Virus record (IMG/VR): IMGVR_UViG_3300010362_000037
Span: 1-43,766 of that record
Strand: one strand, 5' to 3'
From: a virus
Taxonomy: Duplodnaviria > Caudoviricetes
DNA: 43,766 bases
Part shown: one piece after another, positions 1 to 43,766 of the stretch
How positions within the stretch are numbered: the first letter of the stretch is position 1
How the letters are laid out: every line of letters begins with the position of its first letter
Made by a program: the position numbers and the translations under genes
Notes under the pieces: generated by a model
Databases searched by the model: none
The model's input: the letters and a program-made list of their open reading frames with translations, nothing else
Told to the model about the DNA's origin: nothing

Positions 1-318
1 GAGGGACGCTGCGACGACCTCCCACCGCCCGAGACGACCGCCCCGGTCGCGGCGCGCGACGACCGCCTTAGCGATAGTCGCCTTCGTCGGATTCTTCGCG
101 CGGAACGAGATCGGCGCGCGCCGCCCGTTTTCGAGGTAGTAGACGGCGGCGACGACCGGGACGAGTCGGCTCGCGGGGATCCCGCTCGCGGACGCTGCGG
201 CCTTCGTCGCGTCGGCGGGCGAGTAGGGGTAGTCCGCCGGGCGGGCGGTCTCCTCGGCGGCGTAGAACGCGCGAGCGGTCTCGCGGGCGAGGTCTAGGGG
301 GGTCTTCGTATTCGTCAT
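1..318 (-). CDS. Hypothetical protein, possibly HTH DNA-binding (runs off the window edge; not in the ORF track)
   Basis: ATG at 318-316 preceded by TAAGGAG; open to position 1: MTNTKTPLDLARETARAFYAAEE...ATKAAASASGIPASRL...GRLGRWEVVAASL. Confidence 0.75.
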   Translation of the reverse strand, partial: MTNTKTPLDLARETARAFYAAEETARPADYPYSPADATKAAASASGIPASRLVPVVAAVYYLENGRRAPISFRAKNPTKATIAKAVVARRDRGGRLGRWEVVAASL

Positions 319-423
319 CGTCCGTTCTCCTTAGATAGGGGGTAGCGCCGAGCGGCGCCTACGTAGAGTCGCCGAGATCGGGCGAGACCGCCTCCCCCGT
401 TCGGGGGATATTCGTTTACCCCT

Positions 424-930
424 TTTGAGTTAGTCCGTATCGGTTGAGTTGATAGGCCGGTCGGCCTACCCCTTTCGGGGGATGAGTTGAGAGTCGGGTT
501 GATATGCGTTGAGAGTGATACGAACGCACGTTCGGGCCAACTCAACTCAACACAACTCAACTCATAAGCCTGCGAAGTTCGGCATTCATATCAACACATG
601 CGAAGCTGAAAATCTAAGGCATGCATTTCAACACACGTCTCGGGGTCTTACCGGCGACTGTGTTGATATGTGGCGTCTCGAGTTCTGGGCGTGGAATACA
701 CATGTCAACACACTCAACTCAACACAGGTTTTCACGCTTACTACAACTCAACACAGCGTAAGCTGAAAAAACAGAGCAATTCATGTATTTTTGAGTTTGG
801 CCCTAGTGGTTTACTCACACGCAACTCATCACAGTTTTGCCGTCCTATGCCTCTCAAGCCTACTCACGTCAACCAAACCAAGCTCGTGAAACCCAACGTT
901 TTATGGCCTTCCAATACATTCAACTCAAAA
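424..930. repeat. Cluster of TCAAC(A/T)CA / TGAGTTG short repeats in AT-richer non-coding DNA
   Basis: CAACTCA at 538, 543, 553, 558, 715, 744, 822, 921; inverted TGAGTTG at 445, 483; several TCAACAC copies between 547 and 754. Confidence 0.8.
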
Positions 931-1050
931 TTGAACAGGATCCCCATATCAAGCGACCGACTCCGTATGAACAGAGTAAGAGTCCATAGCATTCCAATAC
1001 AGACCAAGTACGCACAGGTTAAGATTCCGTAAAGATTTCCGTATGTACCC

Positions 1051-1080
1051 TAGCGGAACACCGTATGAATCGGGTAGACT
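1051..1080 (+). promoter_or_regulatory. Candidate early promoter (TAGCGG-18-TAGACT)
   Basis: TANNNT -10 at 1075-1080 directly upstream of the structured leader; the -35 is weak. Confidence 0.4.
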
Positions 1081-1081
1081 C

Positions 1082-1731
1082 GACCGACTCGTCGAAGACG
1101 AGTCGGGTTGGCCTCGAACTTGAGGCGAGTACCTTGAAAACTCAATCTCGGAACCGGCCGGAGACGGAGACGCCTCCGGTCGGCATTTAGTCCGAGTCCG
1201 GCCTCTCAAGTAGGCGAAGCTAGATCGGCCAAAAGAGAGGGTCAAGCGCGCGGCGGGGAGACTACGACCTCCGCCCGACGGCCGGATACGGACGAGCGAG
1301 ACTCGAAAGAATAATGGGTAGGGCGGCTACTTGCCAACCCGAGGGACGGCGGCTTTTGGGCGATCCCTTGGTAGTAGGGGTAGAACCGATATGGAAAAGA
1401 GGCCCGGATGGTATCGAGACCCTCGCTCGTCGCGTCCGACCGGAGCCGACCGGCGTTAGCCCATCTAGTAGGGCGCGACCGGCGACGCGGGGAAACGGTA
1501 GGACGAGCTTACGAGCGAGTAATGAGACCGAGGTTGCGATCTTTGAAAACTCTATAATGGTACCCCCTCCTTACGGCGGGGCGTCGGGCGTCCGAAGGAC
1601 GGACGCCCGGCGTTCCATCAAGGAGAGGCGCGCTCCGAGTGGATGGTTCCCGTCCGTTCTCATCCGCTCGGCAAGACGCGACTCTCCTTGATGGAGCGCG
1701 GCGCAAAACGCCCGCCCGCAAATAAGGAGGG
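1082..1731 (+). ncRNA. Long structured leader / candidate ncRNA with two boxA-like motifs
   Basis: No credible ORF; many inverted repeats; CAATCTCGG 1143-1151 pairs with CCGAGGTTG 1528-1536; CCCTCCTTA 1565-1573 pairs with the SD TAAGGAGGG 1723-1731; TTGAAAACTC at 1134 and 1543. Confidence 0.6.
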
Positions 1732-1737
1732 AATGGA

Positions 1738-2103
1738 ATGGATAAGAAGACGCAAGAAGCGCGCGCAAGAAATAAGGCGATGTACCGCGCTCGCTTGACG
1801 AACCTATCTGGCTTGCCCGACTATGATGCGCGCGGCCTCGGTCGCAAGGGGAAGCCAAGCGAGACGTTCGCAACTCGTCAATGTAACTACGTCGTTGGCG
1901 GGAAAGAGAAGTTGATTCGCCGCAACCGGAAAACAAGAAAGATCGGCCAAAGCGACTACTACTTCATCCCGCTCATTCTCGGCGGGAAGCGTTGTACGAA
2001 GTCTGAGATGAGCAAGGGAAGATGCCTTGAACATCTCGGGGCGACGTATGAGAAGGTAAGCAAGAAACCGAGCGATGAGCTGAAAGACCTCGGAATCAAG
2101 TAG
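1738..2103 (+). CDS. Hypothetical basic early protein
   Basis: SD TAAGGAGG; stop codon coincides with the first intergenic RNA element. Confidence 0.8.
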   Translation: MDKKTQEARARNKAMYRARLTNLSGLPDYDARGLGRKGKPSETFATRQCNYVVGGKEKLIRRNRKTRKIGQSDYYFIPLILGGKRCTKSEMSKGRCLEHLGATYEKVSKKPSDELKDLGIK

Positions 2104-2200
2104 GAGGTCGGGCCAAATCGAAAAATGGCCCGGTCTCGTATTTGCCCCGAGGGCAAGTGCGAACCAACCGTAATGAGGGTACCTAACATAAGGAGAAGAT

Positions 2201-2461
2201 ATGTCGATCTACATCGAAACCGATGTGAGGCTCGATTCGCTTGACTTGGCGAATCTCGAGATGCTTGTAATGGACAGGATGAAGGAACTCCGCGAGTTCC
2301 GCAAGTCCAACGAGTCAAGCTTCTCGACGGCCATCGCCGATGAGCAGCTCGCCAACTACCGGGGCACGTTGAAGCGCATTCGGGCGGGGCGCGAGCAGGT
2401 CAAGATCATCTCGGACGGAATGCGCCGGCAAAACCGCCGCAATGCGGTGAAGCGGTCATGA
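2201..2461 (+). CDS. Hypothetical protein
   Basis: SD AAGGAG; overlaps next ATG (ATGA). Confidence 0.8.
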   Translation: MSIYIETDVRLDSLDLANLEMLVMDRMKELREFRKSNESSFSTAIADEQLANYRGTLKRIRAGREQVKIISDGMRRQNRRNAVKRS

Positions 2462-2628
2462 AGAACCTCGACGTCATCCTCGCGCGGCTTGAAGCGATCC
2501 GCGATGACCGCTTCGCAGAAATGTGCAAGTGCAAAGAGGTCGGCGATGAGGTGAAGGAGGCGACGTTGAACGGTGAAGTTCGCGGAATGATTACCGCGAT
2601 CAACGTCATCAAGAACGCGACAAGGTGA
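2458..2628 (+). CDS. Hypothetical 56-aa protein (MKNLDVILARLEAIRDD...)
   Basis: ATGA coupling; TGA is the start of the repeat element at 2626. Confidence 0.75.
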   Translation: MKNLDVILARLEAIRDDRFAEMCKCKEVGDEVKEATLNGEVRGMITAINVIKNATR

Positions 2629-2699
2629 GTAGGAAGTCATCCGGGTTGAAAGCCGGATGGCCTCGTACTCATACGAGTACGGATCAAAGGAGGGTACCG

Positions 2700-2801
2700 A
2701 TGAAAAGCCAAAATGCGATCAAGGATGCAATCCAGCATCCGAAGCAGGTCAATCTCGGCTCCTTCGGCGTTGCATTGATGGCGGCGGCGAAGAAGAGTTG
2801 A
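2700..2801 (+). CDS. Hypothetical 33-aa peptide (MKSQNAIKDAIQHPKQVNLGSFGVALMAAAKKS)
   Basis: Follows GGAGGGTACC; its TGA starts the next repeat element. Confidence 0.7.
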   Translation: MKSQNAIKDAIQHPKQVNLGSFGVALMAAAKKS

Positions 2802-2912
2802 GTAGGAAGCTCCATCTAGCGGGCATGCAATGCATGCGACGGGATGGAGCCTCGTGCTCAAAGCTGAGTACGGCAACAAACAAACCGTAATGAGGGTACC
2901 GAAGGAGATGAG

Positions 2913-3392
2913 ATGGCAACCAAGAAAGAAGCAAAAGTCAACTCCTTACCTGAGAAGGTGAAGGAATGGGCGAAGGACAACTACCTCGGCAACGAAGTCG
3001 GATCCGATGAGTACCGCGAAGTTCAACCTGTAGGTGGGTTGAACGCGGCGCTCGCGTACTTTATGAACACCAACGTGAATATGACGGCTGGCTTGCAGCC
3101 TCATCACGTTGAGATGCTCAAGGAGCTGCGCGATTGGATCTCGGCGATCATCATCGATGTCGAGGCCGAAGGCGATGGCTACCTGGAGCGGACAAAGAAA
3201 ACCGGCTATGCCCTCGCGTCGAATATGTACCCCGGCAACGATAAGGCCGAGCCTGTGTTGGCCCGGGCGTTCGATGCGAACTGGGATGTCGGCGTTCATC
3301 CGTACGGCTTTACGGCCGCGCAAGTGATGGAAGACTACAACTTCCATCTCGAGATCGACAAGATGGCGGAGGAGCGCGACAAGAAGAAGTGA
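2913..3392 (+). CDS. Hypothetical protein
   Basis: SD AAGGAG; bounded by repeat elements. Confidence 0.8.
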   Translation: MATKKEAKVNSLPEKVKEWAKDNYLGNEVGSDEYREVQPVGGLNAALAYFMNTNVNMTAGLQPHHVEMLKELRDWISAIIIDVEAEGDGYLERTKKTGYALASNMYPGNDKAEPVLARAFDANWDVGVHPYGFTAAQVMEDYNFHLEIDKMAEERDKKK

Positions 3393-3459
3393 GTAGGAAG
3401 TCATCCTTGGGGGAGGATGGCCTCGTACTCATGATGAGTGCGAGAAGGAGGGTACCAAA

Positions 3460-3903
3460 ATGTCCGAGTTCGAATGGACTGACCCGGATGACGGGAAGGT
3501 CTATGAGATGCGTTACATCGTAACGCAACATGAGAGCGAAGGCCCGGAATATGTCGAGTGGCGTGAGAAGCCGATGGCTGAGCGTGACTTGACGATGTGG
3601 CATAAGCTCCCGCCGTTCGCCATGCCACCCCAAGAAGCTATGGAGCACTGGCATGGCCCCGTGATCCGGTGGTGGGATGAAGTCCAACAGGGCGTCATCC
3701 TCGCCATCAAGGATGACGGACGCGAGGAGTACAACGCTCTCTGCGTCAACGAAAAATGCGAGTTGTTCTGGGCCGATCTGACGGTCTTCGAGAACATCTC
3801 CGACCCCGATGGCGATCAGGTCTCGCCTGGCATGGTAATCAAGACGAATCATGCCTTGGAAGTGAAAGGCCCGGACTTGCTCCGGGAATGGTACGCGAGA
3901 TGA
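3460..3903 (+). CDS. Hypothetical acidic protein
   Basis: Follows GGAGGGTACC. Confidence 0.8.
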   Translation: MSEFEWTDPDDGKVYEMRYIVTQHESEGPEYVEWREKPMAERDLTMWHKLPPFAMPPQEAMEHWHGPVIRWWDEVQQGVILAIKDDGREEYNALCVNEKCELFWADLTVFENISDPDGDQVSPGMVIKTNHALEVKGPDLLREWYAR

Positions 3904-4322
3904 ACGCGCCATTGTACGGACGCGAGTTGACGTATGCGGACGAGACGGACGTGTTTGCCTTGGTCGAAGAGTTCTATTGCATTGCCAAGGAAGCATTGCC
4001 GATCCCGTCAAGCGACGATGGACTCGGGTTCCGCGATCTCTGGATGTCCGGCCCCAATCCGGACGGAGAAGGCATCTGGTACAACGATACGACGGCGGTT
4101 GAGCCGCTTGTTCTGCAAGCGATCTGCGCCGAGATGCTCTCTCGTGGGATTGATCCCGGCTACGGCGACTATGCCGACGATGATTCGAGCGTCGGGATGG
4201 TGATGGCGTTCGTCAAAACCGGCAAGAAGTATGACGTCGAGTTCGTCGGAATCACGAGAATCGAGTCAATCGGCTTCAACGCGGCCCGACGTGTCGGGAT
4301 GGCGTTGTCGCTGCTGAGCTGA
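3900..4322 (+). CDS. Hypothetical acidic protein
   Basis: ATGA overlap at 3900 (start trimmed from track ORF 3756). Confidence 0.75.
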   Translation: MNAPLYGRELTYADETDVFALVEEFYCIAKEALPIPSSDDGLGFRDLWMSGPNPDGEGIWYNDTTAVEPLVLQAICAEMLSRGIDPGYGDYADDDSSVGMVMAFVKTGKKYDVEFVGITRIESIGFNAARRVGMALSLLS

Positions 4323-4410
4323 TAGAAGCTGTTATGCTGAGAAGCGTAATGCTGCGAGGCATAACGGCTTGTGTCAACCTGGCACAGAAAGGCCAACAAG
4401 GAGGGTACCG

Positions 4411-4671
4411 ATGAAGAAGAAGGATGTGCGGATTGGCGCATACTACGCCATCAAGCACACGTCATCTCCGTATGGGAAGCTCAGCGTCATTCGCATTGAC
4501 GGTGAGTCGCAGTACGGAGGCTACAACGCCACCAACCTCAAGACGAAGCGACCGATCCGCATCAAGGCGGCAACGAAGCTCCGCTATGAGGTCAAGCTCA
4601 ACCCCGACTTTGTCGAGGCCGAGCCTGAGCTGATGCTGAAGAACGGCATCAAGAAATGGCAGGTGGCGTAA
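4411..4671 (+). CDS. Hypothetical basic protein (MKKKDVRIGAYY...)
   Basis: ATG directly after GGAGGGTACC. Confidence 0.8.
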   Translation: MKKKDVRIGAYYAIKHTSSPYGKLSVIRIDGESQYGGYNATNLKTKRPIRIKAATKLRYEVKLNPDFVEAEPELMLKNGIKKWQVA

Positions 4672-5036
4672 TGCCTGACTACGAATCAGAAGCATGGCAG
4701 GCATACCTGCACGTTCGGCAGGAAGTCGAGCATGACGTCGAGCGCGGTATGATGCGCATCGGCAAGGACAATGTCATGCGGAAGATGGACTACTTCGATG
4801 AGATCGAGCGGCGGTTGAACAATCTGATCGCGAACTACAACCGCTACCGGCTCAAGGATGAGAAGAACATCGCGAAGTACAAGGACGATCCGCAGTACAA
4901 GGAGATCATCCCGCAATGGGAGACGGATCGCGCCTGGGCTTCGGAGATGGTCTGGATGATCCGCAACTATCGCGATCAGGAGCGGTTCCGCAAGGACTTC
5001 GGACTCGCTGTTGTCTTGGTGAAGAGCAATGCCTAA
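4671..5036 (+). CDS. Hypothetical protein
   Basis: TAATG coupling. Confidence 0.75.
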   Translation: MPDYESEAWQAYLHVRQEVEHDVERGMMRIGKDNVMRKMDYFDEIERRLNNLIANYNRYRLKDEKNIAKYKDDPQYKEIIPQWETDRAWASEMVWMIRNYRDQERFRKDFGLAVVLVKSNA

Positions 5037-5253
5037 GTACAAGATACATGGCTTCCTCTATGAGCCGAGCGCGGAAGGCGTGGACAGAAATGGCTACCTG
5101 CACTTCTGGGATGTTGTCGAAGCGCCGACCGTGAAAGAAGCCTACGAAATGACGTGGGAAGACTACGGCGAGTACAATACGCTCGAATGTGCTGGCGAGG
5201 TCAAAAGCAAGCACGATGAGCAACTCTGGCTGAAGCTAAACGCAACAGGCTGA
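5029..5253 (+). CDS. Hypothetical protein
   Basis: Overlaps previous stop; ends at a repeat element. Confidence 0.75.
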   Translation: MPKYKIHGFLYEPSAEGVDRNGYLHFWDVVEAPTVKEAYEMTWEDYGEYNTLECAGEVKSKHDEQLWLKLNATG

Positions 5254-5327
5254 GCAGAAAGTCCCATCCGTAAAAAGATGGGGCCTTGTGTTCGGGCTGT
5301 ACCGAACCAACCGAAGGAGGGTACCAA

Positions 5328-5726
5328 TTGACTGGATGGAATATGCCTCCAGGTGTCAATGTCAACGACATCCCCGGGAATCGTCCCGAGGATGAGATGG
5401 AGGAAGCGTTCTGGGCCGAGCTTGAGAAGAAGCTGACTCTGATCAAAGTCGCTCAGGACAACGAGTCTGTGATCCCGGTCATCGAGGCTATCGGCGATAA
5501 CTGGGATGAGGATTGGTTCGTCCAGGCGATCTCCAAAGCTCGAGACATGGGCTTCGACGCGGGCTACAACCAGGGCGTCGCCGACGAAGCTATGCAGATC
5601 GGCGGCTATGAGTCGGAAGTCTGGGAACGTGCGCAAACATGGCTGGAAGACAACAAGACGGCCAGCGCGCGAGCCTACATCTCGCAGCTCGCGAAGATCA
5701 GAGCTGAGATGAACGCCGATGATTGA
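5328..5726 (+). CDS. Hypothetical protein (GWNMPPGV..DIPGN N-terminus)
   Basis: TTG start after GGAGGGTACC. Confidence 0.75.
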   Translation: MTGWNMPPGVNVNDIPGNRPEDEMEEAFWAELEKKLTLIKVAQDNESVIPVIEAIGDNWDEDWFVQAISKARDMGFDAGYNQGVADEAMQIGGYESEVWERAQTWLEDNKTASARAYISQLAKIRAEMNADD

Positions 5727-5904
5727 CGCGAACGGCAAGGACATCGAGTACGGCGACAAAGTCAGGCAGCATCCCGACGGCGAGATCGTCGCGCAGGTCT
5801 ACTACATGGACTATCTGAAGATGATAGTTCACGTAATGGTGATCGACGAGATCGACAAAGGTACGCTCGTCAAGCTGCGGCCAGACGAGATCGAAGTCAT
5901 CTGA
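5719..5904 (+). CDS. Small hypothetical protein, possibly SH3/KOW-like
   Basis: DANGKDIEYGDKV motif; ends at a repeat element. Confidence 0.7.
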   Translation: MIDANGKDIEYGDKVRQHPDGEIVAQVYYMDYLKMIVHVMVIDEIDKGTLVKLRPDEIEVI

Positions 5905-5977
5905 GTAGGAAGTCGCCCATGTGCGATGGGCGGCCTCGTATTCAGATGGTCTGAATACGTACATAAGGAGGGTACCT

Positions 5978-6289
5978 ATGCCAATGTTTGATGATGCGAG
6001 TACCTACTCGCCATACAAACCGGCGTTCGGCCCGGAGAAAGACATCATCATGATGGCGACTCCGGGTGACTGGCCCTGTTGGCCCAGGCTGCCGCTGAAG
6101 CGGCGGAACCTGAGCACTGGGATGATGGAGACCGGCTACCTGCTGGAGCTGAACAACTTCATGCACGTCGTCTTCATCGGCACCATCTACGACGTTCTGC
6201 CTGACAGCGTCGATAAGCTCGGCGAGGTCAAGCAGATCAAGTACAACTCGTTCCAAGCGATCCAAGCCGACGGCTGGATCGTAGACTGA
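5978..6289 (+). CDS. Hypothetical phage protein (WPCWPRLPLKR...GWIVD)
   Basis: ATG after GGAGGGTACC. Confidence 0.75.
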   Translation: MPMFDDASTYSPYKPAFGPEKDIIMMATPGDWPCWPRLPLKRRNLSTGMMETGYLLELNNFMHVVFIGTIYDVLPDSVDKLGEVKQIKYNSFQAIQADGWIVD

Positions 6290-6516
6290 TGGAGCGGCCG
6301 GTCTCGTATGAGAGAATCCCATTCCGGTTTCTCTCTTGCCCGGATTGCCGGCATCAGCTCTGCTGGATCAATCCGAGGCTGCCCAACTACTGCCCCGAAT
6401 GCGGCAATCGCGTCGAATGGAAGGAGCGCGTCATGATGGCTGATGACGAAGCGATCCTGATGACGCATAATGTCTCACTCGCGGGCGGCGAGTACGTGGA
6501 TGGCTTCGATGGCTAG
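6289..6516 (+). CDS. Zinc-ribbon protein
   Basis: CPDC...CPECG. Confidence 0.7.
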   Translation: MERPVSYERIPFRFLSCPDCRHQLCWINPRLPNYCPECGNRVEWKERVMMADDEAILMTHNVSLAGGEYVDGFDG

Positions 6517-6703
6517 AGATATTGACGACCCGGATCCGAAGACCTGGGATGACGATGTTCTCGAAGCCTTTGTCGCCGGCATGATGCTCGACTACGGCGC
6601 GATGGTCATGGAAGTCGAAGAGTTGAAAGTTCGGCGGCTCACGATCATGCTGGAGTTCGAGCGTCGTTTCAAGATCGGAGTTGGGTTTCAAGGCCCATCG
6701 TGA
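6509..6703 (+). CDS. Hypothetical protein
   Basis: Overlaps previous stop; ends at the repeat element at 6701. Confidence 0.65.
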   Translation: MARDIDDPDPKTWDDDVLEAFVAGMMLDYGAMVMEVEELKVRRLTIMLEFERRFKIGVGFQGPS

Positions 6704-6782
6704 AGCGTAGCTCGCCCGTGTGCGACGGGCGGGCTAGACTTCATAATGGAATGAAGTCTACTTGCCCAAGGAGGGTGCCAAA

Positions 6783-7439
6783 ATGCATGCGAAGATGAGA
6801 CCGGGCGCGAATCTCAGCGCTCACGGAACAGTCATCGCCTGTCGCGTCTTCGACAAGACAGAAGAGGAAGACGTCAATCACGGCACGCAGATCACATACC
6901 GTTCAATCGTGTTCTGCGTCCGCGAAGTCTACACTCCAACCTACGTCACGGATCCGTATGTGACGTGGGAGCGGTGGACATCTGTCCTGAAGTCCGATCC
7001 GACCGTCATTATCGCCGACTCGTTCAGCTGGGGCCACTATCACCTCAGCCTGGATATGGCCGTCGCTGATTACGATCATCGGGTCGAAGACAAGACGCAC
7101 GAGAAAGCAGACATAGATGCGATCTCGGCGCGTGGCGTCAACGACGGAAGGGCAGCGGCTACCTGGCTAATCGACGGCAACACCGATGCTCCGCTCGCAG
7201 TTCTCGAAGGTCTGCTGCGTGGCATCGATGAGGGCGATCCTGAGGTGCTCGACTCTCTGCCAATGCCTCATCTCGGTGGCGAATGGTCGGACAATCCGAC
7301 CTGGGAAGACATCTGCAAGGAAGAACTCGACCGCTATGAAGACGGCGAGGATGACTTGCTCAATGTCTACCATCACTCGTTCCACGAGGGCGTCGAGCAG
7401 CAGATCCGCGAGATGCACCGAGATCTGATGGCCGTCTGA
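6783..7439 (+). CDS. Hypothetical acidic protein
   Basis: ATG after GGAGGGTGCC. Confidence 0.8.
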   Translation: MHAKMRPGANLSAHGTVIACRVFDKTEEEDVNHGTQITYRSIVFCVREVYTPTYVTDPYVTWERWTSVLKSDPTVIIADSFSWGHYHLSLDMAVADYDHRVEDKTHEKADIDAISARGVNDGRAAATWLIDGNTDAPLAVLEGLLRGIDEGDPEVLDSLPMPHLGGEWSDNPTWEDICKEELDRYEDGEDDLLNVYHHSFHEGVEQQIREMHRDLMAV

Positions 7440-7512
7440 GTAGGAAGTCCGGTTGGAAGCAACCGGGCCTCGTGTTCAGATGAGCTGAACACTATCCGAA
7501 GGAGGGTACCGA

Positions 7513-7755
7513 ATGATGAACCCGTCACCGGGCGAAATCAACGATCCGCTGGAACCGGGCAACATCCAGCTGAGCTACCGCATCAAGGTGTACTTTGCGC
7601 CGGGAATGGATACGGTGCTGTATGCTCAAGGCGCGGAAGTCTTCATGGATGAGCACCATATCCAGTGGATCAAGTTCTTCGCCACGAACGGCCCCGATGC
7701 GGGTAAGGAACATATCGTCCGCACCGAGGAAGTGGTCATCGTCAGGGACAACTGA
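7513..7755 (+). CDS. Hypothetical protein
   Basis: ATG after GGAGGGTACC. Confidence 0.75.
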   Translation: MMNPSPGEINDPLEPGNIQLSYRIKVYFAPGMDTVLYAQGAEVFMDEHHIQWIKFFATNGPDAGKEHIVRTEEVVIVRDN

Positions 7756-8015
7756 TGTGGACAAAACGGTGGCAAAATAAGCGACCGGGTTGGACACGTC
7801 GGATTACCTGGTACCCCGTTCCTCATACCGACGGCGAACGTATCCATCTCAGGTTTGACGAGAGGATGGCGAACAACGAAGGTCGGGAGCGGTGGGACAT
7901 CATCGTCTCAAAAGCTCGAGCTGAAGAACTAGCAGCCGAGTATGAGAGTGACGAGTACCGCGAAGCCAAGGACATCTTCATCGATGTTATGGCAGAACAG
8001 GAGCAAGATGAGTGA
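7755..8015 (+). CDS. Hypothetical protein
   Basis: TGATG coupling. Confidence 0.7.
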   Translation: MWTKRWQNKRPGWTRRITWYPVPHTDGERIHLRFDERMANNEGRERWDIIVSKARAEELAAEYESDEYREAKDIFIDVMAEQEQDE

Positions 8016-8283
8016 AGGTGGGTTCATAATCGACTCGCCCAAGGGCATCAAGGCATTCGGTCTACTTCAGATCTACTACAAGCTGAAGCTGGAGATCGAG
8101 CGTCCCAACGGCCCGCGTTGGCGGCAGTCGCCATCTATTCAAGCGGTTCACGTAATGCGCCAAGCAGGCGTCAATCTCGACGATCTCGCGAAGCAGCCGC
8201 GCAAAGCCAAGGTGTTCGCCAGGTATCGCCAATACTTGCTGGACACCGGTGTCCTGAAGGAGAACGATGGCGACAGTCAATAG
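8008..8283 (+). CDS. Hypothetical protein
   Basis: AGGAG before ATG 8008. Confidence 0.7.
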   Translation: MSEGGFIIDSPKGIKAFGLLQIYYKLKLEIERPNGPRWRQSPSIQAVHVMRQAGVNLDDLAKQPRKAKVFARYRQYLLDTGVLKENDGDSQ

Positions 8284-8494
8284 TCGAGAGATCGTACAAG
8301 CGATCATCGACGGCGACGGTTGGTATCCTGGCGATAAGGAAGATGGCGTCCCTCAGGTCGTCAAGATCGTCCAGTATAACAACCAGTTCAATGGCGGGAT
8401 CGCGTACGGCCTGATCTACCGGGGCGAAGACCGGATGCGGTATCATACCGCTCCGGCCGTTCATAACCCCCAGACGATCTGGGAACGGAACTGA
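8267..8494 (+). CDS. Hypothetical protein
   Basis: SD AAGGAG; ends at a repeat element. Confidence 0.75.
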   Translation: MATVNSREIVQAIIDGDGWYPGDKEDGVPQVVKIVQYNNQFNGGIAYGLIYRGEDRMRYHTAPAVHNPQTIWERN

Positions 8495-8572
8495 GTAGAA
8501 AGTCACCCGCGTGCGACGGGTGGCCTTGTACTCAGAGTGGTTCTGAGTACATTACCCCGTAGGAGGGTACCA

Positions 8573-9532
8573 ATGAACGCTAACCAAAAGGATGACCTGC
8601 TGCGGAAGATTGCGGGTCTGCTGGCCAAGGCAGAGTCCACAGAGTTCGAAGGCGAGCGCGATGTGTTTCTCGCAAAAGCCGACGAGCTGATGATGAAGTA
8701 CAGCATCGAACTCTGGGAACTCGAACAGGCCAACCAGGGCCGCATCGATCAGAGGCAGCCGGTCATTCGTGACTTCGACTACAACTGGGCGTTCGAGTCT
8801 GGGCCGTTCCCGGAGATCGCAGATGCGCTCTGGACGCTGTTCAACTCGGTCGCTCGGCATGCGAACTGCGTCATCGTCTTTCACAAGCAGCACTACTCGC
8901 ACGAGAAGGGCGGCTACGCATCGGGCATGGTGCCGGTGATCGGTACGGAAAGCGATCTCGGCTACATGACGCTGCTGTTCAGCTCTCTGATGACTCAGCT
9001 CGTCGCCGCTGTTCATCCGAAGGTGGATACGAACAAGGGCTACGAGGAGAACCTGAGGACATTCCGTGAAGCTGGCTGGGGCTGGCTCGAGGTTGCGAAG
9101 GTGATGCAGGAGGCCGGTTACGACCTCGGCATGACGGTGAGCGATGCTCGGCATAAGGAAGCCCACGCCTACCGGCGTTGGTGCAAGCGCATGGGCATCG
9201 ACCAGAACTACGCTCACTTCAAGACCTACCGCCGGAACTTCGGCTATGGGTTTGTGAGTGCTCTGGATACTCGCTTCCGCGAGATGCGCAGCGAACAGGC
9301 TCAGAAGCTCGGAACGGGAATGGAACTCGCTCTCCGCGATCAGCGCGAGATCAACCGCGAGTTCATGTTCGCTCAGTTCCCAGACATGGGCGGTCGGCGC
9401 GGGGCGGTGGTGAAGGACAACCGCAAGTTCGACTCGGCTGCGTACAGCGGCGGGTCGGCGGCCGGGAAGTCCGCCAACATCAGCGTCCATCCGGCGAAGG
9501 GCGTCAAGGGACGCAAGTCGCTCGGAAAATGA
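8573..9532 (+). CDS. DUF2786 domain protein
   Basis: N-terminal KIAGLLAKAESTEFEGERDVFLAKADELMMKY is the DUF2786 signature. Confidence 0.85.
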   Translation: MNANQKDDLLRKIAGLLAKAESTEFEGERDVFLAKADELMMKYSIELWELEQANQGRIDQRQPVIRDFDYNWAFESGPFPEIADALWTLFNSVARHANCVIVFHKQHYSHEKGGYASGMVPVIGTESDLGYMTLLFSSLMTQLVAAVHPKVDTNKGYEENLRTFREAGWGWLEVAKVMQEAGYDLGMTVSDARHKEAHAYRRWCKRMGIDQNYAHFKTYRRNFGYGFVSALDTRFREMRSEQAQKLGTGMELALRDQREINREFMFAQFPDMGGRRGAVVKDNRKFDSAAYSGGSAAGKSANISVHPAKGVKGRKSLGK

Positions 9533-9603
9533 GCAGGAAGTCACCCGTGGGGGCGGGTGGCCTCGTGTTCATCCGAGCACGGAACCGAGAGGAGGGTACC
9601 GCT

Positions 9604-9792
9604 TTGGACAAGGAGTTCAAGGTCACGTTCACGATCACGATCAACGGTGTCACCGAGGTCGAGGCCGAAGACGAAGACGACGCCATGGACATTGTCGATG
9701 GCTGGGATCTGAGCGACTTCGGAGACTTCACCATCGGCGACAGCGAGGTCGATGTGACCGTCGAGGTCGAAGAAGTCAAGAAGGAGAAATGA
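9604..9792 (+). CDS. Small, very acidic protein (VEAEDEDDA motif)
   Basis: TTG start after GGAGGGTACC. Confidence 0.7.
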   Translation: MDKEFKVTFTITINGVTEVEAEDEDDAMDIVDGWDLSDFGDFTIGDSEVDVTVEVEEVKKEK

Positions 9793-10115
9793 CCGATCTG
9801 CCGTTCGAAGACGACATTCGCAACCCGTTCATGCCGGGTGACGATCTACCAAAGCCGAAGATAGGCGACGTGCTTGTTCTTCGCGATATGGAGATCAACG
9901 AGACCTACCCTCGACAGATGAGGGTTGTCGATACTCACGACAATCTTGGCGAGAGCTGGGATCCCGTCGGTGAGGAAGCCTGGATGCAACATGACATGAA
10001 CGACATCGCCGGATTCAAAGGTCACTGGTACGCGATCTGCGAACAAGTCGAGCAACTTGAAGTTTCCGATTCGTATGTCGTTGCCTCATACGAGGTCGCG
10101 ACCATCGAGAGGTAG
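9789..10115 (+). CDS. Hypothetical acidic protein
   Basis: SD AAGGAG; ATGA overlap. Confidence 0.75.
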   Translation: MTDLPFEDDIRNPFMPGDDLPKPKIGDVLVLRDMEINETYPRQMRVVDTHDNLGESWDPVGEEAWMQHDMNDIAGFKGHWYAICEQVEQLEVSDSYVVASYEVATIER

Positions 10116-10180
10116 TTGCGGTTCGCCCGAGTGCGACGGGCGTTCCGGAGCATACCGCTCCAGAAAGAGAGGGTACCAAA

Positions 10181-10762
10181 ATGGTCAAAAGGACAGAGGT
10201 TCCGGATCAGTTCCGGAGCACTGGCCCGACCGCGACCGAACCACAGCTTGGTTGGGCACGTAGGTTGCGGGACGGCAAAGATCTGAGCAGCTTGTCCGAG
10301 GAGCAACAGGATTGGCTAGCCACCGCTGACTTCGACACCTATCCTTCGGAGCTACCGAAGAGCAGGTTGAGTACAGTCATCGAGAAGCTAGTCAGCTTGC
10401 CTTGGGAGAAGCGCAAGGCGGTCGATTCCGGTCTGGACGACGGGCGCTATGGAGTTGAGAACGTACCTGGTCACAAGAACAAGGTCTCGTTCTTCCAACT
10501 CCGTACGCCCAAGGAAGGCGACTGGAAAGGCTACCAGTTCACCGATCAGATCGTGGGTCATGGGAAGCGGTATGGCGTCGTTGACGTCAAGACCCGTATG
10601 AAGATCCACTCTCTGATCAAGGAACAAGGGGCCAACGAGTGCCTCATGCGGTTCGGCGTCGAGTTCAAGCACTGCGGCCGCTGCGGTCGCGAGTTGACCG
10701 ATGACACCAGCCGCGCCTGGGGCATCGGCCCTGACTGCAGAAAGATCCTGGGGCTGTCATGA
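10181..10762 (+). CDS. DUF6011-like zinc-finger protein
   Basis: C-terminal CGRCGRELTDDTSRAWGIGPDC. Confidence 0.8.
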   Translation: MVKRTEVPDQFRSTGPTATEPQLGWARRLRDGKDLSSLSEEQQDWLATADFDTYPSELPKSRLSTVIEKLVSLPWEKRKAVDSGLDDGRYGVENVPGHKNKVSFFQLRTPKEGDWKGYQFTDQIVGHGKRYGVVDVKTRMKIHSLIKEQGANECLMRFGVEFKHCGRCGRELTDDTSRAWGIGPDCRKILGLS

Positions 10763-10941
10763 ACTTCCGCGACTACCTCGGAATGCTCATGAATCTCGAG
10801 ATTGAAGCTGAGGACTCGGGCATTGATCTGAATAAGATTCAGATTGCTGCCTACCTCCTCGAAGACGGGATCATAATGCAGCCCGAGAAACCGTACATCG
10901 ACGGCTTCCATCTCTGCCTCGACTACAAGAGAGGTGAATGA
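10759..10941 (+). CDS. Hypothetical protein
   Basis: ATGA overlaps at both ends. Confidence 0.65.
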   Translation: MNFRDYLGMLMNLEIEAEDSGIDLNKIQIAAYLLEDGIIMQPEKPYIDGFHLCLDYKRGE

Positions 10942-11234
10942 TGCCTCTAGACGAAACCTGGGAGCCCATCGACACCCACGTCCTCATCACCGAGGCGGGG
11001 CCGATCCCGCTGAACATCCGTCGAGTCCAGTCGAGCAATATCAGCTGGGTTGGATGGCCTCAGGCGGCGGAAGCTGCGCCAATGATGGTCGTCCAGTTCG
11101 TTGACGGCAGCCGCTACATCTACTTCGGAGTCAGCCGGCAGCGTGCGAATGCTGTGGCTCGGGCGAAGAGCAGCGGCGAGTACCTCAATCGTAAGATCAA
11201 GAACCAGGGATACCGGGTTCTCAAGGTGCGGTGA
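10938..11234 (+). CDS. KTSC domain protein
   Basis: VQSSNISWVGW...VQFVDGSRYIYFGV...AKSSGEYLNRKIK. Confidence 0.85.
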   Translation: MMPLDETWEPIDTHVLITEAGPIPLNIRRVQSSNISWVGWPQAAEAAPMMVVQFVDGSRYIYFGVSRQRANAVARAKSSGEYLNRKIKNQGYRVLKVR

Positions 11235-11302
11235 CCCGCCGTTCCCACCTACTGGGTGGGGGCGGGAGGTCACACTCCACGTTTCTCCTGGAAAACCAGG
11301 GG

Positions 11303-11350
11303 TAGACGGGTACCATCCCGTACGCTATACTCGGCGTATTGGGTACCATC
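11303..11350 (+). promoter_or_regulatory. Sigma70-type promoter TAGACG-17-TATACT with two GGGTACCATC sites
   Basis: -35 at 11303-11308, -10 at 11326-11331; GGGTACCATC at 11308-11317 and 11341-11350. Confidence 0.75.
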
Positions 11351-11371
11351 AACCGTAGGAGGGAGCATAGA

Positions 11372-11950
11372 ATGCCCCGTAGTCGCAAGACGACGACGGC
11401 TGCATCCACGTCCAGTGGTCGCGGTCGTCCGACAGAGAACAACGTGCCGACGAGCGACATCGTCAAGGCGATCAAGCGCGGCACCACGAGCCACAGTGCT
11501 GTGGCGAACGAGTTGGGCGTGCCGGTTGGCGCCTTCTCGTCCATGCAATTCAGCAGGGCACTGGTCGAGGCCGGTGAAGAGGAAGTCATCCCGGAGCGGC
11601 AGCGCACGGAGAACACCGTGCTCAGGCTCTACGAGGATGAAGGCTACCGCTGGGAGCTGATCGCGGCCAAGTTCGAGACCTCCGTTGCGGACGTCAAGGA
11701 GCTGGTCGGCGGCGTGGACGTTGCCGCAGGTCTGACTCGCGGCAAGAAGGAGAACGGGAACGGCAACGGCAGTTCCTCTCGTTCCTCCAAGAAGCAGACG
11801 ACGGCGCAGAGCGGAAGCAAGACTCGCTCCGTGAAGCGCACGTCGGCCCGCAGCAGCAAGAAGGCGTCGGCGGCATCGTCGGCGGCTGCCCCCACCCGGT
11901 CTCGCACGCGCAAGCAGCGGCAGGCCCGGGCAGGCGGCAACCCTTCCTAG
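11372..11950 (+). CDS. Putative DNA-binding protein: tandem HTH-like core with basic Ser/Arg/Lys-rich tails
   Basis: SHSAVANELGVPVG and YRWELIAAKFETSVADVKEL helices; histone-like C-tail; SD AGGAGGG. Confidence 0.65.
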   Translation: MPRSRKTTTAASTSSGRGRPTENNVPTSDIVKAIKRGTTSHSAVANELGVPVGAFSSMQFSRALVEAGEEEVIPERQRTENTVLRLYEDEGYRWELIAAKFETSVADVKELVGGVDVAAGLTRGKKENGNGNGSSSRSSKKQTTAQSGSKTRSVKRTSARSSKKASAASSAAAPTRSRTRKQRQARAGGNPS

Positions 11951-12000
11951 CGGCGGTCATCGTTGCCCAGAAGAGCGGCGATTGGGATGAGCTTGAGCAG

Positions 12001-12240
12001 TTGCTCTATCCCGGTCGCCGCGTCTGGGTAGTCAGCAAGGTGGATTCAGTCCCGTTCATAGCGGGGCCGTACACCATGGTGAAGTTCAAGCAGTTCTTGC
12101 CGCGAGGAGCCTATGAGCGGTTTGGCGAACTCGCAGAACGCAAGAAATCACTCATCCAGATTTACACCGATCCTGGAGGTCTTCGGACAGTGGCCGCCGC
12201 TGAGATAAGGCTGCAAGATCCAGGTAGGACTGGACGATGA
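12001..12240 (+). CDS. Hypothetical protein; start uncertain, possibly a frameshift extension of 11372-11950
   Basis: Weak SD, TTG start; frame reads as plausible protein back to 11941; stop coincides with the variant element at 12237. Confidence 0.55.
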   Translation: MLYPGRRVWVVSKVDSVPFIAGPYTMVKFKQFLPRGAYERFGELAERKKSLIQIYTDPGGLRTVAAAEIRLQDPGRTGR

Positions 12241-12300
12241 GCTGCGGTTGGCCCGTCGGGGGCGGGCCTTCCGAAGTTCATATCCAAAAGGAGGGTGCCA

Positions 12301-12894
12301 ATGAATATCCTGAAGGAATGGGAGCGTGATCCGCCTTCGGAGCCTATGGACAGTATGCCAGCTCTCTGGTATGACTTCCAGCGGCGACGTGCGGATCCGA
12401 AAAGCCCAGTCCATAGATTCAGGGACAACATTCCGGATGCCTGTGCTCTCGACGGTTCGGGTCAAGTAGCTCTACGCCGCGCTGTTCGAAGCAGAAGGCC
12501 AAACAACGGAAAGATGCACAACCACCAGTCGAAGGTATCGCCTGCGTTGCCAGCGTTGGAAGAGAAGCTCATGAAGTACCTTCCCGCGCTGATGCGATGC
12601 GAGACCTTCGGCGCTCTGTACCACCTGATCGAACTCCTGCGAACTCCAGGGATCGGGCCGATGACGACGTATGATGTCGCTGTACGGTTCGGTGCCTGGC
12701 TTGAGTTGAAGCCCGACTCGATCTACTTGCACGCAGGGACAACAGCCGGCCTCAAGGCGCTCGGTTTCGAACTGCGTGGATGGAATACGTCAATCGCAAT
12801 GGAAGCCTTGCCTCGCATACTGCGGCGCAAGGATCCGGATGAAGTGGAGGATTTCCTGTGCACGTACAGGCGAGCCTTCGAGTTGCTCCCATGA
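12301..12894 (+). CDS. HhH-fold protein resembling aGPT-Pplase / amino acid:DNA transferase family
   Basis: PGIGPMTTYD...YLHAGTTAGL...EVEDFLCTY pattern. Confidence 0.55.
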   Translation: MNILKEWERDPPSEPMDSMPALWYDFQRRRADPKSPVHRFRDNIPDACALDGSGQVALRRAVRSRRPNNGKMHNHQSKVSPALPALEEKLMKYLPALMRCETFGALYHLIELLRTPGIGPMTTYDVAVRFGAWLELKPDSIYLHAGTTAGLKALGFELRGWNTSIAMEALPRILRRKDPDEVEDFLCTYRRAFELLP

Positions 12895-13151
12895 GTGACT
12901 TCGAGAGTAAGTTGCCAGTGTACCAGGCGAAGAGGAGCGAGAGCTTTCCCAAGTTCCTTGTCGTCTATTGTGGCCACAAAGATTGCCAGGGCACAGCGGC
13001 CGGTCGGCCGTTCCTGGTATCAGAAAAGGAATGGCTACGTCCGCGCCGCGTCTTCAACGAGCGGTCGGGCAAGACTACGACCATAGTTGGGAGAGCCTGT
13101 CCGTATTGTTTCCGGGCTGGCAGGATCCCAGCTAGGCGGGAGATCGGCTAG
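12891..13151 (+). CDS. Zinc-binding hypothetical protein
   Basis: CGHKDC...CPYC; ATGA overlap. Confidence 0.65.
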   Translation: MSDFESKLPVYQAKRSESFPKFLVVYCGHKDCQGTAAGRPFLVSEKEWLRPRRVFNERSGKTTTIVGRACPYCFRAGRIPARREIG

Positions 13152-13217
13152 ACTCCCGCGAGGCCGTGTCGGGCCATCCTACAAGCTCGCGGCGCGACAC
13201 AGAACCGCTGCCGCGAC

Positions 13218-13306
13218 GGGGAACCGGGGTAGAATGGTACCCTCCCCCGGTTCCCCAAATCTCTTGAGCGTGATGGTCGCACCTGGGTTCGACTCCCAGG
13301 ACGCTA
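13218..13306 (+). ncRNA. Intergenic hairpin followed by a tRNA-like acceptor/T-arm mini-structure
   Basis: 12-bp perfect IR 13218-13229/13245-13256; AGCGT...CCTGGG-TTCGACT-CCCAGG-ACGCT at 13267-13305. Confidence 0.5.
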
Positions 13307-13334
13307 CTCGCCGTAACCAAAAAGGAGGGTACTA

Positions 13335-13634
13335 ATGAGTCAACCGGAGGTAGAGTTTGTAGATGCTCTACCAGCGAAGGGCAACGCCATCAGCTGGTCA
13401 AGTCGTCTCATTCCTCTACTGAACAACCCGAATCGCTGGGCGCTTGTTTGGACAGCAGAAAGTCCGGATCAAGCGGGCAGCATTCAGTCCAACCTGCATG
13501 GACGCAAGCTCGTCATTCCCGAGCCATCCCACTGGTGGGAGTTCGCGGCTCGTGGGTGCGAGGTCTATGGAGTCTACCGAGGCATGAAGAGAGGTAAGCG
13601 TGCAAGCGTTCGCGGAACTCACAGAGTCAGGTGA
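13335..13634 (+). CDS. Hypothetical protein, probable small DNA-binding protein
   Basis: SD GGAGGGTAC; NPNRWALV...FAAR...VYGVY pattern seen in actinophage proteins. Confidence 0.7.
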   Translation: MSQPEVEFVDALPAKGNAISWSSRLIPLLNNPNRWALVWTAESPDQAGSIQSNLHGRKLVIPEPSHWWEFAARGCEVYGVYRGMKRGKRASVRGTHRVR

Positions 13635-15378
13635 CCGCTGCGCGATTCATTTCCGTTATACACCAGAGCACGTTGCGGCGATGAATCGGCTCAAGCCTCT
13701 TGGAGCCAGGTTCGTCAATAAGGATAACGGTGGGCCACTATGGACACTTCCGCTCGACCTGATAGTGATGAGGCGGCTCAGAGAAGAGTTCGGTGACGGA
13801 CTTGAACTGGGCGCGGCTCTCTCCGCTTGGGGCCGGAAGGAAGTGAAACGGGAGTTGACGCTGAAGAGCTTGTCGGTCATCGACGATGTACCGCTCAAGG
13901 AACTGAAGCTGAGCAAGAAGCTCCCGAAGCTAGCCAAGTGGTTCCGACCGTACCAGCGGGCGGACGTGAAGTTCATGGCGACGACTAGCTGCCTGAACCT
14001 GTTGGAGCCGAGACTCGGCAAGACGACTGAGGTGATTGGGTCGGTCTTCGAGGCTGACTTGGAGATCGGCCCGCACCTGGTCGTTGCGCCGAAATCGACG
14101 CTCGATACGGTCTGGCGGATGGAGATCGAACGATGGACGGATCATACGGTGATCACCTACTCGGGTGATCTAACGCCTGATGAGAAGGCGGCAGCCGAGC
14201 GGACGTATGAACGGTGCTTGAAGCAAGGAAAGCCGTTCTGGTTCGTGACAACTGCTGACATGATCAGGCGGAAATCGTATCCGCAGATCAAGCAGTGGAA
14301 CTCGTTCACGATTGACGAGTTTCACAAGACTGGTCTGCCGGTCGCTCAAAACCGCTTCCCTCAGGAGGCGGTGCGAATCAAGGCTCACAGGAAGTACGGG
14401 CTGAGCGGAACACCGATGGGTGGTAAGCCGGTCAAGCTCTGGGGCGCTCTCCACTGGCTGGAGCCTGAGAAGTTCACGTCGAAATGGCGCTGGGCCGCTC
14501 AGTGGCTGGTCATCGAGAACACCTGGGGCAATCACAGAACGATTGGCAACATCATCCCGGGGCGCGAGGATGCGTTCTATCAAGCTCTCGCTCCCCATGC
14601 CGTCCGGCGTCTGCGGACAGAAGTACTGCCGCAGTTGCCTCAGACGCAATGGATCGACGTATGGTGCGATATGACTCCGAAGCAAGCGAAGCAGTACGAG
14701 GAGTTTCATCGCTCTGCGGAGATCCGCATCGATGAGTACCACTTGTCCGCGACCTCCATCTTGGCCGAGTATACGCGGTTGAAGCAGTTCGCCAACCACA
14801 AGTGCGCGGTCGAGGTACTGTCGGTGGACGAGGATACTGGCCACATCGATATGAAGGTCAAGGCCACCGAGGAGTCCGGCAAGATTCCGTACCTGCTGAA
14901 CAACCTGGCAGAGCGCGGGATTGACCCGGAGGATCCGGATGGCGAAGACCAGGCCATCGTTGCGAGCCAGTTCCGCGAGACCGCCGAGATGATCTACCGA
15001 TACCTGAACAACTACGGGATCGGCTGCGAGATCATCTCGGGGGCGGTCAAGGCGAAGGAGCGCGAGCGAATCATGAATGACTTCCAGTCAGGCAAGGTTC
15101 GCGTAGCGGTCATCGTCACGGCCGCTGCTGGCGTCGGAGTTACGTTGAATCGGGCGAAGGATGTTCACGTACTCGATGAGACGTGGAACCCCGACGACCA
15201 GACGCAGGTGACAGACCGAGCGGTCGATACAACTCGAGACCATCAAGTAACTGCGATGGTCTATCGGTCGCGAGGGACAATCGAAGAGTACATCAAGAGG
15301 GTGAATGACGCGAAGTTCGACATCAATAAGAACGTGCTGGATCTCCGTCGGCAGATCTTGAAACAGAGGTCGAAATGA
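13600..15378 (+). CDS. SNF2-like SF2 helicase with N-terminal HARP-like segment
   Basis: RPYQ, EPRLGKT, LVVAPKS, IDEFH, LSGTP, AAGVGVTL, WNPDDQTQVTDR. Confidence 0.9.
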   Translation: MQAFAELTESGDRCAIHFRYTPEHVAAMNRLKPLGARFVNKDNGGPLWTLPLDLIVMRRLREEFGDGLELGAALSAWGRKEVKRELTLKSLSVIDDVPLKELKLSKKLPKLAKWFRPYQRADVKFMATTSCLNLLEPRLGKTTEVIGSVFEADLEIGPHLVVAPKSTLDTVWRMEIERWTDHTVITYSGDLTPDEKAAAERTYERCLKQGKPFWFVTTADMIRRKSYPQIKQWNSFTIDEFHKTGLPVAQNRFPQEAVRIKAHRKYGLSGTPMGGKPVKLWGALHWLEPEKFTSKWRWAAQWLVIENTWGNHRTIGNIIPGREDAFYQALAPHAVRRLRTEVLPQLPQTQWIDVWCDMTPKQAKQYEEFHRSAEIRIDEYHLSATSILAEYTRLKQFANHKCAVEVLSVDEDTGHIDMKVKATEESGKIPYLLNNLAERGIDPEDPDGEDQAIVASQFRETAEMIYRYLNNYGIGCEIISGAVKAKERERIMNDFQSGKVRVAVIVTAAAGVGVTLNRAKDVHVLDETWNPDDQTQVTDRAVDTTRDHQVTAMVYRSRGTIEEYIKRVNDAKFDINKNVLDLRRQILKQRSK

Positions 15379-15572
15379 TCTATCACGTGTTCATCGTCAT
15401 TCTAGCGATTATCGGCGTCTGGATGGGCGTAGAACGCGCCCTGGACAGGCATCGCGAAGATCGCTTGAATGCAGAAAACGACGATCACACGCCCCGCTAC
15501 GAGAGACCGGAGCCATACGATGAGCCGCTTTCGGCGGCCGAACTCAAGGCTATGGAACGCTGGTTCTCGTGA
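15375..15572 (+). CDS. Small membrane protein
   Basis: N-terminal hydrophobic helix; ATGA overlap. Confidence 0.65.
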   Translation: MIYHVFIVILAIIGVWMGVERALDRHREDRLNAENDDHTPRYERPEPYDEPLSAAELKAMERWFS

Positions 15573-15815
15573 AAAACGTGAAGAAGGAACGTGGGTACCA
15601 ACCGGGCCAGCCTCCCCCTACGGGGGAGGCAGGAGCCCATCTATATTAACGCGCCCGAGGCTGCCCTGCTCTCCCGCGCCTACGTGTAAGCGCATACGTA
15701 TGCGCGTATACGAGGCTGTGGAGGGTATGGGCGGCTCGCGGGCGCGCTTATTTCGCGCGAGCGAGCCGGCATATCAAGTCAGCGTGATCAGAAAATGTTC
15801 GCTATTTCCGAAGAT

Positions 15816-15844
15816 TAGACTTCCACGCCCGCATCTAGTAGACT
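15816..15844 (+). promoter_or_regulatory. Promoter TAGACT-17-TAGACT for the replication operon
   Basis: Exact 17-nt spacing; same TAGAC -35 as the promoter at 11303. Confidence 0.65.
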
Positions 15845-15908
15845 TTCCGGGACGTTTCGTTGACGAGCAACCGGAGGCGACGGGCAGCCGGTTGTAGGAG
15901 GGGGAACC

Positions 15909-16994
15909 ATGCCACGTACAATCACCCGCACCAGGCGGCGCTCAGATATTGCGAAGCAGCGGGAGGCCGTCGTTGCGGCCCGTCGGCTTCCATCGCACGA
16001 CGGTCTCCCGATGCTTCGGACATCGGAGCGAGCGACGTTCAAGCGGTGCCGCTGGAAATGGTGGCAGGAGTTTGAGGAGGTACTCAAGCCTACGACGCCG
16101 GTTCCACCGCTACGGTTCGGGTCTCTCGTACATCTCGCGCTGGCCGACTACTACAAGCCGGGGATCCGGCGCGGCCCTCATCCCGCCGAGAGCTTCATCC
16201 GCTACTACGATGAGGAGGCCAAAGCTCAAGGTGAGTTTGGTTTCCGGGTTGATGACCTGGAAGCTGATGAGGTGTGGGCGGAAGCTCGCGATCTCGGGTT
16301 TCAAATGCTCACCCACTACGTCGAGCACTACGGCAGGGACGACGAGTGGAAGGTACTCGTTACCGAGCAGCCGTTCAAGCAGATGGTCTACCATCCCGGA
16401 ACGAAGGTTCCATGGTTCTGGTACGTCGGCGTCATAGACCTAATCATCCAGAACCGGCGAACGGAAAAGATCCAGATGGTAGACCACAAGACGGCGAAGG
16501 CGATCAACGTGATGTACCTCTCGCTCGACCCGCAGGCGACGAGCTACTACACCTGGGGACTTGACTGGATCTACGAGCGCGGCCTACTCAAGCCAAACCA
16601 GAAACCAGCGGGGATCCTATTCAATCATTTGCGCAAGGCATTTCCGGATCCACGGCCGAAGGATGAGGGCGGCTTTGCGCTGAATAAAGATGGCGCGGTA
16701 AGCAAGAAACAACCGGCACCCTACTTCGTCCGCACTCCGATCTTCCGTGACTTCTACGAGCGGGAAGCTATGAGGTCGCAGGTACTTGAAGAGTTCAAGG
16801 ACATAGAGGAGGTTCGCGCCTCGCCGGAAAAGGCGTACAAGAACCAGGGCCAGTTTACCTGTCCAGGCTGCTGGTGCTTCGACTTCTGCGAGCTACACGA
16901 GATCGGAGTAGACTGGGTTGACATGCGAACCATGGTGAGCAAGAAGTGGGATCCGTACGAACAACATGAAGTATACACCGACGAAACGAGATAG
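15909..16994 (+). CDS. PD-(D/E)XK (Cas4/RecB-like) exonuclease
   Basis: FKRCRWKW, FGSLVHLAL, GVIDL...VDHKT, C-terminal CPGCWCFDFC. Confidence 0.88.
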   Translation: MPRTITRTRRRSDIAKQREAVVAARRLPSHDGLPMLRTSERATFKRCRWKWWQEFEEVLKPTTPVPPLRFGSLVHLALADYYKPGIRRGPHPAESFIRYYDEEAKAQGEFGFRVDDLEADEVWAEARDLGFQMLTHYVEHYGRDDEWKVLVTEQPFKQMVYHPGTKVPWFWYVGVIDLIIQNRRTEKIQMVDHKTAKAINVMYLSLDPQATSYYTWGLDWIYERGLLKPNQKPAGILFNHLRKAFPDPRPKDEGGFALNKDGAVSKKQPAPYFVRTPIFRDFYEREAMRSQVLEEFKDIEEVRASPEKAYKNQGQFTCPGCWCFDFCELHEIGVDWVDMRTMVSKKWDPYEQHEVYTDETR

Positions 16995-16997
16995 GTG

Positions 16998-17822
16998 ATG
17001 CCCAATATACAACCTGTAGGAGCCTCATCGAAGATCAGTATGCTTATCCATGCTGACATCGGCTGGGGCAAGACGACGTTCATAGGAACGGGAGGGAAGA
17101 GTGCAAAGATCCTCGTTATGCGACCTCCTATCGACCATGCAGACCCGATCATCGGATCTGGAGTTCAGGAGATGGTCGTGCGCTCGTGGGAGGAAATCTT
17201 CGAGGGACTTGAGTACATCCAGCACGAAGGAGACAAGTGGGACTGGTTCTGGCTCGACTCAATCTCGCTCCTCCAAGACGTAGGACTCGATGACGTCTAC
17301 GAGAACGTGCTGGATCGCAAAGGCCCGGTCGGATCTCTCGCACGCAAGGATCGCGAGCAGTACGGCCCGGATCGCGGCGAATACCGGGTCAACATGTGGC
17401 GGCTCGGGCAATGGGTACGCCATACGGTAGGCGCGGGAACCGTCAACCTCGGCATTACGGCTCACTCGTTCTGGTGGGAGCCGAACGACAACGGAGTAAC
17501 CCCGTCATGTATCTGGCCCTGGATCCAAGGGAAGATGATGCCCCAGAAGATCTGCGGTATGATGAACATCGTCGGGTATGGAGCTATCGAGACCCGCGAG
17601 CACCGAGGAAAGAAACGCACAGTCAGGGTGCTCCATACCAACGCGACCGAGAACTACTACGCCAAGTGTCAGGTGAAGTTGCCTGACGGCGGAACGGTCT
17701 TCGGTAGCGGAGACATCATCAATCCGACGCTACCCTCTATGATCTCCGCGATCAACGAGGGTCGCCCGGGCGGAGAGGTTGTGCCAATCAGACGACGACG
17801 TAGAGTAGGAGGGAGACAGTAG
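16998..17822 (+). CDS. AAA_24 / Sak4-like ATPase
   Basis: Walker A ADIGWGKTT, WLDSIS, ITAH; between the exonuclease and SSB-like gene. Confidence 0.82.
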   Translation: MPNIQPVGASSKISMLIHADIGWGKTTFIGTGGKSAKILVMRPPIDHADPIIGSGVQEMVVRSWEEIFEGLEYIQHEGDKWDWFWLDSISLLQDVGLDDVYENVLDRKGPVGSLARKDREQYGPDRGEYRVNMWRLGQWVRHTVGAGTVNLGITAHSFWWEPNDNGVTPSCIWPWIQGKMMPQKICGMMNIVGYGAIETREHRGKKRTVRVLHTNATENYYAKCQVKLPDGGTVFGSGDIINPTLPSMISAINEGRPGGEVVPIRRRRRVGGRQ

Positions 17823-18820
17823 TGGCAGTCATCAAGTACGACGTGTCGAACGTCGAGTCAAGCGGAGGCGGCGAGCAGCCGCAGCCGGGACTCTATGCTG
17901 GCAGTATTGCCGCCATGACGCCTCGCACTCAGAAGGCCGACGGTAGCAACGTCCGTGATCTCGAGGTTGTCGTGGACGTGGGATCGGAGTACGCCCGCCT
18001 CTGGACGTATGTCAAGACGCCGGACGACCCGAACTACAACGAGGCGGCTCACGGATGGAAGTTCCGCGAGCTGACCGATTCTCTGAAGTTGCCGGCCAAG
18101 GGCCAGTTCGATACGGCCAAACAGGTCGGCAAGAAGGTCAACGTCAAGGTCGTCGCGGACACGAACCTTGAAGGCGAGTACCGGGGGCGCGTCCGCAACC
18201 TGTTCGCGCCCGGCAAGATCGAAGAGGATGGCGAAGATCTGCCCGAGGGAGGCGGCGACGACGAGCCGCTCACGCGCGACGAGCTGGAGGCCTGGTCAAA
18301 CGACGACCTCAAGGAGGAGCTTGAAGCTCGCGGACTCACCCTCACCGGCCGTTTCTCCCAAGGCAAGGCCATCGACGCGATCATGGAGGATCAAGACTCG
18401 GGCGAGGAGGAGGCGGGCGAAGCAGGAGAGAATGGGTCGGGTACTCTCGACCCGGAACTCATGAAGGATCTGCGCAACGACGCCGACTTCTACGCCGAGT
18501 GGGAAGACGACGACATCAAGGCGTACGCGGAAGACCTCGGCATCCTCGGGAACATCGCCGGTCGCAAGACCCGTTCGAAGTACATCGATGCCATCGTCGC
18601 TCTCGCAGAGGCTGCCGAGTCGTGGCAGGATGGCGCAGGCGACGGATCCGGCGAAGGCGAGGAGACCGACGACTACGAGGATTGGGAGCTTCAGGAACTG
18701 AAGGATGAGGTTGCCACTCGGAACGAACAAGATGCCGATATCAAGATCGGCGGGAGGCAGACGAAAGAGAAGTTGGTTGCCGCACTTCGGGCAGACGACA
18801 AAGCCGCCAACCCGTTCTAG
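17822..18820 (+). CDS. ssDNA-binding-like protein with acidic C-terminal helical repeats
   Basis: N-terminal QPGLYAG...GKKVNVKV beta domain; acidic tail ending NPF; synteny. Confidence 0.65.
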   Translation: MAVIKYDVSNVESSGGGEQPQPGLYAGSIAAMTPRTQKADGSNVRDLEVVVDVGSEYARLWTYVKTPDDPNYNEAAHGWKFRELTDSLKLPAKGQFDTAKQVGKKVNVKVVADTNLEGEYRGRVRNLFAPGKIEEDGEDLPEGGGDDEPLTRDELEAWSNDDLKEELEARGLTLTGRFSQGKAIDAIMEDQDSGEEEAGEAGENGSGTLDPELMKDLRNDADFYAEWEDDDIKAYAEDLGILGNIAGRKTRSKYIDAIVALAEAAESWQDGAGDGSGEGEETDDYEDWELQELKDEVATRNEQDADIKIGGRQTKEKLVAALRADDKAANPF

Positions 18821-18838
18821 CCTCACTCCCGTCAGGTC

Positions 18839-21586
18839 ATGGCTATTTCGGCGCGGCATATCCGCCTGCTCCAACCATACCTCATCGGTAGGGCGAAGAG
18901 CAACGGGGAGTGGGATATGTACTGTCCGCTTCATACGGACGATAACCGTTCCGCATCCCTGAATACACTGACCGGCGAATGGTTTTGCTTCGCTGGCTGC
19001 GGCGGCGGTCGCGTAACCGACCTGATCATGCAGAAGAACCTCTGGGTTGATCCGGGGAGAGCCAGCTTCAACGGCTCTCCTCGGCGCGGCAAGAGCGGTG
19101 AGGTGGTCACGGAGGCATCGATCAACGACTGGGCCCAGGCTCTACTTGACGACGAGACCGTCTGTGACTACCTCATCGGCCGGGGGATTCATACGAAGAC
19201 GATGCAGGAGTTTCAGATCGGATACGACCGACTCAAGAATGCTTACACCATCCCGATCCGCGGGCCAAAGAACGAGCTATGGAACGTCCGGCGCTACACG
19301 CGTCGCCCCGACGCCCGTACCAAGATATGGAGCGTCGAAGGTATGCGGGTGACGGAGATATTTCCGATCAAGATGCTCGACGCCGACCGGATCATCATCT
19401 GCGAGGGTGAATGGGATACGCTCTTGACGATCCAGCACGGCTACGCGGCGGTCACCCGAACGAGCGGAGCGAAGACTTGGTACCCGCGCTGGAATCATCT
19501 CTTCAAGGGCAAGCTCGTCTTCGTCGCCCAGGACAGAGATGCCGAGGGCGCGACAGGCGCTCGCAAGATCGCCCGCAGCCTCGGTAGACTCGCGGACGTT
19601 CGAATCGTTGACCTGCCGTACGAGATGGAGTCGAAGCACGGCAAGGATCTGACCGACTACTGGTTGGAGCACGACAACTCAGATTTCGAAAGCCTGCTCT
19701 CCGAGGCATCCCCGCTCAAGAAGGCAAGCGGCGATCCGGGGATCATCACGGTGCTAGAGTCTTTCGACGCGCACCGGATCGGAGACCCGGTCAAGCTCCA
19801 GGTAACGATCAAAGGCAAGAAGGAACCGGGCTACTCGATACCGTTGAAGGCGAAGCTCCATTGTACTCAAGATGCCGGCCCCAAATGTAAGATCTGCCCG
19901 ATGATCGCGGCCAACGGCGAGGCCGAGCTAGAGATCCCGCCGACCAGCCCCAAGATACTCGGGATGCTCGATAGCTCGCAGCAACAGATACACGAGATGT
20001 TGCGGCTAGAGTACGGCGCGCAGAAATGCGGCAAGCTCGAGATTGAGATAGAGGATCACCAGGCGGTCGAGCAGTTGTTCGCTCGCCCGTCTATCGACCA
20101 CTCCGACGGAACGCAGGCGAAGGATTACAAGAACATCAAGATCACTTCGGTAGGACGACACGACACAATGAGCAATACTACGGTCGTAGTGACGGGAGCA
20201 CGTTACCCGTCTCCCCGGGATCAGAGTAACGAGTTTCTGGCTTGGGAGGTACAGCAGCAGCAGACGAGCGTGGATCACTTTGACCTAACACCGGCGGCGA
20301 AGAAGCTCATGAAGCGGTTCCAAACAAGAGGGCGGCAACGGCCACTTCGAAAGCTCAGCGAGATCGAACGCGAGATGGCAAGCCACGTGACTCGGATCAT
20401 CGGACGCCCCGAGATGCACGCAGTCATGGATCTAACGTTCCACTCGCCTCTTTCGTTCAAGTTCGGAGGTCAGCTTGTCCACAGAGGATGGATCGAGTCT
20501 CTCATTGTTGGAGACACACGTACAGGAAAATCTGAAGCTGCTGAACGACTTGTTCGGCACTACGGCGCGGGAGAAATCGTCGGAGGCGAAGCTGCGACAG
20601 TTGCTGGCTTGGTGGGAGGCGTCCAACAGATTTCTGGTCGAGATTGGGCCGTCACTTGGGGTGTCATACCACTTAACGACCGACGACTGGTTGTCATCGA
20701 TGAGCTATCAGGCCTCCACCCTGAGGAGATTGCGAAGATGTCCGACGTGCGGGCGTCGGGGATGGCCCGTCTTACCAAGATTCAGCAGGAGGTAACGTTT
20801 GCCCGAACAAGACTACTCTGGCTCGGCAACCCGCGCTCGGGCGGCATGGATCAGTACACCTATGGGGTGGACGCGCTGCGACCCCTCATTGGTAACCCTG
20901 AGGACATTGCCCGCTTCGACCTGGCCATGGCACTATCCAAGTACGACGTTCCTCCAGGAGAGTTCAATAAGCGTCTTTCGGTCGGGGAACTCAAGTACAC
21001 AAGCGAGGCGTGTCATACTCTATTGATGTGGGTATGGACGCGGCAGCCGGATCAGGTAGTCTGGGCGCGAGGAGCGGAGGATGCGGTCTATAAGACAGCG
21101 ATGGATCTGGGCGGTCGCTACGTGGAGGATCCGCCGCTTGTCCAGGCAGCTAACGCTCGTATCAAGATCGCCCGCATGGCCGCTGCTCTCGCGGCAAGAA
21201 CGTTTTCATGTGACGACTCTGGTGAACGCATTGTCATCTCGAAAGAACACGTTCAGGATGCGGCGAAGTTCATGGACATCGTCTACGAGATGCCAACGCT
21301 TGGATACGCAGAGCGATCAAGAGAACGGATCCTAGACGCGGAGGAAGCAAAAGAGCACCGCGACGAGATCCGCAACTTTCTCCTGACGCGGCGCGGTCTC
21401 GCCAAGCTGCTGCGTAACTCGGGTCGCTTCCGTCGCCAGGACATCGAAGAGGTACTAGGTGTAGACCGGGCGGACGCGAACGCGGTCATCAACAAGCTCT
21501 ACGGAGCGAGGATGATCCGCAAAGACGGGCCGGACAACGTCGTGGAGCCGACGCTCCACGGCCTACTGAGGGAGGTCAGATGGTAG
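18839..21586 (+). CDS. DnaG-type primase (CHC2 Zn + TOPRIM) fused to MCM-like AAA+ helicase
   Basis: CPLHTD..WFCFAGC; ICEGEWD and DRD; VGDTRTGKS, VIDE, GNP, RFDL. Confidence 0.88.
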   Translation: MAISARHIRLLQPYLIGRAKSNGEWDMYCPLHTDDNRSASLNTLTGEWFCFAGCGGGRVTDLIMQKNLWVDPGRASFNGSPRRGKSGEVVTEASINDWAQALLDDETVCDYLIGRGIHTKTMQEFQIGYDRLKNAYTIPIRGPKNELWNVRRYTRRPDARTKIWSVEGMRVTEIFPIKMLDADRIIICEGEWDTLLTIQHGYAAVTRTSGAKTWYPRWNHLFKGKLVFVAQDRDAEGATGARKIARSLGRLADVRIVDLPYEMESKHGKDLTDYWLEHDNSDFESLLSEASPLKKASGDPGIITVLESFDAHRIGDPVKLQVTIKGKKEPGYSIPLKAKLHCTQDAGPKCKICPMIAANGEAELEIPPTSPKILGMLDSSQQQIHEMLRLEYGAQKCGKLEIEIEDHQAVEQLFARPSIDHSDGTQAKDYKNIKITSVGRHDTMSNTTVVVTGARYPSPRDQSNEFLAWEVQQQQTSVDHFDLTPAAKKLMKRFQTRGRQRPLRKLSEIEREMASHVTRIIGRPEMHAVMDLTFHSPLSFKFGGQLVHRGWIESLIVGDTRTGKSEAAERLVRHYGAGEIVGGEAATVAGLVGGVQQISGRDWAVTWGVIPLNDRRLVVIDELSGLHPEEIAKMSDVRASGMARLTKIQQEVTFARTRLLWLGNPRSGGMDQYTYGVDALRPLIGNPEDIARFDLAMALSKYDVPPGEFNKRLSVGELKYTSEACHTLLMWVWTRQPDQVVWARGAEDAVYKTAMDLGGRYVEDPPLVQAANARIKIARMAAALAARTFSCDDSGERIVISKEHVQDAAKFMDIVYEMPTLGYAERSRERILDAEEAKEHRDEIRNFLLTRRGLAKLLRNSGRFRRQDIEEVLGVDRADANAVINKLYGARMIRKDGPDNVVEPTLHGLLREVRW

Positions 21587-21888
21587 AGGATGAAGACTAC
21601 TCACCGGCGGTACGTCCACCGGGCGAGGTACCGGGCGGCGACAGAGTGCGCTTCGAGCGCGAGGGAGAGCACGAGCAATCCCTATTCGGAGGAGGAGCCC
21701 AAGACATCGAACAGTCCATCCTACGCTCGACCGAGCGGAACGTTCAGCTCATCGGTCGGCGTATCATGGGGATGGGCGACATCATAGGTGCGATGGGAAG
21801 CGGAAGCATGCAGGAGCTAACATTCGTGCTCGACAACGGTAAGGTCATCAAGATAACGGGAATCGGGCTTCACGTGGAGATCGAGTGA
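21580..21888 (+). CDS. Hypothetical protein
   Basis: SD GGAGG; overlaps neighbours. Confidence 0.7.
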   Translation: MVEDEDYSPAVRPPGEVPGGDRVRFEREGEHEQSLFGGGAQDIEQSILRSTERNVQLIGRRIMGMGDIIGAMGSGSMQELTFVLDNGKVIKITGIGLHVEIE

Positions 21889-22670
21889 AGGTGGCTATCT
21901 TGGGTTGTGGGCCTGCTGGTCTCATCGCCGCGCATGCGGCGGTCGAGTCGGGTCACGACGTGTCGATCTTCTCGCTCAAGAGTAAAAGCAGGACGTTCGG
22001 CGCGCAGTATCTCCACGAGCCGATCTATGGGGTCAGTCCGGAGACTCCAGAGATGGAGATCCACGTAGTGAAGCTCGGCACGAAGGAAGGCTACGCGCTC
22101 AACGTCTACGGCAGCCGGGACGCGGACGTCAGCTGGGACAAGTTCGAAGACGGCCCAACTCCCGGCTGGGATCTGGCGGCGGCCTACGACAAGCTCTGGG
22201 CGCTCTACGAGGGACTCGTTATCCACAAGCCTCTAACTATGCCGGTGATCCGCAGCATCGAGATCCTTCACGATGTTGTCTTCTCAACCATACCGGCGAA
22301 GATACTCTGCGAGGTTTGGGAACACGAGTTCGTGGCGCAGCCGATCTGGGTACTGCACGGCCCGACCTCGGAGCCGCAGCAATGGAACGTCATGTACTAC
22401 AACGGGCTGCCGCTCAATGGGTTCGGCAGTTGGTATCGCTACTCCGTCATTCGAGGGTACCAGTCCTGGGAATACTCACCGAAGCAGGTACCGCGCTACC
22501 TCGAAGGTACGCCGGTCATGAAGGGGCTGCAGATCATCGATGGGCTCAAGCCGCTCTATACGGATTGCGATTGCCGACCGAACATCATACGTCTCGGTCG
22601 GTTCGGTAAGTGGAACAAGCATGCGTTTACACATCACTCCTGGAATGAGGTCATTCGTGCTCTGCAGTAA
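21885..22670 (+). CDS. FAD/NAD-dependent oxidoreductase (Rossmann fold)
   Basis: KVAILGCGPAGLIAAHA; C-terminal LGRFGKW. Confidence 0.85.
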   Translation: MKVAILGCGPAGLIAAHAAVESGHDVSIFSLKSKSRTFGAQYLHEPIYGVSPETPEMEIHVVKLGTKEGYALNVYGSRDADVSWDKFEDGPTPGWDLAAAYDKLWALYEGLVIHKPLTMPVIRSIEILHDVVFSTIPAKILCEVWEHEFVAQPIWVLHGPTSEPQQWNVMYYNGLPLNGFGSWYRYSVIRGYQSWEYSPKQVPRYLEGTPVMKGLQIIDGLKPLYTDCDCRPNIIRLGRFGKWNKHAFTHHSWNEVIRALQ

Positions 22671-23307
22671 ATGCTCCGCTCGGATAGTGCCGGTCGTCGC
22701 CGTAGACATCGACGGTACGCTCGGGAACTATCACAAGCACTTTGTAGACTTTGCGTTGGAATACTTCCGACCTCCACACCGGGTCGCGACGATGTACGCA
22801 GGCGAGGAGAGCTTCAAACAATGGTGGTTACGAGAGTTTCGACTAGGCGAAAAGGATTGGCATGATGTCAAGCTCGCGTACCGCCAGGGCGGAATGAAGC
22901 GTACCATGCCGATCTTCCCGCACGCAAGAGTGATGATGAACCGCATTTGGGCGCTCGACATCGAGATCTGGGTCACGACGACGCGGCCCTACCTCTCGCT
23001 CGACAACATCGTACCGGATACAGTCGAGTGGCTCAATCGCAACGCGATTCCGTACGAAGGCATATTGTTCGATGAAGACAAGTACCAGCAGCTAGTCGAG
23101 CGCGTTGATCCGGATCGGATTGTCGCCGTCCTGGACGACCTACCCGAGATGTGTCTGGCGGCTGATGAAGTCATCGGTCATCACGTTTCGATTATGGCCG
23201 CTACTGCGTACAACCGAGATGTACCGTGGCCTACCAAACTCGAGTTGAAGGAGGCCGACCGTGAAATCAACCGAAGAATCCGCGCCTGGTGGAAGCAGCA
23301 TGTATGA
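22657..23307 (+). CDS. HAD-superfamily phosphatase (5'-nucleotidase-like)
   Basis: VAVDIDGT, VTTTRP, VLDD; GTG start after GAGG. Confidence 0.85.
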   Translation: MLCSKCSARIVPVVAVDIDGTLGNYHKHFVDFALEYFRPPHRVATMYAGEESFKQWWLREFRLGEKDWHDVKLAYRQGGMKRTMPIFPHARVMMNRIWALDIEIWVTTTRPYLSLDNIVPDTVEWLNRNAIPYEGILFDEDKYQQLVERVDPDRIVAVLDDLPEMCLAADEVIGHHVSIMAATAYNRDVPWPTKLELKEADREINRRIRAWWKQHV

Positions 23308-23605
23308 GGAGTTTGAGCGCGAGCACTTCCGCGTGCTCCAACGAGCACACGCCATCTTCGTGGAGAAGTCAGCTGTCAGGGGTCAGCTATGGCTTGAGTT
23401 CCCGCCATCAGACAAGATCCGCGAGTTAGCGGAACGTACTTTGCGGCTCCAGGAGGGATATAAGCTACGCGAACATCTCCGTACGAACAACGCCATCGAC
23501 CAGCACATCGCAGACATTGAAGGGATATTAGTTGAAGACGCGCTCGACGCCATCAACTACGCGGCCTTCCTTATCAAGCAGATCGAACGGGGGATGAGAG
23601 GATGA
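23300..23605 (+). CDS. Nucleotide-modification-associated domain (Nmad1/DUF1599-like, MazG-like helical)
   Basis: IFVEKSAVRG..W and EDALDAINYAAF. Confidence 0.65.
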   Translation: MYEEFEREHFRVLQRAHAIFVEKSAVRGQLWLEFPPSDKIRELAERTLRLQEGYKLREHLRTNNAIDQHIADIEGILVEDALDAINYAAFLIKQIERGMRG

Positions 23606-26600
23606 TCCAGCGGGGCGAGAGCCCAGGCAAGGCGAAGCTCGGATTCAGCGGGCGCATCCAGCGCGGCGAATCGCCCGACCACGCAAAGCTCGACGCTCAT
23701 GGGAGGCTGATCCACGAACATGACAAAACCCCCGCGCTTGTACTTAAGGAGCGAAAGACTCGGAACAATCCTCGTCTTACAAGGCCGCTACGGTTTGTAT
23801 CTCTCCACCACCACTCCACCTATTCCTTTCTTGATGGCTTCGCCCTCCCGAAAGCGCACGTCCGGCGAATCACCGAACTCAACGGATCAGCCCTCGCGCT
23901 AACCGAACACGGCAGCGTGATGAGTCACGCGAAGTTCGAACAGGCTGCGAAGGAAGAGAGTATCAAGCCGATCTTCGGCATAGAGCTTTACACCGGCGAG
24001 ATCGACCAGGAGCGGAGAGCGCAGCTCAAGAACCACCTGACGATCCTCGCGAAGAACCAAGAAGGGTACCGGAACATCCTGCAACTCGTTACTCGCTCGT
24101 ACAAGGAGGGCTTCTACTATGAGCCTACCGTCAGTGGAAAGATGCTCACGGAACATCGGGCCGGTCTCGTTGTCCTATCTGGATGCACGGGATCTCTGCT
24201 CTATACATCGCTCATGGGCGGTAAAGGTATCGAACCGGAGTCTGCGAGTTACCGTCGCGCGCTTGGAGTGGCACAAAGGTTCCGTCGAGCATTTGGCGAT
24301 GCTTATTTCATCGAAGTACAGGCTTTCCCTGAGCTTGAGGGGACTCGTCAAGCTAACCCTCAACTCGCAAGAATCGCACAAGAGCTTAGCATCCCTCTCG
24401 TTGCGACTCTAGATTGCCACTACACGATGCCGACCGAAAAGGAGCTACAGAAGGTTCTTCATGCGCTCCGGTCGGGAGGAAGGTCTACCCCGGAAGACTT
24501 GGCGAAATCCTGGGGCTACAGCGCCGAGCTTTGCCCGCCGGCAACCGACCTCTCGATACTCAATAAACTCATCGCGACCGGCCTTACTAGGCAGGAAGCG
24601 ATCAACGCGATCCTCATGACCGAAGAGATTGCAGCCGATTGTACCGTCGAGTTGCCGCGCCTACCAATGGTGCGATACGAGGATCCGCAGGGGACGGATT
24701 CAAAGGAGGTCTTCCGTGAATGGATCAGAGAGGGCTGGCATGAACGCGGAGTCGAACGTCTATCGCTTGCCGAGCGCCGTCACTACGGCCGCAGGCTCCG
24801 ATACGAGATGGGAATCATTGAAGAAAAAGACTTCGTTGATTACTTCCTCATTGTCGCTGATGCGGTCAAGTTCGCCAAGTATAACGATATTGGAGTTGGC
24901 CCAGCACGAGGCAGCGCGGCTGCGAGTCTGGTCTGTTGGCTGCTACGCATTACGGAAGTCAACCCCATGCTCTTCCCGCATCTCGTTTTTGAGAGATTCA
25001 TCGATATCACCCGGCTCGACCTCCCAGACATTGACCTTGATTTTGAATCTACCCGGCGGGGCGAGATCGTTGATTATCTGGTGGTGGAGTACGGACGAGA
25101 GTGCGTAAGTCAGATCGGCACCTTCATGACGTTCAAGTCGAAGTCGGCGCTCGACGACGTTGCGAAGGTTCACCGGATCCCGAAGTACGAGGTAGACAAG
25201 ATCAAGGATGTCCTGCTGGAACGGTCGTCGGGAGACCTGCGGGCGAGCGCGACGATTGAGGATACCATCGAACAGTTCGAGCAGGCGGCGGCCGTCGTCA
25301 AGGAGCATCCGAAGATCATGGATGCGACGAAGCTAGAGGGCAACGTCAAGACGTTCGGTACGCACGCAGCCGGGGTCGCGATCTCAAACCGCCCCATCAC
25401 CGAGATCACCGCGATCCTAGAGCGCGAGGTCAAGAAGAAAAAGGTTCAGGTCGTCGCCATCGACAAGTACGATGCTGAGTACCTCGGCGTACTCAAGATT
25501 GACCTGCTTGGGCTATCTGCGCTCGACGCGCTCGTCAATATGTGTCGAGACCTGAGCAAGCCAGTCTCGTTCCTCTACGACATCCCAATTGAGGACGAGA
25601 AAACCATCGAGGGATTCAGGAGGAATGACGTTGTCGGGATCTTTCAGTTTGAAGGCCGAGCTTGTCGAATGGTTAATGGATCAATCCGGCCAGATAACTT
25701 CAACGAAGTCTGCCATGTTACGGCTCTCGCCCGACCAGGCCCGCTCCATAATGGAGCAGTTGCAGACTATGTGGACATTAAGCGAGGAGAGAAACAGCCT
25801 CATCTACGTCACCCTGCACTTGAGCATATCACTGGATTCACTCAGTTCCAAATCGTCTACCAAGAACAAATCCTTCAGATTGTCCGAGAGATCGGAAACT
25901 TCGACTGGACTCACGCTGCCTATATCCGCAAGATCATTAGTCGAAAGCTCGGAGATCAAGAGTTCAACCGTCAATGGGAACGGTTCTGGGAGGGCGCGGC
26001 GACGATCCATGAACGGACGAGCTACCCGCCTATAGATCATGAGATGGCCCGGTCGATCTGGGGTGACCTGACGACCAGCGGCTCCTATGCGTTCAACGCA
26101 GCCCACTCCGTAAGCTACGGCTACATCGCATGGTGGACAATGTGGTTCAAGCAGCACCACCCCGACGTGTTCTACAAAGCGATGCTCCATCGCGCCGACA
26201 AGAAGACGGCGCAGGGCGGCGGTGCGGGCGGTAGCGCGAACGCTAAAGCTACGGTAACATCCAAGGCGAAACTCGACGGACAGGTGATTATGCTGCGTGA
26301 CGCGATCCAGCACGGATTCCGGATCATGCCGTACGACCTCCGACGCTCTGGCATGACTTGGCAACGCGAGGGCCGTCGTAGGCTTCGGCCTGGATTCGAT
26401 CAGATCGCCGGAGTCGGTGAGTCGATGGCGCAGAGGATCATCGACTGGCGCGAAGAAAAGTTGAAAGAACCGCTCGGTTGGCGCGGCATCGGCTGGTCGT
26501 CGCTGATTGAAGTCAAAGGCATCGGCCCGAAGACCATAGACAAGCTCGTCGCCTATGCGACCTCTGAGGATCCATTCGGGATCACGAAGCTCGACAAGAT

Positions 26601-27027
26601 GATCGAATCGGTGAAGGCCGACCTCCCGAACCTGATTGACAGCAAGGGTCGGCAGCTACCGTCGCCTACCCATACTGCAATAGAGGTTCCATACGAGCGC
26701 GGCGAAGACATCGAGGTCGTTTGGATAGGAGTAGCCGTCCACAAGAACCTGCGAGACATCTTCGAGGTCAACCGCGCCCGTACCGGCGAGGAGCTAGACC
26801 CGGCGACGGTTAGGAATCCAGAACTCAACGAGTGGATGCTCATGGCCGGGTACGACGGTACCGATCTACTCAGCATCCGTATCGACCGCTTCAAGTATCC
26901 AGAGTTGAAGGAGAAGCTCTGGCAGATCGCGCTCAATGAGGATGTCATCCTCGTGCGCGGTGTAAAGCCCAGTTGGCGGGCGGCACGCGAAGTGCGAGTC
27001 AGCGACATCTGGGCCCTACAACCATGA
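23602..27027 (+). CDS. dnaE: DNA polymerase III alpha subunit (DnaE-like)
   Basis: PHP HHHSTYSFLDG, GPARGSAAASL, FERF, PDIDLDF, HAAGV, GIFQF, YQEQI, YAFNAAHS. Confidence 0.97.
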   Translation: MIQRGESPGKAKLGFSGRIQRGESPDHAKLDAHGRLIHEHDKTPALVLKERKTRNNPRLTRPLRFVSLHHHSTYSFLDGFALPKAHVRRITELNGSALALTEHGSVMSHAKFEQAAKEESIKPIFGIELYTGEIDQERRAQLKNHLTILAKNQEGYRNILQLVTRSYKEGFYYEPTVSGKMLTEHRAGLVVLSGCTGSLLYTSLMGGKGIEPESASYRRALGVAQRFRRAFGDAYFIEVQAFPELEGTRQANPQLARIAQELSIPLVATLDCHYTMPTEKELQKVLHALRSGGRSTPEDLAKSWGYSAELCPPATDLSILNKLIATGLTRQEAINAILMTEEIAADCTVELPRLPMVRYEDPQGTDSKEVFREWIREGWHERGVERLSLAERRHYGRRLRYEMGIIEEKDFVDYFLIVADAVKFAKYNDIGVGPARGSAAASLVCWLLRITEVNPMLFPHLVFERFIDITRLDLPDIDLDFESTRRGEIVDYLVVEYGRECVSQIGTFMTFKSKSALDDVAKVHRIPKYEVDKIKDVLLERSSGDLRASATIEDTIEQFEQAAAVVKEHPKIMDATKLEGNVKTFGTHAAGVAISNRPITEITAILEREVKKKKVQVVAIDKYDAEYLGVLKIDLLGLSALDALVNMCRDLSKPVSFLYDIPIEDEKTIEGFRRNDVVGIFQFEGRACRMVNGSIRPDNFNEVCHVTALARPGPLHNGAVADYVDIKRGEKQPHLRHPALEHITGFTQFQIVYQEQILQIVREIGNFDWTHAAYIRKIISRKLGDQEFNRQWERFWEGAATIHERTSYPPIDHEMARSIWGDLTTSGSYAFNAAHSVSYGYIAWWTMWFKQHHPDVFYKAMLHRADKKTAQGGGAGGSANAKATVTSKAKLDGQVIMLRDAIQHGFRIMPYDLRRSGMTWQREGRRRLRPGFDQIAGVGESMAQRIIDWREEKLKEPLGWRGIGWSSLIEVKGIGPKTIDKLVAYATSEDPFGITKLDKMIESVKADLPNLIDSKGRQLPSPTHTAIEVPYERGEDIEVVWIGVAVHKNLRDIFEVNRARTGEELDPATVRNPELNEWMLMAGYDGTDLLSIRIDRFKYPELKEKLWQIALNEDVILVRGVKPSWRAAREVRVSDIWALQP

Positions 27028-27040
27028 TGAGAGGAGGGAC

Positions 27041-27127
27041 ATGCTCAAGGAGACCACGGAGCCGCAGCCGGAAGGCGGTGACGACACCGAAGGCGGTGAC
27101 GGCGACAACGGCGGCGACGAGGAGTGA
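27041..27127 (+). CDS. 28-aa acidic peptide MLKETTEPQPEGGDDTEGGDGDNGGDEE
   Basis: Strong SD GAGGAGGG before ATG 27041. Confidence 0.5.
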   Translation: MLKETTEPQPEGGDDTEGGDGDNGGDEE

Positions 27128-27258
27128 GCGAAATGGGATGCATGGCAATAGGGTTAATATGTTTGGCCGAGGCGCGCGTAGTAGGCCATTCGGGGCCATG
27201 CTGGGACGGCCTGAGGCTGTCGTCCTGACTTCCGTAATCGACCAAGGAGGCGAGCATA

Positions 27259-27609
27259 GTGCGCAAGCTGAGTGTACTAAGCGCCGTTCTAGCTCTCGGC
27301 GCGACATCTTCAGCCCAGGCAGAGAAAGTAAGCACGACCGCGCACAACTGGTGGAGCATGGTAAGGAACTGCGAATCCAAGGGTGTCTCTGACATGTGGT
27401 ACACCAATACTGGCAACGGGTATTACTTCGGGCCGCAGTTCACTCCACGAACATGGCACACTTACGGCGGTGGGCCAGTCCGAGAAATGGGAGACAAAGG
27501 AGGCAGGCCGATGCACGGCTACTCAATAAGTTACATCATCGGAGTGGCCGAGCGAACCTTACGCGGGCAAGGATTTATGGCTTGGCCCAACTGCTACGGG
27601 TATCTTTAA
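27259..27609 (+). CDS. rpf: Secreted resuscitation-promoting factor (Rpf)-like transglycosylase
   Basis: Signal peptide ending AQA; CES, NTGNGYYFGPQF..TW..YGG, VAER...QG..AWPNC. Confidence 0.9.
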   Translation: MRKLSVLSAVLALGATSSAQAEKVSTTAHNWWSMVRNCESKGVSDMWYTNTGNGYYFGPQFTPRTWHTYGGGPVREMGDKGGRPMHGYSISYIIGVAERTLRGQGFMAWPNCYGYL

Positions 27610-27628
27610 ACAACAAGTAGGAGGGAGC

Positions 27629-28000
27629 ATGGAAAAGATCCGCATGCGTGAACTGGTCAGCGAGACATCAGCAGAGACTGGCATCTCTACGCGGGACATC
27701 CGCGAGATCGTCAATGCGTTCTTCGAGACCGTCGCCGACGAGCTGGGCAAGGGCAACGAAGTCACGATCAGCCCTTATGTCAAGTTCGCGCACACGTACG
27801 TGTCGCCGGTCAAGAAGGGCACGATGGTGCGTAACCCGCTCAGCGGAACTACGCAACCGTCTGCTGGTCGTCCTGCGAAGATTCGGATTCGCGCAAGGGC
27901 ACTAAAGGGTCTGCAAAGTATGGCGCCCGGGCCTACCTCTAAGGCCGGCAAGCCCATAGCCGATGCTGCCAAAGCGAAGCGGGCGGCGAGAGCAGCATGA
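27629..28000 (+). CDS. HU/IHF-family DNA-binding protein
   Basis: ELVSETSAETGIS...DELGKGNEVTI...VRNPLSG; basic tail. Confidence 0.88.
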   Translation: MEKIRMRELVSETSAETGISTRDIREIVNAFFETVADELGKGNEVTISPYVKFAHTYVSPVKKGTMVRNPLSGTTQPSAGRPAKIRIRARALKGLQSMAPGPTSKAGKPIADAAKAKRAARAA

Positions 28001-28956
28001 GTTGGATCCCTCGTTATCCGGGAATGTACAAAGCGTCGCGGCAATGGGGTGACCAGAAAGAATCACCGCTGCTCCGTGACGTAGCGTTCAACCGTCACTC
28101 GATGAACGATGGTCATCACGTATCGCCCGCAGACAACGACACCATCCAGGTAGGCGACGACGGAATCACCGTCAAACTCGTCCAGGGACTGAACCCCGAG
28201 TTCACGAAGGTGTTGTCGAAGGCGACCCGCGCGACCATCGGTATCAACTTGTACGGGCCGGATGAGGACACGAGGGACTGGGAAGAAATGCTCCGGGGCG
28301 GTCTACAAACCGCCCTGGAGTCCCAGGTCATCGTGTTCGAGGTATCTGGTGTATCTCGAGCCTGTACACATCAGATCGTCCGAACGCGCAAGGCGGCGTA
28401 CCACCAACAGTCGATGCGGGCGAGCTACTACGGCAGCGGGCCGGAACAGCGAATGCCCGAATCAATCTGGAACGCTCCTGATGACGTCCGTCAGGTCTGG
28501 TGCGAGGCAGTCGAGAAGTGCAGACAGGCGTACATAGCTGCGACGCAGGCCGACGTAAGTTATCAGGACGCGCGCTACATTCTCCCCGAAGGCACGACGA
28601 ACTACATTATGATGGAGTACCCGCTCCGGGAGTTCATCAATGTCTACGCCTATCGGGGCTGCTCGATGTTCCAATGGGAGATCGTCAGCGTCATGAGGAT
28701 GGCTCGCGACATCCTCGTCGGCAAATATCCGTTCCTGAATCGGTACGTCAAGATCAGTTGTGAGAAGACCGGGGTGGCTATAGACTCCAAGGAGTACATC
28801 GCGGAGCACCCACAGGCTACCGACGAGGCAATGGATGCAATCCAGCATCAATGTACGTTCCAGGGGTGGGAGAACGTCGAAGGCCAATGCCCGTTCCCCT
28901 GGGCGCGAGAGAGCAACCGGCAGTTCCGCTCGGAGTTCCACAGGATCGAGAAATGA
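27997..28956 (+). CDS. thyX: ThyX-like flavin-dependent thymidylate synthase with atypical motif
   Basis: FEVSGVSRACTHQIVRTR...QQSMR, QDARYILP, QWEI. Confidence 0.82.
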   Translation: MSWIPRYPGMYKASRQWGDQKESPLLRDVAFNRHSMNDGHHVSPADNDTIQVGDDGITVKLVQGLNPEFTKVLSKATRATIGINLYGPDEDTRDWEEMLRGGLQTALESQVIVFEVSGVSRACTHQIVRTRKAAYHQQSMRASYYGSGPEQRMPESIWNAPDDVRQVWCEAVEKCRQAYIAATQADVSYQDARYILPEGTTNYIMMEYPLREFINVYAYRGCSMFQWEIVSVMRMARDILVGKYPFLNRYVKISCEKTGVAIDSKEYIAEHPQATDEAMDAIQHQCTFQGWENVEGQCPFPWARESNRQFRSEFHRIEK

Positions 28957-29123
28957 ACGAGAAGCCGAGGCACGAGACCGACGTCATCGTGACGACGTTG
29001 TTCGGTACCCACTATCAGGCGGAATGTAAGACCTGCAAGTGGCTCGCACCGAAGAGTCATACGAATCGGCGCGCAGCCGAGAACGATGCCCGGCGGCACC
29101 GGGTGGAGGAACAGAACAAGTGA
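28953..29123 (+). CDS. Small zinc-finger-like protein
   Basis: CKTCKW...ARRH; ATGA overlap. Confidence 0.6.
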   Translation: MNEKPRHETDVIVTTLFGTHYQAECKTCKWLAPKSHTNRRAAENDARRHRVEEQNK

Positions 29124-29434
29124 GTTACGAGCCGTACCACAAGACCACGATTGATTGCAACAAGATCCGTCCCCACGTTAAGGAGCTGGTTGACCGGTGC
29201 GGCGGCTACAAGGCGGCGGCAGAGTATTCGCTCGTGGGGGCGAATACTCTCCGTCGCATCATGCACGGCGTCAACTGTTCGGTTCAGCAGGAGACCGCGC
29301 GCCGAGTGCTAATGGCGCTTGAACACCGACGCCAGGAGGATCGTCAGAATCACCGCGTACACGAACGTCTCTTGAAGGCGCGTCAGAAGCAAGCCCAGCT
29401 CGAAGACCGTCAGGAAAGGCTGGTGGGGTATTGA
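29120..29434 (+). CDS. HTH DNA-binding protein
   Basis: GGYKAAAEYSLVGANTLRRIMHG; GTG start after GGAGG. Confidence 0.7.
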   Translation: MSYEPYHKTTIDCNKIRPHVKELVDRCGGYKAAAEYSLVGANTLRRIMHGVNCSVQQETARRVLMALEHRRQEDRQNHRVHERLLKARQKQAQLEDRQERLVGY

Positions 29435-29622
29435 GACTAGGAGAGAAAACAAGACCATATACGCTCTTTGCCTGTCTCACGGCCGATTGCGTAGTGGCGA
29501 CGTTCTACAAGCAGAACACGTGCCCGCTCTGCGGCACTCCGGGCCGGATCTTGCGCACCAACGACTTCGAACGGGGCGCTCCGCTTAGGCCGGGAGAGGG
29601 ACAGGCCCATGTCACGCAGTGA
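29431..29622 (+). CDS. Small zinc-ribbon protein
   Basis: CLTADC...CPLCG. Confidence 0.55.
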   Translation: MRLGEKTRPYTLFACLTADCVVATFYKQNTCPLCGTPGRILRTNDFERGAPLRPGEGQAHVTQ

Positions 29623-30181
29623 CAGGGCCGGACAGACGAAGAAACGTACCGATGCGGGGAATCCTCCTCCCGAGGTCTCCGAAGACGTGTCCGCCACTCC
29701 TAGAGGCTTGAATACGAACGTACGTTCGGAGTTTCTCGACCAATACTGGGATTCGGCTCTACAACTGCCTCGGAACCTCGACATACCGGCTATGGAGGAT
29801 CAGCAGCGCGGTCGCCTAGTCTCGGCGCTCGCGCTTGTATTTGTAGCCGGTTCGATCTCGCGGCGGCTTGGATCCGAGGCCGACGATGAGGAGCTGGCTC
29901 TGGACAAAAAGAGAGCGAAGCGAGTGAACCATGCGCTGCGTCAATCGCTCGGTTCTTGGATCCGGAAACTCCCGCCCATAGAGGTCGATGACAAGACCAG
30001 GCAGGAAGGCGCGCAGCTCGACTGGGTTCTGTTCGTCGAGGCCCACATCACCCAACTCAAGTCAGAGATCCGGTTCGTAGCTAGCTGGGCGATTAAGAAC
30101 GACGAGATCAAGTGGGGCAAGAGCGCGGTCGTGAAGCTCGAGAATGAGATCCGCTGGCTGACCTACGCTATGAGGGATTAG
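29609..30181 (+). CDS. Hypothetical protein
   Basis: Last + strand gene; converges on the minus-strand late operon. Confidence 0.7.
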   Translation: MSRSDRAGQTKKRTDAGNPPPEVSEDVSATPRGLNTNVRSEFLDQYWDSALQLPRNLDIPAMEDQQRGRLVSALALVFVAGSISRRLGSEADDEELALDKKRAKRVNHALRQSLGSWIRKLPPIEVDDKTRQEGAQLDWVLFVEAHITQLKSEIRFVASWAIKNDEIKWGKSAVVKLENEIRWLTYAMRD

Positions 30182-30356
30182 GCCAGGTGCCCGTCTGCTC
30201 CTCGGACGGATAGACCTTTGTGCCGTCAGGCGGTTCGAACTCTTGCTCTTCAAGCGGTAGGCCGTTCGGGTAGACCGCATTGAGCCAGAGACCCCAGCAG
30301 AATGTTGCCATGGTGCAGAGGATCGCGACGACGGCAACGATAGACCAGGGTGTCAC
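30168..30356 (-). CDS. Small membrane protein
   Basis: GTG 30356 overlaps previous stop; N-terminal TM helix. Confidence 0.6.
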   Translation of the reverse strand: MTPWSIVAVVAILCTMATFCWGLWLNAVYPNGLPLEEQEFEPPDGTKVYPSEEQTGTWPNPS

Positions 30357-30691
30357 GGATTCTTCACGCAGGTGTAGATCGTCGTCTGTCCGCCTGGTGC
30401 GTTGAAGAGTACGGCCTTGAACGTCGAGCCGGTCGGGCAACTCTCCGCGCCGGGTGTACCGGGATCTCCCTTGGGCCCTGCCGGGCCTGCCGGCCCCGCT
30501 GGCCCTGCCGGCCCTGGTACGGTGCTGGTACCGACATCGACCGTAGTTGTCTCCGTTGGAGCCTGCGAGCCGACGCCAAGTGCCACTGCTGCGAAGACTC
30601 CCGATGCTGCTGCCAAAACCAAAGCGCCCACCGACCCGAGTACAGTCGTAGGGCCGAGCGATTTCAAGAACTCATAGAATCGTTTTATCAT
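30353..30691 (-). CDS. Membrane-anchored collagen-like protein
   Basis: TM segment followed by (GPA)4-GPK-GDP-GTP repeats. Confidence 0.8.
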   Translation of the reverse strand: MIKRFYEFLKSLGPTTVLGSVGALVLAAASGVFAAVALGVGSQAPTETTTVDVGTSTVPGPAGPAGPAGPAGPKGDPGTPGAESCPTGSTFKAVLFNAPGGQTTIYTCVKNP

Positions 30692-30912
30692 CCGTCAGCC
30701 GCCTTCTTCTTGATTTCGGTGATGTTGTTCCGAAGCTCGTACTTGGTACCGATCTTGAATGCATCCTTGAGTTCTTCGATTCGTTGACTGCAATCGGCCT
30801 CACCCTTCGCCTTTGACTTTCTCAGAGTGAGCAGTACTGCGATGATGCTCGCCATCCCGGTGAGGAATGCGCCCCAGGCCGCTGGATCGGTTGGGAATAT
30901 GAATGCAAGCAC
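30688..30912 (-). CDS. Single-TM membrane protein of the lysis region
   Basis: WGAFLTGMASIIAVLLTL then charged tail; GTG start. Confidence 0.65.
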   Translation of the reverse strand: MLAFIFPTDPAAWGAFLTGMASIIAVLLTLRKSKAKGEADCSQRIEELKDAFKIGTKYELRNNITEIKKKAADG

Positions 30913-30919
30913 GTCACGT

Positions 30920-31162
30920 CTAGTAGTTAGGCTCTGATGGCGTTGTCTCGGTCGTAGGTGTCGGCTCTGGTGACGGTGTTCCGGGAATGATGTTCGGGAT
31001 TGTGAAGACCGCGCCGCCACCGACGAGCAGAGCTATGATTGCGGTCAGGATCTCAGTCCAAGATAGACCGCCGTTTTGTAGTCCAGCGATCAAAGCGGAG
31101 AGGAAAGAAACAACAGCCCCGGTGATCGCTTTGTAGAATGGCGCAAACTTCTCGACGTTCAT
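30920..31162 (-). CDS. Holin-like two-TM protein
   Basis: YKAITGAVV...GLSWTEILTAIIALL..GAVFTIPN, typical actinophage holin pattern. Confidence 0.75.
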   Translation of the reverse strand: MNVEKFAPFYKAITGAVVSFLSALIAGLQNGGLSWTEILTAIIALLVGGGAVFTIPNIIPGTPSPEPTPTTETTPSEPNY

Positions 31163-31299
31163 GCCCCCTCCTCGCTTTCCTCTTCAGCTACTTGCACCAA
31201 CCGTTCTAGCGCATCTACAACTCGCTCTAACTCCGACGTAAGTTTATCGAATCGCTCTAGCAGCAAACTGAGCATCTGCGTGAATGCTTCCTCGGTCAC
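31159..31299 (-). CDS. 46-aa coiled-coil hypothetical protein
   Basis: MTEEAFTQMLSLLLERFDKLTSELERVVDALERL...; overlaps both neighbours. Confidence 0.6.
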   Translation of the reverse strand: MTEEAFTQMLSLLLERFDKLTSELERVVDALERLVQVAEEESEEGA

Positions 31300-32318
31300 G
31301 ATGCGTACTTCGGAGTGAAGTCATAGTAGACCCGGACGAGCCAGGTGATCGCAGCATCCTGCGCGTCTCCCCATCGCTCGACCCACATGTAGTTGCCGCC
31401 ACCGATCCCGAAGTACGGGCCATAGTTGTCCGTTTCGCCCTGCTGCGAGCTGATCTGCTGGTCTGGGCCGGTCGGGTAGCGTGCTCCGTTCAGCCAGAGG
31501 CCAAGGTGCTGGTACGCCCCGGCTCGCGGCGATTCCATCTGGTGGCAGTACATGCGCGCTCGCATGTTGTAGTAGGTCGGATTCGGATTGCCTGGCAGGT
31601 TACGAGGGTTGGCATCCATGTAGCCACCCTCGGGATTGAAGTTCGGATAGAAGTCAATCGTCCAGCGATCTACGCCGCCGTCACTATGGACAAAGCTACC
31701 CATGTCAACGTAACTCCCGCCCGGAGGCTGATTATTGACGTAGAAGGCGCTCGAGATCTGAGTCTGGTTGTTCGACGTATCAGTGATCATACAGTAGATC
31801 GTATGCCAACCGACGCCAAGATTGTGCGTGTCGTAGCTCCATTGGTACGGCGAGCCGATGCCGCCCGTCCAGCCGCCGCCATCAATGTTGAACTGGACGT
31901 AGGCGACGGCAACGTCGTCGCTGGGCGAAGCTCCGAACGTGATCGTGTCGTAGACCGTCGCGCCGTTCGCAGGCGAGTAGATGCTGCCGCTCGGAGGATG
32001 CTGGTCGGTCGCGCTGAAGGTAACGGTCGCGGACTGCTGCGTGTTGCCAAGCCGGTCACGAGCGATTGCGTAGACAGAATGAGTGCCCGTCGAGAGCGAC
32101 GCAGTATTGAGCGGAATCGAGAATGGCGAGGCGACATCCTCCGCTCCGAACGGCGCTCCATCGACATAGAACTGAACTCCGACGATCTGATCATTATCAG
32201 ACGCACTCGCCGAGAGAGTGATCGTTCCGGTCTGACTGCTGCCTTGACCCGGGTTCGAGATCGAGACCGTCGGCTTGACCCGGTCGGTGATGAGAACTCC
32301 GATGGGAACTGGATTCAC
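31296..32318 (-). CDS. Tail fibre/receptor-binding protein with two bacterial Ig-like domains
   Basis: Two PTVSI.NP...ASASD...VQF.VDG...PF/PY...G.H.V/IY repeats; start reassigned to GTG 32318. Confidence 0.8.
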   Translation of the reverse strand: MNPVPIGVLITDRVKPTVSISNPGQGSSQTGTITLSASASDNDQIVGVQFYVDGAPFGAEDVASPFSIPLNTASLSTGTHSVYAIARDRLGNTQQSATVTFSATDQHPPSGSIYSPANGATVYDTITFGASPSDDVAVAYVQFNIDGGGWTGGIGSPYQWSYDTHNLGVGWHTIYCMITDTSNNQTQISSAFYVNNQPPGGSYVDMGSFVHSDGGVDRWTIDFYPNFNPEGGYMDANPRNLPGNPNPTYYNMRARMYCHQMESPRAGAYQHLGLWLNGARYPTGPDQQISSQQGETDNYGPYFGIGGGNYMWVERWGDAQDAAITWLVRVYYDFTPKYAS

Positions 32319-32872
32319 GGTACCAGGTTTCCTGCCGCCCACCACTCGTCGGTCGCACGCTTGATGACCGAAGCCATCGCGTACTGACCGGCTAGCTTCA
32401 GGTTATTGTTGTAGGAGCGGATCGTGACTCCACCGGCCGCTGCGATACTCGTCTGCCCAGCTCCGAGCTGAGCGAGGTTGACCGTTGTTCCGATGGCGAA
32501 GCCGACGCCTGTATTCGTCGGAATCGTAATGGTGTTGGCGCTGGCGACGTTCATCTCGACCGTCTTGGTTGAGTCGGCGAGCGCGAGCGTGTAGTTGGCG
32601 GTCTGCGTATTCGGAACAGAGAGCTGCGGCGTCTGTACCTGACGCCAAGTAGTCCCGTCGTCGTACCACATCAGGGCCGTATCGGTCGCCCACCAGAACT
32701 TGCCGCCGCCGCTCTGATGAGGAGCCGCTTGCCGCGCCGCGTCGGTACCCTGCTGGAAAAGAACGTCAGCGTCAGCAGCGAGCGCGACGGTACTGATGTG
32801 AAGCGAGATGTCTGCGCGGTCACTCCGATCCGGGTTGGGATATGAGATCCCGCGTCTGGTTGTAGTGAGCAT
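32315..32872 (-). CDS. Tail fibre-associated protein
   Basis: TQTANYTLALAD...QLGAGQ...LIK-like C-terminus W..AGNL; follows baseplate genes. Confidence 0.7.
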   Translation of the reverse strand: MLTTTRRGISYPNPDRSDRADISLHISTVALAADADVLFQQGTDAARQAAPHQSGGGKFWWATDTALMWYDDGTTWRQVQTPQLSVPNTQTANYTLALADSTKTVEMNVASANTITIPTNTGVGFAIGTTVNLAQLGAGQTSIAAAGGVTIRSYNNNLKLAGQYAMASVIKRATDEWWAAGNLVP

Positions 32873-32880
32873 ATCCCTCC

Positions 32881-33507
32881 CTAGTGGATGTCCGCGTAGG
32901 TCTGGAAGTTCGTGTACATGTAGTTGTACGTCCAGGTAGCGTTATAGATCTGCGCGTACGTCACCGACGGCGGCGAGCCGGGGTTGACCGTCAGCGTCCA
33001 TTGCAGACCGGCAGGCTTCGCGTATTGGTTCACGTAAGCTTGGAGCGCGACCGTAGACGCCGGAGCTTCTGAAGCCCAGATCGCTACGTTGAAGTGATAC
33101 GGGCTGCTATCTCGCTCCGAGAGCTGAACCGTAGCCGTCCCGGTCAGAAAGAGGCGCACGGCCGCGATGATTGACGCTGGCGTACCGCGTTGCCAGGAAA
33201 CTTTGTCGCGGATCTGTTGCCGCTTCTGGTCGCTCGTGATACCAGTATAGAACTGCGATCCGAGGAACTGGCCCAGCCAGTCGAGACCGGCATCGGGGAT
33301 CCTGTTGATGTCGAGAACGATGCTCCAACCCGGATCGCCGTTGATGCTATCCTCGACCAGATCGGCTCCATCTTGAAACATCTCTCCGAGTGCATTGACA
33401 AGAGCGAGCAGAGGCCAGCCGAGCGCAGCGTCAGGGCCGGCAAGCGGCGAGACCGAGAGATAGATCCGCTCCGTGACGTCTTTGATCGGCCAGCCGTAGC
33501 TACTCAC
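32881..33507 (-). CDS. Baseplate tail protein (P2 gpI-like)
   Basis: LDWLGQFLG...RGTPASI...KPAG; follows J-like gene. Confidence 0.8.
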   Translation of the reverse strand: MSSYGWPIKDVTERIYLSVSPLAGPDAALGWPLLALVNALGEMFQDGADLVEDSINGDPGWSIVLDINRIPDAGLDWLGQFLGSQFYTGITSDQKRQQIRDKVSWQRGTPASIIAAVRLFLTGTATVQLSERDSSPYHFNVAIWASEAPASTVALQAYVNQYAKPAGLQWTLTVNPGSPPSVTYAQIYNATWTYNYMYTNFQTYADIH

Positions 33508-34703
33508 GGAGTCGCCGTCCCAGTGATAGTGTTCGGCTTCGTCAGCGGCGCAGCCCCGGGCAGAGTGATATCAGCAGTGCCGAGCGTGTTACCCTGAATC
33601 GCCATCGTCATCGAGATCACATAGTTGACGCCCTCGGTGTTTCCGAGTACCTGGATCAACTTGTTGTAGAGAAGCTGCGTCGTCTGTACCCAGGTCTGAA
33701 GTCGAGCGGACGAGTCGAGCACCGATGGATCCTGGCCCCAGTTCGCGGACGAGAGGTAGTTGTTGACCTGCGCGTCGGCGTTCGTCTTGACGACCGCAGT
33801 GGTATAGCCGGTGAGACATTTGACGTTATAGGTGACGTTAATCAAGCTGACCGTCGGGTCGAAGACGTTGACGACGAAGTTGGTCTCGCGAAGGCCGTCC
33901 AGGTATGTCTGCAGGTTCGTCTTGATCCCAGCCGAGATCGGGACACCAGCCGAGTCTACCGCCGCGATGCCGAGGTACCTCTCATTGTTGTACGTCTGGT
34001 TCGAGGAGTTGTAGCCGTCGAGCGCGAGGCTGCGATAGACGCCGGCAACGTCAAGTGCCGCTAGCGAGTAGTCGGCGGCCAGGACTGGACGCTGCGACAA
34101 GCGTTGTAGCTTGCGCGCGAGCCGGTCACTGTACTCACTCGAAAGCTCCGGATCTCCACCGCCAGCTGTCGGGCCGGTGAGCACTACTGAGCTGACGTAG
34201 GCGAGCGTGTCAATCAGAGTAGCTGCGTAACCCGCACCGCCGAGATTGTTAAGGGATGCTCCAACTTCTACCGACTGCAAAGTGATTCCGCCCGCAGCGG
34301 TCGCGGTCGAGCCAGCCGGGATGACGACGTCAGCGGTCGATTCGAAGCCATGCTCAACGCCAGCACTGTCGCGAATCGAGACCTGAGTACCGGCGGGGAT
34401 CGTATGACCAAGGCTATCCGACATCGTCCAGGTCGAGCCAACGAGCGCCGATGCGCCGTCGTTCGGCGGAATCCCGACGATGGATGAACCGTAGTACTGG
34501 AAGATGGATTCGGGAACGTTGTTCGCAAGACTGAGAAGATCCGCCGCCTGCGCCGCCGTCGCTTGCATGATCCAGACATCGAGGTTGGCATCGTTCTGCT
34601 GCCAGTTCGGAGACTTGCTCTTGATGAGCTGGTAGGCTTCATCCAGCAGCTCAGTCGAATCGACCTCAATCGGGTACAGGATGTAGCCAGAAGGCGTACT
34701 CAT
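33504..34703 (-). CDS. Baseplate J-like protein
   Basis: IPAGT, GGGDPE...Y..RL, DY...A..VAGV. Confidence 0.88.
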   Translation of the reverse strand: MSTPSGYILYPIEVDSTELLDEAYQLIKSKSPNWQQNDANLDVWIMQATAAQAADLLSLANNVPESIFQYYGSSIVGIPPNDGASALVGSTWTMSDSLGHTIPAGTQVSIRDSAGVEHGFESTADVVIPAGSTATAAGGITLQSVEVGASLNNLGGAGYAATLIDTLAYVSSVVLTGPTAGGGDPELSSEYSDRLARKLQRLSQRPVLAADYSLAALDVAGVYRSLALDGYNSSNQTYNNERYLGIAAVDSAGVPISAGIKTNLQTYLDGLRETNFVVNVFDPTVSLINVTYNVKCLTGYTTAVVKTNADAQVNNYLSSANWGQDPSVLDSSARLQTWVQTTQLLYNKLIQVLGNTEGVNYVISMTMAIQGNTLGTADITLPGAAPLTKPNTITGTATP

Positions 34704-35035
34704 ATAACGTCACCTTTCTGGAAGAGGGATACGCCAACATTGATGAGATCGGTCAGCTGGCCGCTCGCGCCCGGCCGTTCCTCAATCGTGAGTACCGCTC
34801 GCGGCTCCTGTTGCGAGATCAAATTGAGAATGTCGTCGGATCCGAGTGGCATCTTTTGAAATGCCATATGAGGCGTACCGAAATCGGGCAGGTCGTCGCG
34901 CTCACCTAGATGAGTCTGAAGGATCGCGACGACGCAAGCTGCGACATCCTCAAGGCTGTCCTGCTCGTTCACGACCGCGCCCTGCGGCCCGAGATTGAAA
35001 GGAAGATCGAAATGCGGGAACTCAGTTGAACTCAT
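34700..35035 (-). CDS. Baseplate wedge gp25/gpW-like protein
   Basis: T.LGER...PDFG...EPR; start at MSSTEF. Confidence 0.85.
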   Translation of the reverse strand: MSSTEFPHFDLPFNLGPQGAVVNEQDSLEDVAACVVAILQTHLGERDDLPDFGTPHMAFQKMPLGSDDILNLISQQEPRAVLTIEERPGASGQLTDLINVGVSLFQKGDVI

Positions 35036-35895
35036 GACCACCTTCCTAAGTATGCGCAAGACAACCACGGGCCAGGCATTCCATCGGCGGTCAGCGTAAG
35101 CGCGGCACCCGAATCCTGATAACAACCTACTTCCACGTAGCTCCCTGCGTTCAAGTTAGTAATCCATGTCGCCTGAGCGCGAACGCCTCCGGAAGACATT
35201 GCCGCTACAACACCACCGACGCCCTGCCAAGAACTCTGATTCCCGTCTTGCATGAAAAAGAGTAATCGGTGAGCACCAGATGCATTAGGCGAGAACATGC
35301 AACCGCTAAGAAAGATGTACATGCCTGTGATCGGAACGGTGACACGGCTATTGTTCGTAGTATTGCTGTGCATGTTGCCAGTATCGAGGTAAGAACCATC
35401 AAAAGGAATCGGCCCATTCTGGCCACTGGTCGCAGCGTTGTAAGAACTTCCTTTGTAAACACGACAAGTCGGAATGATTGACATATCCGAGAACCGCCGC
35501 CAGCTCGCACTCGGCTGATCATATTGGTACATGGCCCTCTTTGTCATCGTATCAATATCTTCAGCGATCCAGATGTCGTTGTCTACCGGATTGATAGGAG
35601 CGCCGGAAGAAAAGAGTTGATTGGTGACCTGCGAGTTCCTGGCAGCCGGCCACCAAGCTACCACCCACGGCTCGCGGTTGTTATCGAAGATCGCGAGCGC
35701 ATCGTCGCCTGACTCCGGCAGCGACATATTGTCGCGGGCCTGCCAACGAACTTGCTCCCAGAGGATGTCCGAATGCATGTCCGGAATCGCTATGTCCATC
35801 TTCGCAGTGAAGTTGAGCGGAGCATTGATGACCTTCGCCTTCCAGACCTGCGGCAAGTAGGCGCGTGCGGGGAGGTCGAGATCCAGTTGCGTCAT
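35032..35895 (-). CDS. Baseplate spike (gpV-like OB domain) with C1q/TNF-like C-terminal domain
   Basis: LPESGDDALAIFDNNREPWVV; C-terminal VPITGMYIF...LNAGSYVEV. Confidence 0.7.
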   Translation of the reverse strand: MTQLDLDLPARAYLPQVWKAKVINAPLNFTAKMDIAIPDMHSDILWEQVRWQARDNMSLPESGDDALAIFDNNREPWVVAWWPAARNSQVTNQLFSSGAPINPVDNDIWIAEDIDTMTKRAMYQYDQPSASWRRFSDMSIIPTCRVYKGSSYNAATSGQNGPIPFDGSYLDTGNMHSNTTNNSRVTVPITGMYIFLSGCMFSPNASGAHRLLFFMQDGNQSSWQGVGGVVAAMSSGGVRAQATWITNLNAGSYVEVGCYQDSGAALTLTADGMPGPWLSCAYLGRWS

Positions 35896-37985
35896 AGGTC
35901 GTGCTTCCCGACGTGGAAGTGAGTATCGCTTTCCTTCATGTGCGCGATCTCGGCGTTGGCCGCCTGTCCAATCGGATCGCCACGCTGTACCTTCTGATCT
36001 TGTTGAACAAATCGCTTCATCATATGAGTGATGAAGTAGTCGGCCTTGTCCCCCTTGACGTAGGCCGACCAGCCGTAGGCGCCACCTGACGGCCCGCCCT
36101 CCTTCGGATCATGACCGGAGAGCTTCCATACGACTCCATCGACGGGAGAGAGTCCAACATCGCCAGGATTGCAGAACACATCGATGGCCGGATAGCCGGA
36201 CAGACCGTCGGTGGGATGAGTTGGGGTGAAGTCGGCAGGAAGCTGGACGGTCGGGTTATCGGGAAGGTCTGGAGCTGACCCGGGAGAACTACCTTGCGGA
36301 TGAGCCCAGTCAATCGCGCCACCGCTCAGCTGATCATCCTTCGGCTCGGGCAAGCGAGGATTCGGCTTCGACAGATTGATGTCAGCGTTCGAGCTGAAGA
36401 GACTCCGGGTGAACTGGTTGACCATCCAGCGGCCGTCGAGATGCCCCATCTGCTGAACCACAATAATGGCTCCAGGCGGCGCTAGCCAGCGGCCGACCTG
36501 AGCCTGAATCTCGAGAGTGGCGCCCTTCTTGCCGATGTCGTAGTCGAAGCCGATCCCATTGATGCCTTTAGTGCTCTCGGTGACAGTGATGATCGGTTGC
36601 ATCTTGAAGAGATCGTCATCGCTGATGTAGTAGAAGACGCCGCCAATAAAGAACGCTCGCCAGCCGACCTCCTCCGCGAGCCTGCGAATGCAAGCCCAGT
36701 TGTCTTCACGCTCCCAGTACCGGCCCGCTCCGCTGGTGCCCTTCGGAATGCCCCGGTAGTACTGATAGTCTTCTAGGCTGGTCGGAGCGACGCTGGTATC
36801 AATATTGTTGTTTGCGTCCGCAGCCGCGCCTTCCGACCAAGGATCGTAGCTCCCATCCTTGTTACGCTTGCCCGGAAGACCGAATGCGGTCAGAATCTTG
36901 TCGGCCTCCGAGACAAACTGATAGTACACGAGCGGGTCGCGGTTCTTCTGAATGTTATGCGCAAGTTCTCCGACCGACAAGAATGGATGATCTTTGTCGT
37001 AGCCGATGGCATCTTGCCCCGGACGACCGATGGACGAGAGCTTGCCGTACCAGATCCGGCTCGCGGTTGCTACGTCGTGACGGTCATCGAAGCTGCCCCA
37101 CGAGTCGATCTGCTGGAAGATCCCGATGCTGGTACCGTCACCGTGATCCAAGTTGTGAAGCTCCGACTCGTCGATACATACCGTGATCGCGCAAAGAAGA
37201 ACCTTCCGCCGCGCTCCCATCCCGAGACCGACCGCCAAGACGATATTGGCATTGTTGATCTGCTCCTTCGTGATTGGCTTCGTATTGACCTTCAGGATCG
37301 CCTGCATCGCTCCGGTGATTGGATCAGTCCAGAAGTTATTGTTGTGCGCATCCTTTGCTACTCCCGGCTGCGACGACACCGTGTCGGGCGTTCCCCAGTC
37401 AATGCTACCGTCTGACTTCTTCTCGATGGGCTGTACCCGGTGAAGCTCGGGGATGACGACCGGGATATTGAACTCCTTGACCTCGCGAATCAGGTTGAGG
37501 ATGAACTCGGCGCGCGTCGTACTCTTGCGGTGAGCGATCTTCGGCTGAACTAGCACCGCGTCGTCGGCGGTGTTCTTGTGGCCGGGAGTAGTGAGCTTCG
37601 GATAGCTCCGCAGAACCGCAATCTCGCGCTGCTCGAAAGTCATCTCCAACGTGTCGCTGCCGACCTCTCTTGTAACCTTGACGAGTCGGAACCACATACC
37701 GTCGATCTGTACGTCCAGCTTCGAGTTGATCGCAGCCGAGCGGAGAATGGTACGGTCGTAGTCATTCAAAGAGACTTGGATCGTACTCGCGCCGTCGATG
37801 GAGCGAGTTACGTTGACATCAATCACCCGGTCTACCGCGTCGAAGAGAATCATCTGCTTTAGATAGATGACCATCCGCTCTAGGTCGAGATCGTCTCGCA
37901 TCATCTCCCGCTGGAGCTTCTGCTGCGGGATCTTGGACAGCTCCATCTTCTGGCGAGCGGTGAGTGCGGTCGGCTTCGCGGTCAT
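35892..37985 (-). CDS. Baseplate hub protein with lysozyme-like insert and M23 peptidase
   Basis: E.NW..IRRLAEEVGW hub motif; ESEL..LDHGDGTSIGIFQQ; H...D, TH, HFH M23 motifs. Confidence 0.78.
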   Translation of the reverse strand: MTAKPTALTARQKMELSKIPQQKLQREMMRDDLDLERMVIYLKQMILFDAVDRVIDVNVTRSIDGASTIQVSLNDYDRTILRSAAINSKLDVQIDGMWFRLVKVTREVGSDTLEMTFEQREIAVLRSYPKLTTPGHKNTADDAVLVQPKIAHRKSTTRAEFILNLIREVKEFNIPVVIPELHRVQPIEKKSDGSIDWGTPDTVSSQPGVAKDAHNNNFWTDPITGAMQAILKVNTKPITKEQINNANIVLAVGLGMGARRKVLLCAITVCIDESELHNLDHGDGTSIGIFQQIDSWGSFDDRHDVATASRIWYGKLSSIGRPGQDAIGYDKDHPFLSVGELAHNIQKNRDPLVYYQFVSEADKILTAFGLPGKRNKDGSYDPWSEGAAADANNNIDTSVAPTSLEDYQYYRGIPKGTSGAGRYWEREDNWACIRRLAEEVGWRAFFIGGVFYYISDDDLFKMQPIITVTESTKGINGIGFDYDIGKKGATLEIQAQVGRWLAPPGAIIVVQQMGHLDGRWMVNQFTRSLFSSNADINLSKPNPRLPEPKDDQLSGGAIDWAHPQGSSPGSAPDLPDNPTVQLPADFTPTHPTDGLSGYPAIDVFCNPGDVGLSPVDGVVWKLSGHDPKEGGPSGGAYGWSAYVKGDKADYFITHMMKRFVQQDQKVQRGDPIGQAANAEIAHMKESDTHFHVGKHDL

Positions 37986-38644
37986 GGGATCCTCAGTTTC
38001 GTATGAACTTTGATCTTGTTCGGATCACGGATCTTCGGGTTCGCCTTCTGGATGTCCTTCCATTTGTTCCCATTCCCGTACATCGCCTTCGCGATGCTCT
38101 TGAGAGTCTCGCCTTGCTTCATGACCTCGTAGTAGTTCGGAATGAACTTCACGGTCGTGATATGGATGGTCGTCGTCTCCTGGAACTGCATCAGATGGAC
38201 GATAGCATCCTGCCGCAGTCGCCAGTACCTACCTGATGTAGCGGCTCTCCTGGCGGCGCCACCACCCGACCAGATAACGTCGTCGCCCCAGTCGATGGAT
38301 TCGATTACCCATTTCGCGCCCTTGATCGGAACTGCTCCCTCGATGTGAACAGTCGGCGGCGGATCGTAGTCATGACCCATCTGCATCCTGTTGAGGCGCG
38401 CGATGTCTTTCTCAACGCTGCGCCTATCATGCCAACCGTCGAACAAGATCGGAACGTCCATCCGGTACGGGTCGCGGCCTGTCCACTGGGTGAGAGCGGT
38501 ACGGCGCGGCCGGGCAACCGTACTCCAGCCACCGCCGCCACCGGTCATCTTCGGCGCACCATCGCCACGGAGCATCTTTACTTGTACACCCTCGCTCGAC
38601 CGGAAGGTGTAGAAAAATCTCTCAGGAGGTTTATCGGCCGGCAT
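37982..38644 (-). CDS. Tail tube initiator-like protein with C-terminal LysM
   Basis: GETLKSIAKAMYGNGNKWKDIQKANPKIRDPNKI..LRIP. Confidence 0.88.
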   Translation of the reverse strand: MPADKPPERFFYTFRSSEGVQVKMLRGDGAPKMTGGGGGWSTVARPRRTALTQWTGRDPYRMDVPILFDGWHDRRSVEKDIARLNRMQMGHDYDPPPTVHIEGAVPIKGAKWVIESIDWGDDVIWSGGGAARRAATSGRYWRLRQDAIVHLMQFQETTTIHITTVKFIPNYYEVMKQGETLKSIAKAMYGNGNKWKDIQKANPKIRDPNKIKVHTKLRIP

Positions 38645-40689
38645 TACTTCCTCGCCTGCGCGTTCTGCCTATGCTTGGACACGCTCTCAGCGACCTTCTT
38701 TCCATCGATGTGAATGTTAGTGTGAACGGTCGAGTCAAGTCTTGTACCGTATGCTTGGCCGGTAGCGATGCTCTTCTGCACTGGGCCAGCGAAGCTGCCA
38801 TGATATGGACTCTGCAGGACTCCACCTTGAGAGTTCATTGGCGCGTTCGGGAAGGCCGGGAAGTAGCCAACATTACCGGATGCAAACTGAACGGCGTTCT
38901 TGGTAACGTTCCAGGCTCCTTTGGCCGCTCCTATCAGCCAGCTGACTCCAGGTATCTTCTTGAACCAACCGAGAACGTCCTTGACCTTGTCGATGATCTT
39001 CTGCAGCCAGCGGACGATCTGATCGAAGTGATCGTAGACGAACTTGAAGAAGAGACCGAACGGCCCGATCAGAATGGCTGCGAGCAGCATCCAGTGATCC
39101 TTGATGAAGTGCCAGGTGCGATCTACAAGCTTGTGGAACCAATCCCACTTGAAGTAGAGAACAACTAGGATGGCGATCAGCGCGACGATCCCGGCGATGA
39201 TCCAGGCGACCGGCCCGAGCAGAGCGATCCAGGTCGCAACAACTGCGAGTCGGAGACGCAGGAAGTTGACAGTGGCCGCAATCGTGGCCCGCGACATAAG
39301 CCATTCGGCGGCGGCGGCGAGCTTCGTCGTGACCGTAAACCGGATCATCGCGATCCGCAGAGAGATGTAGGCCCAAAGCTGACCAGTCAAAATGTCGGTA
39401 GTGAGCAAAACCATTCGACGCAAGAAGCTCTGCGCCATACCGAAGATGAAGGAGGAGGCTGTCGCTGCCATCTGAGCCGACTTGATAACCGACAAGACCG
39501 TAGCCTCCGCGATCAGAGCGAAGGTGAGAGGAACAACGATGATGAGCAGAGCGTACGAGAGTACCGTGAACTTGTTGATGAAACGGAGTATTGGTAGGAG
39601 CCATGGAGCGAAGCCATACTGGAAGACCCAGCTGACAGCAACGAGCGCGGGCAAGACCGTACGCTTCAAGATGTTCCCGAGTATGCTAAGAGTTAGGCCC
39701 AGCACCTTGATGAGACCTATGAACCCTCCCAGCCATGGGAAGTGAGCCTGCGCGATCCCGAGAACCTGGTCGAGCGATATTTTGCCCTTTTGCTTGATCG
39801 CTAGCTGACTCATCTCCGTCAGCATCTTATTGAAAGCCGGCAGTACGCCCCGCGAGGCTTTGTTGAATGACGAGAGCGTCAGACCTCCCATGATCTGCGA
39901 GATCAGGTCGTGCGCCGTCGAGAGCTGACCGGTGAACGTCTTGGCCTGCCTAGCTGCCGCTCCTGCGAACCGCTCGCGCATACCCTCCAAGAGAGCTGGG
40001 ATGCCGATCTCGGACGGAATCTGAAGCTCGCCCGGTCGAGACAGCATCGCTCGCGTGACTCCATACTTGGCGAGCTTCTTCGTCAGGATGTCGATAACCG
40101 GGATGCCCTGCTGCTCAAGCTGGAGGAGGTCTTGTCCGAGCAGACGACCCGAAGCGCGGATCTGACCGAAGACCGTCACCATCCGTTCGATCTGCTCACC
40201 GCCACCGCCGAAGGCCGCGACCGTATCGCCGATCACCTTGAGCGAGTCATTGGTTTCCTTCAGCGTGAAGCCGAAGGCGAGGAACCGGCGAGCAGCGTCG
40301 GTGATGTTGGAGAACTCGAACGGAGTCACCGCCGCTTGGTGGTACAAGAACAGCAGCTCTTTGCGAGCCGCCCCCGCCGAGCCGAGGAACTGCTCAAAGG
40401 CGATCTGATTCGATTCCATCGAGGCGTCGAACTTGACTCCCATCGCAATCGCCGCCGACGCGAGGCCAGTGAGTGCGATGGTTCCTGCGTAGGCGTAGCG
40501 GCGCATCGTGAAGAGAACCTGGTTGAGTAGGAATCCCCGCTTGGTGGCCTCTTCCCCTGACTTACCGAACCGGGCCGTAGCAACCTGCGCCTTGCCCATC
40601 TGACTCTCGACGGCAGAGAGACCGGAGATGACTCCTGCCCGGCCCGACAGCACCAGGCGGATCTCGGCTATGGTATTGCCCCAGGCCAT
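38644..40689 (-). CDS. Tape measure protein
   Basis: AAVTPFE...LAFGF...GQIRASGRL..DL.QL tape-measure domain; hydrophobic/Trp repeats. Confidence 0.92.
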   Translation of the reverse strand: MAWGNTIAEIRLVLSGRAGVISGLSAVESQMGKAQVATARFGKSGEEATKRGFLLNQVLFTMRRYAYAGTIALTGLASAAIAMGVKFDASMESNQIAFEQFLGSAGAARKELLFLYHQAAVTPFEFSNITDAARRFLAFGFTLKETNDSLKVIGDTVAAFGGGGEQIERMVTVFGQIRASGRLLGQDLLQLEQQGIPVIDILTKKLAKYGVTRAMLSRPGELQIPSEIGIPALLEGMRERFAGAAARQAKTFTGQLSTAHDLISQIMGGLTLSSFNKASRGVLPAFNKMLTEMSQLAIKQKGKISLDQVLGIAQAHFPWLGGFIGLIKVLGLTLSILGNILKRTVLPALVAVSWVFQYGFAPWLLPILRFINKFTVLSYALLIIVVPLTFALIAEATVLSVIKSAQMAATASSFIFGMAQSFLRRMVLLTTDILTGQLWAYISLRIAMIRFTVTTKLAAAAEWLMSRATIAATVNFLRLRLAVVATWIALLGPVAWIIAGIVALIAILVVLYFKWDWFHKLVDRTWHFIKDHWMLLAAILIGPFGLFFKFVYDHFDQIVRWLQKIIDKVKDVLGWFKKIPGVSWLIGAAKGAWNVTKNAVQFASGNVGYFPAFPNAPMNSQGGVLQSPYHGSFAGPVQKSIATGQAYGTRLDSTVHTNIHIDGKKVAESVSKHRQNAQARK

Positions 40690-40904
40690 TACTTCTTCAT
40701 TGCCTCGCCCAGTCGGTTGATGACCTTGATTGCGAGATCGTCATTGAGGAGCAGCAGCAGCTTCTGGTACTCGCGCGCAATCGCAAACATCTCAGCGCGG
40801 ATCTCGGAGCTGGACTCTTCCAAGTATGCACGCGGATCTTGTCCGGAGAGAGCGACCTGGGCTGCGGCTTTGATCTCATCGGGTACCTCTACAGCACTTC
40901 CCCC
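40689..40904 (-). CDS. Tail assembly chaperone -1 frameshift extension (gpGT-like)
   Basis: GGGGGAA at 40904-40898; -1 frame open (GSAVEVPDEIKAAAQ...LGEAMKK) to a TAA overlapping the tape measure ATG. Confidence 0.78.
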   Translation of the reverse strand, partial: GGSAVEVPDEIKAAAQVALSGQDPRAYLEESSSEIRAEMFAIAREYQKLLLLLNDDLAIKVINRLGEAMKK

Positions 40905-41446
40905 AAGAACTCCTCATCAATCTTGACGCCGGTGTTTCCCATCCAACGGTTGAGGATGATCCCATACTGGCCGATGGAGAACTCGTTGAAGCCGAAACAG
41001 AACTCCAGAGCCGAACGCGAGTCATCCGGGCCACCATTCGGCTCCCAGCCGAGGTAGTATGCAAACATCGGCCAAGTCAAGACAGGAGCGTCGCCCTTCC
41101 TGTCATCCTTGATCTCCTCCGGATCTTTCCCCAACTCTTGCAGATAAAATCCGGTCGTCGAGTTGATGATCGTGTCGAGCAGGATGCGCATGTTCCGCTC
41201 TCCACGATCTCGAGTCTCAGCCAGGATCTTGCGGCCGATCTTCTCGACCTCCTTCCGATCCATGAGCCGGTGCTGAACTACGACACCATACTCCTCGTAG
41301 CCCGTCATCGGCAGTAGAACAGTTCTGGATTCCGCGATCTCCTGACGCCGCAGCCGCAGTTGATCTGCGAGCGTCTTCGGCTCATCTTCGTCGTCAGCAG
41401 CCGTGATGTCCGCCGCGAGTACCGGCTGCTCGTCCATCTCAGACAT
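40889..41446 (-). CDS. Tail assembly chaperone
   Basis: Between tube and tape measure; slippery site just before the stop. Confidence 0.8.
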   Translation of the reverse strand: MSEMDEQPVLAADITAADDEDEPKTLADQLRLRRQEIAESRTVLLPMTGYEEYGVVVQHRLMDRKEVEKIGRKILAETRDRGERNMRILLDTIINSTTGFYLQELGKDPEEIKDDRKGDAPVLTWPMFAYYLGWEPNGGPDDSRSALEFCFGFNEFSIGQYGIILNRWMGNTGVKIDEEFLGEVL

Positions 41447-41464
41447 TGCTCCCTCCTTCTTGTA

Positions 41465-41950
41465 CTAGCCCGTCGCGGTCGGCGGGGCGTCGATTGAGCA
41501 CTCGATTTCGAGCATGCCCGGATCGCTCGTGCTCTCCGAGTTGTGCTCCGGCAGAGTGACGCGCTTGAGCGTGCCGCGCCAGACGATTGCCGGCGTGTGG
41601 ACGTTCTTGTAGCGATCCATCGTGAACATCGTGATGATGACGCGAGAACGACCGGCTGCGTCGATCAACGTCTGGATGCCGCCCGGGATGCTCTGCGCCT
41701 GCAGATCGCGACCGACGCGGAAGTTGCGGGACATGATGATGTTGCCCGGGTTGACCCGGCCACCGAGCGAGTACGGCTCTTTCATCGCGCCCGGGTGATA
41801 CAGGTGCTCCTCGCTGTCGATCTCGCCGCCGGTGCGAGTGTCCCAGATCCCATAGTCGAGGTATTGTCCATTCTTGTGCGGGTGCTCGACCATGAGTGTC
41901 ACCATAAAGGTGTCTTGGCGAGTACCCAAGATGTTCTGCTGAACGCCCAT
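41465..41950 (-). CDS. Tail tube protein
   Basis: 161 aa directly downstream of the sheath gene; GNI.MSR motif. Confidence 0.78.
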   Translation of the reverse strand: MGVQQNILGTRQDTFMVTLMVEHPHKNGQYLDYGIWDTRTGGEIDSEEHLYHPGAMKEPYSLGGRVNPGNIIMSRNFRVGRDLQAQSIPGGIQTLIDAAGRSRVIITMFTMDRYKNVHTPAIVWRGTLKRVTLPEHNSESTSDPGMLEIECSIDAPPTATG

Positions 41951-41953
41951 CCG

Positions 41954-43399
41954 TTACGCCTCCGTGATTGGCTTCTTGTAGACCTCGATCTGAACCATCT
42001 CGGCGAACTCGCTCATGCGAACCCAGAGCACTGCGTGCAGCTCGTGGTTCGCAATCGTCGTCGGAGTATTGATCGAAGACCCGGTGTCCACGAAGAAGGC
42101 ATCCGACGCCGACGCGCCATAGAGATCGCCGTTGTTGTAGTAGCCCTGCAGGAGTCCGCTCAGCGCTCCGTTGAACGACGCAAGGGTGACTCCCTTGCCG
42201 TCGATCTTGTCGAACACGAATGACTCCGCGATTGCCTGCGCGCTCGCGGCGATGCTGATGTAGAGCCGTGCACAGCCGAAGTTGACCCAGTCGGGATCTG
42301 CTAGCGGATCCACGAGCGAGCGCCAGCCGTAGTTCCGGATGGTTCCGAACATCTCGCGGATGACGTTGACGCAGCCGGTGTTGAGCTGACCGCGCACCGT
42401 ATCGCTAACGGGATTCTGCGTCAGGTCGGATGCGAAGACCGAGACGCCGTGATCTCCAGCAGCCGCCTGATCCTGCCCGACCCCGCCGGTGTCGTTGCGA
42501 GAACAGAGGCCGGCAATCAGGGCCGACGGCGGAACGGTACGCGGAGCGCCGACGATGATGCCAGGAACGATCAGCCAAGGCCAGAACATCGCAGAGAACC
42601 TCTGGTTGCCCGTTCGCGCGCCGGTCGCGCTCGCCAGCAGCGTGGCGACCGTAGCAGTGTCGGGTGCGTCGAGGATCCCCACACGCCGGTTGGCCCGAGC
42701 GTGATCGACCAACTGCTGATGTCCGATGTCGGAAGTACGGCCAGGTGCCGAGACCTGGCCAGGGCCGAGATCCGGCGAGATGTTCGCCAGAGCCGCCGCC
42801 CATTGCGCGTCGGTGATGTTGTTGCGGTCGTCGTTGCCGCCTGCGAGCGCACCGGCCGCGATGTTGGCCGGGTTAAGAGCAGAAGCTCCCGGAGTGATCC
42901 GGACATAGTTCGAGTTCTGAGACCAGGCGATGGCGGCTCCAGGAGTGGCGCAGTCGGGAGTGGCCTCGACCTCGATGTTGTTCGCATCTTGGACGAAGAC
43001 CACGAATGTACCGGCGCCACTACCAGATCGAACGCCGACCTTGATGTTGTTGCCGCTCGACCCAGGCCCGAGCGCCGATACGATCAGCGAGACACCGGAG
43101 CTTGCGTCGAGTAGGTTCTTGCTCGCCGTCACCGCCGCAGGGCCGACGACGCGAGCGACATACGCAGTTCCGCCACCCTCGCGGAAGTACGTGTCGAGCG
43201 AGTCATACAAGACGCTGTAGCTGACTCGCGCTCCGAACAGACGAGTGTAGTCGGCCATACTGCGGATCGGAGTTGCGGCGAGCGGCCCTGCGTCGGTCGT
43301 GCCTGCAACGAACCAGACGCCTGTGTCGGTCGGAATGCTTGCGACCGGAGGCGTCGAGCGCAGCGTGACGTTGACGCCAGGACGTACAAGCGTACTCAT
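41954..43399 (-). CDS. Contractile tail sheath protein
   Basis: RPGVNV, YFREGG..AYVARV, ILDAP, WPW, VPPS, GWRSL. Confidence 0.95.
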   Translation of the reverse strand: MSTLVRPGVNVTLRSTPPVASIPTDTGVWFVAGTTDAGPLAATPIRSMADYTRLFGARVSYSVLYDSLDTYFREGGGTAYVARVVGPAAVTASKNLLDASSGVSLIVSALGPGSSGNNIKVGVRSGSGAGTFVVFVQDANNIEVEATPDCATPGAAIAWSQNSNYVRITPGASALNPANIAAGALAGGNDDRNNITDAQWAAALANISPDLGPGQVSAPGRTSDIGHQQLVDHARANRRVGILDAPDTATVATLLASATGARTGNQRFSAMFWPWLIVPGIIVGAPRTVPPSALIAGLCSRNDTGGVGQDQAAAGDHGVSVFASDLTQNPVSDTVRGQLNTGCVNVIREMFGTIRNYGWRSLVDPLADPDWVNFGCARLYISIAASAQAIAESFVFDKIDGKGVTLASFNGALSGLLQGYYNNGDLYGASASDAFFVDTGSSINTPTTIANHELHAVLWVRMSEFAEMVQIEVYKKPITEA

Positions 43400-43635
43400 G
43401 TAGCGTCACCTCCCTCTGGGTTGATCGTCTGATTGGCCGTCAGACCGGAAGCGTCGATCAGCTTACCGTCGTCGAGCAGAGTCTGGTTGATGTTGTTATT
43501 GCCGGTGAAGTCATCGACGGTCAGCTCCACGAAGTCACCAGGAGCGAGAGGCCGACCGCCTTCGAGGATCTGAGCCTTGTACCCGATGTAGCGGTACGTC
43601 GTTGTTGTTGTCGGTTTCTTCGCTGGCGTTGCCAT
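43396..43635 (-). CDS. Hypothetical protein upstream of sheath
   Basis: SD GGAGG; overlaps both neighbours. Confidence 0.7.
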   Translation of the reverse strand: MATPAKKPTTTTTYRYIGYKAQILEGGRPLAPGDFVELTVDDFTGNNNINQTLLDDGKLIDASGLTANQTINPEGGDAT

Positions 43636-43766
43636 TACTTCTCCTCCAATCGCTCTACCTCAACGAACACCTCATTAGCGATGGGCCATTGTGAACCGGG
43701 CTGCCTGTCTGGATCCGGCGCATCCGGGTACGCAGGCCCGCCGTACTCCGTCCACATCTGCTCGAC
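43635..43766 (-). CDS. C-terminal fragment of a probable neck/tail-completion protein
   Basis: Open frame from the window edge (VEQMWTEYGGPAYPD...ERLEEK) to TAATG; function inferred from position only. Confidence 0.55.
   Translation of the reverse strand, partial: VEQMWTEYGGPAYPDAPDPDRQPGSQWPIANEVFVEVERLEEK

Follow-up and report, generated by a model that had tools for sequence, protein, structure and literature searches.

Background

In bacteria, the rrn leader and the 16S-23S spacer carry boxB, boxA and boxC together with a leader-trailer helix, and are served by a complex of NusA, NusB, NusE, NusG, SuhB and S4. The put and EAR RNAs, with about 70-125 nt, are smaller and need no boxA. The rrn boxes of Actinobacteria presumably carry a GAGAA variant. 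A report on the ternary crystal structure places the NusB contacts at boxA G2, C5 and position 6 (PMC3177189), and the B. subtilis rrn boxA, AUGAUCUUUGAAA, is described in PMC13753749 as lying downstream of a 5' hairpin and binding NusB by NMR. In E. coli, according to two reports, one of which also names the EAR RNA (PMC8632103), the complex loops the rRNA from boxA and so promotes its maturation (PMC4807359; PMC8632103). GOLLD and ROOL are phage RNAs of unknown function, some of whose kissing loops are intermolecular (PMC12286853), and the word boxA is absent from the main text of that paper. In the open literature we find no boxA-flanked phage ncRNA, while supplementary viral-RNA catalogues may hold pieces of the RNA described here.

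Here we analyse a window of 43,766 nucleotides, which is the entire record of a myovirus (43.8 kb, completeness 72%). A preliminary description had pointed to a closed RNA domain of about 390 nt lying between two rrn-like boxA sequences near the start of the window. The early region consists of small genes on the plus strand from 1738, the contractile-tail genes are encoded on the minus strand, and the replication genes include an SNF2 helicase, a primase-MCM, DnaE and ThyX. The best cultured matches are actinobacteriophages (DnaE 42%, sheath 32%). No integrase is present among the 48 window proteins scanned, and ARAGORN finds no tRNA (0) in the window. No cultured-phage DNA matches the region by blastn against 50,697 phage records, and no prophage or host genome carrying a homologous locus is found in the pattern searches.

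Comparison with known systems

The locus resembles an rrn operon in its order of 5' hairpin, boxA, large RNA closed by a helix that starts behind boxA, and second boxA, as well as in the sequence of the boxes, which match those of B. subtilis and Priestia. Unlike in rrn, the cargo is not rRNA, the closing helix of 8-11 bp excludes the box, no terminator follows, no boxC is identified and the unit runs on into protein genes. A long RNase III-type leader-trailer helix enclosing an rRNA is missing here, RF00177 gives no match, and comparison with three rrn loci shows no similarity apart from the boxes. With lambda pL-nutL-N it has in common that the first early leader contains a boxA and that the gene behind it encodes a small basic protein whose N-terminal helix is Arg-rich. 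The differences from lambda are that no conserved boxB lies 3' of boxA, that the first protein contains a zinc domain and has no significant N homology, that a conserved RNA of 390 nt separates the two boxes, and that the host is probably of Gram-positive type. Where nut would have a boxB hairpin a few bases 3' of boxA, long-range closing strands are found instead. Like GOLLD and ROOL (PMC12286853), the RNA is a large ornate phage RNA with a kissing loop; unlike them, it has 394 nt, no match to their Rfam models, no tRNAs nearby and a boxA on each side. Finally, as in HK022 put and B. subtilis EAR, a structured RNA heads an operon that may need read-through.

Homologous loci

A search with the pattern of box 2 yields one true relative among nine loci, with 69% identity and both boxes present; the other eight are chance matches and were set aside. 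A DNA search of 50 records, namely 49 of the 58 sheath relatives and one chance locus, gives six matches, five of them real. With the element at 1558-1576 as search anchor, true relatives make up 9 of 10 viral and 29 of 34 metagenome loci, some of them redundant; the locus L098 is the window itself. Chance pattern matches were discarded (L069, L083, L091, L100, L110 and L122), as was L177 from the genome contigs, which sits among ORFs. In a later pattern search 51 of 54 matches are due to chance and the remaining three are already-known loci. On the whole, the full RNA between the boxes, which we call type A, is present in 18 loci including the window, with a mean pairwise identity of 56%, and L116 carries a partial, more distant homologue (nhmmer E 3e-6).

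A strict box pattern matches 8 of 24 records, with the leader only in five close near-complete relatives and three isolated sites elsewhere. Three loci (L097, L099 and L114) form a box-less lineage, which keeps the anchor and a distant gene 1 behind unrelated upstream sequence, and in more distant relatives gene 1 is found in 0 of 25 records and 0 of 4 near-complete ones. The box-less lineage and the distant relatives without gene 1 together show that the system is dispensable at the family level.

To the left of the locus, a divergent small gene lies on the minus strand at 1-318 (75% DNA identity in L006), for which no family is found. The stretch 430-1040 is non-coding and A/C-rich, has seven ACTCAACTCAACACA-type repeat copies at 540-833, looks similar in relatives, and is a candidate origin, genome end or leftward control region.

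Promoter and boxA motifs

A predicted primary-sigma promoter lies on the plus strand at 1051-1080, with the -35 hexamer TAGCGG (1051-1056), a spacer of 18 nt and the -10 hexamer TAGACT (1075-1080), from which transcription is predicted to start near 1084-1087. Against the consensus TAGACG-17-TAGACT, the best upstream site scores at least 10/12 in 12 of 25 loci and 6-9 in another 12, with none in one truncated locus; a stock sigma-70 scan of the window does not output the 1051-1080 promoter. Behind it the plus-strand sequence forms two 5' hairpins (1084-1106 and 1111-1126; z -4.5), which occupy the position of boxB, or of the 5' hairpin, in rrn leaders, and relatives have hairpins of differing sequence in their place.

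All strings quoted in the preliminary description are found where it put them, and the boxA strings are right; the functional 12-mers of the two boxes, however, begin further 5', at 1128-1139 and 1537-1548. BoxA 1, AGUACCUUGAAA ACU, lies on the plus strand at 1128-1142, keeps G2 and C5, and matches the B. subtilis consensus at 8 of 13 positions, while most boxA 1 copies of the relatives match at 9-11 of 13. BoxA 2, CGAUCUUUGAAA ACU, lies on the same strand at 1537-1551 and matches at 11 of 13, and the box of L118 reaches 13 of 13. The boxes were compared with those of Bacillota and E. coli. Both Priestia rrn boxes, GAACTTTGAAAACT before 16S and GTTCTTTGAAAACT before 23S, recur as exact 14-mers in phage boxes.

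The two boxes are the only strong motifs of their kind in the window. A plain string count by itself is at chance level: CTTGAAAACTCWAT with up to three mismatches has three matches in the whole window (0, 1 and 3 mismatches), with 2.7 expected. Searching YTGAHAA within 680 nt of the anchor in 28 non-redundant loci gives 57 matches, four of which were excluded from the count. Two of these lie 5' of the promoter, one is within the RNA and one is cut by a contig end, and none of the three readable ones has G2. The 53 boxes kept come from 27 of the 28 loci, at two per locus as in rrn. Although G2 and C5 lie outside the search pattern, G2 is present in 53 of 53 boxes and C5 in 45, with Y6 in 51, the boxes coming from related loci and hence not being independent; background heptamers have G2 in 6 of 15, C5 in 6 of 15 and both in 2 of 15. 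A profile of the 53 boxes gives 24.6 bits at 1537 and 19.9 at 1128 against 12.8 at the next site of the window, whose own two boxes are in the training set. The boxes show the rrn-type 12-nt consensus (G2, C5, Y6, U7, U8) and also the rrn-type placement: they lie close to the promoter, behind a 5' hairpin and ahead of a large untranslated RNA, and recur in front of the next unit. By sequence, conserved NusB-contact positions and the match to the Priestia leader and spacer boxes, the two motifs are indeed boxA-like.

The type-A RNA

Between the boxes, the preliminary description had seen a closed domain, and the homologous loci bear this out: the plus strand at 1143-1536 encodes a closed, conserved RNA of 394 nt with covarying helices and no Rfam match. 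The stretch 1070-1620 has a better folding energy than shuffled sequences (z -3.7, with -3.9 for the minus strand), and the domain alone has a z of -2.5. In a plain MAFFT alignment of 17 type-A sequences (L107, 98% identical to L090, was left out), the 69 named pairs have 72.9% paired cells against 62.6% when shuffled (0/500) and 37-50% in slid registers, and 49 of the 69 show two-sided change against 33 when shuffled (0/500), values whose significance these shuffling and sliding controls overstate, since the structure was drawn from the same sequences. As MAFFT misaligns the closing helix (44% paired) and the kissing loop (52% paired), these were tested without column alignment, by comparing the pairing of each strand with its own partner and with the partners of other loci in 20000 permutations that ignore relatedness.

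The closing helix (1143-1151/1528-1536, plus strand) has 9 bp with one G-U in the window and 8-11 bp across type-A loci. Over 17 type-A domains, the cognate pairing has -13.2 kcal/mol against -7.3 when permuted (0/20000), so that the pairing proposed at first is kept by compensatory change. Inside it, a long irregular helix spans 1282-1439 on the plus strand (1282-1287/1434-1439, 1291-1300/1422-1431, 1303-1306/1414-1417 and 1316-1318/1403-1405) and caps in a multi-branch subdomain with a conserved loop at 1347-1362; 81-90% of its cells are paired, with two-sided changes, in the alignment that was not fitted to the structure. Permutation supports 1291-1300/1422-1431 (-14.3 against -9.1 kcal/mol; 0/20000) and 1277-1287/1434-1444 (-12.5 against -8.1 kcal/mol; 0/20000). 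Two partners had been offered for 1422-1430: the copy at 1292-1300 is conserved, while that at 1511-1519 is null (-6.1 against -6.2 kcal/mol; 11217/20000) and belongs to a small UACG hairpin of its own (1507-1516, plus strand).

A further conserved element is a kissing loop on the plus strand between GCUAGAU (1219-1225), in the loop of hairpin 1202-1240, and AUCUAGU (1463-1469), in the loop of hairpin 1450-1482. The two loops, 240 nt apart, can pair over 4-9 bp in each of the 17 sequences, at -7.1 against -4.8 kcal/mol when permuted (0/20000). The partners are swapped in L085, L118, L109/L115 and L113, wholesale in the first three of these, and the swaps are distinct sequence pairs even though the permutation ignores relatedness. 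Three control pairings are null in the same test, and L116 has no evident kissing loop. For the invariant core UCCG (1197-1200), covariation does not discriminate between three possible partners; the 1347-1362 loop shows no covarying pairing with 1190-1195 or with the kissing loops, and the helix 1181-1195/1495-1505 is plausible in each sequence, with a score not above permutation (6447/20000).

The domain is non-coding, with only 38 of 195 indels being multiples of 3 and no ORF common to the loci; an ORF at 1314-1691, taken as a coding candidate, was rejected as not conserved among relatives. As had been suggested for checking, Rfam 15 was searched and has no family for the domain: the window has 0 matches at gathering score, with only hairpin matches of E 0.4-1.7 in 300-2300, and 15 homologous loci have two chance matches only. 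Among the covariance models without a match are those of GOLLD, ROOL, OLE, raiA, RNase P, tmRNA, T-box, riboswitches, ribozymes, group I and II introns and EAR. Resemblances to hammerhead, T-box, RNase P and group I/II RNAs were rejected by motif order and Rfam, and a by-eye likeness to stretches of 23S and 16S rRNA is unsupported by comparison with the three rrn loci. With extensive covarying structure, a kissing loop and no coding content, the domain has the character of the large ornate phage ncRNAs. No terminator is found 3' of it.

Modules behind the boxes

Type A is one of several RNAs in this position. In each case where a module follows a box, the 5' strand of its closing helix starts within a few bases of the box, and in 20 modules not of type A the box-adjacent bases pair with the far end of the module at -12.4 against -8.1 (0/20000), two single modules (L079 m1 and L115 m2) closing no better than background. 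Seven loci (L079, L086, L084/L088, L112, L121, L094 and L102) have two modules, B1 and B2, which measure 249-295 and 184-215 nt. Both are preceded by a box of their own, and they occupy the stretch that begins about 510 nt and ends 5 nt upstream of the anchor. Neither has nhmmer similarity to type A, and they are two further uncatalogued RNA families. Four type-A loci have an extra module of 87-140 nt behind box 2. In L085, L087 and L118, a small extra closed module with shared motifs is seen behind box 2, 120-140 nt upstream of the anchor.

Two loci have a type C, with the motif order of type A and a CUAG loop pair, at no significant score, which is probably a diverged type A; this weakens the argument for exchange. 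In the gene-1 tree, a single type-A clade is rejected (AU p 0.013), as type C groups with L080/L085; since type C resembles a diverged type A, the tree does not show exchange. A single type-B clade is not rejected (p 0.48). Box 2 is retained even in loci without a large module behind it, and its distance to the anchor varies from 12 to 215 nt depending on locus.

Leader and gene 1

Behind box 2 lies a near-invariant anti-Shine-Dalgarno element (1558-1576, plus strand), complementary to the phage's own ribosome-binding site (RBS) motif AAGGAGGGUACC; it served as the search anchor, so that its invariance is partly due to selection. It is the reverse complement of AAGGAGGGTACC plus two extra C, and AAGGAGGGTACC has 13 copies on the plus strand at 2175-12291; four relatives have 12-14 RBS motifs per 19 kb. 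The leader that follows (1577-1737, plus strand) is predicted to form a four-way junction closed by pairing of the anti-Shine-Dalgarno element with the gene-1 RBS (1723-1731). The stretch 1557-1740 has a folding z of -8.2, and the same layout is predicted in relatives. This pairing is predicted in 29 of 30 loci, including those where the RBS differs. Because this conservation extends to loci with a different gene-1 RBS, the element may have a role in trans or as a site for a protein. For seven motif-bearing early RBSs it is predicted to bind at -19 to -21 kcal/mol against -13 to -17 for the 16S tail, and more strongly than the tail in 11 of 17 early starts. A second inverted motif, GGAGGGTACC, is seen on the minus strand at 13236-13244, at the end of the early region, and G003 has an RBS-oriented copy of the motif after its helicase gene.

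An intergenic element of the form TGAGTAGGAAGTC, hairpin, GGCCTCGTACTCA, second hairpin, AAGGAGGGTACC and start codon is repeated at 2626, 2799, 3390, 5251, 5902, 7437, 8492 and 9530, with variants near 2100 and 6695; the relatives G003, G011, G018 and G026 have it as well. Either a single long irregular stem or a pair of hairpins can form from it, and it lacks a U tract. It is a candidate for an RNase III site protected by a 5' hairpin, or for a U-less terminator.

Gene 1 (1738-2103, plus strand) encodes a basic protein of 121 aa with an N-terminal Arg-rich helix and a predicted zinc site (C49/C86/C96/H99), and is the first gene behind the anchor in 28 of the 30 loci examined. Its family is small (58 representatives; structure model pLDDT 75), and a scan of viral contigs with its peptide gives 13 candidates, none confirmed. 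It has no Pfam, PHROG or PDB match, and the fold searches give nothing at E 0.001 or with Z above 2.6, the Atlas matches being below 0.9. The zinc site weakly recalls A20 zinc fingers and the GcrA sigma-interacting domain (Z 2.2-2.4), and 4 of 29 members weakly match DUF5763; a sigma- or RNAP-binding role is a lead only. The Arg-rich helix aligns in register with the first 12 residues of lambda N. In a profile comparison (hhalign) the probability is 0.9% with E 0.059 over 12 residues, and the start of N ranks 1 of 1438 at 5.8 bits (family 31-39) against a background that is not matched for basic helices. By sequence, the N-terminus only resembles that of lambda N, and the likeness is not significant.

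Interpretation of the locus

With marginally better than even confidence, we read the locus as a mini rRNA-type operon, in which Nus factors chaperone a cargo RNA and carry the polymerase into hairpin-rich early genes. The first early transcript of the phage would then consist of promoter-proximal hairpins, boxA, the 394-nt RNA, boxA and the gene-1 leader. Host NusB-S10 likely binds each boxA and would assemble an rrn-type elongation complex. This complex would keep the strand that directly follows boxA tethered to the polymerase until the pairing strand, 390 nt further on, has been made; in this way the RNA is proposed to reach a compact fold locked by the kissing loop. At the second boxA the complex would be loaded anew, either for another module or for the 11 kb of early genes with tandem hairpins in front of each, and the leader 3' of box 2 is predicted to hide the gene-1 RBS. 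Most likely the RNA is exchangeable cargo acting in trans in the first minutes of infection, where it may be a protein-binding decoy or a scaffold for host takeover or counter-defence. We infer transcription, NusB binding, chaperoning and read-through, and more weakly the release of the RNA and its role.

That each box stands directly before a closed module speaks for RNA chaperoning no less than for antitermination, and a tight coupling of box and closing helix is expected under the chaperone model of the rrn complex (PMC4807359; PMC8632103; PMC7819879). The retention of box 2 without a large module suggests that the complex is also wanted downstream. These two features place chaperoned cargo with read-through first and a cis antiterminator second. 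Against the favoured reading counts that mutating boxA in E. coli reduces subunit activity by no more than 2- to 3-fold (PMC10250234). The box of Priestia rrn lies within a leader-trailer helix of about 35 bp, whereas the closing helix here measures 8-11 bp and no trailer complements the box, so that an rRNA-like release by RNase III is unlikely; as no terminator follows either, the RNA may remain in the mRNA leader. The leader and the early region are G-rich (C/G 0.81 and 0.84) and poor Rho substrates, and therefore a need for Rho protection is not obvious.

The strongest rival, which we hold to be a good deal less probable, is a cis antiterminator like lambda N/nut or put/EAR, where the folded leader, boxA and gene-1 protein would jointly modify the polymerase so that it reads through the tandem hairpins ahead of each early gene, and the RNA is no separate product. 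It accounts well for the order of promoter, boxA, hairpins and small basic gene, which is that of lambda pL-nutL-N, for the Arg-rich helix in register with N, whose start tops all 1437 background N-termini, for the eight tandem-hairpin elements before early genes (2626-9530), for box 2 being kept without a large module, and for the lack of a terminator 3' of the RNA. However, the match of gene 1 to N is only 0.9% with E 0.059, and N lacks the folded zinc domain; the intergenic hairpins have no U tracts and may be processing or stability elements; the boxes are confined to the leader; and unrelated RNAs in one slot suit cargo better than a single RNAP-binding fold.

Somewhat more doubtful is an RNA-cassette operon as the first act of infection, where the host's rRNA machinery, loaded at each boxA, would mass-produce exchangeable folded RNAs, possibly oligomerising through the CUAG kissing loop, as RNA-only counter-defence or takeover factors, while an N-like zinc-finger protein and the anti-Shine-Dalgarno element would time the shut-off of early translation.

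It is improbable that the boxes are processing marks, that is, single-stranded AU-rich cut sites beside a helix that release the modules without involvement of NusB, their boxA likeness being inherited from rrn leader-trailer sequences. Every box does lie at a module boundary, and the Bacillota rrn box is part of a processing helix, but the NusB-read G2 (53/53) and C5 (45/53) are kept while positions 3 and 4 vary, and the minus-strand match expected of a complementary trailer is absent from the window. Slightly more improbable still is that the 650-nt leader is a 5' UTR that senses a ligand or protein and frees or hides the gene-1 RBS. The pairing of anti-Shine-Dalgarno element and RBS predicted in 29 of 30 loci would suit it, and so would the four-way core with a kissing loop, which resembles riboswitch architecture; against it, the type-A domain is self-closed and replaceable, box 2 lies between the domain and the anti-Shine-Dalgarno element, and Rfam gives no riboswitch family match. 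A DNA-level element (origin, packaging end or repressor sites) or fortuitous pairing within a GC-rich intergenic stretch is very improbable, for although the repeat-rich 430-1040 lies just upstream and both strands fold equally by z-score, the two-sided covariation, G-U pairs, kissing loop and strand-specific boxA placement speak for RNA.

Significance

On the favoured reading of a boxA-chaperoned cargo RNA, the parts work like known ones, while the RNA families and this use of boxA are not found in Rfam 15 or the open literature. The type-A RNA adds an uncatalogued, covariation-supported large kissing-loop RNA to the short list of ornate phage RNAs, and the same slot yields at least two more unrelated module families. 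The locus also offers a small, non-essential system for testing whether, outside Proteobacteria, boxA-Nus serves in antitermination, in RNA chaperoning, or in both. Should the RNAs indeed work in trans as infection begins, they would represent a new route of phage host takeover.

What the first reader, a model, noticed from the sequence alone, without database searches (positions are those of the whole stretch)
2097..12299. 11-13 copies of a covarying intergenic RNA element segment the early operon: RNase III-like stem plus a mutually exclusive hairpin
Seen: each copy starts at the upstream stop codon and reads a-GRAA-GYY-[variable hairpin]-RGC-CTYG-a'-loop-a''. Strand a' can pair either with a (long stem) or with a'' (short hairpin). 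Pairing is kept while sequence changes: TGAGTA/TACTCA (2626), CAAGTA/TATTTG (2097), TGATA/TGTCA (4320), TGAAG/CTTCA (6701); GGAA/CTCG versus GAAA/CTTG (5251, 8491); GTC/GGC versus GCT/AGC (2799). Many G-U pairs imply RNA rather than DNA. A G.G mismatch is conserved, usually 2 bp from an A.C mismatch. Known: T7 and SP82/SPO1 early transcripts are cut by RNase III at intergenic stems, and the upper stem GAAGUCAUCC..GGAUGGCCUC resembles the T7 R1.1 upper stem as I recall it. Inference: host RNase III cuts the polycistron into units; a' then refolds with a'' to cap each new 5' end with a protective hairpin. Because a contains the stop codon, terminating ribosomes could gate the switch. This modular cassette format may also promote gene shuffling.
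Basis: partly seen in the sequence, partly recalled or inferred. Interest (0 to 1): 0.9.

Follow-up and report, generated by a model that had tools for sequence, protein, structure and literature searches.

The report
Cut-and-recap RNA cassettes between phage genes
Fourteen copies of a conserved two-way RNA fold sit between the early genes of this uncultured phage and between those of many other phages; they carry a G·G mismatch like the one in actinobacterial ribosomal-RNA precursor stems, so the host enzyme RNase III likely cuts them at one predictable bond, after which the freed strand would refold to shield the start of the next message.

Summary
The element is real: 14 copies in the window, all on the coding strand of the early region, and 236 scored copies in all (167 in the window and 20 related loci, 58 in 14 distant loci, 11 in a phage contig without detectable protein homology). 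Both helices covary. The long stem spans about 20 bp around a G·G mismatch (226 of 236). The second hairpin (a'/a'') starts at a fixed place, one base 5' of that G, wherever the stop codon lies. Published RNase III pair preferences, helix geometry and wobble polarity point to the bond just before it. The same G·G marks pre-16S processing stems in 11 of 13 sampled Actinomycetota. Best reading (0.68): host RNase III cuts there and a'' displaces a, capping the new 5' end. No RNA data exist; the E. coli-derived score is modest, a second register competes, and the host is inferred. Ribosome gating, the T7 R1.1 register and the A·C mismatch as a family feature are not supported. No Rfam match. Earlier AI notes of this scan saw similar twin hairpins in other phages, one a relative. 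A new variant of T7-type mRNA punctuation.

The parts
2097..2162 (+). Copy 1: long stem with G·G at 2103/2138, a'/a'' hairpin to 2162; predicted 3'-strand cut after 2136
2626..2682 (+). Copy 2: G·G 2632/2665; predicted cut after 2663
2799..2873 (+). Copy 3: G·G 2805/2854, extended upper stem; predicted cut after 2852
3390..3444 (+). Copy 4: G·G 3396/3425; predicted cut after 3423
4319..4387 (+). Copy 5: G·G 4325/4371, no A·C; predicted cut after 4369
5251..5307 (+). Copy 6: G·G 5257/5288; second hairpin starts late (5290); predicted cut after 5286
5902..5959 (+). Copy 7: G·G 5908/5938; predicted cut after 5936
6701..6760 (+). Copy 8: G·G 6707/6737 next to a C·A; predicted cut after 6735
7437..7492 (+). 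Copy 9: G·G 7443/7472; second hairpin starts at 7472; predicted cut after 7470
8492..8551 (+). Copy 10: G·G 8498/8528; predicted cut after 8526
9530..9582 (+). Copy 11: G·G 9536/9565; predicted cut after 9563
10112..10161 (+). Copy 12: G·G 10118/10148, tandem U·U in upper stem; predicted cut after 10146
11232..11279 (+). Copy 13 (not tied to a tagged RBS): G·G 11238/11266, 4-bp second hairpin 11265-11279; predicted cut after 11264
12238..12280 (+). Copy 14: G·A 12244/12274, no second hairpin; predicted cut after 12272
2175..12299 (+). 13 A/C-rich spacers plus ribosome-binding sites ending GGGTRCC, one after each copy except copy 13; this tag is clade-specific and not part of the wider element family

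Best explanation
Each copy is a conserved ~20-bp RNA helix with a G·G mismatch whose 3' strand can pair instead with a downstream arm, and host RNase III likely cuts that 3' strand two bases 5' of the mismatched G, after which the arm would displace the upstream strand and close a hairpin on the first base of the next message. Numbering: 0 is the G·G, + runs toward the base of the stem, - toward the loop. Shown in sequence: both helices covary; the long helix is paired from about -12 to +7; the second hairpin begins at -1. Inferred: the long stem forms first during transcription and is usually the more stable form; the RNase III dimer sits with its axis at -2.5; the cut at -2/-1 leaves a 5' monophosphate that RNase J and RNase E would otherwise attack; the G·G gives a'' (which pairs that G with C) the energy to release the two products. 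I think a single nick is somewhat more likely than a double cut (about 60:40), because positions -3 to -6 next to the 5'-strand bond are almost always imperfect; a nick would also leave the upstream message ending in the upper hairpin, so that every unit of one to a few genes has a hairpin at both ends.
For: Covariation: the top 24 of 946 column pairs by corrected mutual information are all long-stem, second-hairpin or a-to-a'' pairs; an independent count on an 82-copy alignment gives 79.4% paired cells against 50.8% shuffled and 33-44% slid. Second hairpin at -4 kcal/mol or better in 150 of 167 (15% for shuffled, 26% for swapped downstream sequence), 47 of 58, 11 of 11. Its boundary: pairing at -1 is 0.94 against 0.48 expected from composition, at -2 0.49 against 0.59, at -3 0.15 against 0.15; the distant set gives 0.98, 0.30 (0.31 expected), 0.23 (0.23). 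With the E. coli in vivo pair table (PMC6212723 Table S4) the lower half-site of this register is the best of all half-sites tried and the only positive one once the G·G is left out, in the close set (best in 16 of 21 loci) and, for the five core rows, in the distant set; the same scoring picks the expected register for 4 of 5 T7 stems (R1.1 position agrees with PMC8708148). Position +1, the row that prefers A-U/U-A, has no G in 236 of 236 copies; wobble polarity matches the table at -12 (U·G 23, G·U 1), +7 (G·U 50, U·G 3), -7 (16:3) and +2 (65:0) (r=0.44, best of 10 registers). The paired fraction over 20 positions peaks at this register in both sets (0.80, 0.83). The best leader/trailer helix of the 16S precursor shows a G·G in 11 of 13 evaluable Actinomycetota genomes, with U-A at +1 and the same best half-site. 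An unrelated phage contig in an actinobacterial genome bin has the same signature in 11 copies, which fits a host factor; no RNase III gene in 5 of 5 near-complete relatives. After a cut, the first base is paired with P>0.5 in 126 of 150 and the second hairpin beats the leftover lower stem in 101 of 150 even at 1 M. All of -3 to -6 are Watson-Crick in 14 of 236 copies, all of -7 to -10 in 127 of 236.
Against: No RNA end has been mapped. The table is from E. coli; S. coelicolor RNase III is reported to choose sites differently (PMC10126417 passages). Summed over both half-sites, a second register (3' cut at +3/+4) scores as well or slightly better. Position -1 is G-C or C-G in 214 of 236 copies, and such a pair beside the scissile bond slows E. 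coli RNase III 7- to 14-fold in vitro (PMC1540722). The upper half-site of the favoured register scores badly (-4.4). For the window's own 13 copies the favoured half-site is not the best once the G·G is left out, and 6 of its 12 second hairpins start at -2, so the bond is uncertain by one base. G content at -12 and +7 does not stand out from neighbours, the wobble score of register +5 is close behind (0.38), and internal mirror symmetry does not peak at -2.5. Copies are related, so counts overstate independence; positions -3 to +5 were used to anchor the close set and an unseeded alignment did not converge. Where RNase III cuts relative to the G·G in actinobacterial rRNA stems was not found. 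The host is inferred from protein similarity only.
Confidence: 0.68

Rival explanations
1. RNase III acts on the element but in another way: it cuts at +3/+4 on the 3' strand, or binds without cutting, and a'/a'' is a competing fold that tunes how often this happens.
For: Two-sided score for the +3 register equals or beats the favoured one (0.64 against -0.04 at the larger pseudocount) and it puts A-U/U-A beside the scissile bond; G-C at that place is a catalytic antideterminant; 41 of 150 copies have the two folds within 2 kcal/mol.
Against: It puts G-C/C-G at the row where these pairs block binding, its advantage rests on the G·G row alone for single half-sites, it uses less of the paired helix (0.70-0.71 against 0.80-0.83), and it does not explain a second hairpin that begins at -1.
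Confidence: 0.12
2. No cut: ribosomes stopping at the upstream codon melt the lower stem, a'/a'' forms, and the switch couples upstream translation to downstream expression or RNA stability.
For: The stop starts 6 nt before the G in 87 of 160 copies; from my own knowledge of the ribosome's unwinding reach, a ribosome there would melt about to -1.
Against: The boundary stays at -1 in every stop-distance class and the hairpin is kept in 24 of 24 copies with distant stops; neither fold covers the Shine-Dalgarno sequence (mean unpaired probability 0.52 uncut, 0.59 cut), so no output is apparent. Translation may still modulate cutting.
Confidence: 0.07
3. Another protein reads the G·G helix: a phage-encoded nuclease or RNA-binding protein, or a host enzyme other than RNase III.
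For: The G·G is nearly invariant (226 of 236), as a protein-binding site might be; most early proteins have no family; one is a KTSC-domain protein.
Against: The same signature occurs in a phage contig with no tblastn match to the window's nine core proteins or to the pooled early proteins (only 32.7 of its 60.7 kb were fetched) and in host-phylum rRNA stems.
Confidence: 0.07
4. The repeats work mainly as DNA: folded single-strand or homology sites that shuffle gene cassettes, or as transcription terminators, like T4-type PeSL cassettes.
For: Gene order is highly mosaic and adjacency is lost about twice as often across elements; the phage has a Sak4-like annealing protein.
Against: The coding strand folds more stably in 147 of 167; no integrase family hit among 64 window proteins; promoter-like and terminator-like matches are at chance level, with one + strand terminator-like hit on a copy; most inner junctions are also shuffled.
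Confidence: 0.04
5. The element is a small self-cleaving ribozyme.
For: A fixed boundary at -2/-1 would also follow from self-cleavage.
Against: Only the two Gs are nearly invariant and there is no conserved loop or junction; no Rfam ribozyme match.
Confidence: 0.02

Closest known systems
RNase III processing signals of phage T7 early mRNA (R0.3, R0.5, R1, R1.1, R1.3)
   Same: Intergenic stems between early genes, some beginning at the upstream stop; single cuts there leave protective 3' hairpins (PMC1540722 and PMC5389636 passages).
   Different: Five sites against 14 here; T7 uses A/U-rich internal loops and an upper half-site; the model finds no T7 site; no conserved G·G or second hairpin showed in the minimum-energy folds of the five T7 regions (alternative folds not tested).
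RNase III processing stem of the 16S rRNA precursor in Actinomycetota (boxA-type leader paired with the spacer)
   Same: G·G mismatch with U-A on its base side, U·G or U-A next, G at +7 on the 5' strand; same best-scoring half-site.
   Different: Long-range A/U-rich duplex around an rRNA, not a local G/C-rich hairpin; no a'' arm was looked for; the cut position in these stems was not found in the papers read.
RNase III sites of Bacillus phages SP82/SPO1 early mRNA
   Same: Recalled only: repeated intergenic stems cut by a Gram-positive host's RNase III in a region of small early genes.
   Different: Not compared; two searches returned no usable paper.
PeSL cassettes of T4-type phages (PMC2839356)
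   Same: Repeated stop-to-start intergenic cassettes with stem-loop and Shine-Dalgarno sequence flanking orphan genes; recombination between copies (passages).
   Different: PeSLs hold a sigma-70 promoter and act as terminators; no such enrichment here; no second hairpin or G·G in the passages read.

Membership tests
Bacterial RNase III substrate | Helix of about two turns | tested here: met
   Paired from about -12 to +7 in distant and unrelated sets; inner length 27 nt or more in 157 of 167. Lower limit by energy walk is broad (median +11); covariation supports +7.
Bacterial RNase III substrate | A-U/U-A at proximal-box position 2 | tested here: met
   Lower half-site: no G at +1 in 236 of 236 (18 of 167 close copies are C·A). 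Upper half-site fails (A-U/U-A at -6 in 10 of 236), but one box set is sufficient (PMC1540722).
Bacterial RNase III substrate | A-U/U-A beside the scissile bond (proximal-box position 4) | tested here: not met
   G-C/C-G at -1 in 214 of 236; E. coli rule; such pairs occur in 22 of 85 E. coli in vivo sites at that row.
Bacterial RNase III substrate | U·G polarity at the distal box, 11 nt from each cut | tested here: inconclusive
   Right polarity at -12 and +7, but wobbles are a minority, both places are helix ends, and another register scores nearly as well.
Bacterial RNase III substrate | RNase III-dependent cleavage with 5'-monophosphate ends | not testable with these tools
   Needs bench work.
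T7-type early RNase III signals (R1.1 kind) | Same register and model match as T7 sites | tested here: not met
   R1.1-like register scores -10.0; best model hit in T7 1-8000 has E=1.0.
T7-type early RNase III signals (R1.1 kind) | Between genes of an early polycistronic region, sense strand | tested here: met
   14 of 14 window copies; whole-record hits in 5 of 5 near-complete relatives all on the strand and near the span of the tagged early genes. Transcription itself is not shown.
PeSL cassettes | Embedded sigma-70 promoter and terminator | tested here: not met
   7 promoter-like sites against 5.2 expected, none inside a copy; 11 terminator-like against 12.4 expected. Consensus scans may miss actinobacterial signals.
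Any Rfam family (ribozymes included) | Match at gathering score | tested here: not met
   0 hits in the window and in three other loci; six chance-level hits at E up to 5.

The most novel reading that the evidence does not exclude
A family of uncultured actinobacterial phages copies the host's rRNA-processing signature to have RNase III nick a standard cassette once, and a built-in strand displacement then separates the products and caps both new ends, turning one long early transcript into many doubly protected mRNAs. In this clade every unit also carries one ribosome-site tag, which a phage hairpin with the complementary loop (13218-13256) could silence as a class.
Probability: 0.3. Interest if true: 0.8.

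Novelty: new variant of a known kind. Interest (0 to 1): 0.6.

Why it matters
RNase III cuts usually expose a 5'-monophosphate end, and actinobacteria have RNase J, which prefers such ends (PMC10126417 passages). A cassette that cuts and recaps itself would explain how phages of these hosts use T7-style punctuation without losing downstream messages. The 236 natural variants give a ready substrate library and a base-level prediction for actinobacterial RNase III specificity, including what a G·G mismatch does in rRNA stems. It is also a compact 55-75 nt part for insulating genes in synthetic operons. If RNase III is not involved, a nearly invariant G·G helix shared by unrelated phages would point to an unknown host factor.

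Tried and rejected
Unseeded alignment of pair profiles locked onto larger enclosing folds; a profile seeded on the 13 window copies was used, and 48 of 215 regions were dropped before counting (35 low score, 13 leader-type). RNA runs: no RNA holder listed. Exact pattern in GTDB genomes: 2 hits that do not fold into the element. Model search of 151 Actinomycetota genomes scored only up to 37 candidates each and gave 1 hit, a phage contig, so chromosomal copies are not found in those searched, not excluded. No prophage-level helicase match in 301 genomes at E 1e-60. Nine nearest cultured phages: one weak single hit (E 0.049), not followed; blastn of one copy against 50,697 phage records: none. 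Mini-III-type register (cut at 0/+1; motif recalled) scores -9.1. No tRNA called in 10 loci. boxA-like words have no clear rRNA-type partner (12-14 of 17 best pairs over 12 kb, not tested against chance). A DOI recalled for a structural paper was wrong and returned an unrelated paper; nothing is taken from it. S. pyogenes supplement text did not give the rRNA cut sites in readable form. One row (copy 13) was out of register and was redone. In one search one of the ten profiled stems (L199) was anchored on a second G·G; 9 of 22 loci were skipped for short flanks or missing end motifs.


Full report
Setting. The window is a whole 43,766-base virus record of a contractile-tailed phage: tail sheath, baseplate, DnaE polymerase, ThyX, SNF2 helicase, Sak4-like annealing protein and a PF06737 transglycosylase. 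Its best cultured matches are actinobacteriophages at 30-43% identity, so an actinobacterial host is inferred, not shown. Small + strand ORFs, mostly without family, fill 1738-13634.

Observation. A covariance model built on 82 copies finds 14 copies at E<3e-4, all + strand, within 2095-12288, and one weaker hit inside the exonuclease ORF. I number the helix from the G·G mismatch (0), + toward the base, - toward the loop. In the window G·G is present in 13 of 14 copies, A·C at -3 in 8 of 14, and the upstream stop begins at +6 in 11 of 14.

Family. Helicase and pattern searches gave relatives. Of 215 non-redundant regions upstream of the shared ribosome-site tag, 167 in 21 loci (window included) fitted a seeded profile; 48 were dropped. 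The model then found 58 non-redundant copies in 14 loci that were not in training and have other ribosome-site words (helicase 37-49% identical where measured), and 11 copies in a 60.7-kb phage contig of genome G032, where the 32.7 kb fetched show no tblastn match to the window's core or early proteins. Over all 236: G·G in 226, Watson-Crick at -2 in 236, no G at +1 in 236, G-C/C-G at -1 in 214. The close set was anchored on -3 to +5, so those columns are partly selected there.

Both folds are under selection. The top 24 of 946 column pairs are predicted pairs or the indirect a-to-a'' link (a'' columns were aligned by best pairing, which inflates them). The long stem passes shuffle and slide controls. 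The second hairpin reaches -4 kcal/mol in 150 of 167 copies against 15% and 26% in two nulls. The coding strand folds better in 147 of 167. The long form is favoured in 122 of 150 (median 2.9 kcal/mol), and neither form hides the Shine-Dalgarno sequence.

A fixed boundary. The second hairpin covaries at -1 (rank 4) and not at -2 (rank 480); pairing at -2 and -3 equals what composition gives. The distant set repeats this, and 8 of 11 copies in the unrelated contig start at -1. The boundary does not move with the stop codon. A hairpin that is selected up to one base and no further is what a fixed 5' end would leave.

RNase III register. I scored every register with the pair counts of 85 E. coli sites (PMC6212723: passages, section 27 and Table S4 read), using box definitions from PMC1540722 (passages and figure legends); B. 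subtilis preferences are reported as similar (PMC11780869 passages). The method picks the expected register for 4 of 5 T7 stems. For the element, the best half-site places the 3'-strand cut at -2/-1, the same bond as the boundary (2.7 bits; 0.6 without the G·G, the only positive value; best in 16 of 21 loci), and again in the distant set (3.3 and 1.4). The helix is paired from -12 to +7, centred on the axis of this register, and wobble polarity fits it best. Against: the two-sided sum does not separate it from a cut at +3/+4; the upper half-site is poor; G-C at -1 slows the E. coli enzyme 7- to 14-fold; the window's own copies do not pick it once the G·G is left out; two further symmetry tests were negative.

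The G·G has a host counterpart. Choosing the best 22-bp leader/trailer helix without a sequence prior, 11 of 13 evaluable Actinomycetota 16S precursors show a G·G in the boxA-type stem, one has G-C and one printed window does not show the site; U-A follows at +1 and the same half-site scores best. RNase III is the reported or presumed enzyme for such stems (PMC4681348 and PMC5389636 passages), but I could not place its cut relative to the G·G; figures and supplements I could not read may hold this. No RNase III gene was found in 5 of 5 near-complete relatives; G032 has one, though binning does not prove it is that phage's host.

Mechanism. Shown: two covarying, exclusive helices, a fixed boundary, the shared signature. 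Inferred: RNase III cuts at -2/-1; a'' displaces a (favoured in 101 of 150 in a two-strand model) and pairs the first base (P>0.5 in 126 of 150). This would matter because S. coelicolor RNase J prefers monophosphate ends (PMC10126417 passages); that a flush 5' hairpin blocks RNase J and RNase E is from my own knowledge. Positions -3 to -6 are all Watson-Crick in only 14 of 236 copies, which suggests a nick; single cuts stabilise T7 RNA and double cuts destabilise lambda int RNA. After a nick the upper hairpin (median -17.7 kcal/mol) would end the upstream message, its last base paired with P>0.5 in 83 of 150. Units hold one to four genes in 148 of 173 cases by rough gene calls.

The R1.1 likeness is out of register. 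Ribosome gating is not required. Shuffling is about twofold enriched at elements but common everywhere; PeSL cassettes are the precedent (PMC2839356 passages). T7 grows without RNase III (PMC6938266 passage), so the benefit may be quantitative.

Novelty. No Rfam family. Ten full-text searches of the open library listed no paper describing this element, judged from listings and abstract starts; subscription journals, including the SP82/SPO1 papers I recall, were not searched. Earlier AI notes of this scan report twin-hairpin cassettes in other phages, one a relative of this one; they are unchecked and not evidence. One prompted the genome search that led to G032. It works like T7 punctuation, is not a T7-type site by register, and adds a recapping arm and an rRNA-like signature: a new variant of a known kind, interest 0.6.

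Noticed in passing
window 13218-13256: A 12-bp hairpin whose loop holds the complement of the ribosome-site tag; seen at the matching place in 16 other loci. It pairs in silico with the 14 tagged sites at -18 to -23.5 kcal/mol against a mean of -11 for 21 other sites. Tag variants are mostly wobble-compatible (33 A>G or C>T, no T>C; 10 others). Antisense RNA or DNA operator is open; the tag is absent or changed in distant phages.
   Followed up: partly
window 1553-1574: A -10-like TATAAT followed by a second complement of the tag, nearly invariant in ten relatives; it can pair with the first ribosome-binding site at about 1723-1731.
   Followed up: partly
window 13268-13312: tRNA-like module with a T-loop-type hairpin between the anti-tag hairpin and the next gene, present in most close relatives; not called by ARAGORN. 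Could be an RNase P or Z processing signal.
   Followed up: partly
window 1134-1143 and 1543-1552: Two boxA-like words in the early leader, identical to the variant in 7 of 13 Actinomycetota rRNA leaders; similar words in most relatives. Possible rRNA-type antitermination.
   Followed up: partly
window 11300-11950: Promoter-like site 11303-11331 flanked by two copies of the tag core, 33 bases apart, before a 192-aa ORF with weak helix-turn-helix likeness (best 0.85, lead only). Looks like an autoregulated DNA-binding gene.
   Followed up: partly
window 1610-1700: Long near-perfect stem before the first ORF; in four relatives a small hairpin can form from its 3' strand, as in the element.
   Followed up: partly
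window 15951-16027: Element-like stem with G·A mismatch inside the 5' part of the exonuclease ORF (E 7e-4); a long stem lies at a similar place in L081.
   Followed up: partly
window copies, positions +12 to 0: Stop codons in two or three frames in 54 of 167 copies against about 10 in shuffles; would let a cassette terminate any incoming ORF.
   Followed up: no
window 500-960: A/T-rich stretch with many short AACTCAAC-type repeats, perhaps a replication origin or packaging region.
   Followed up: no
L171 9100-16800 (G032:C16): Unrelated 60.7-kb phage contig in an actinobacterial genome with 11 copies, a 2x2 loop at -5/-6 and its own repeated ribosome-site word.
   Followed up: yes
L186 (Streptomyces phage Gibson, MK305891.1, 29413-29480, - strand): Single weak model hit (E 0.049) in a cultured phage.
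   Followed up: no
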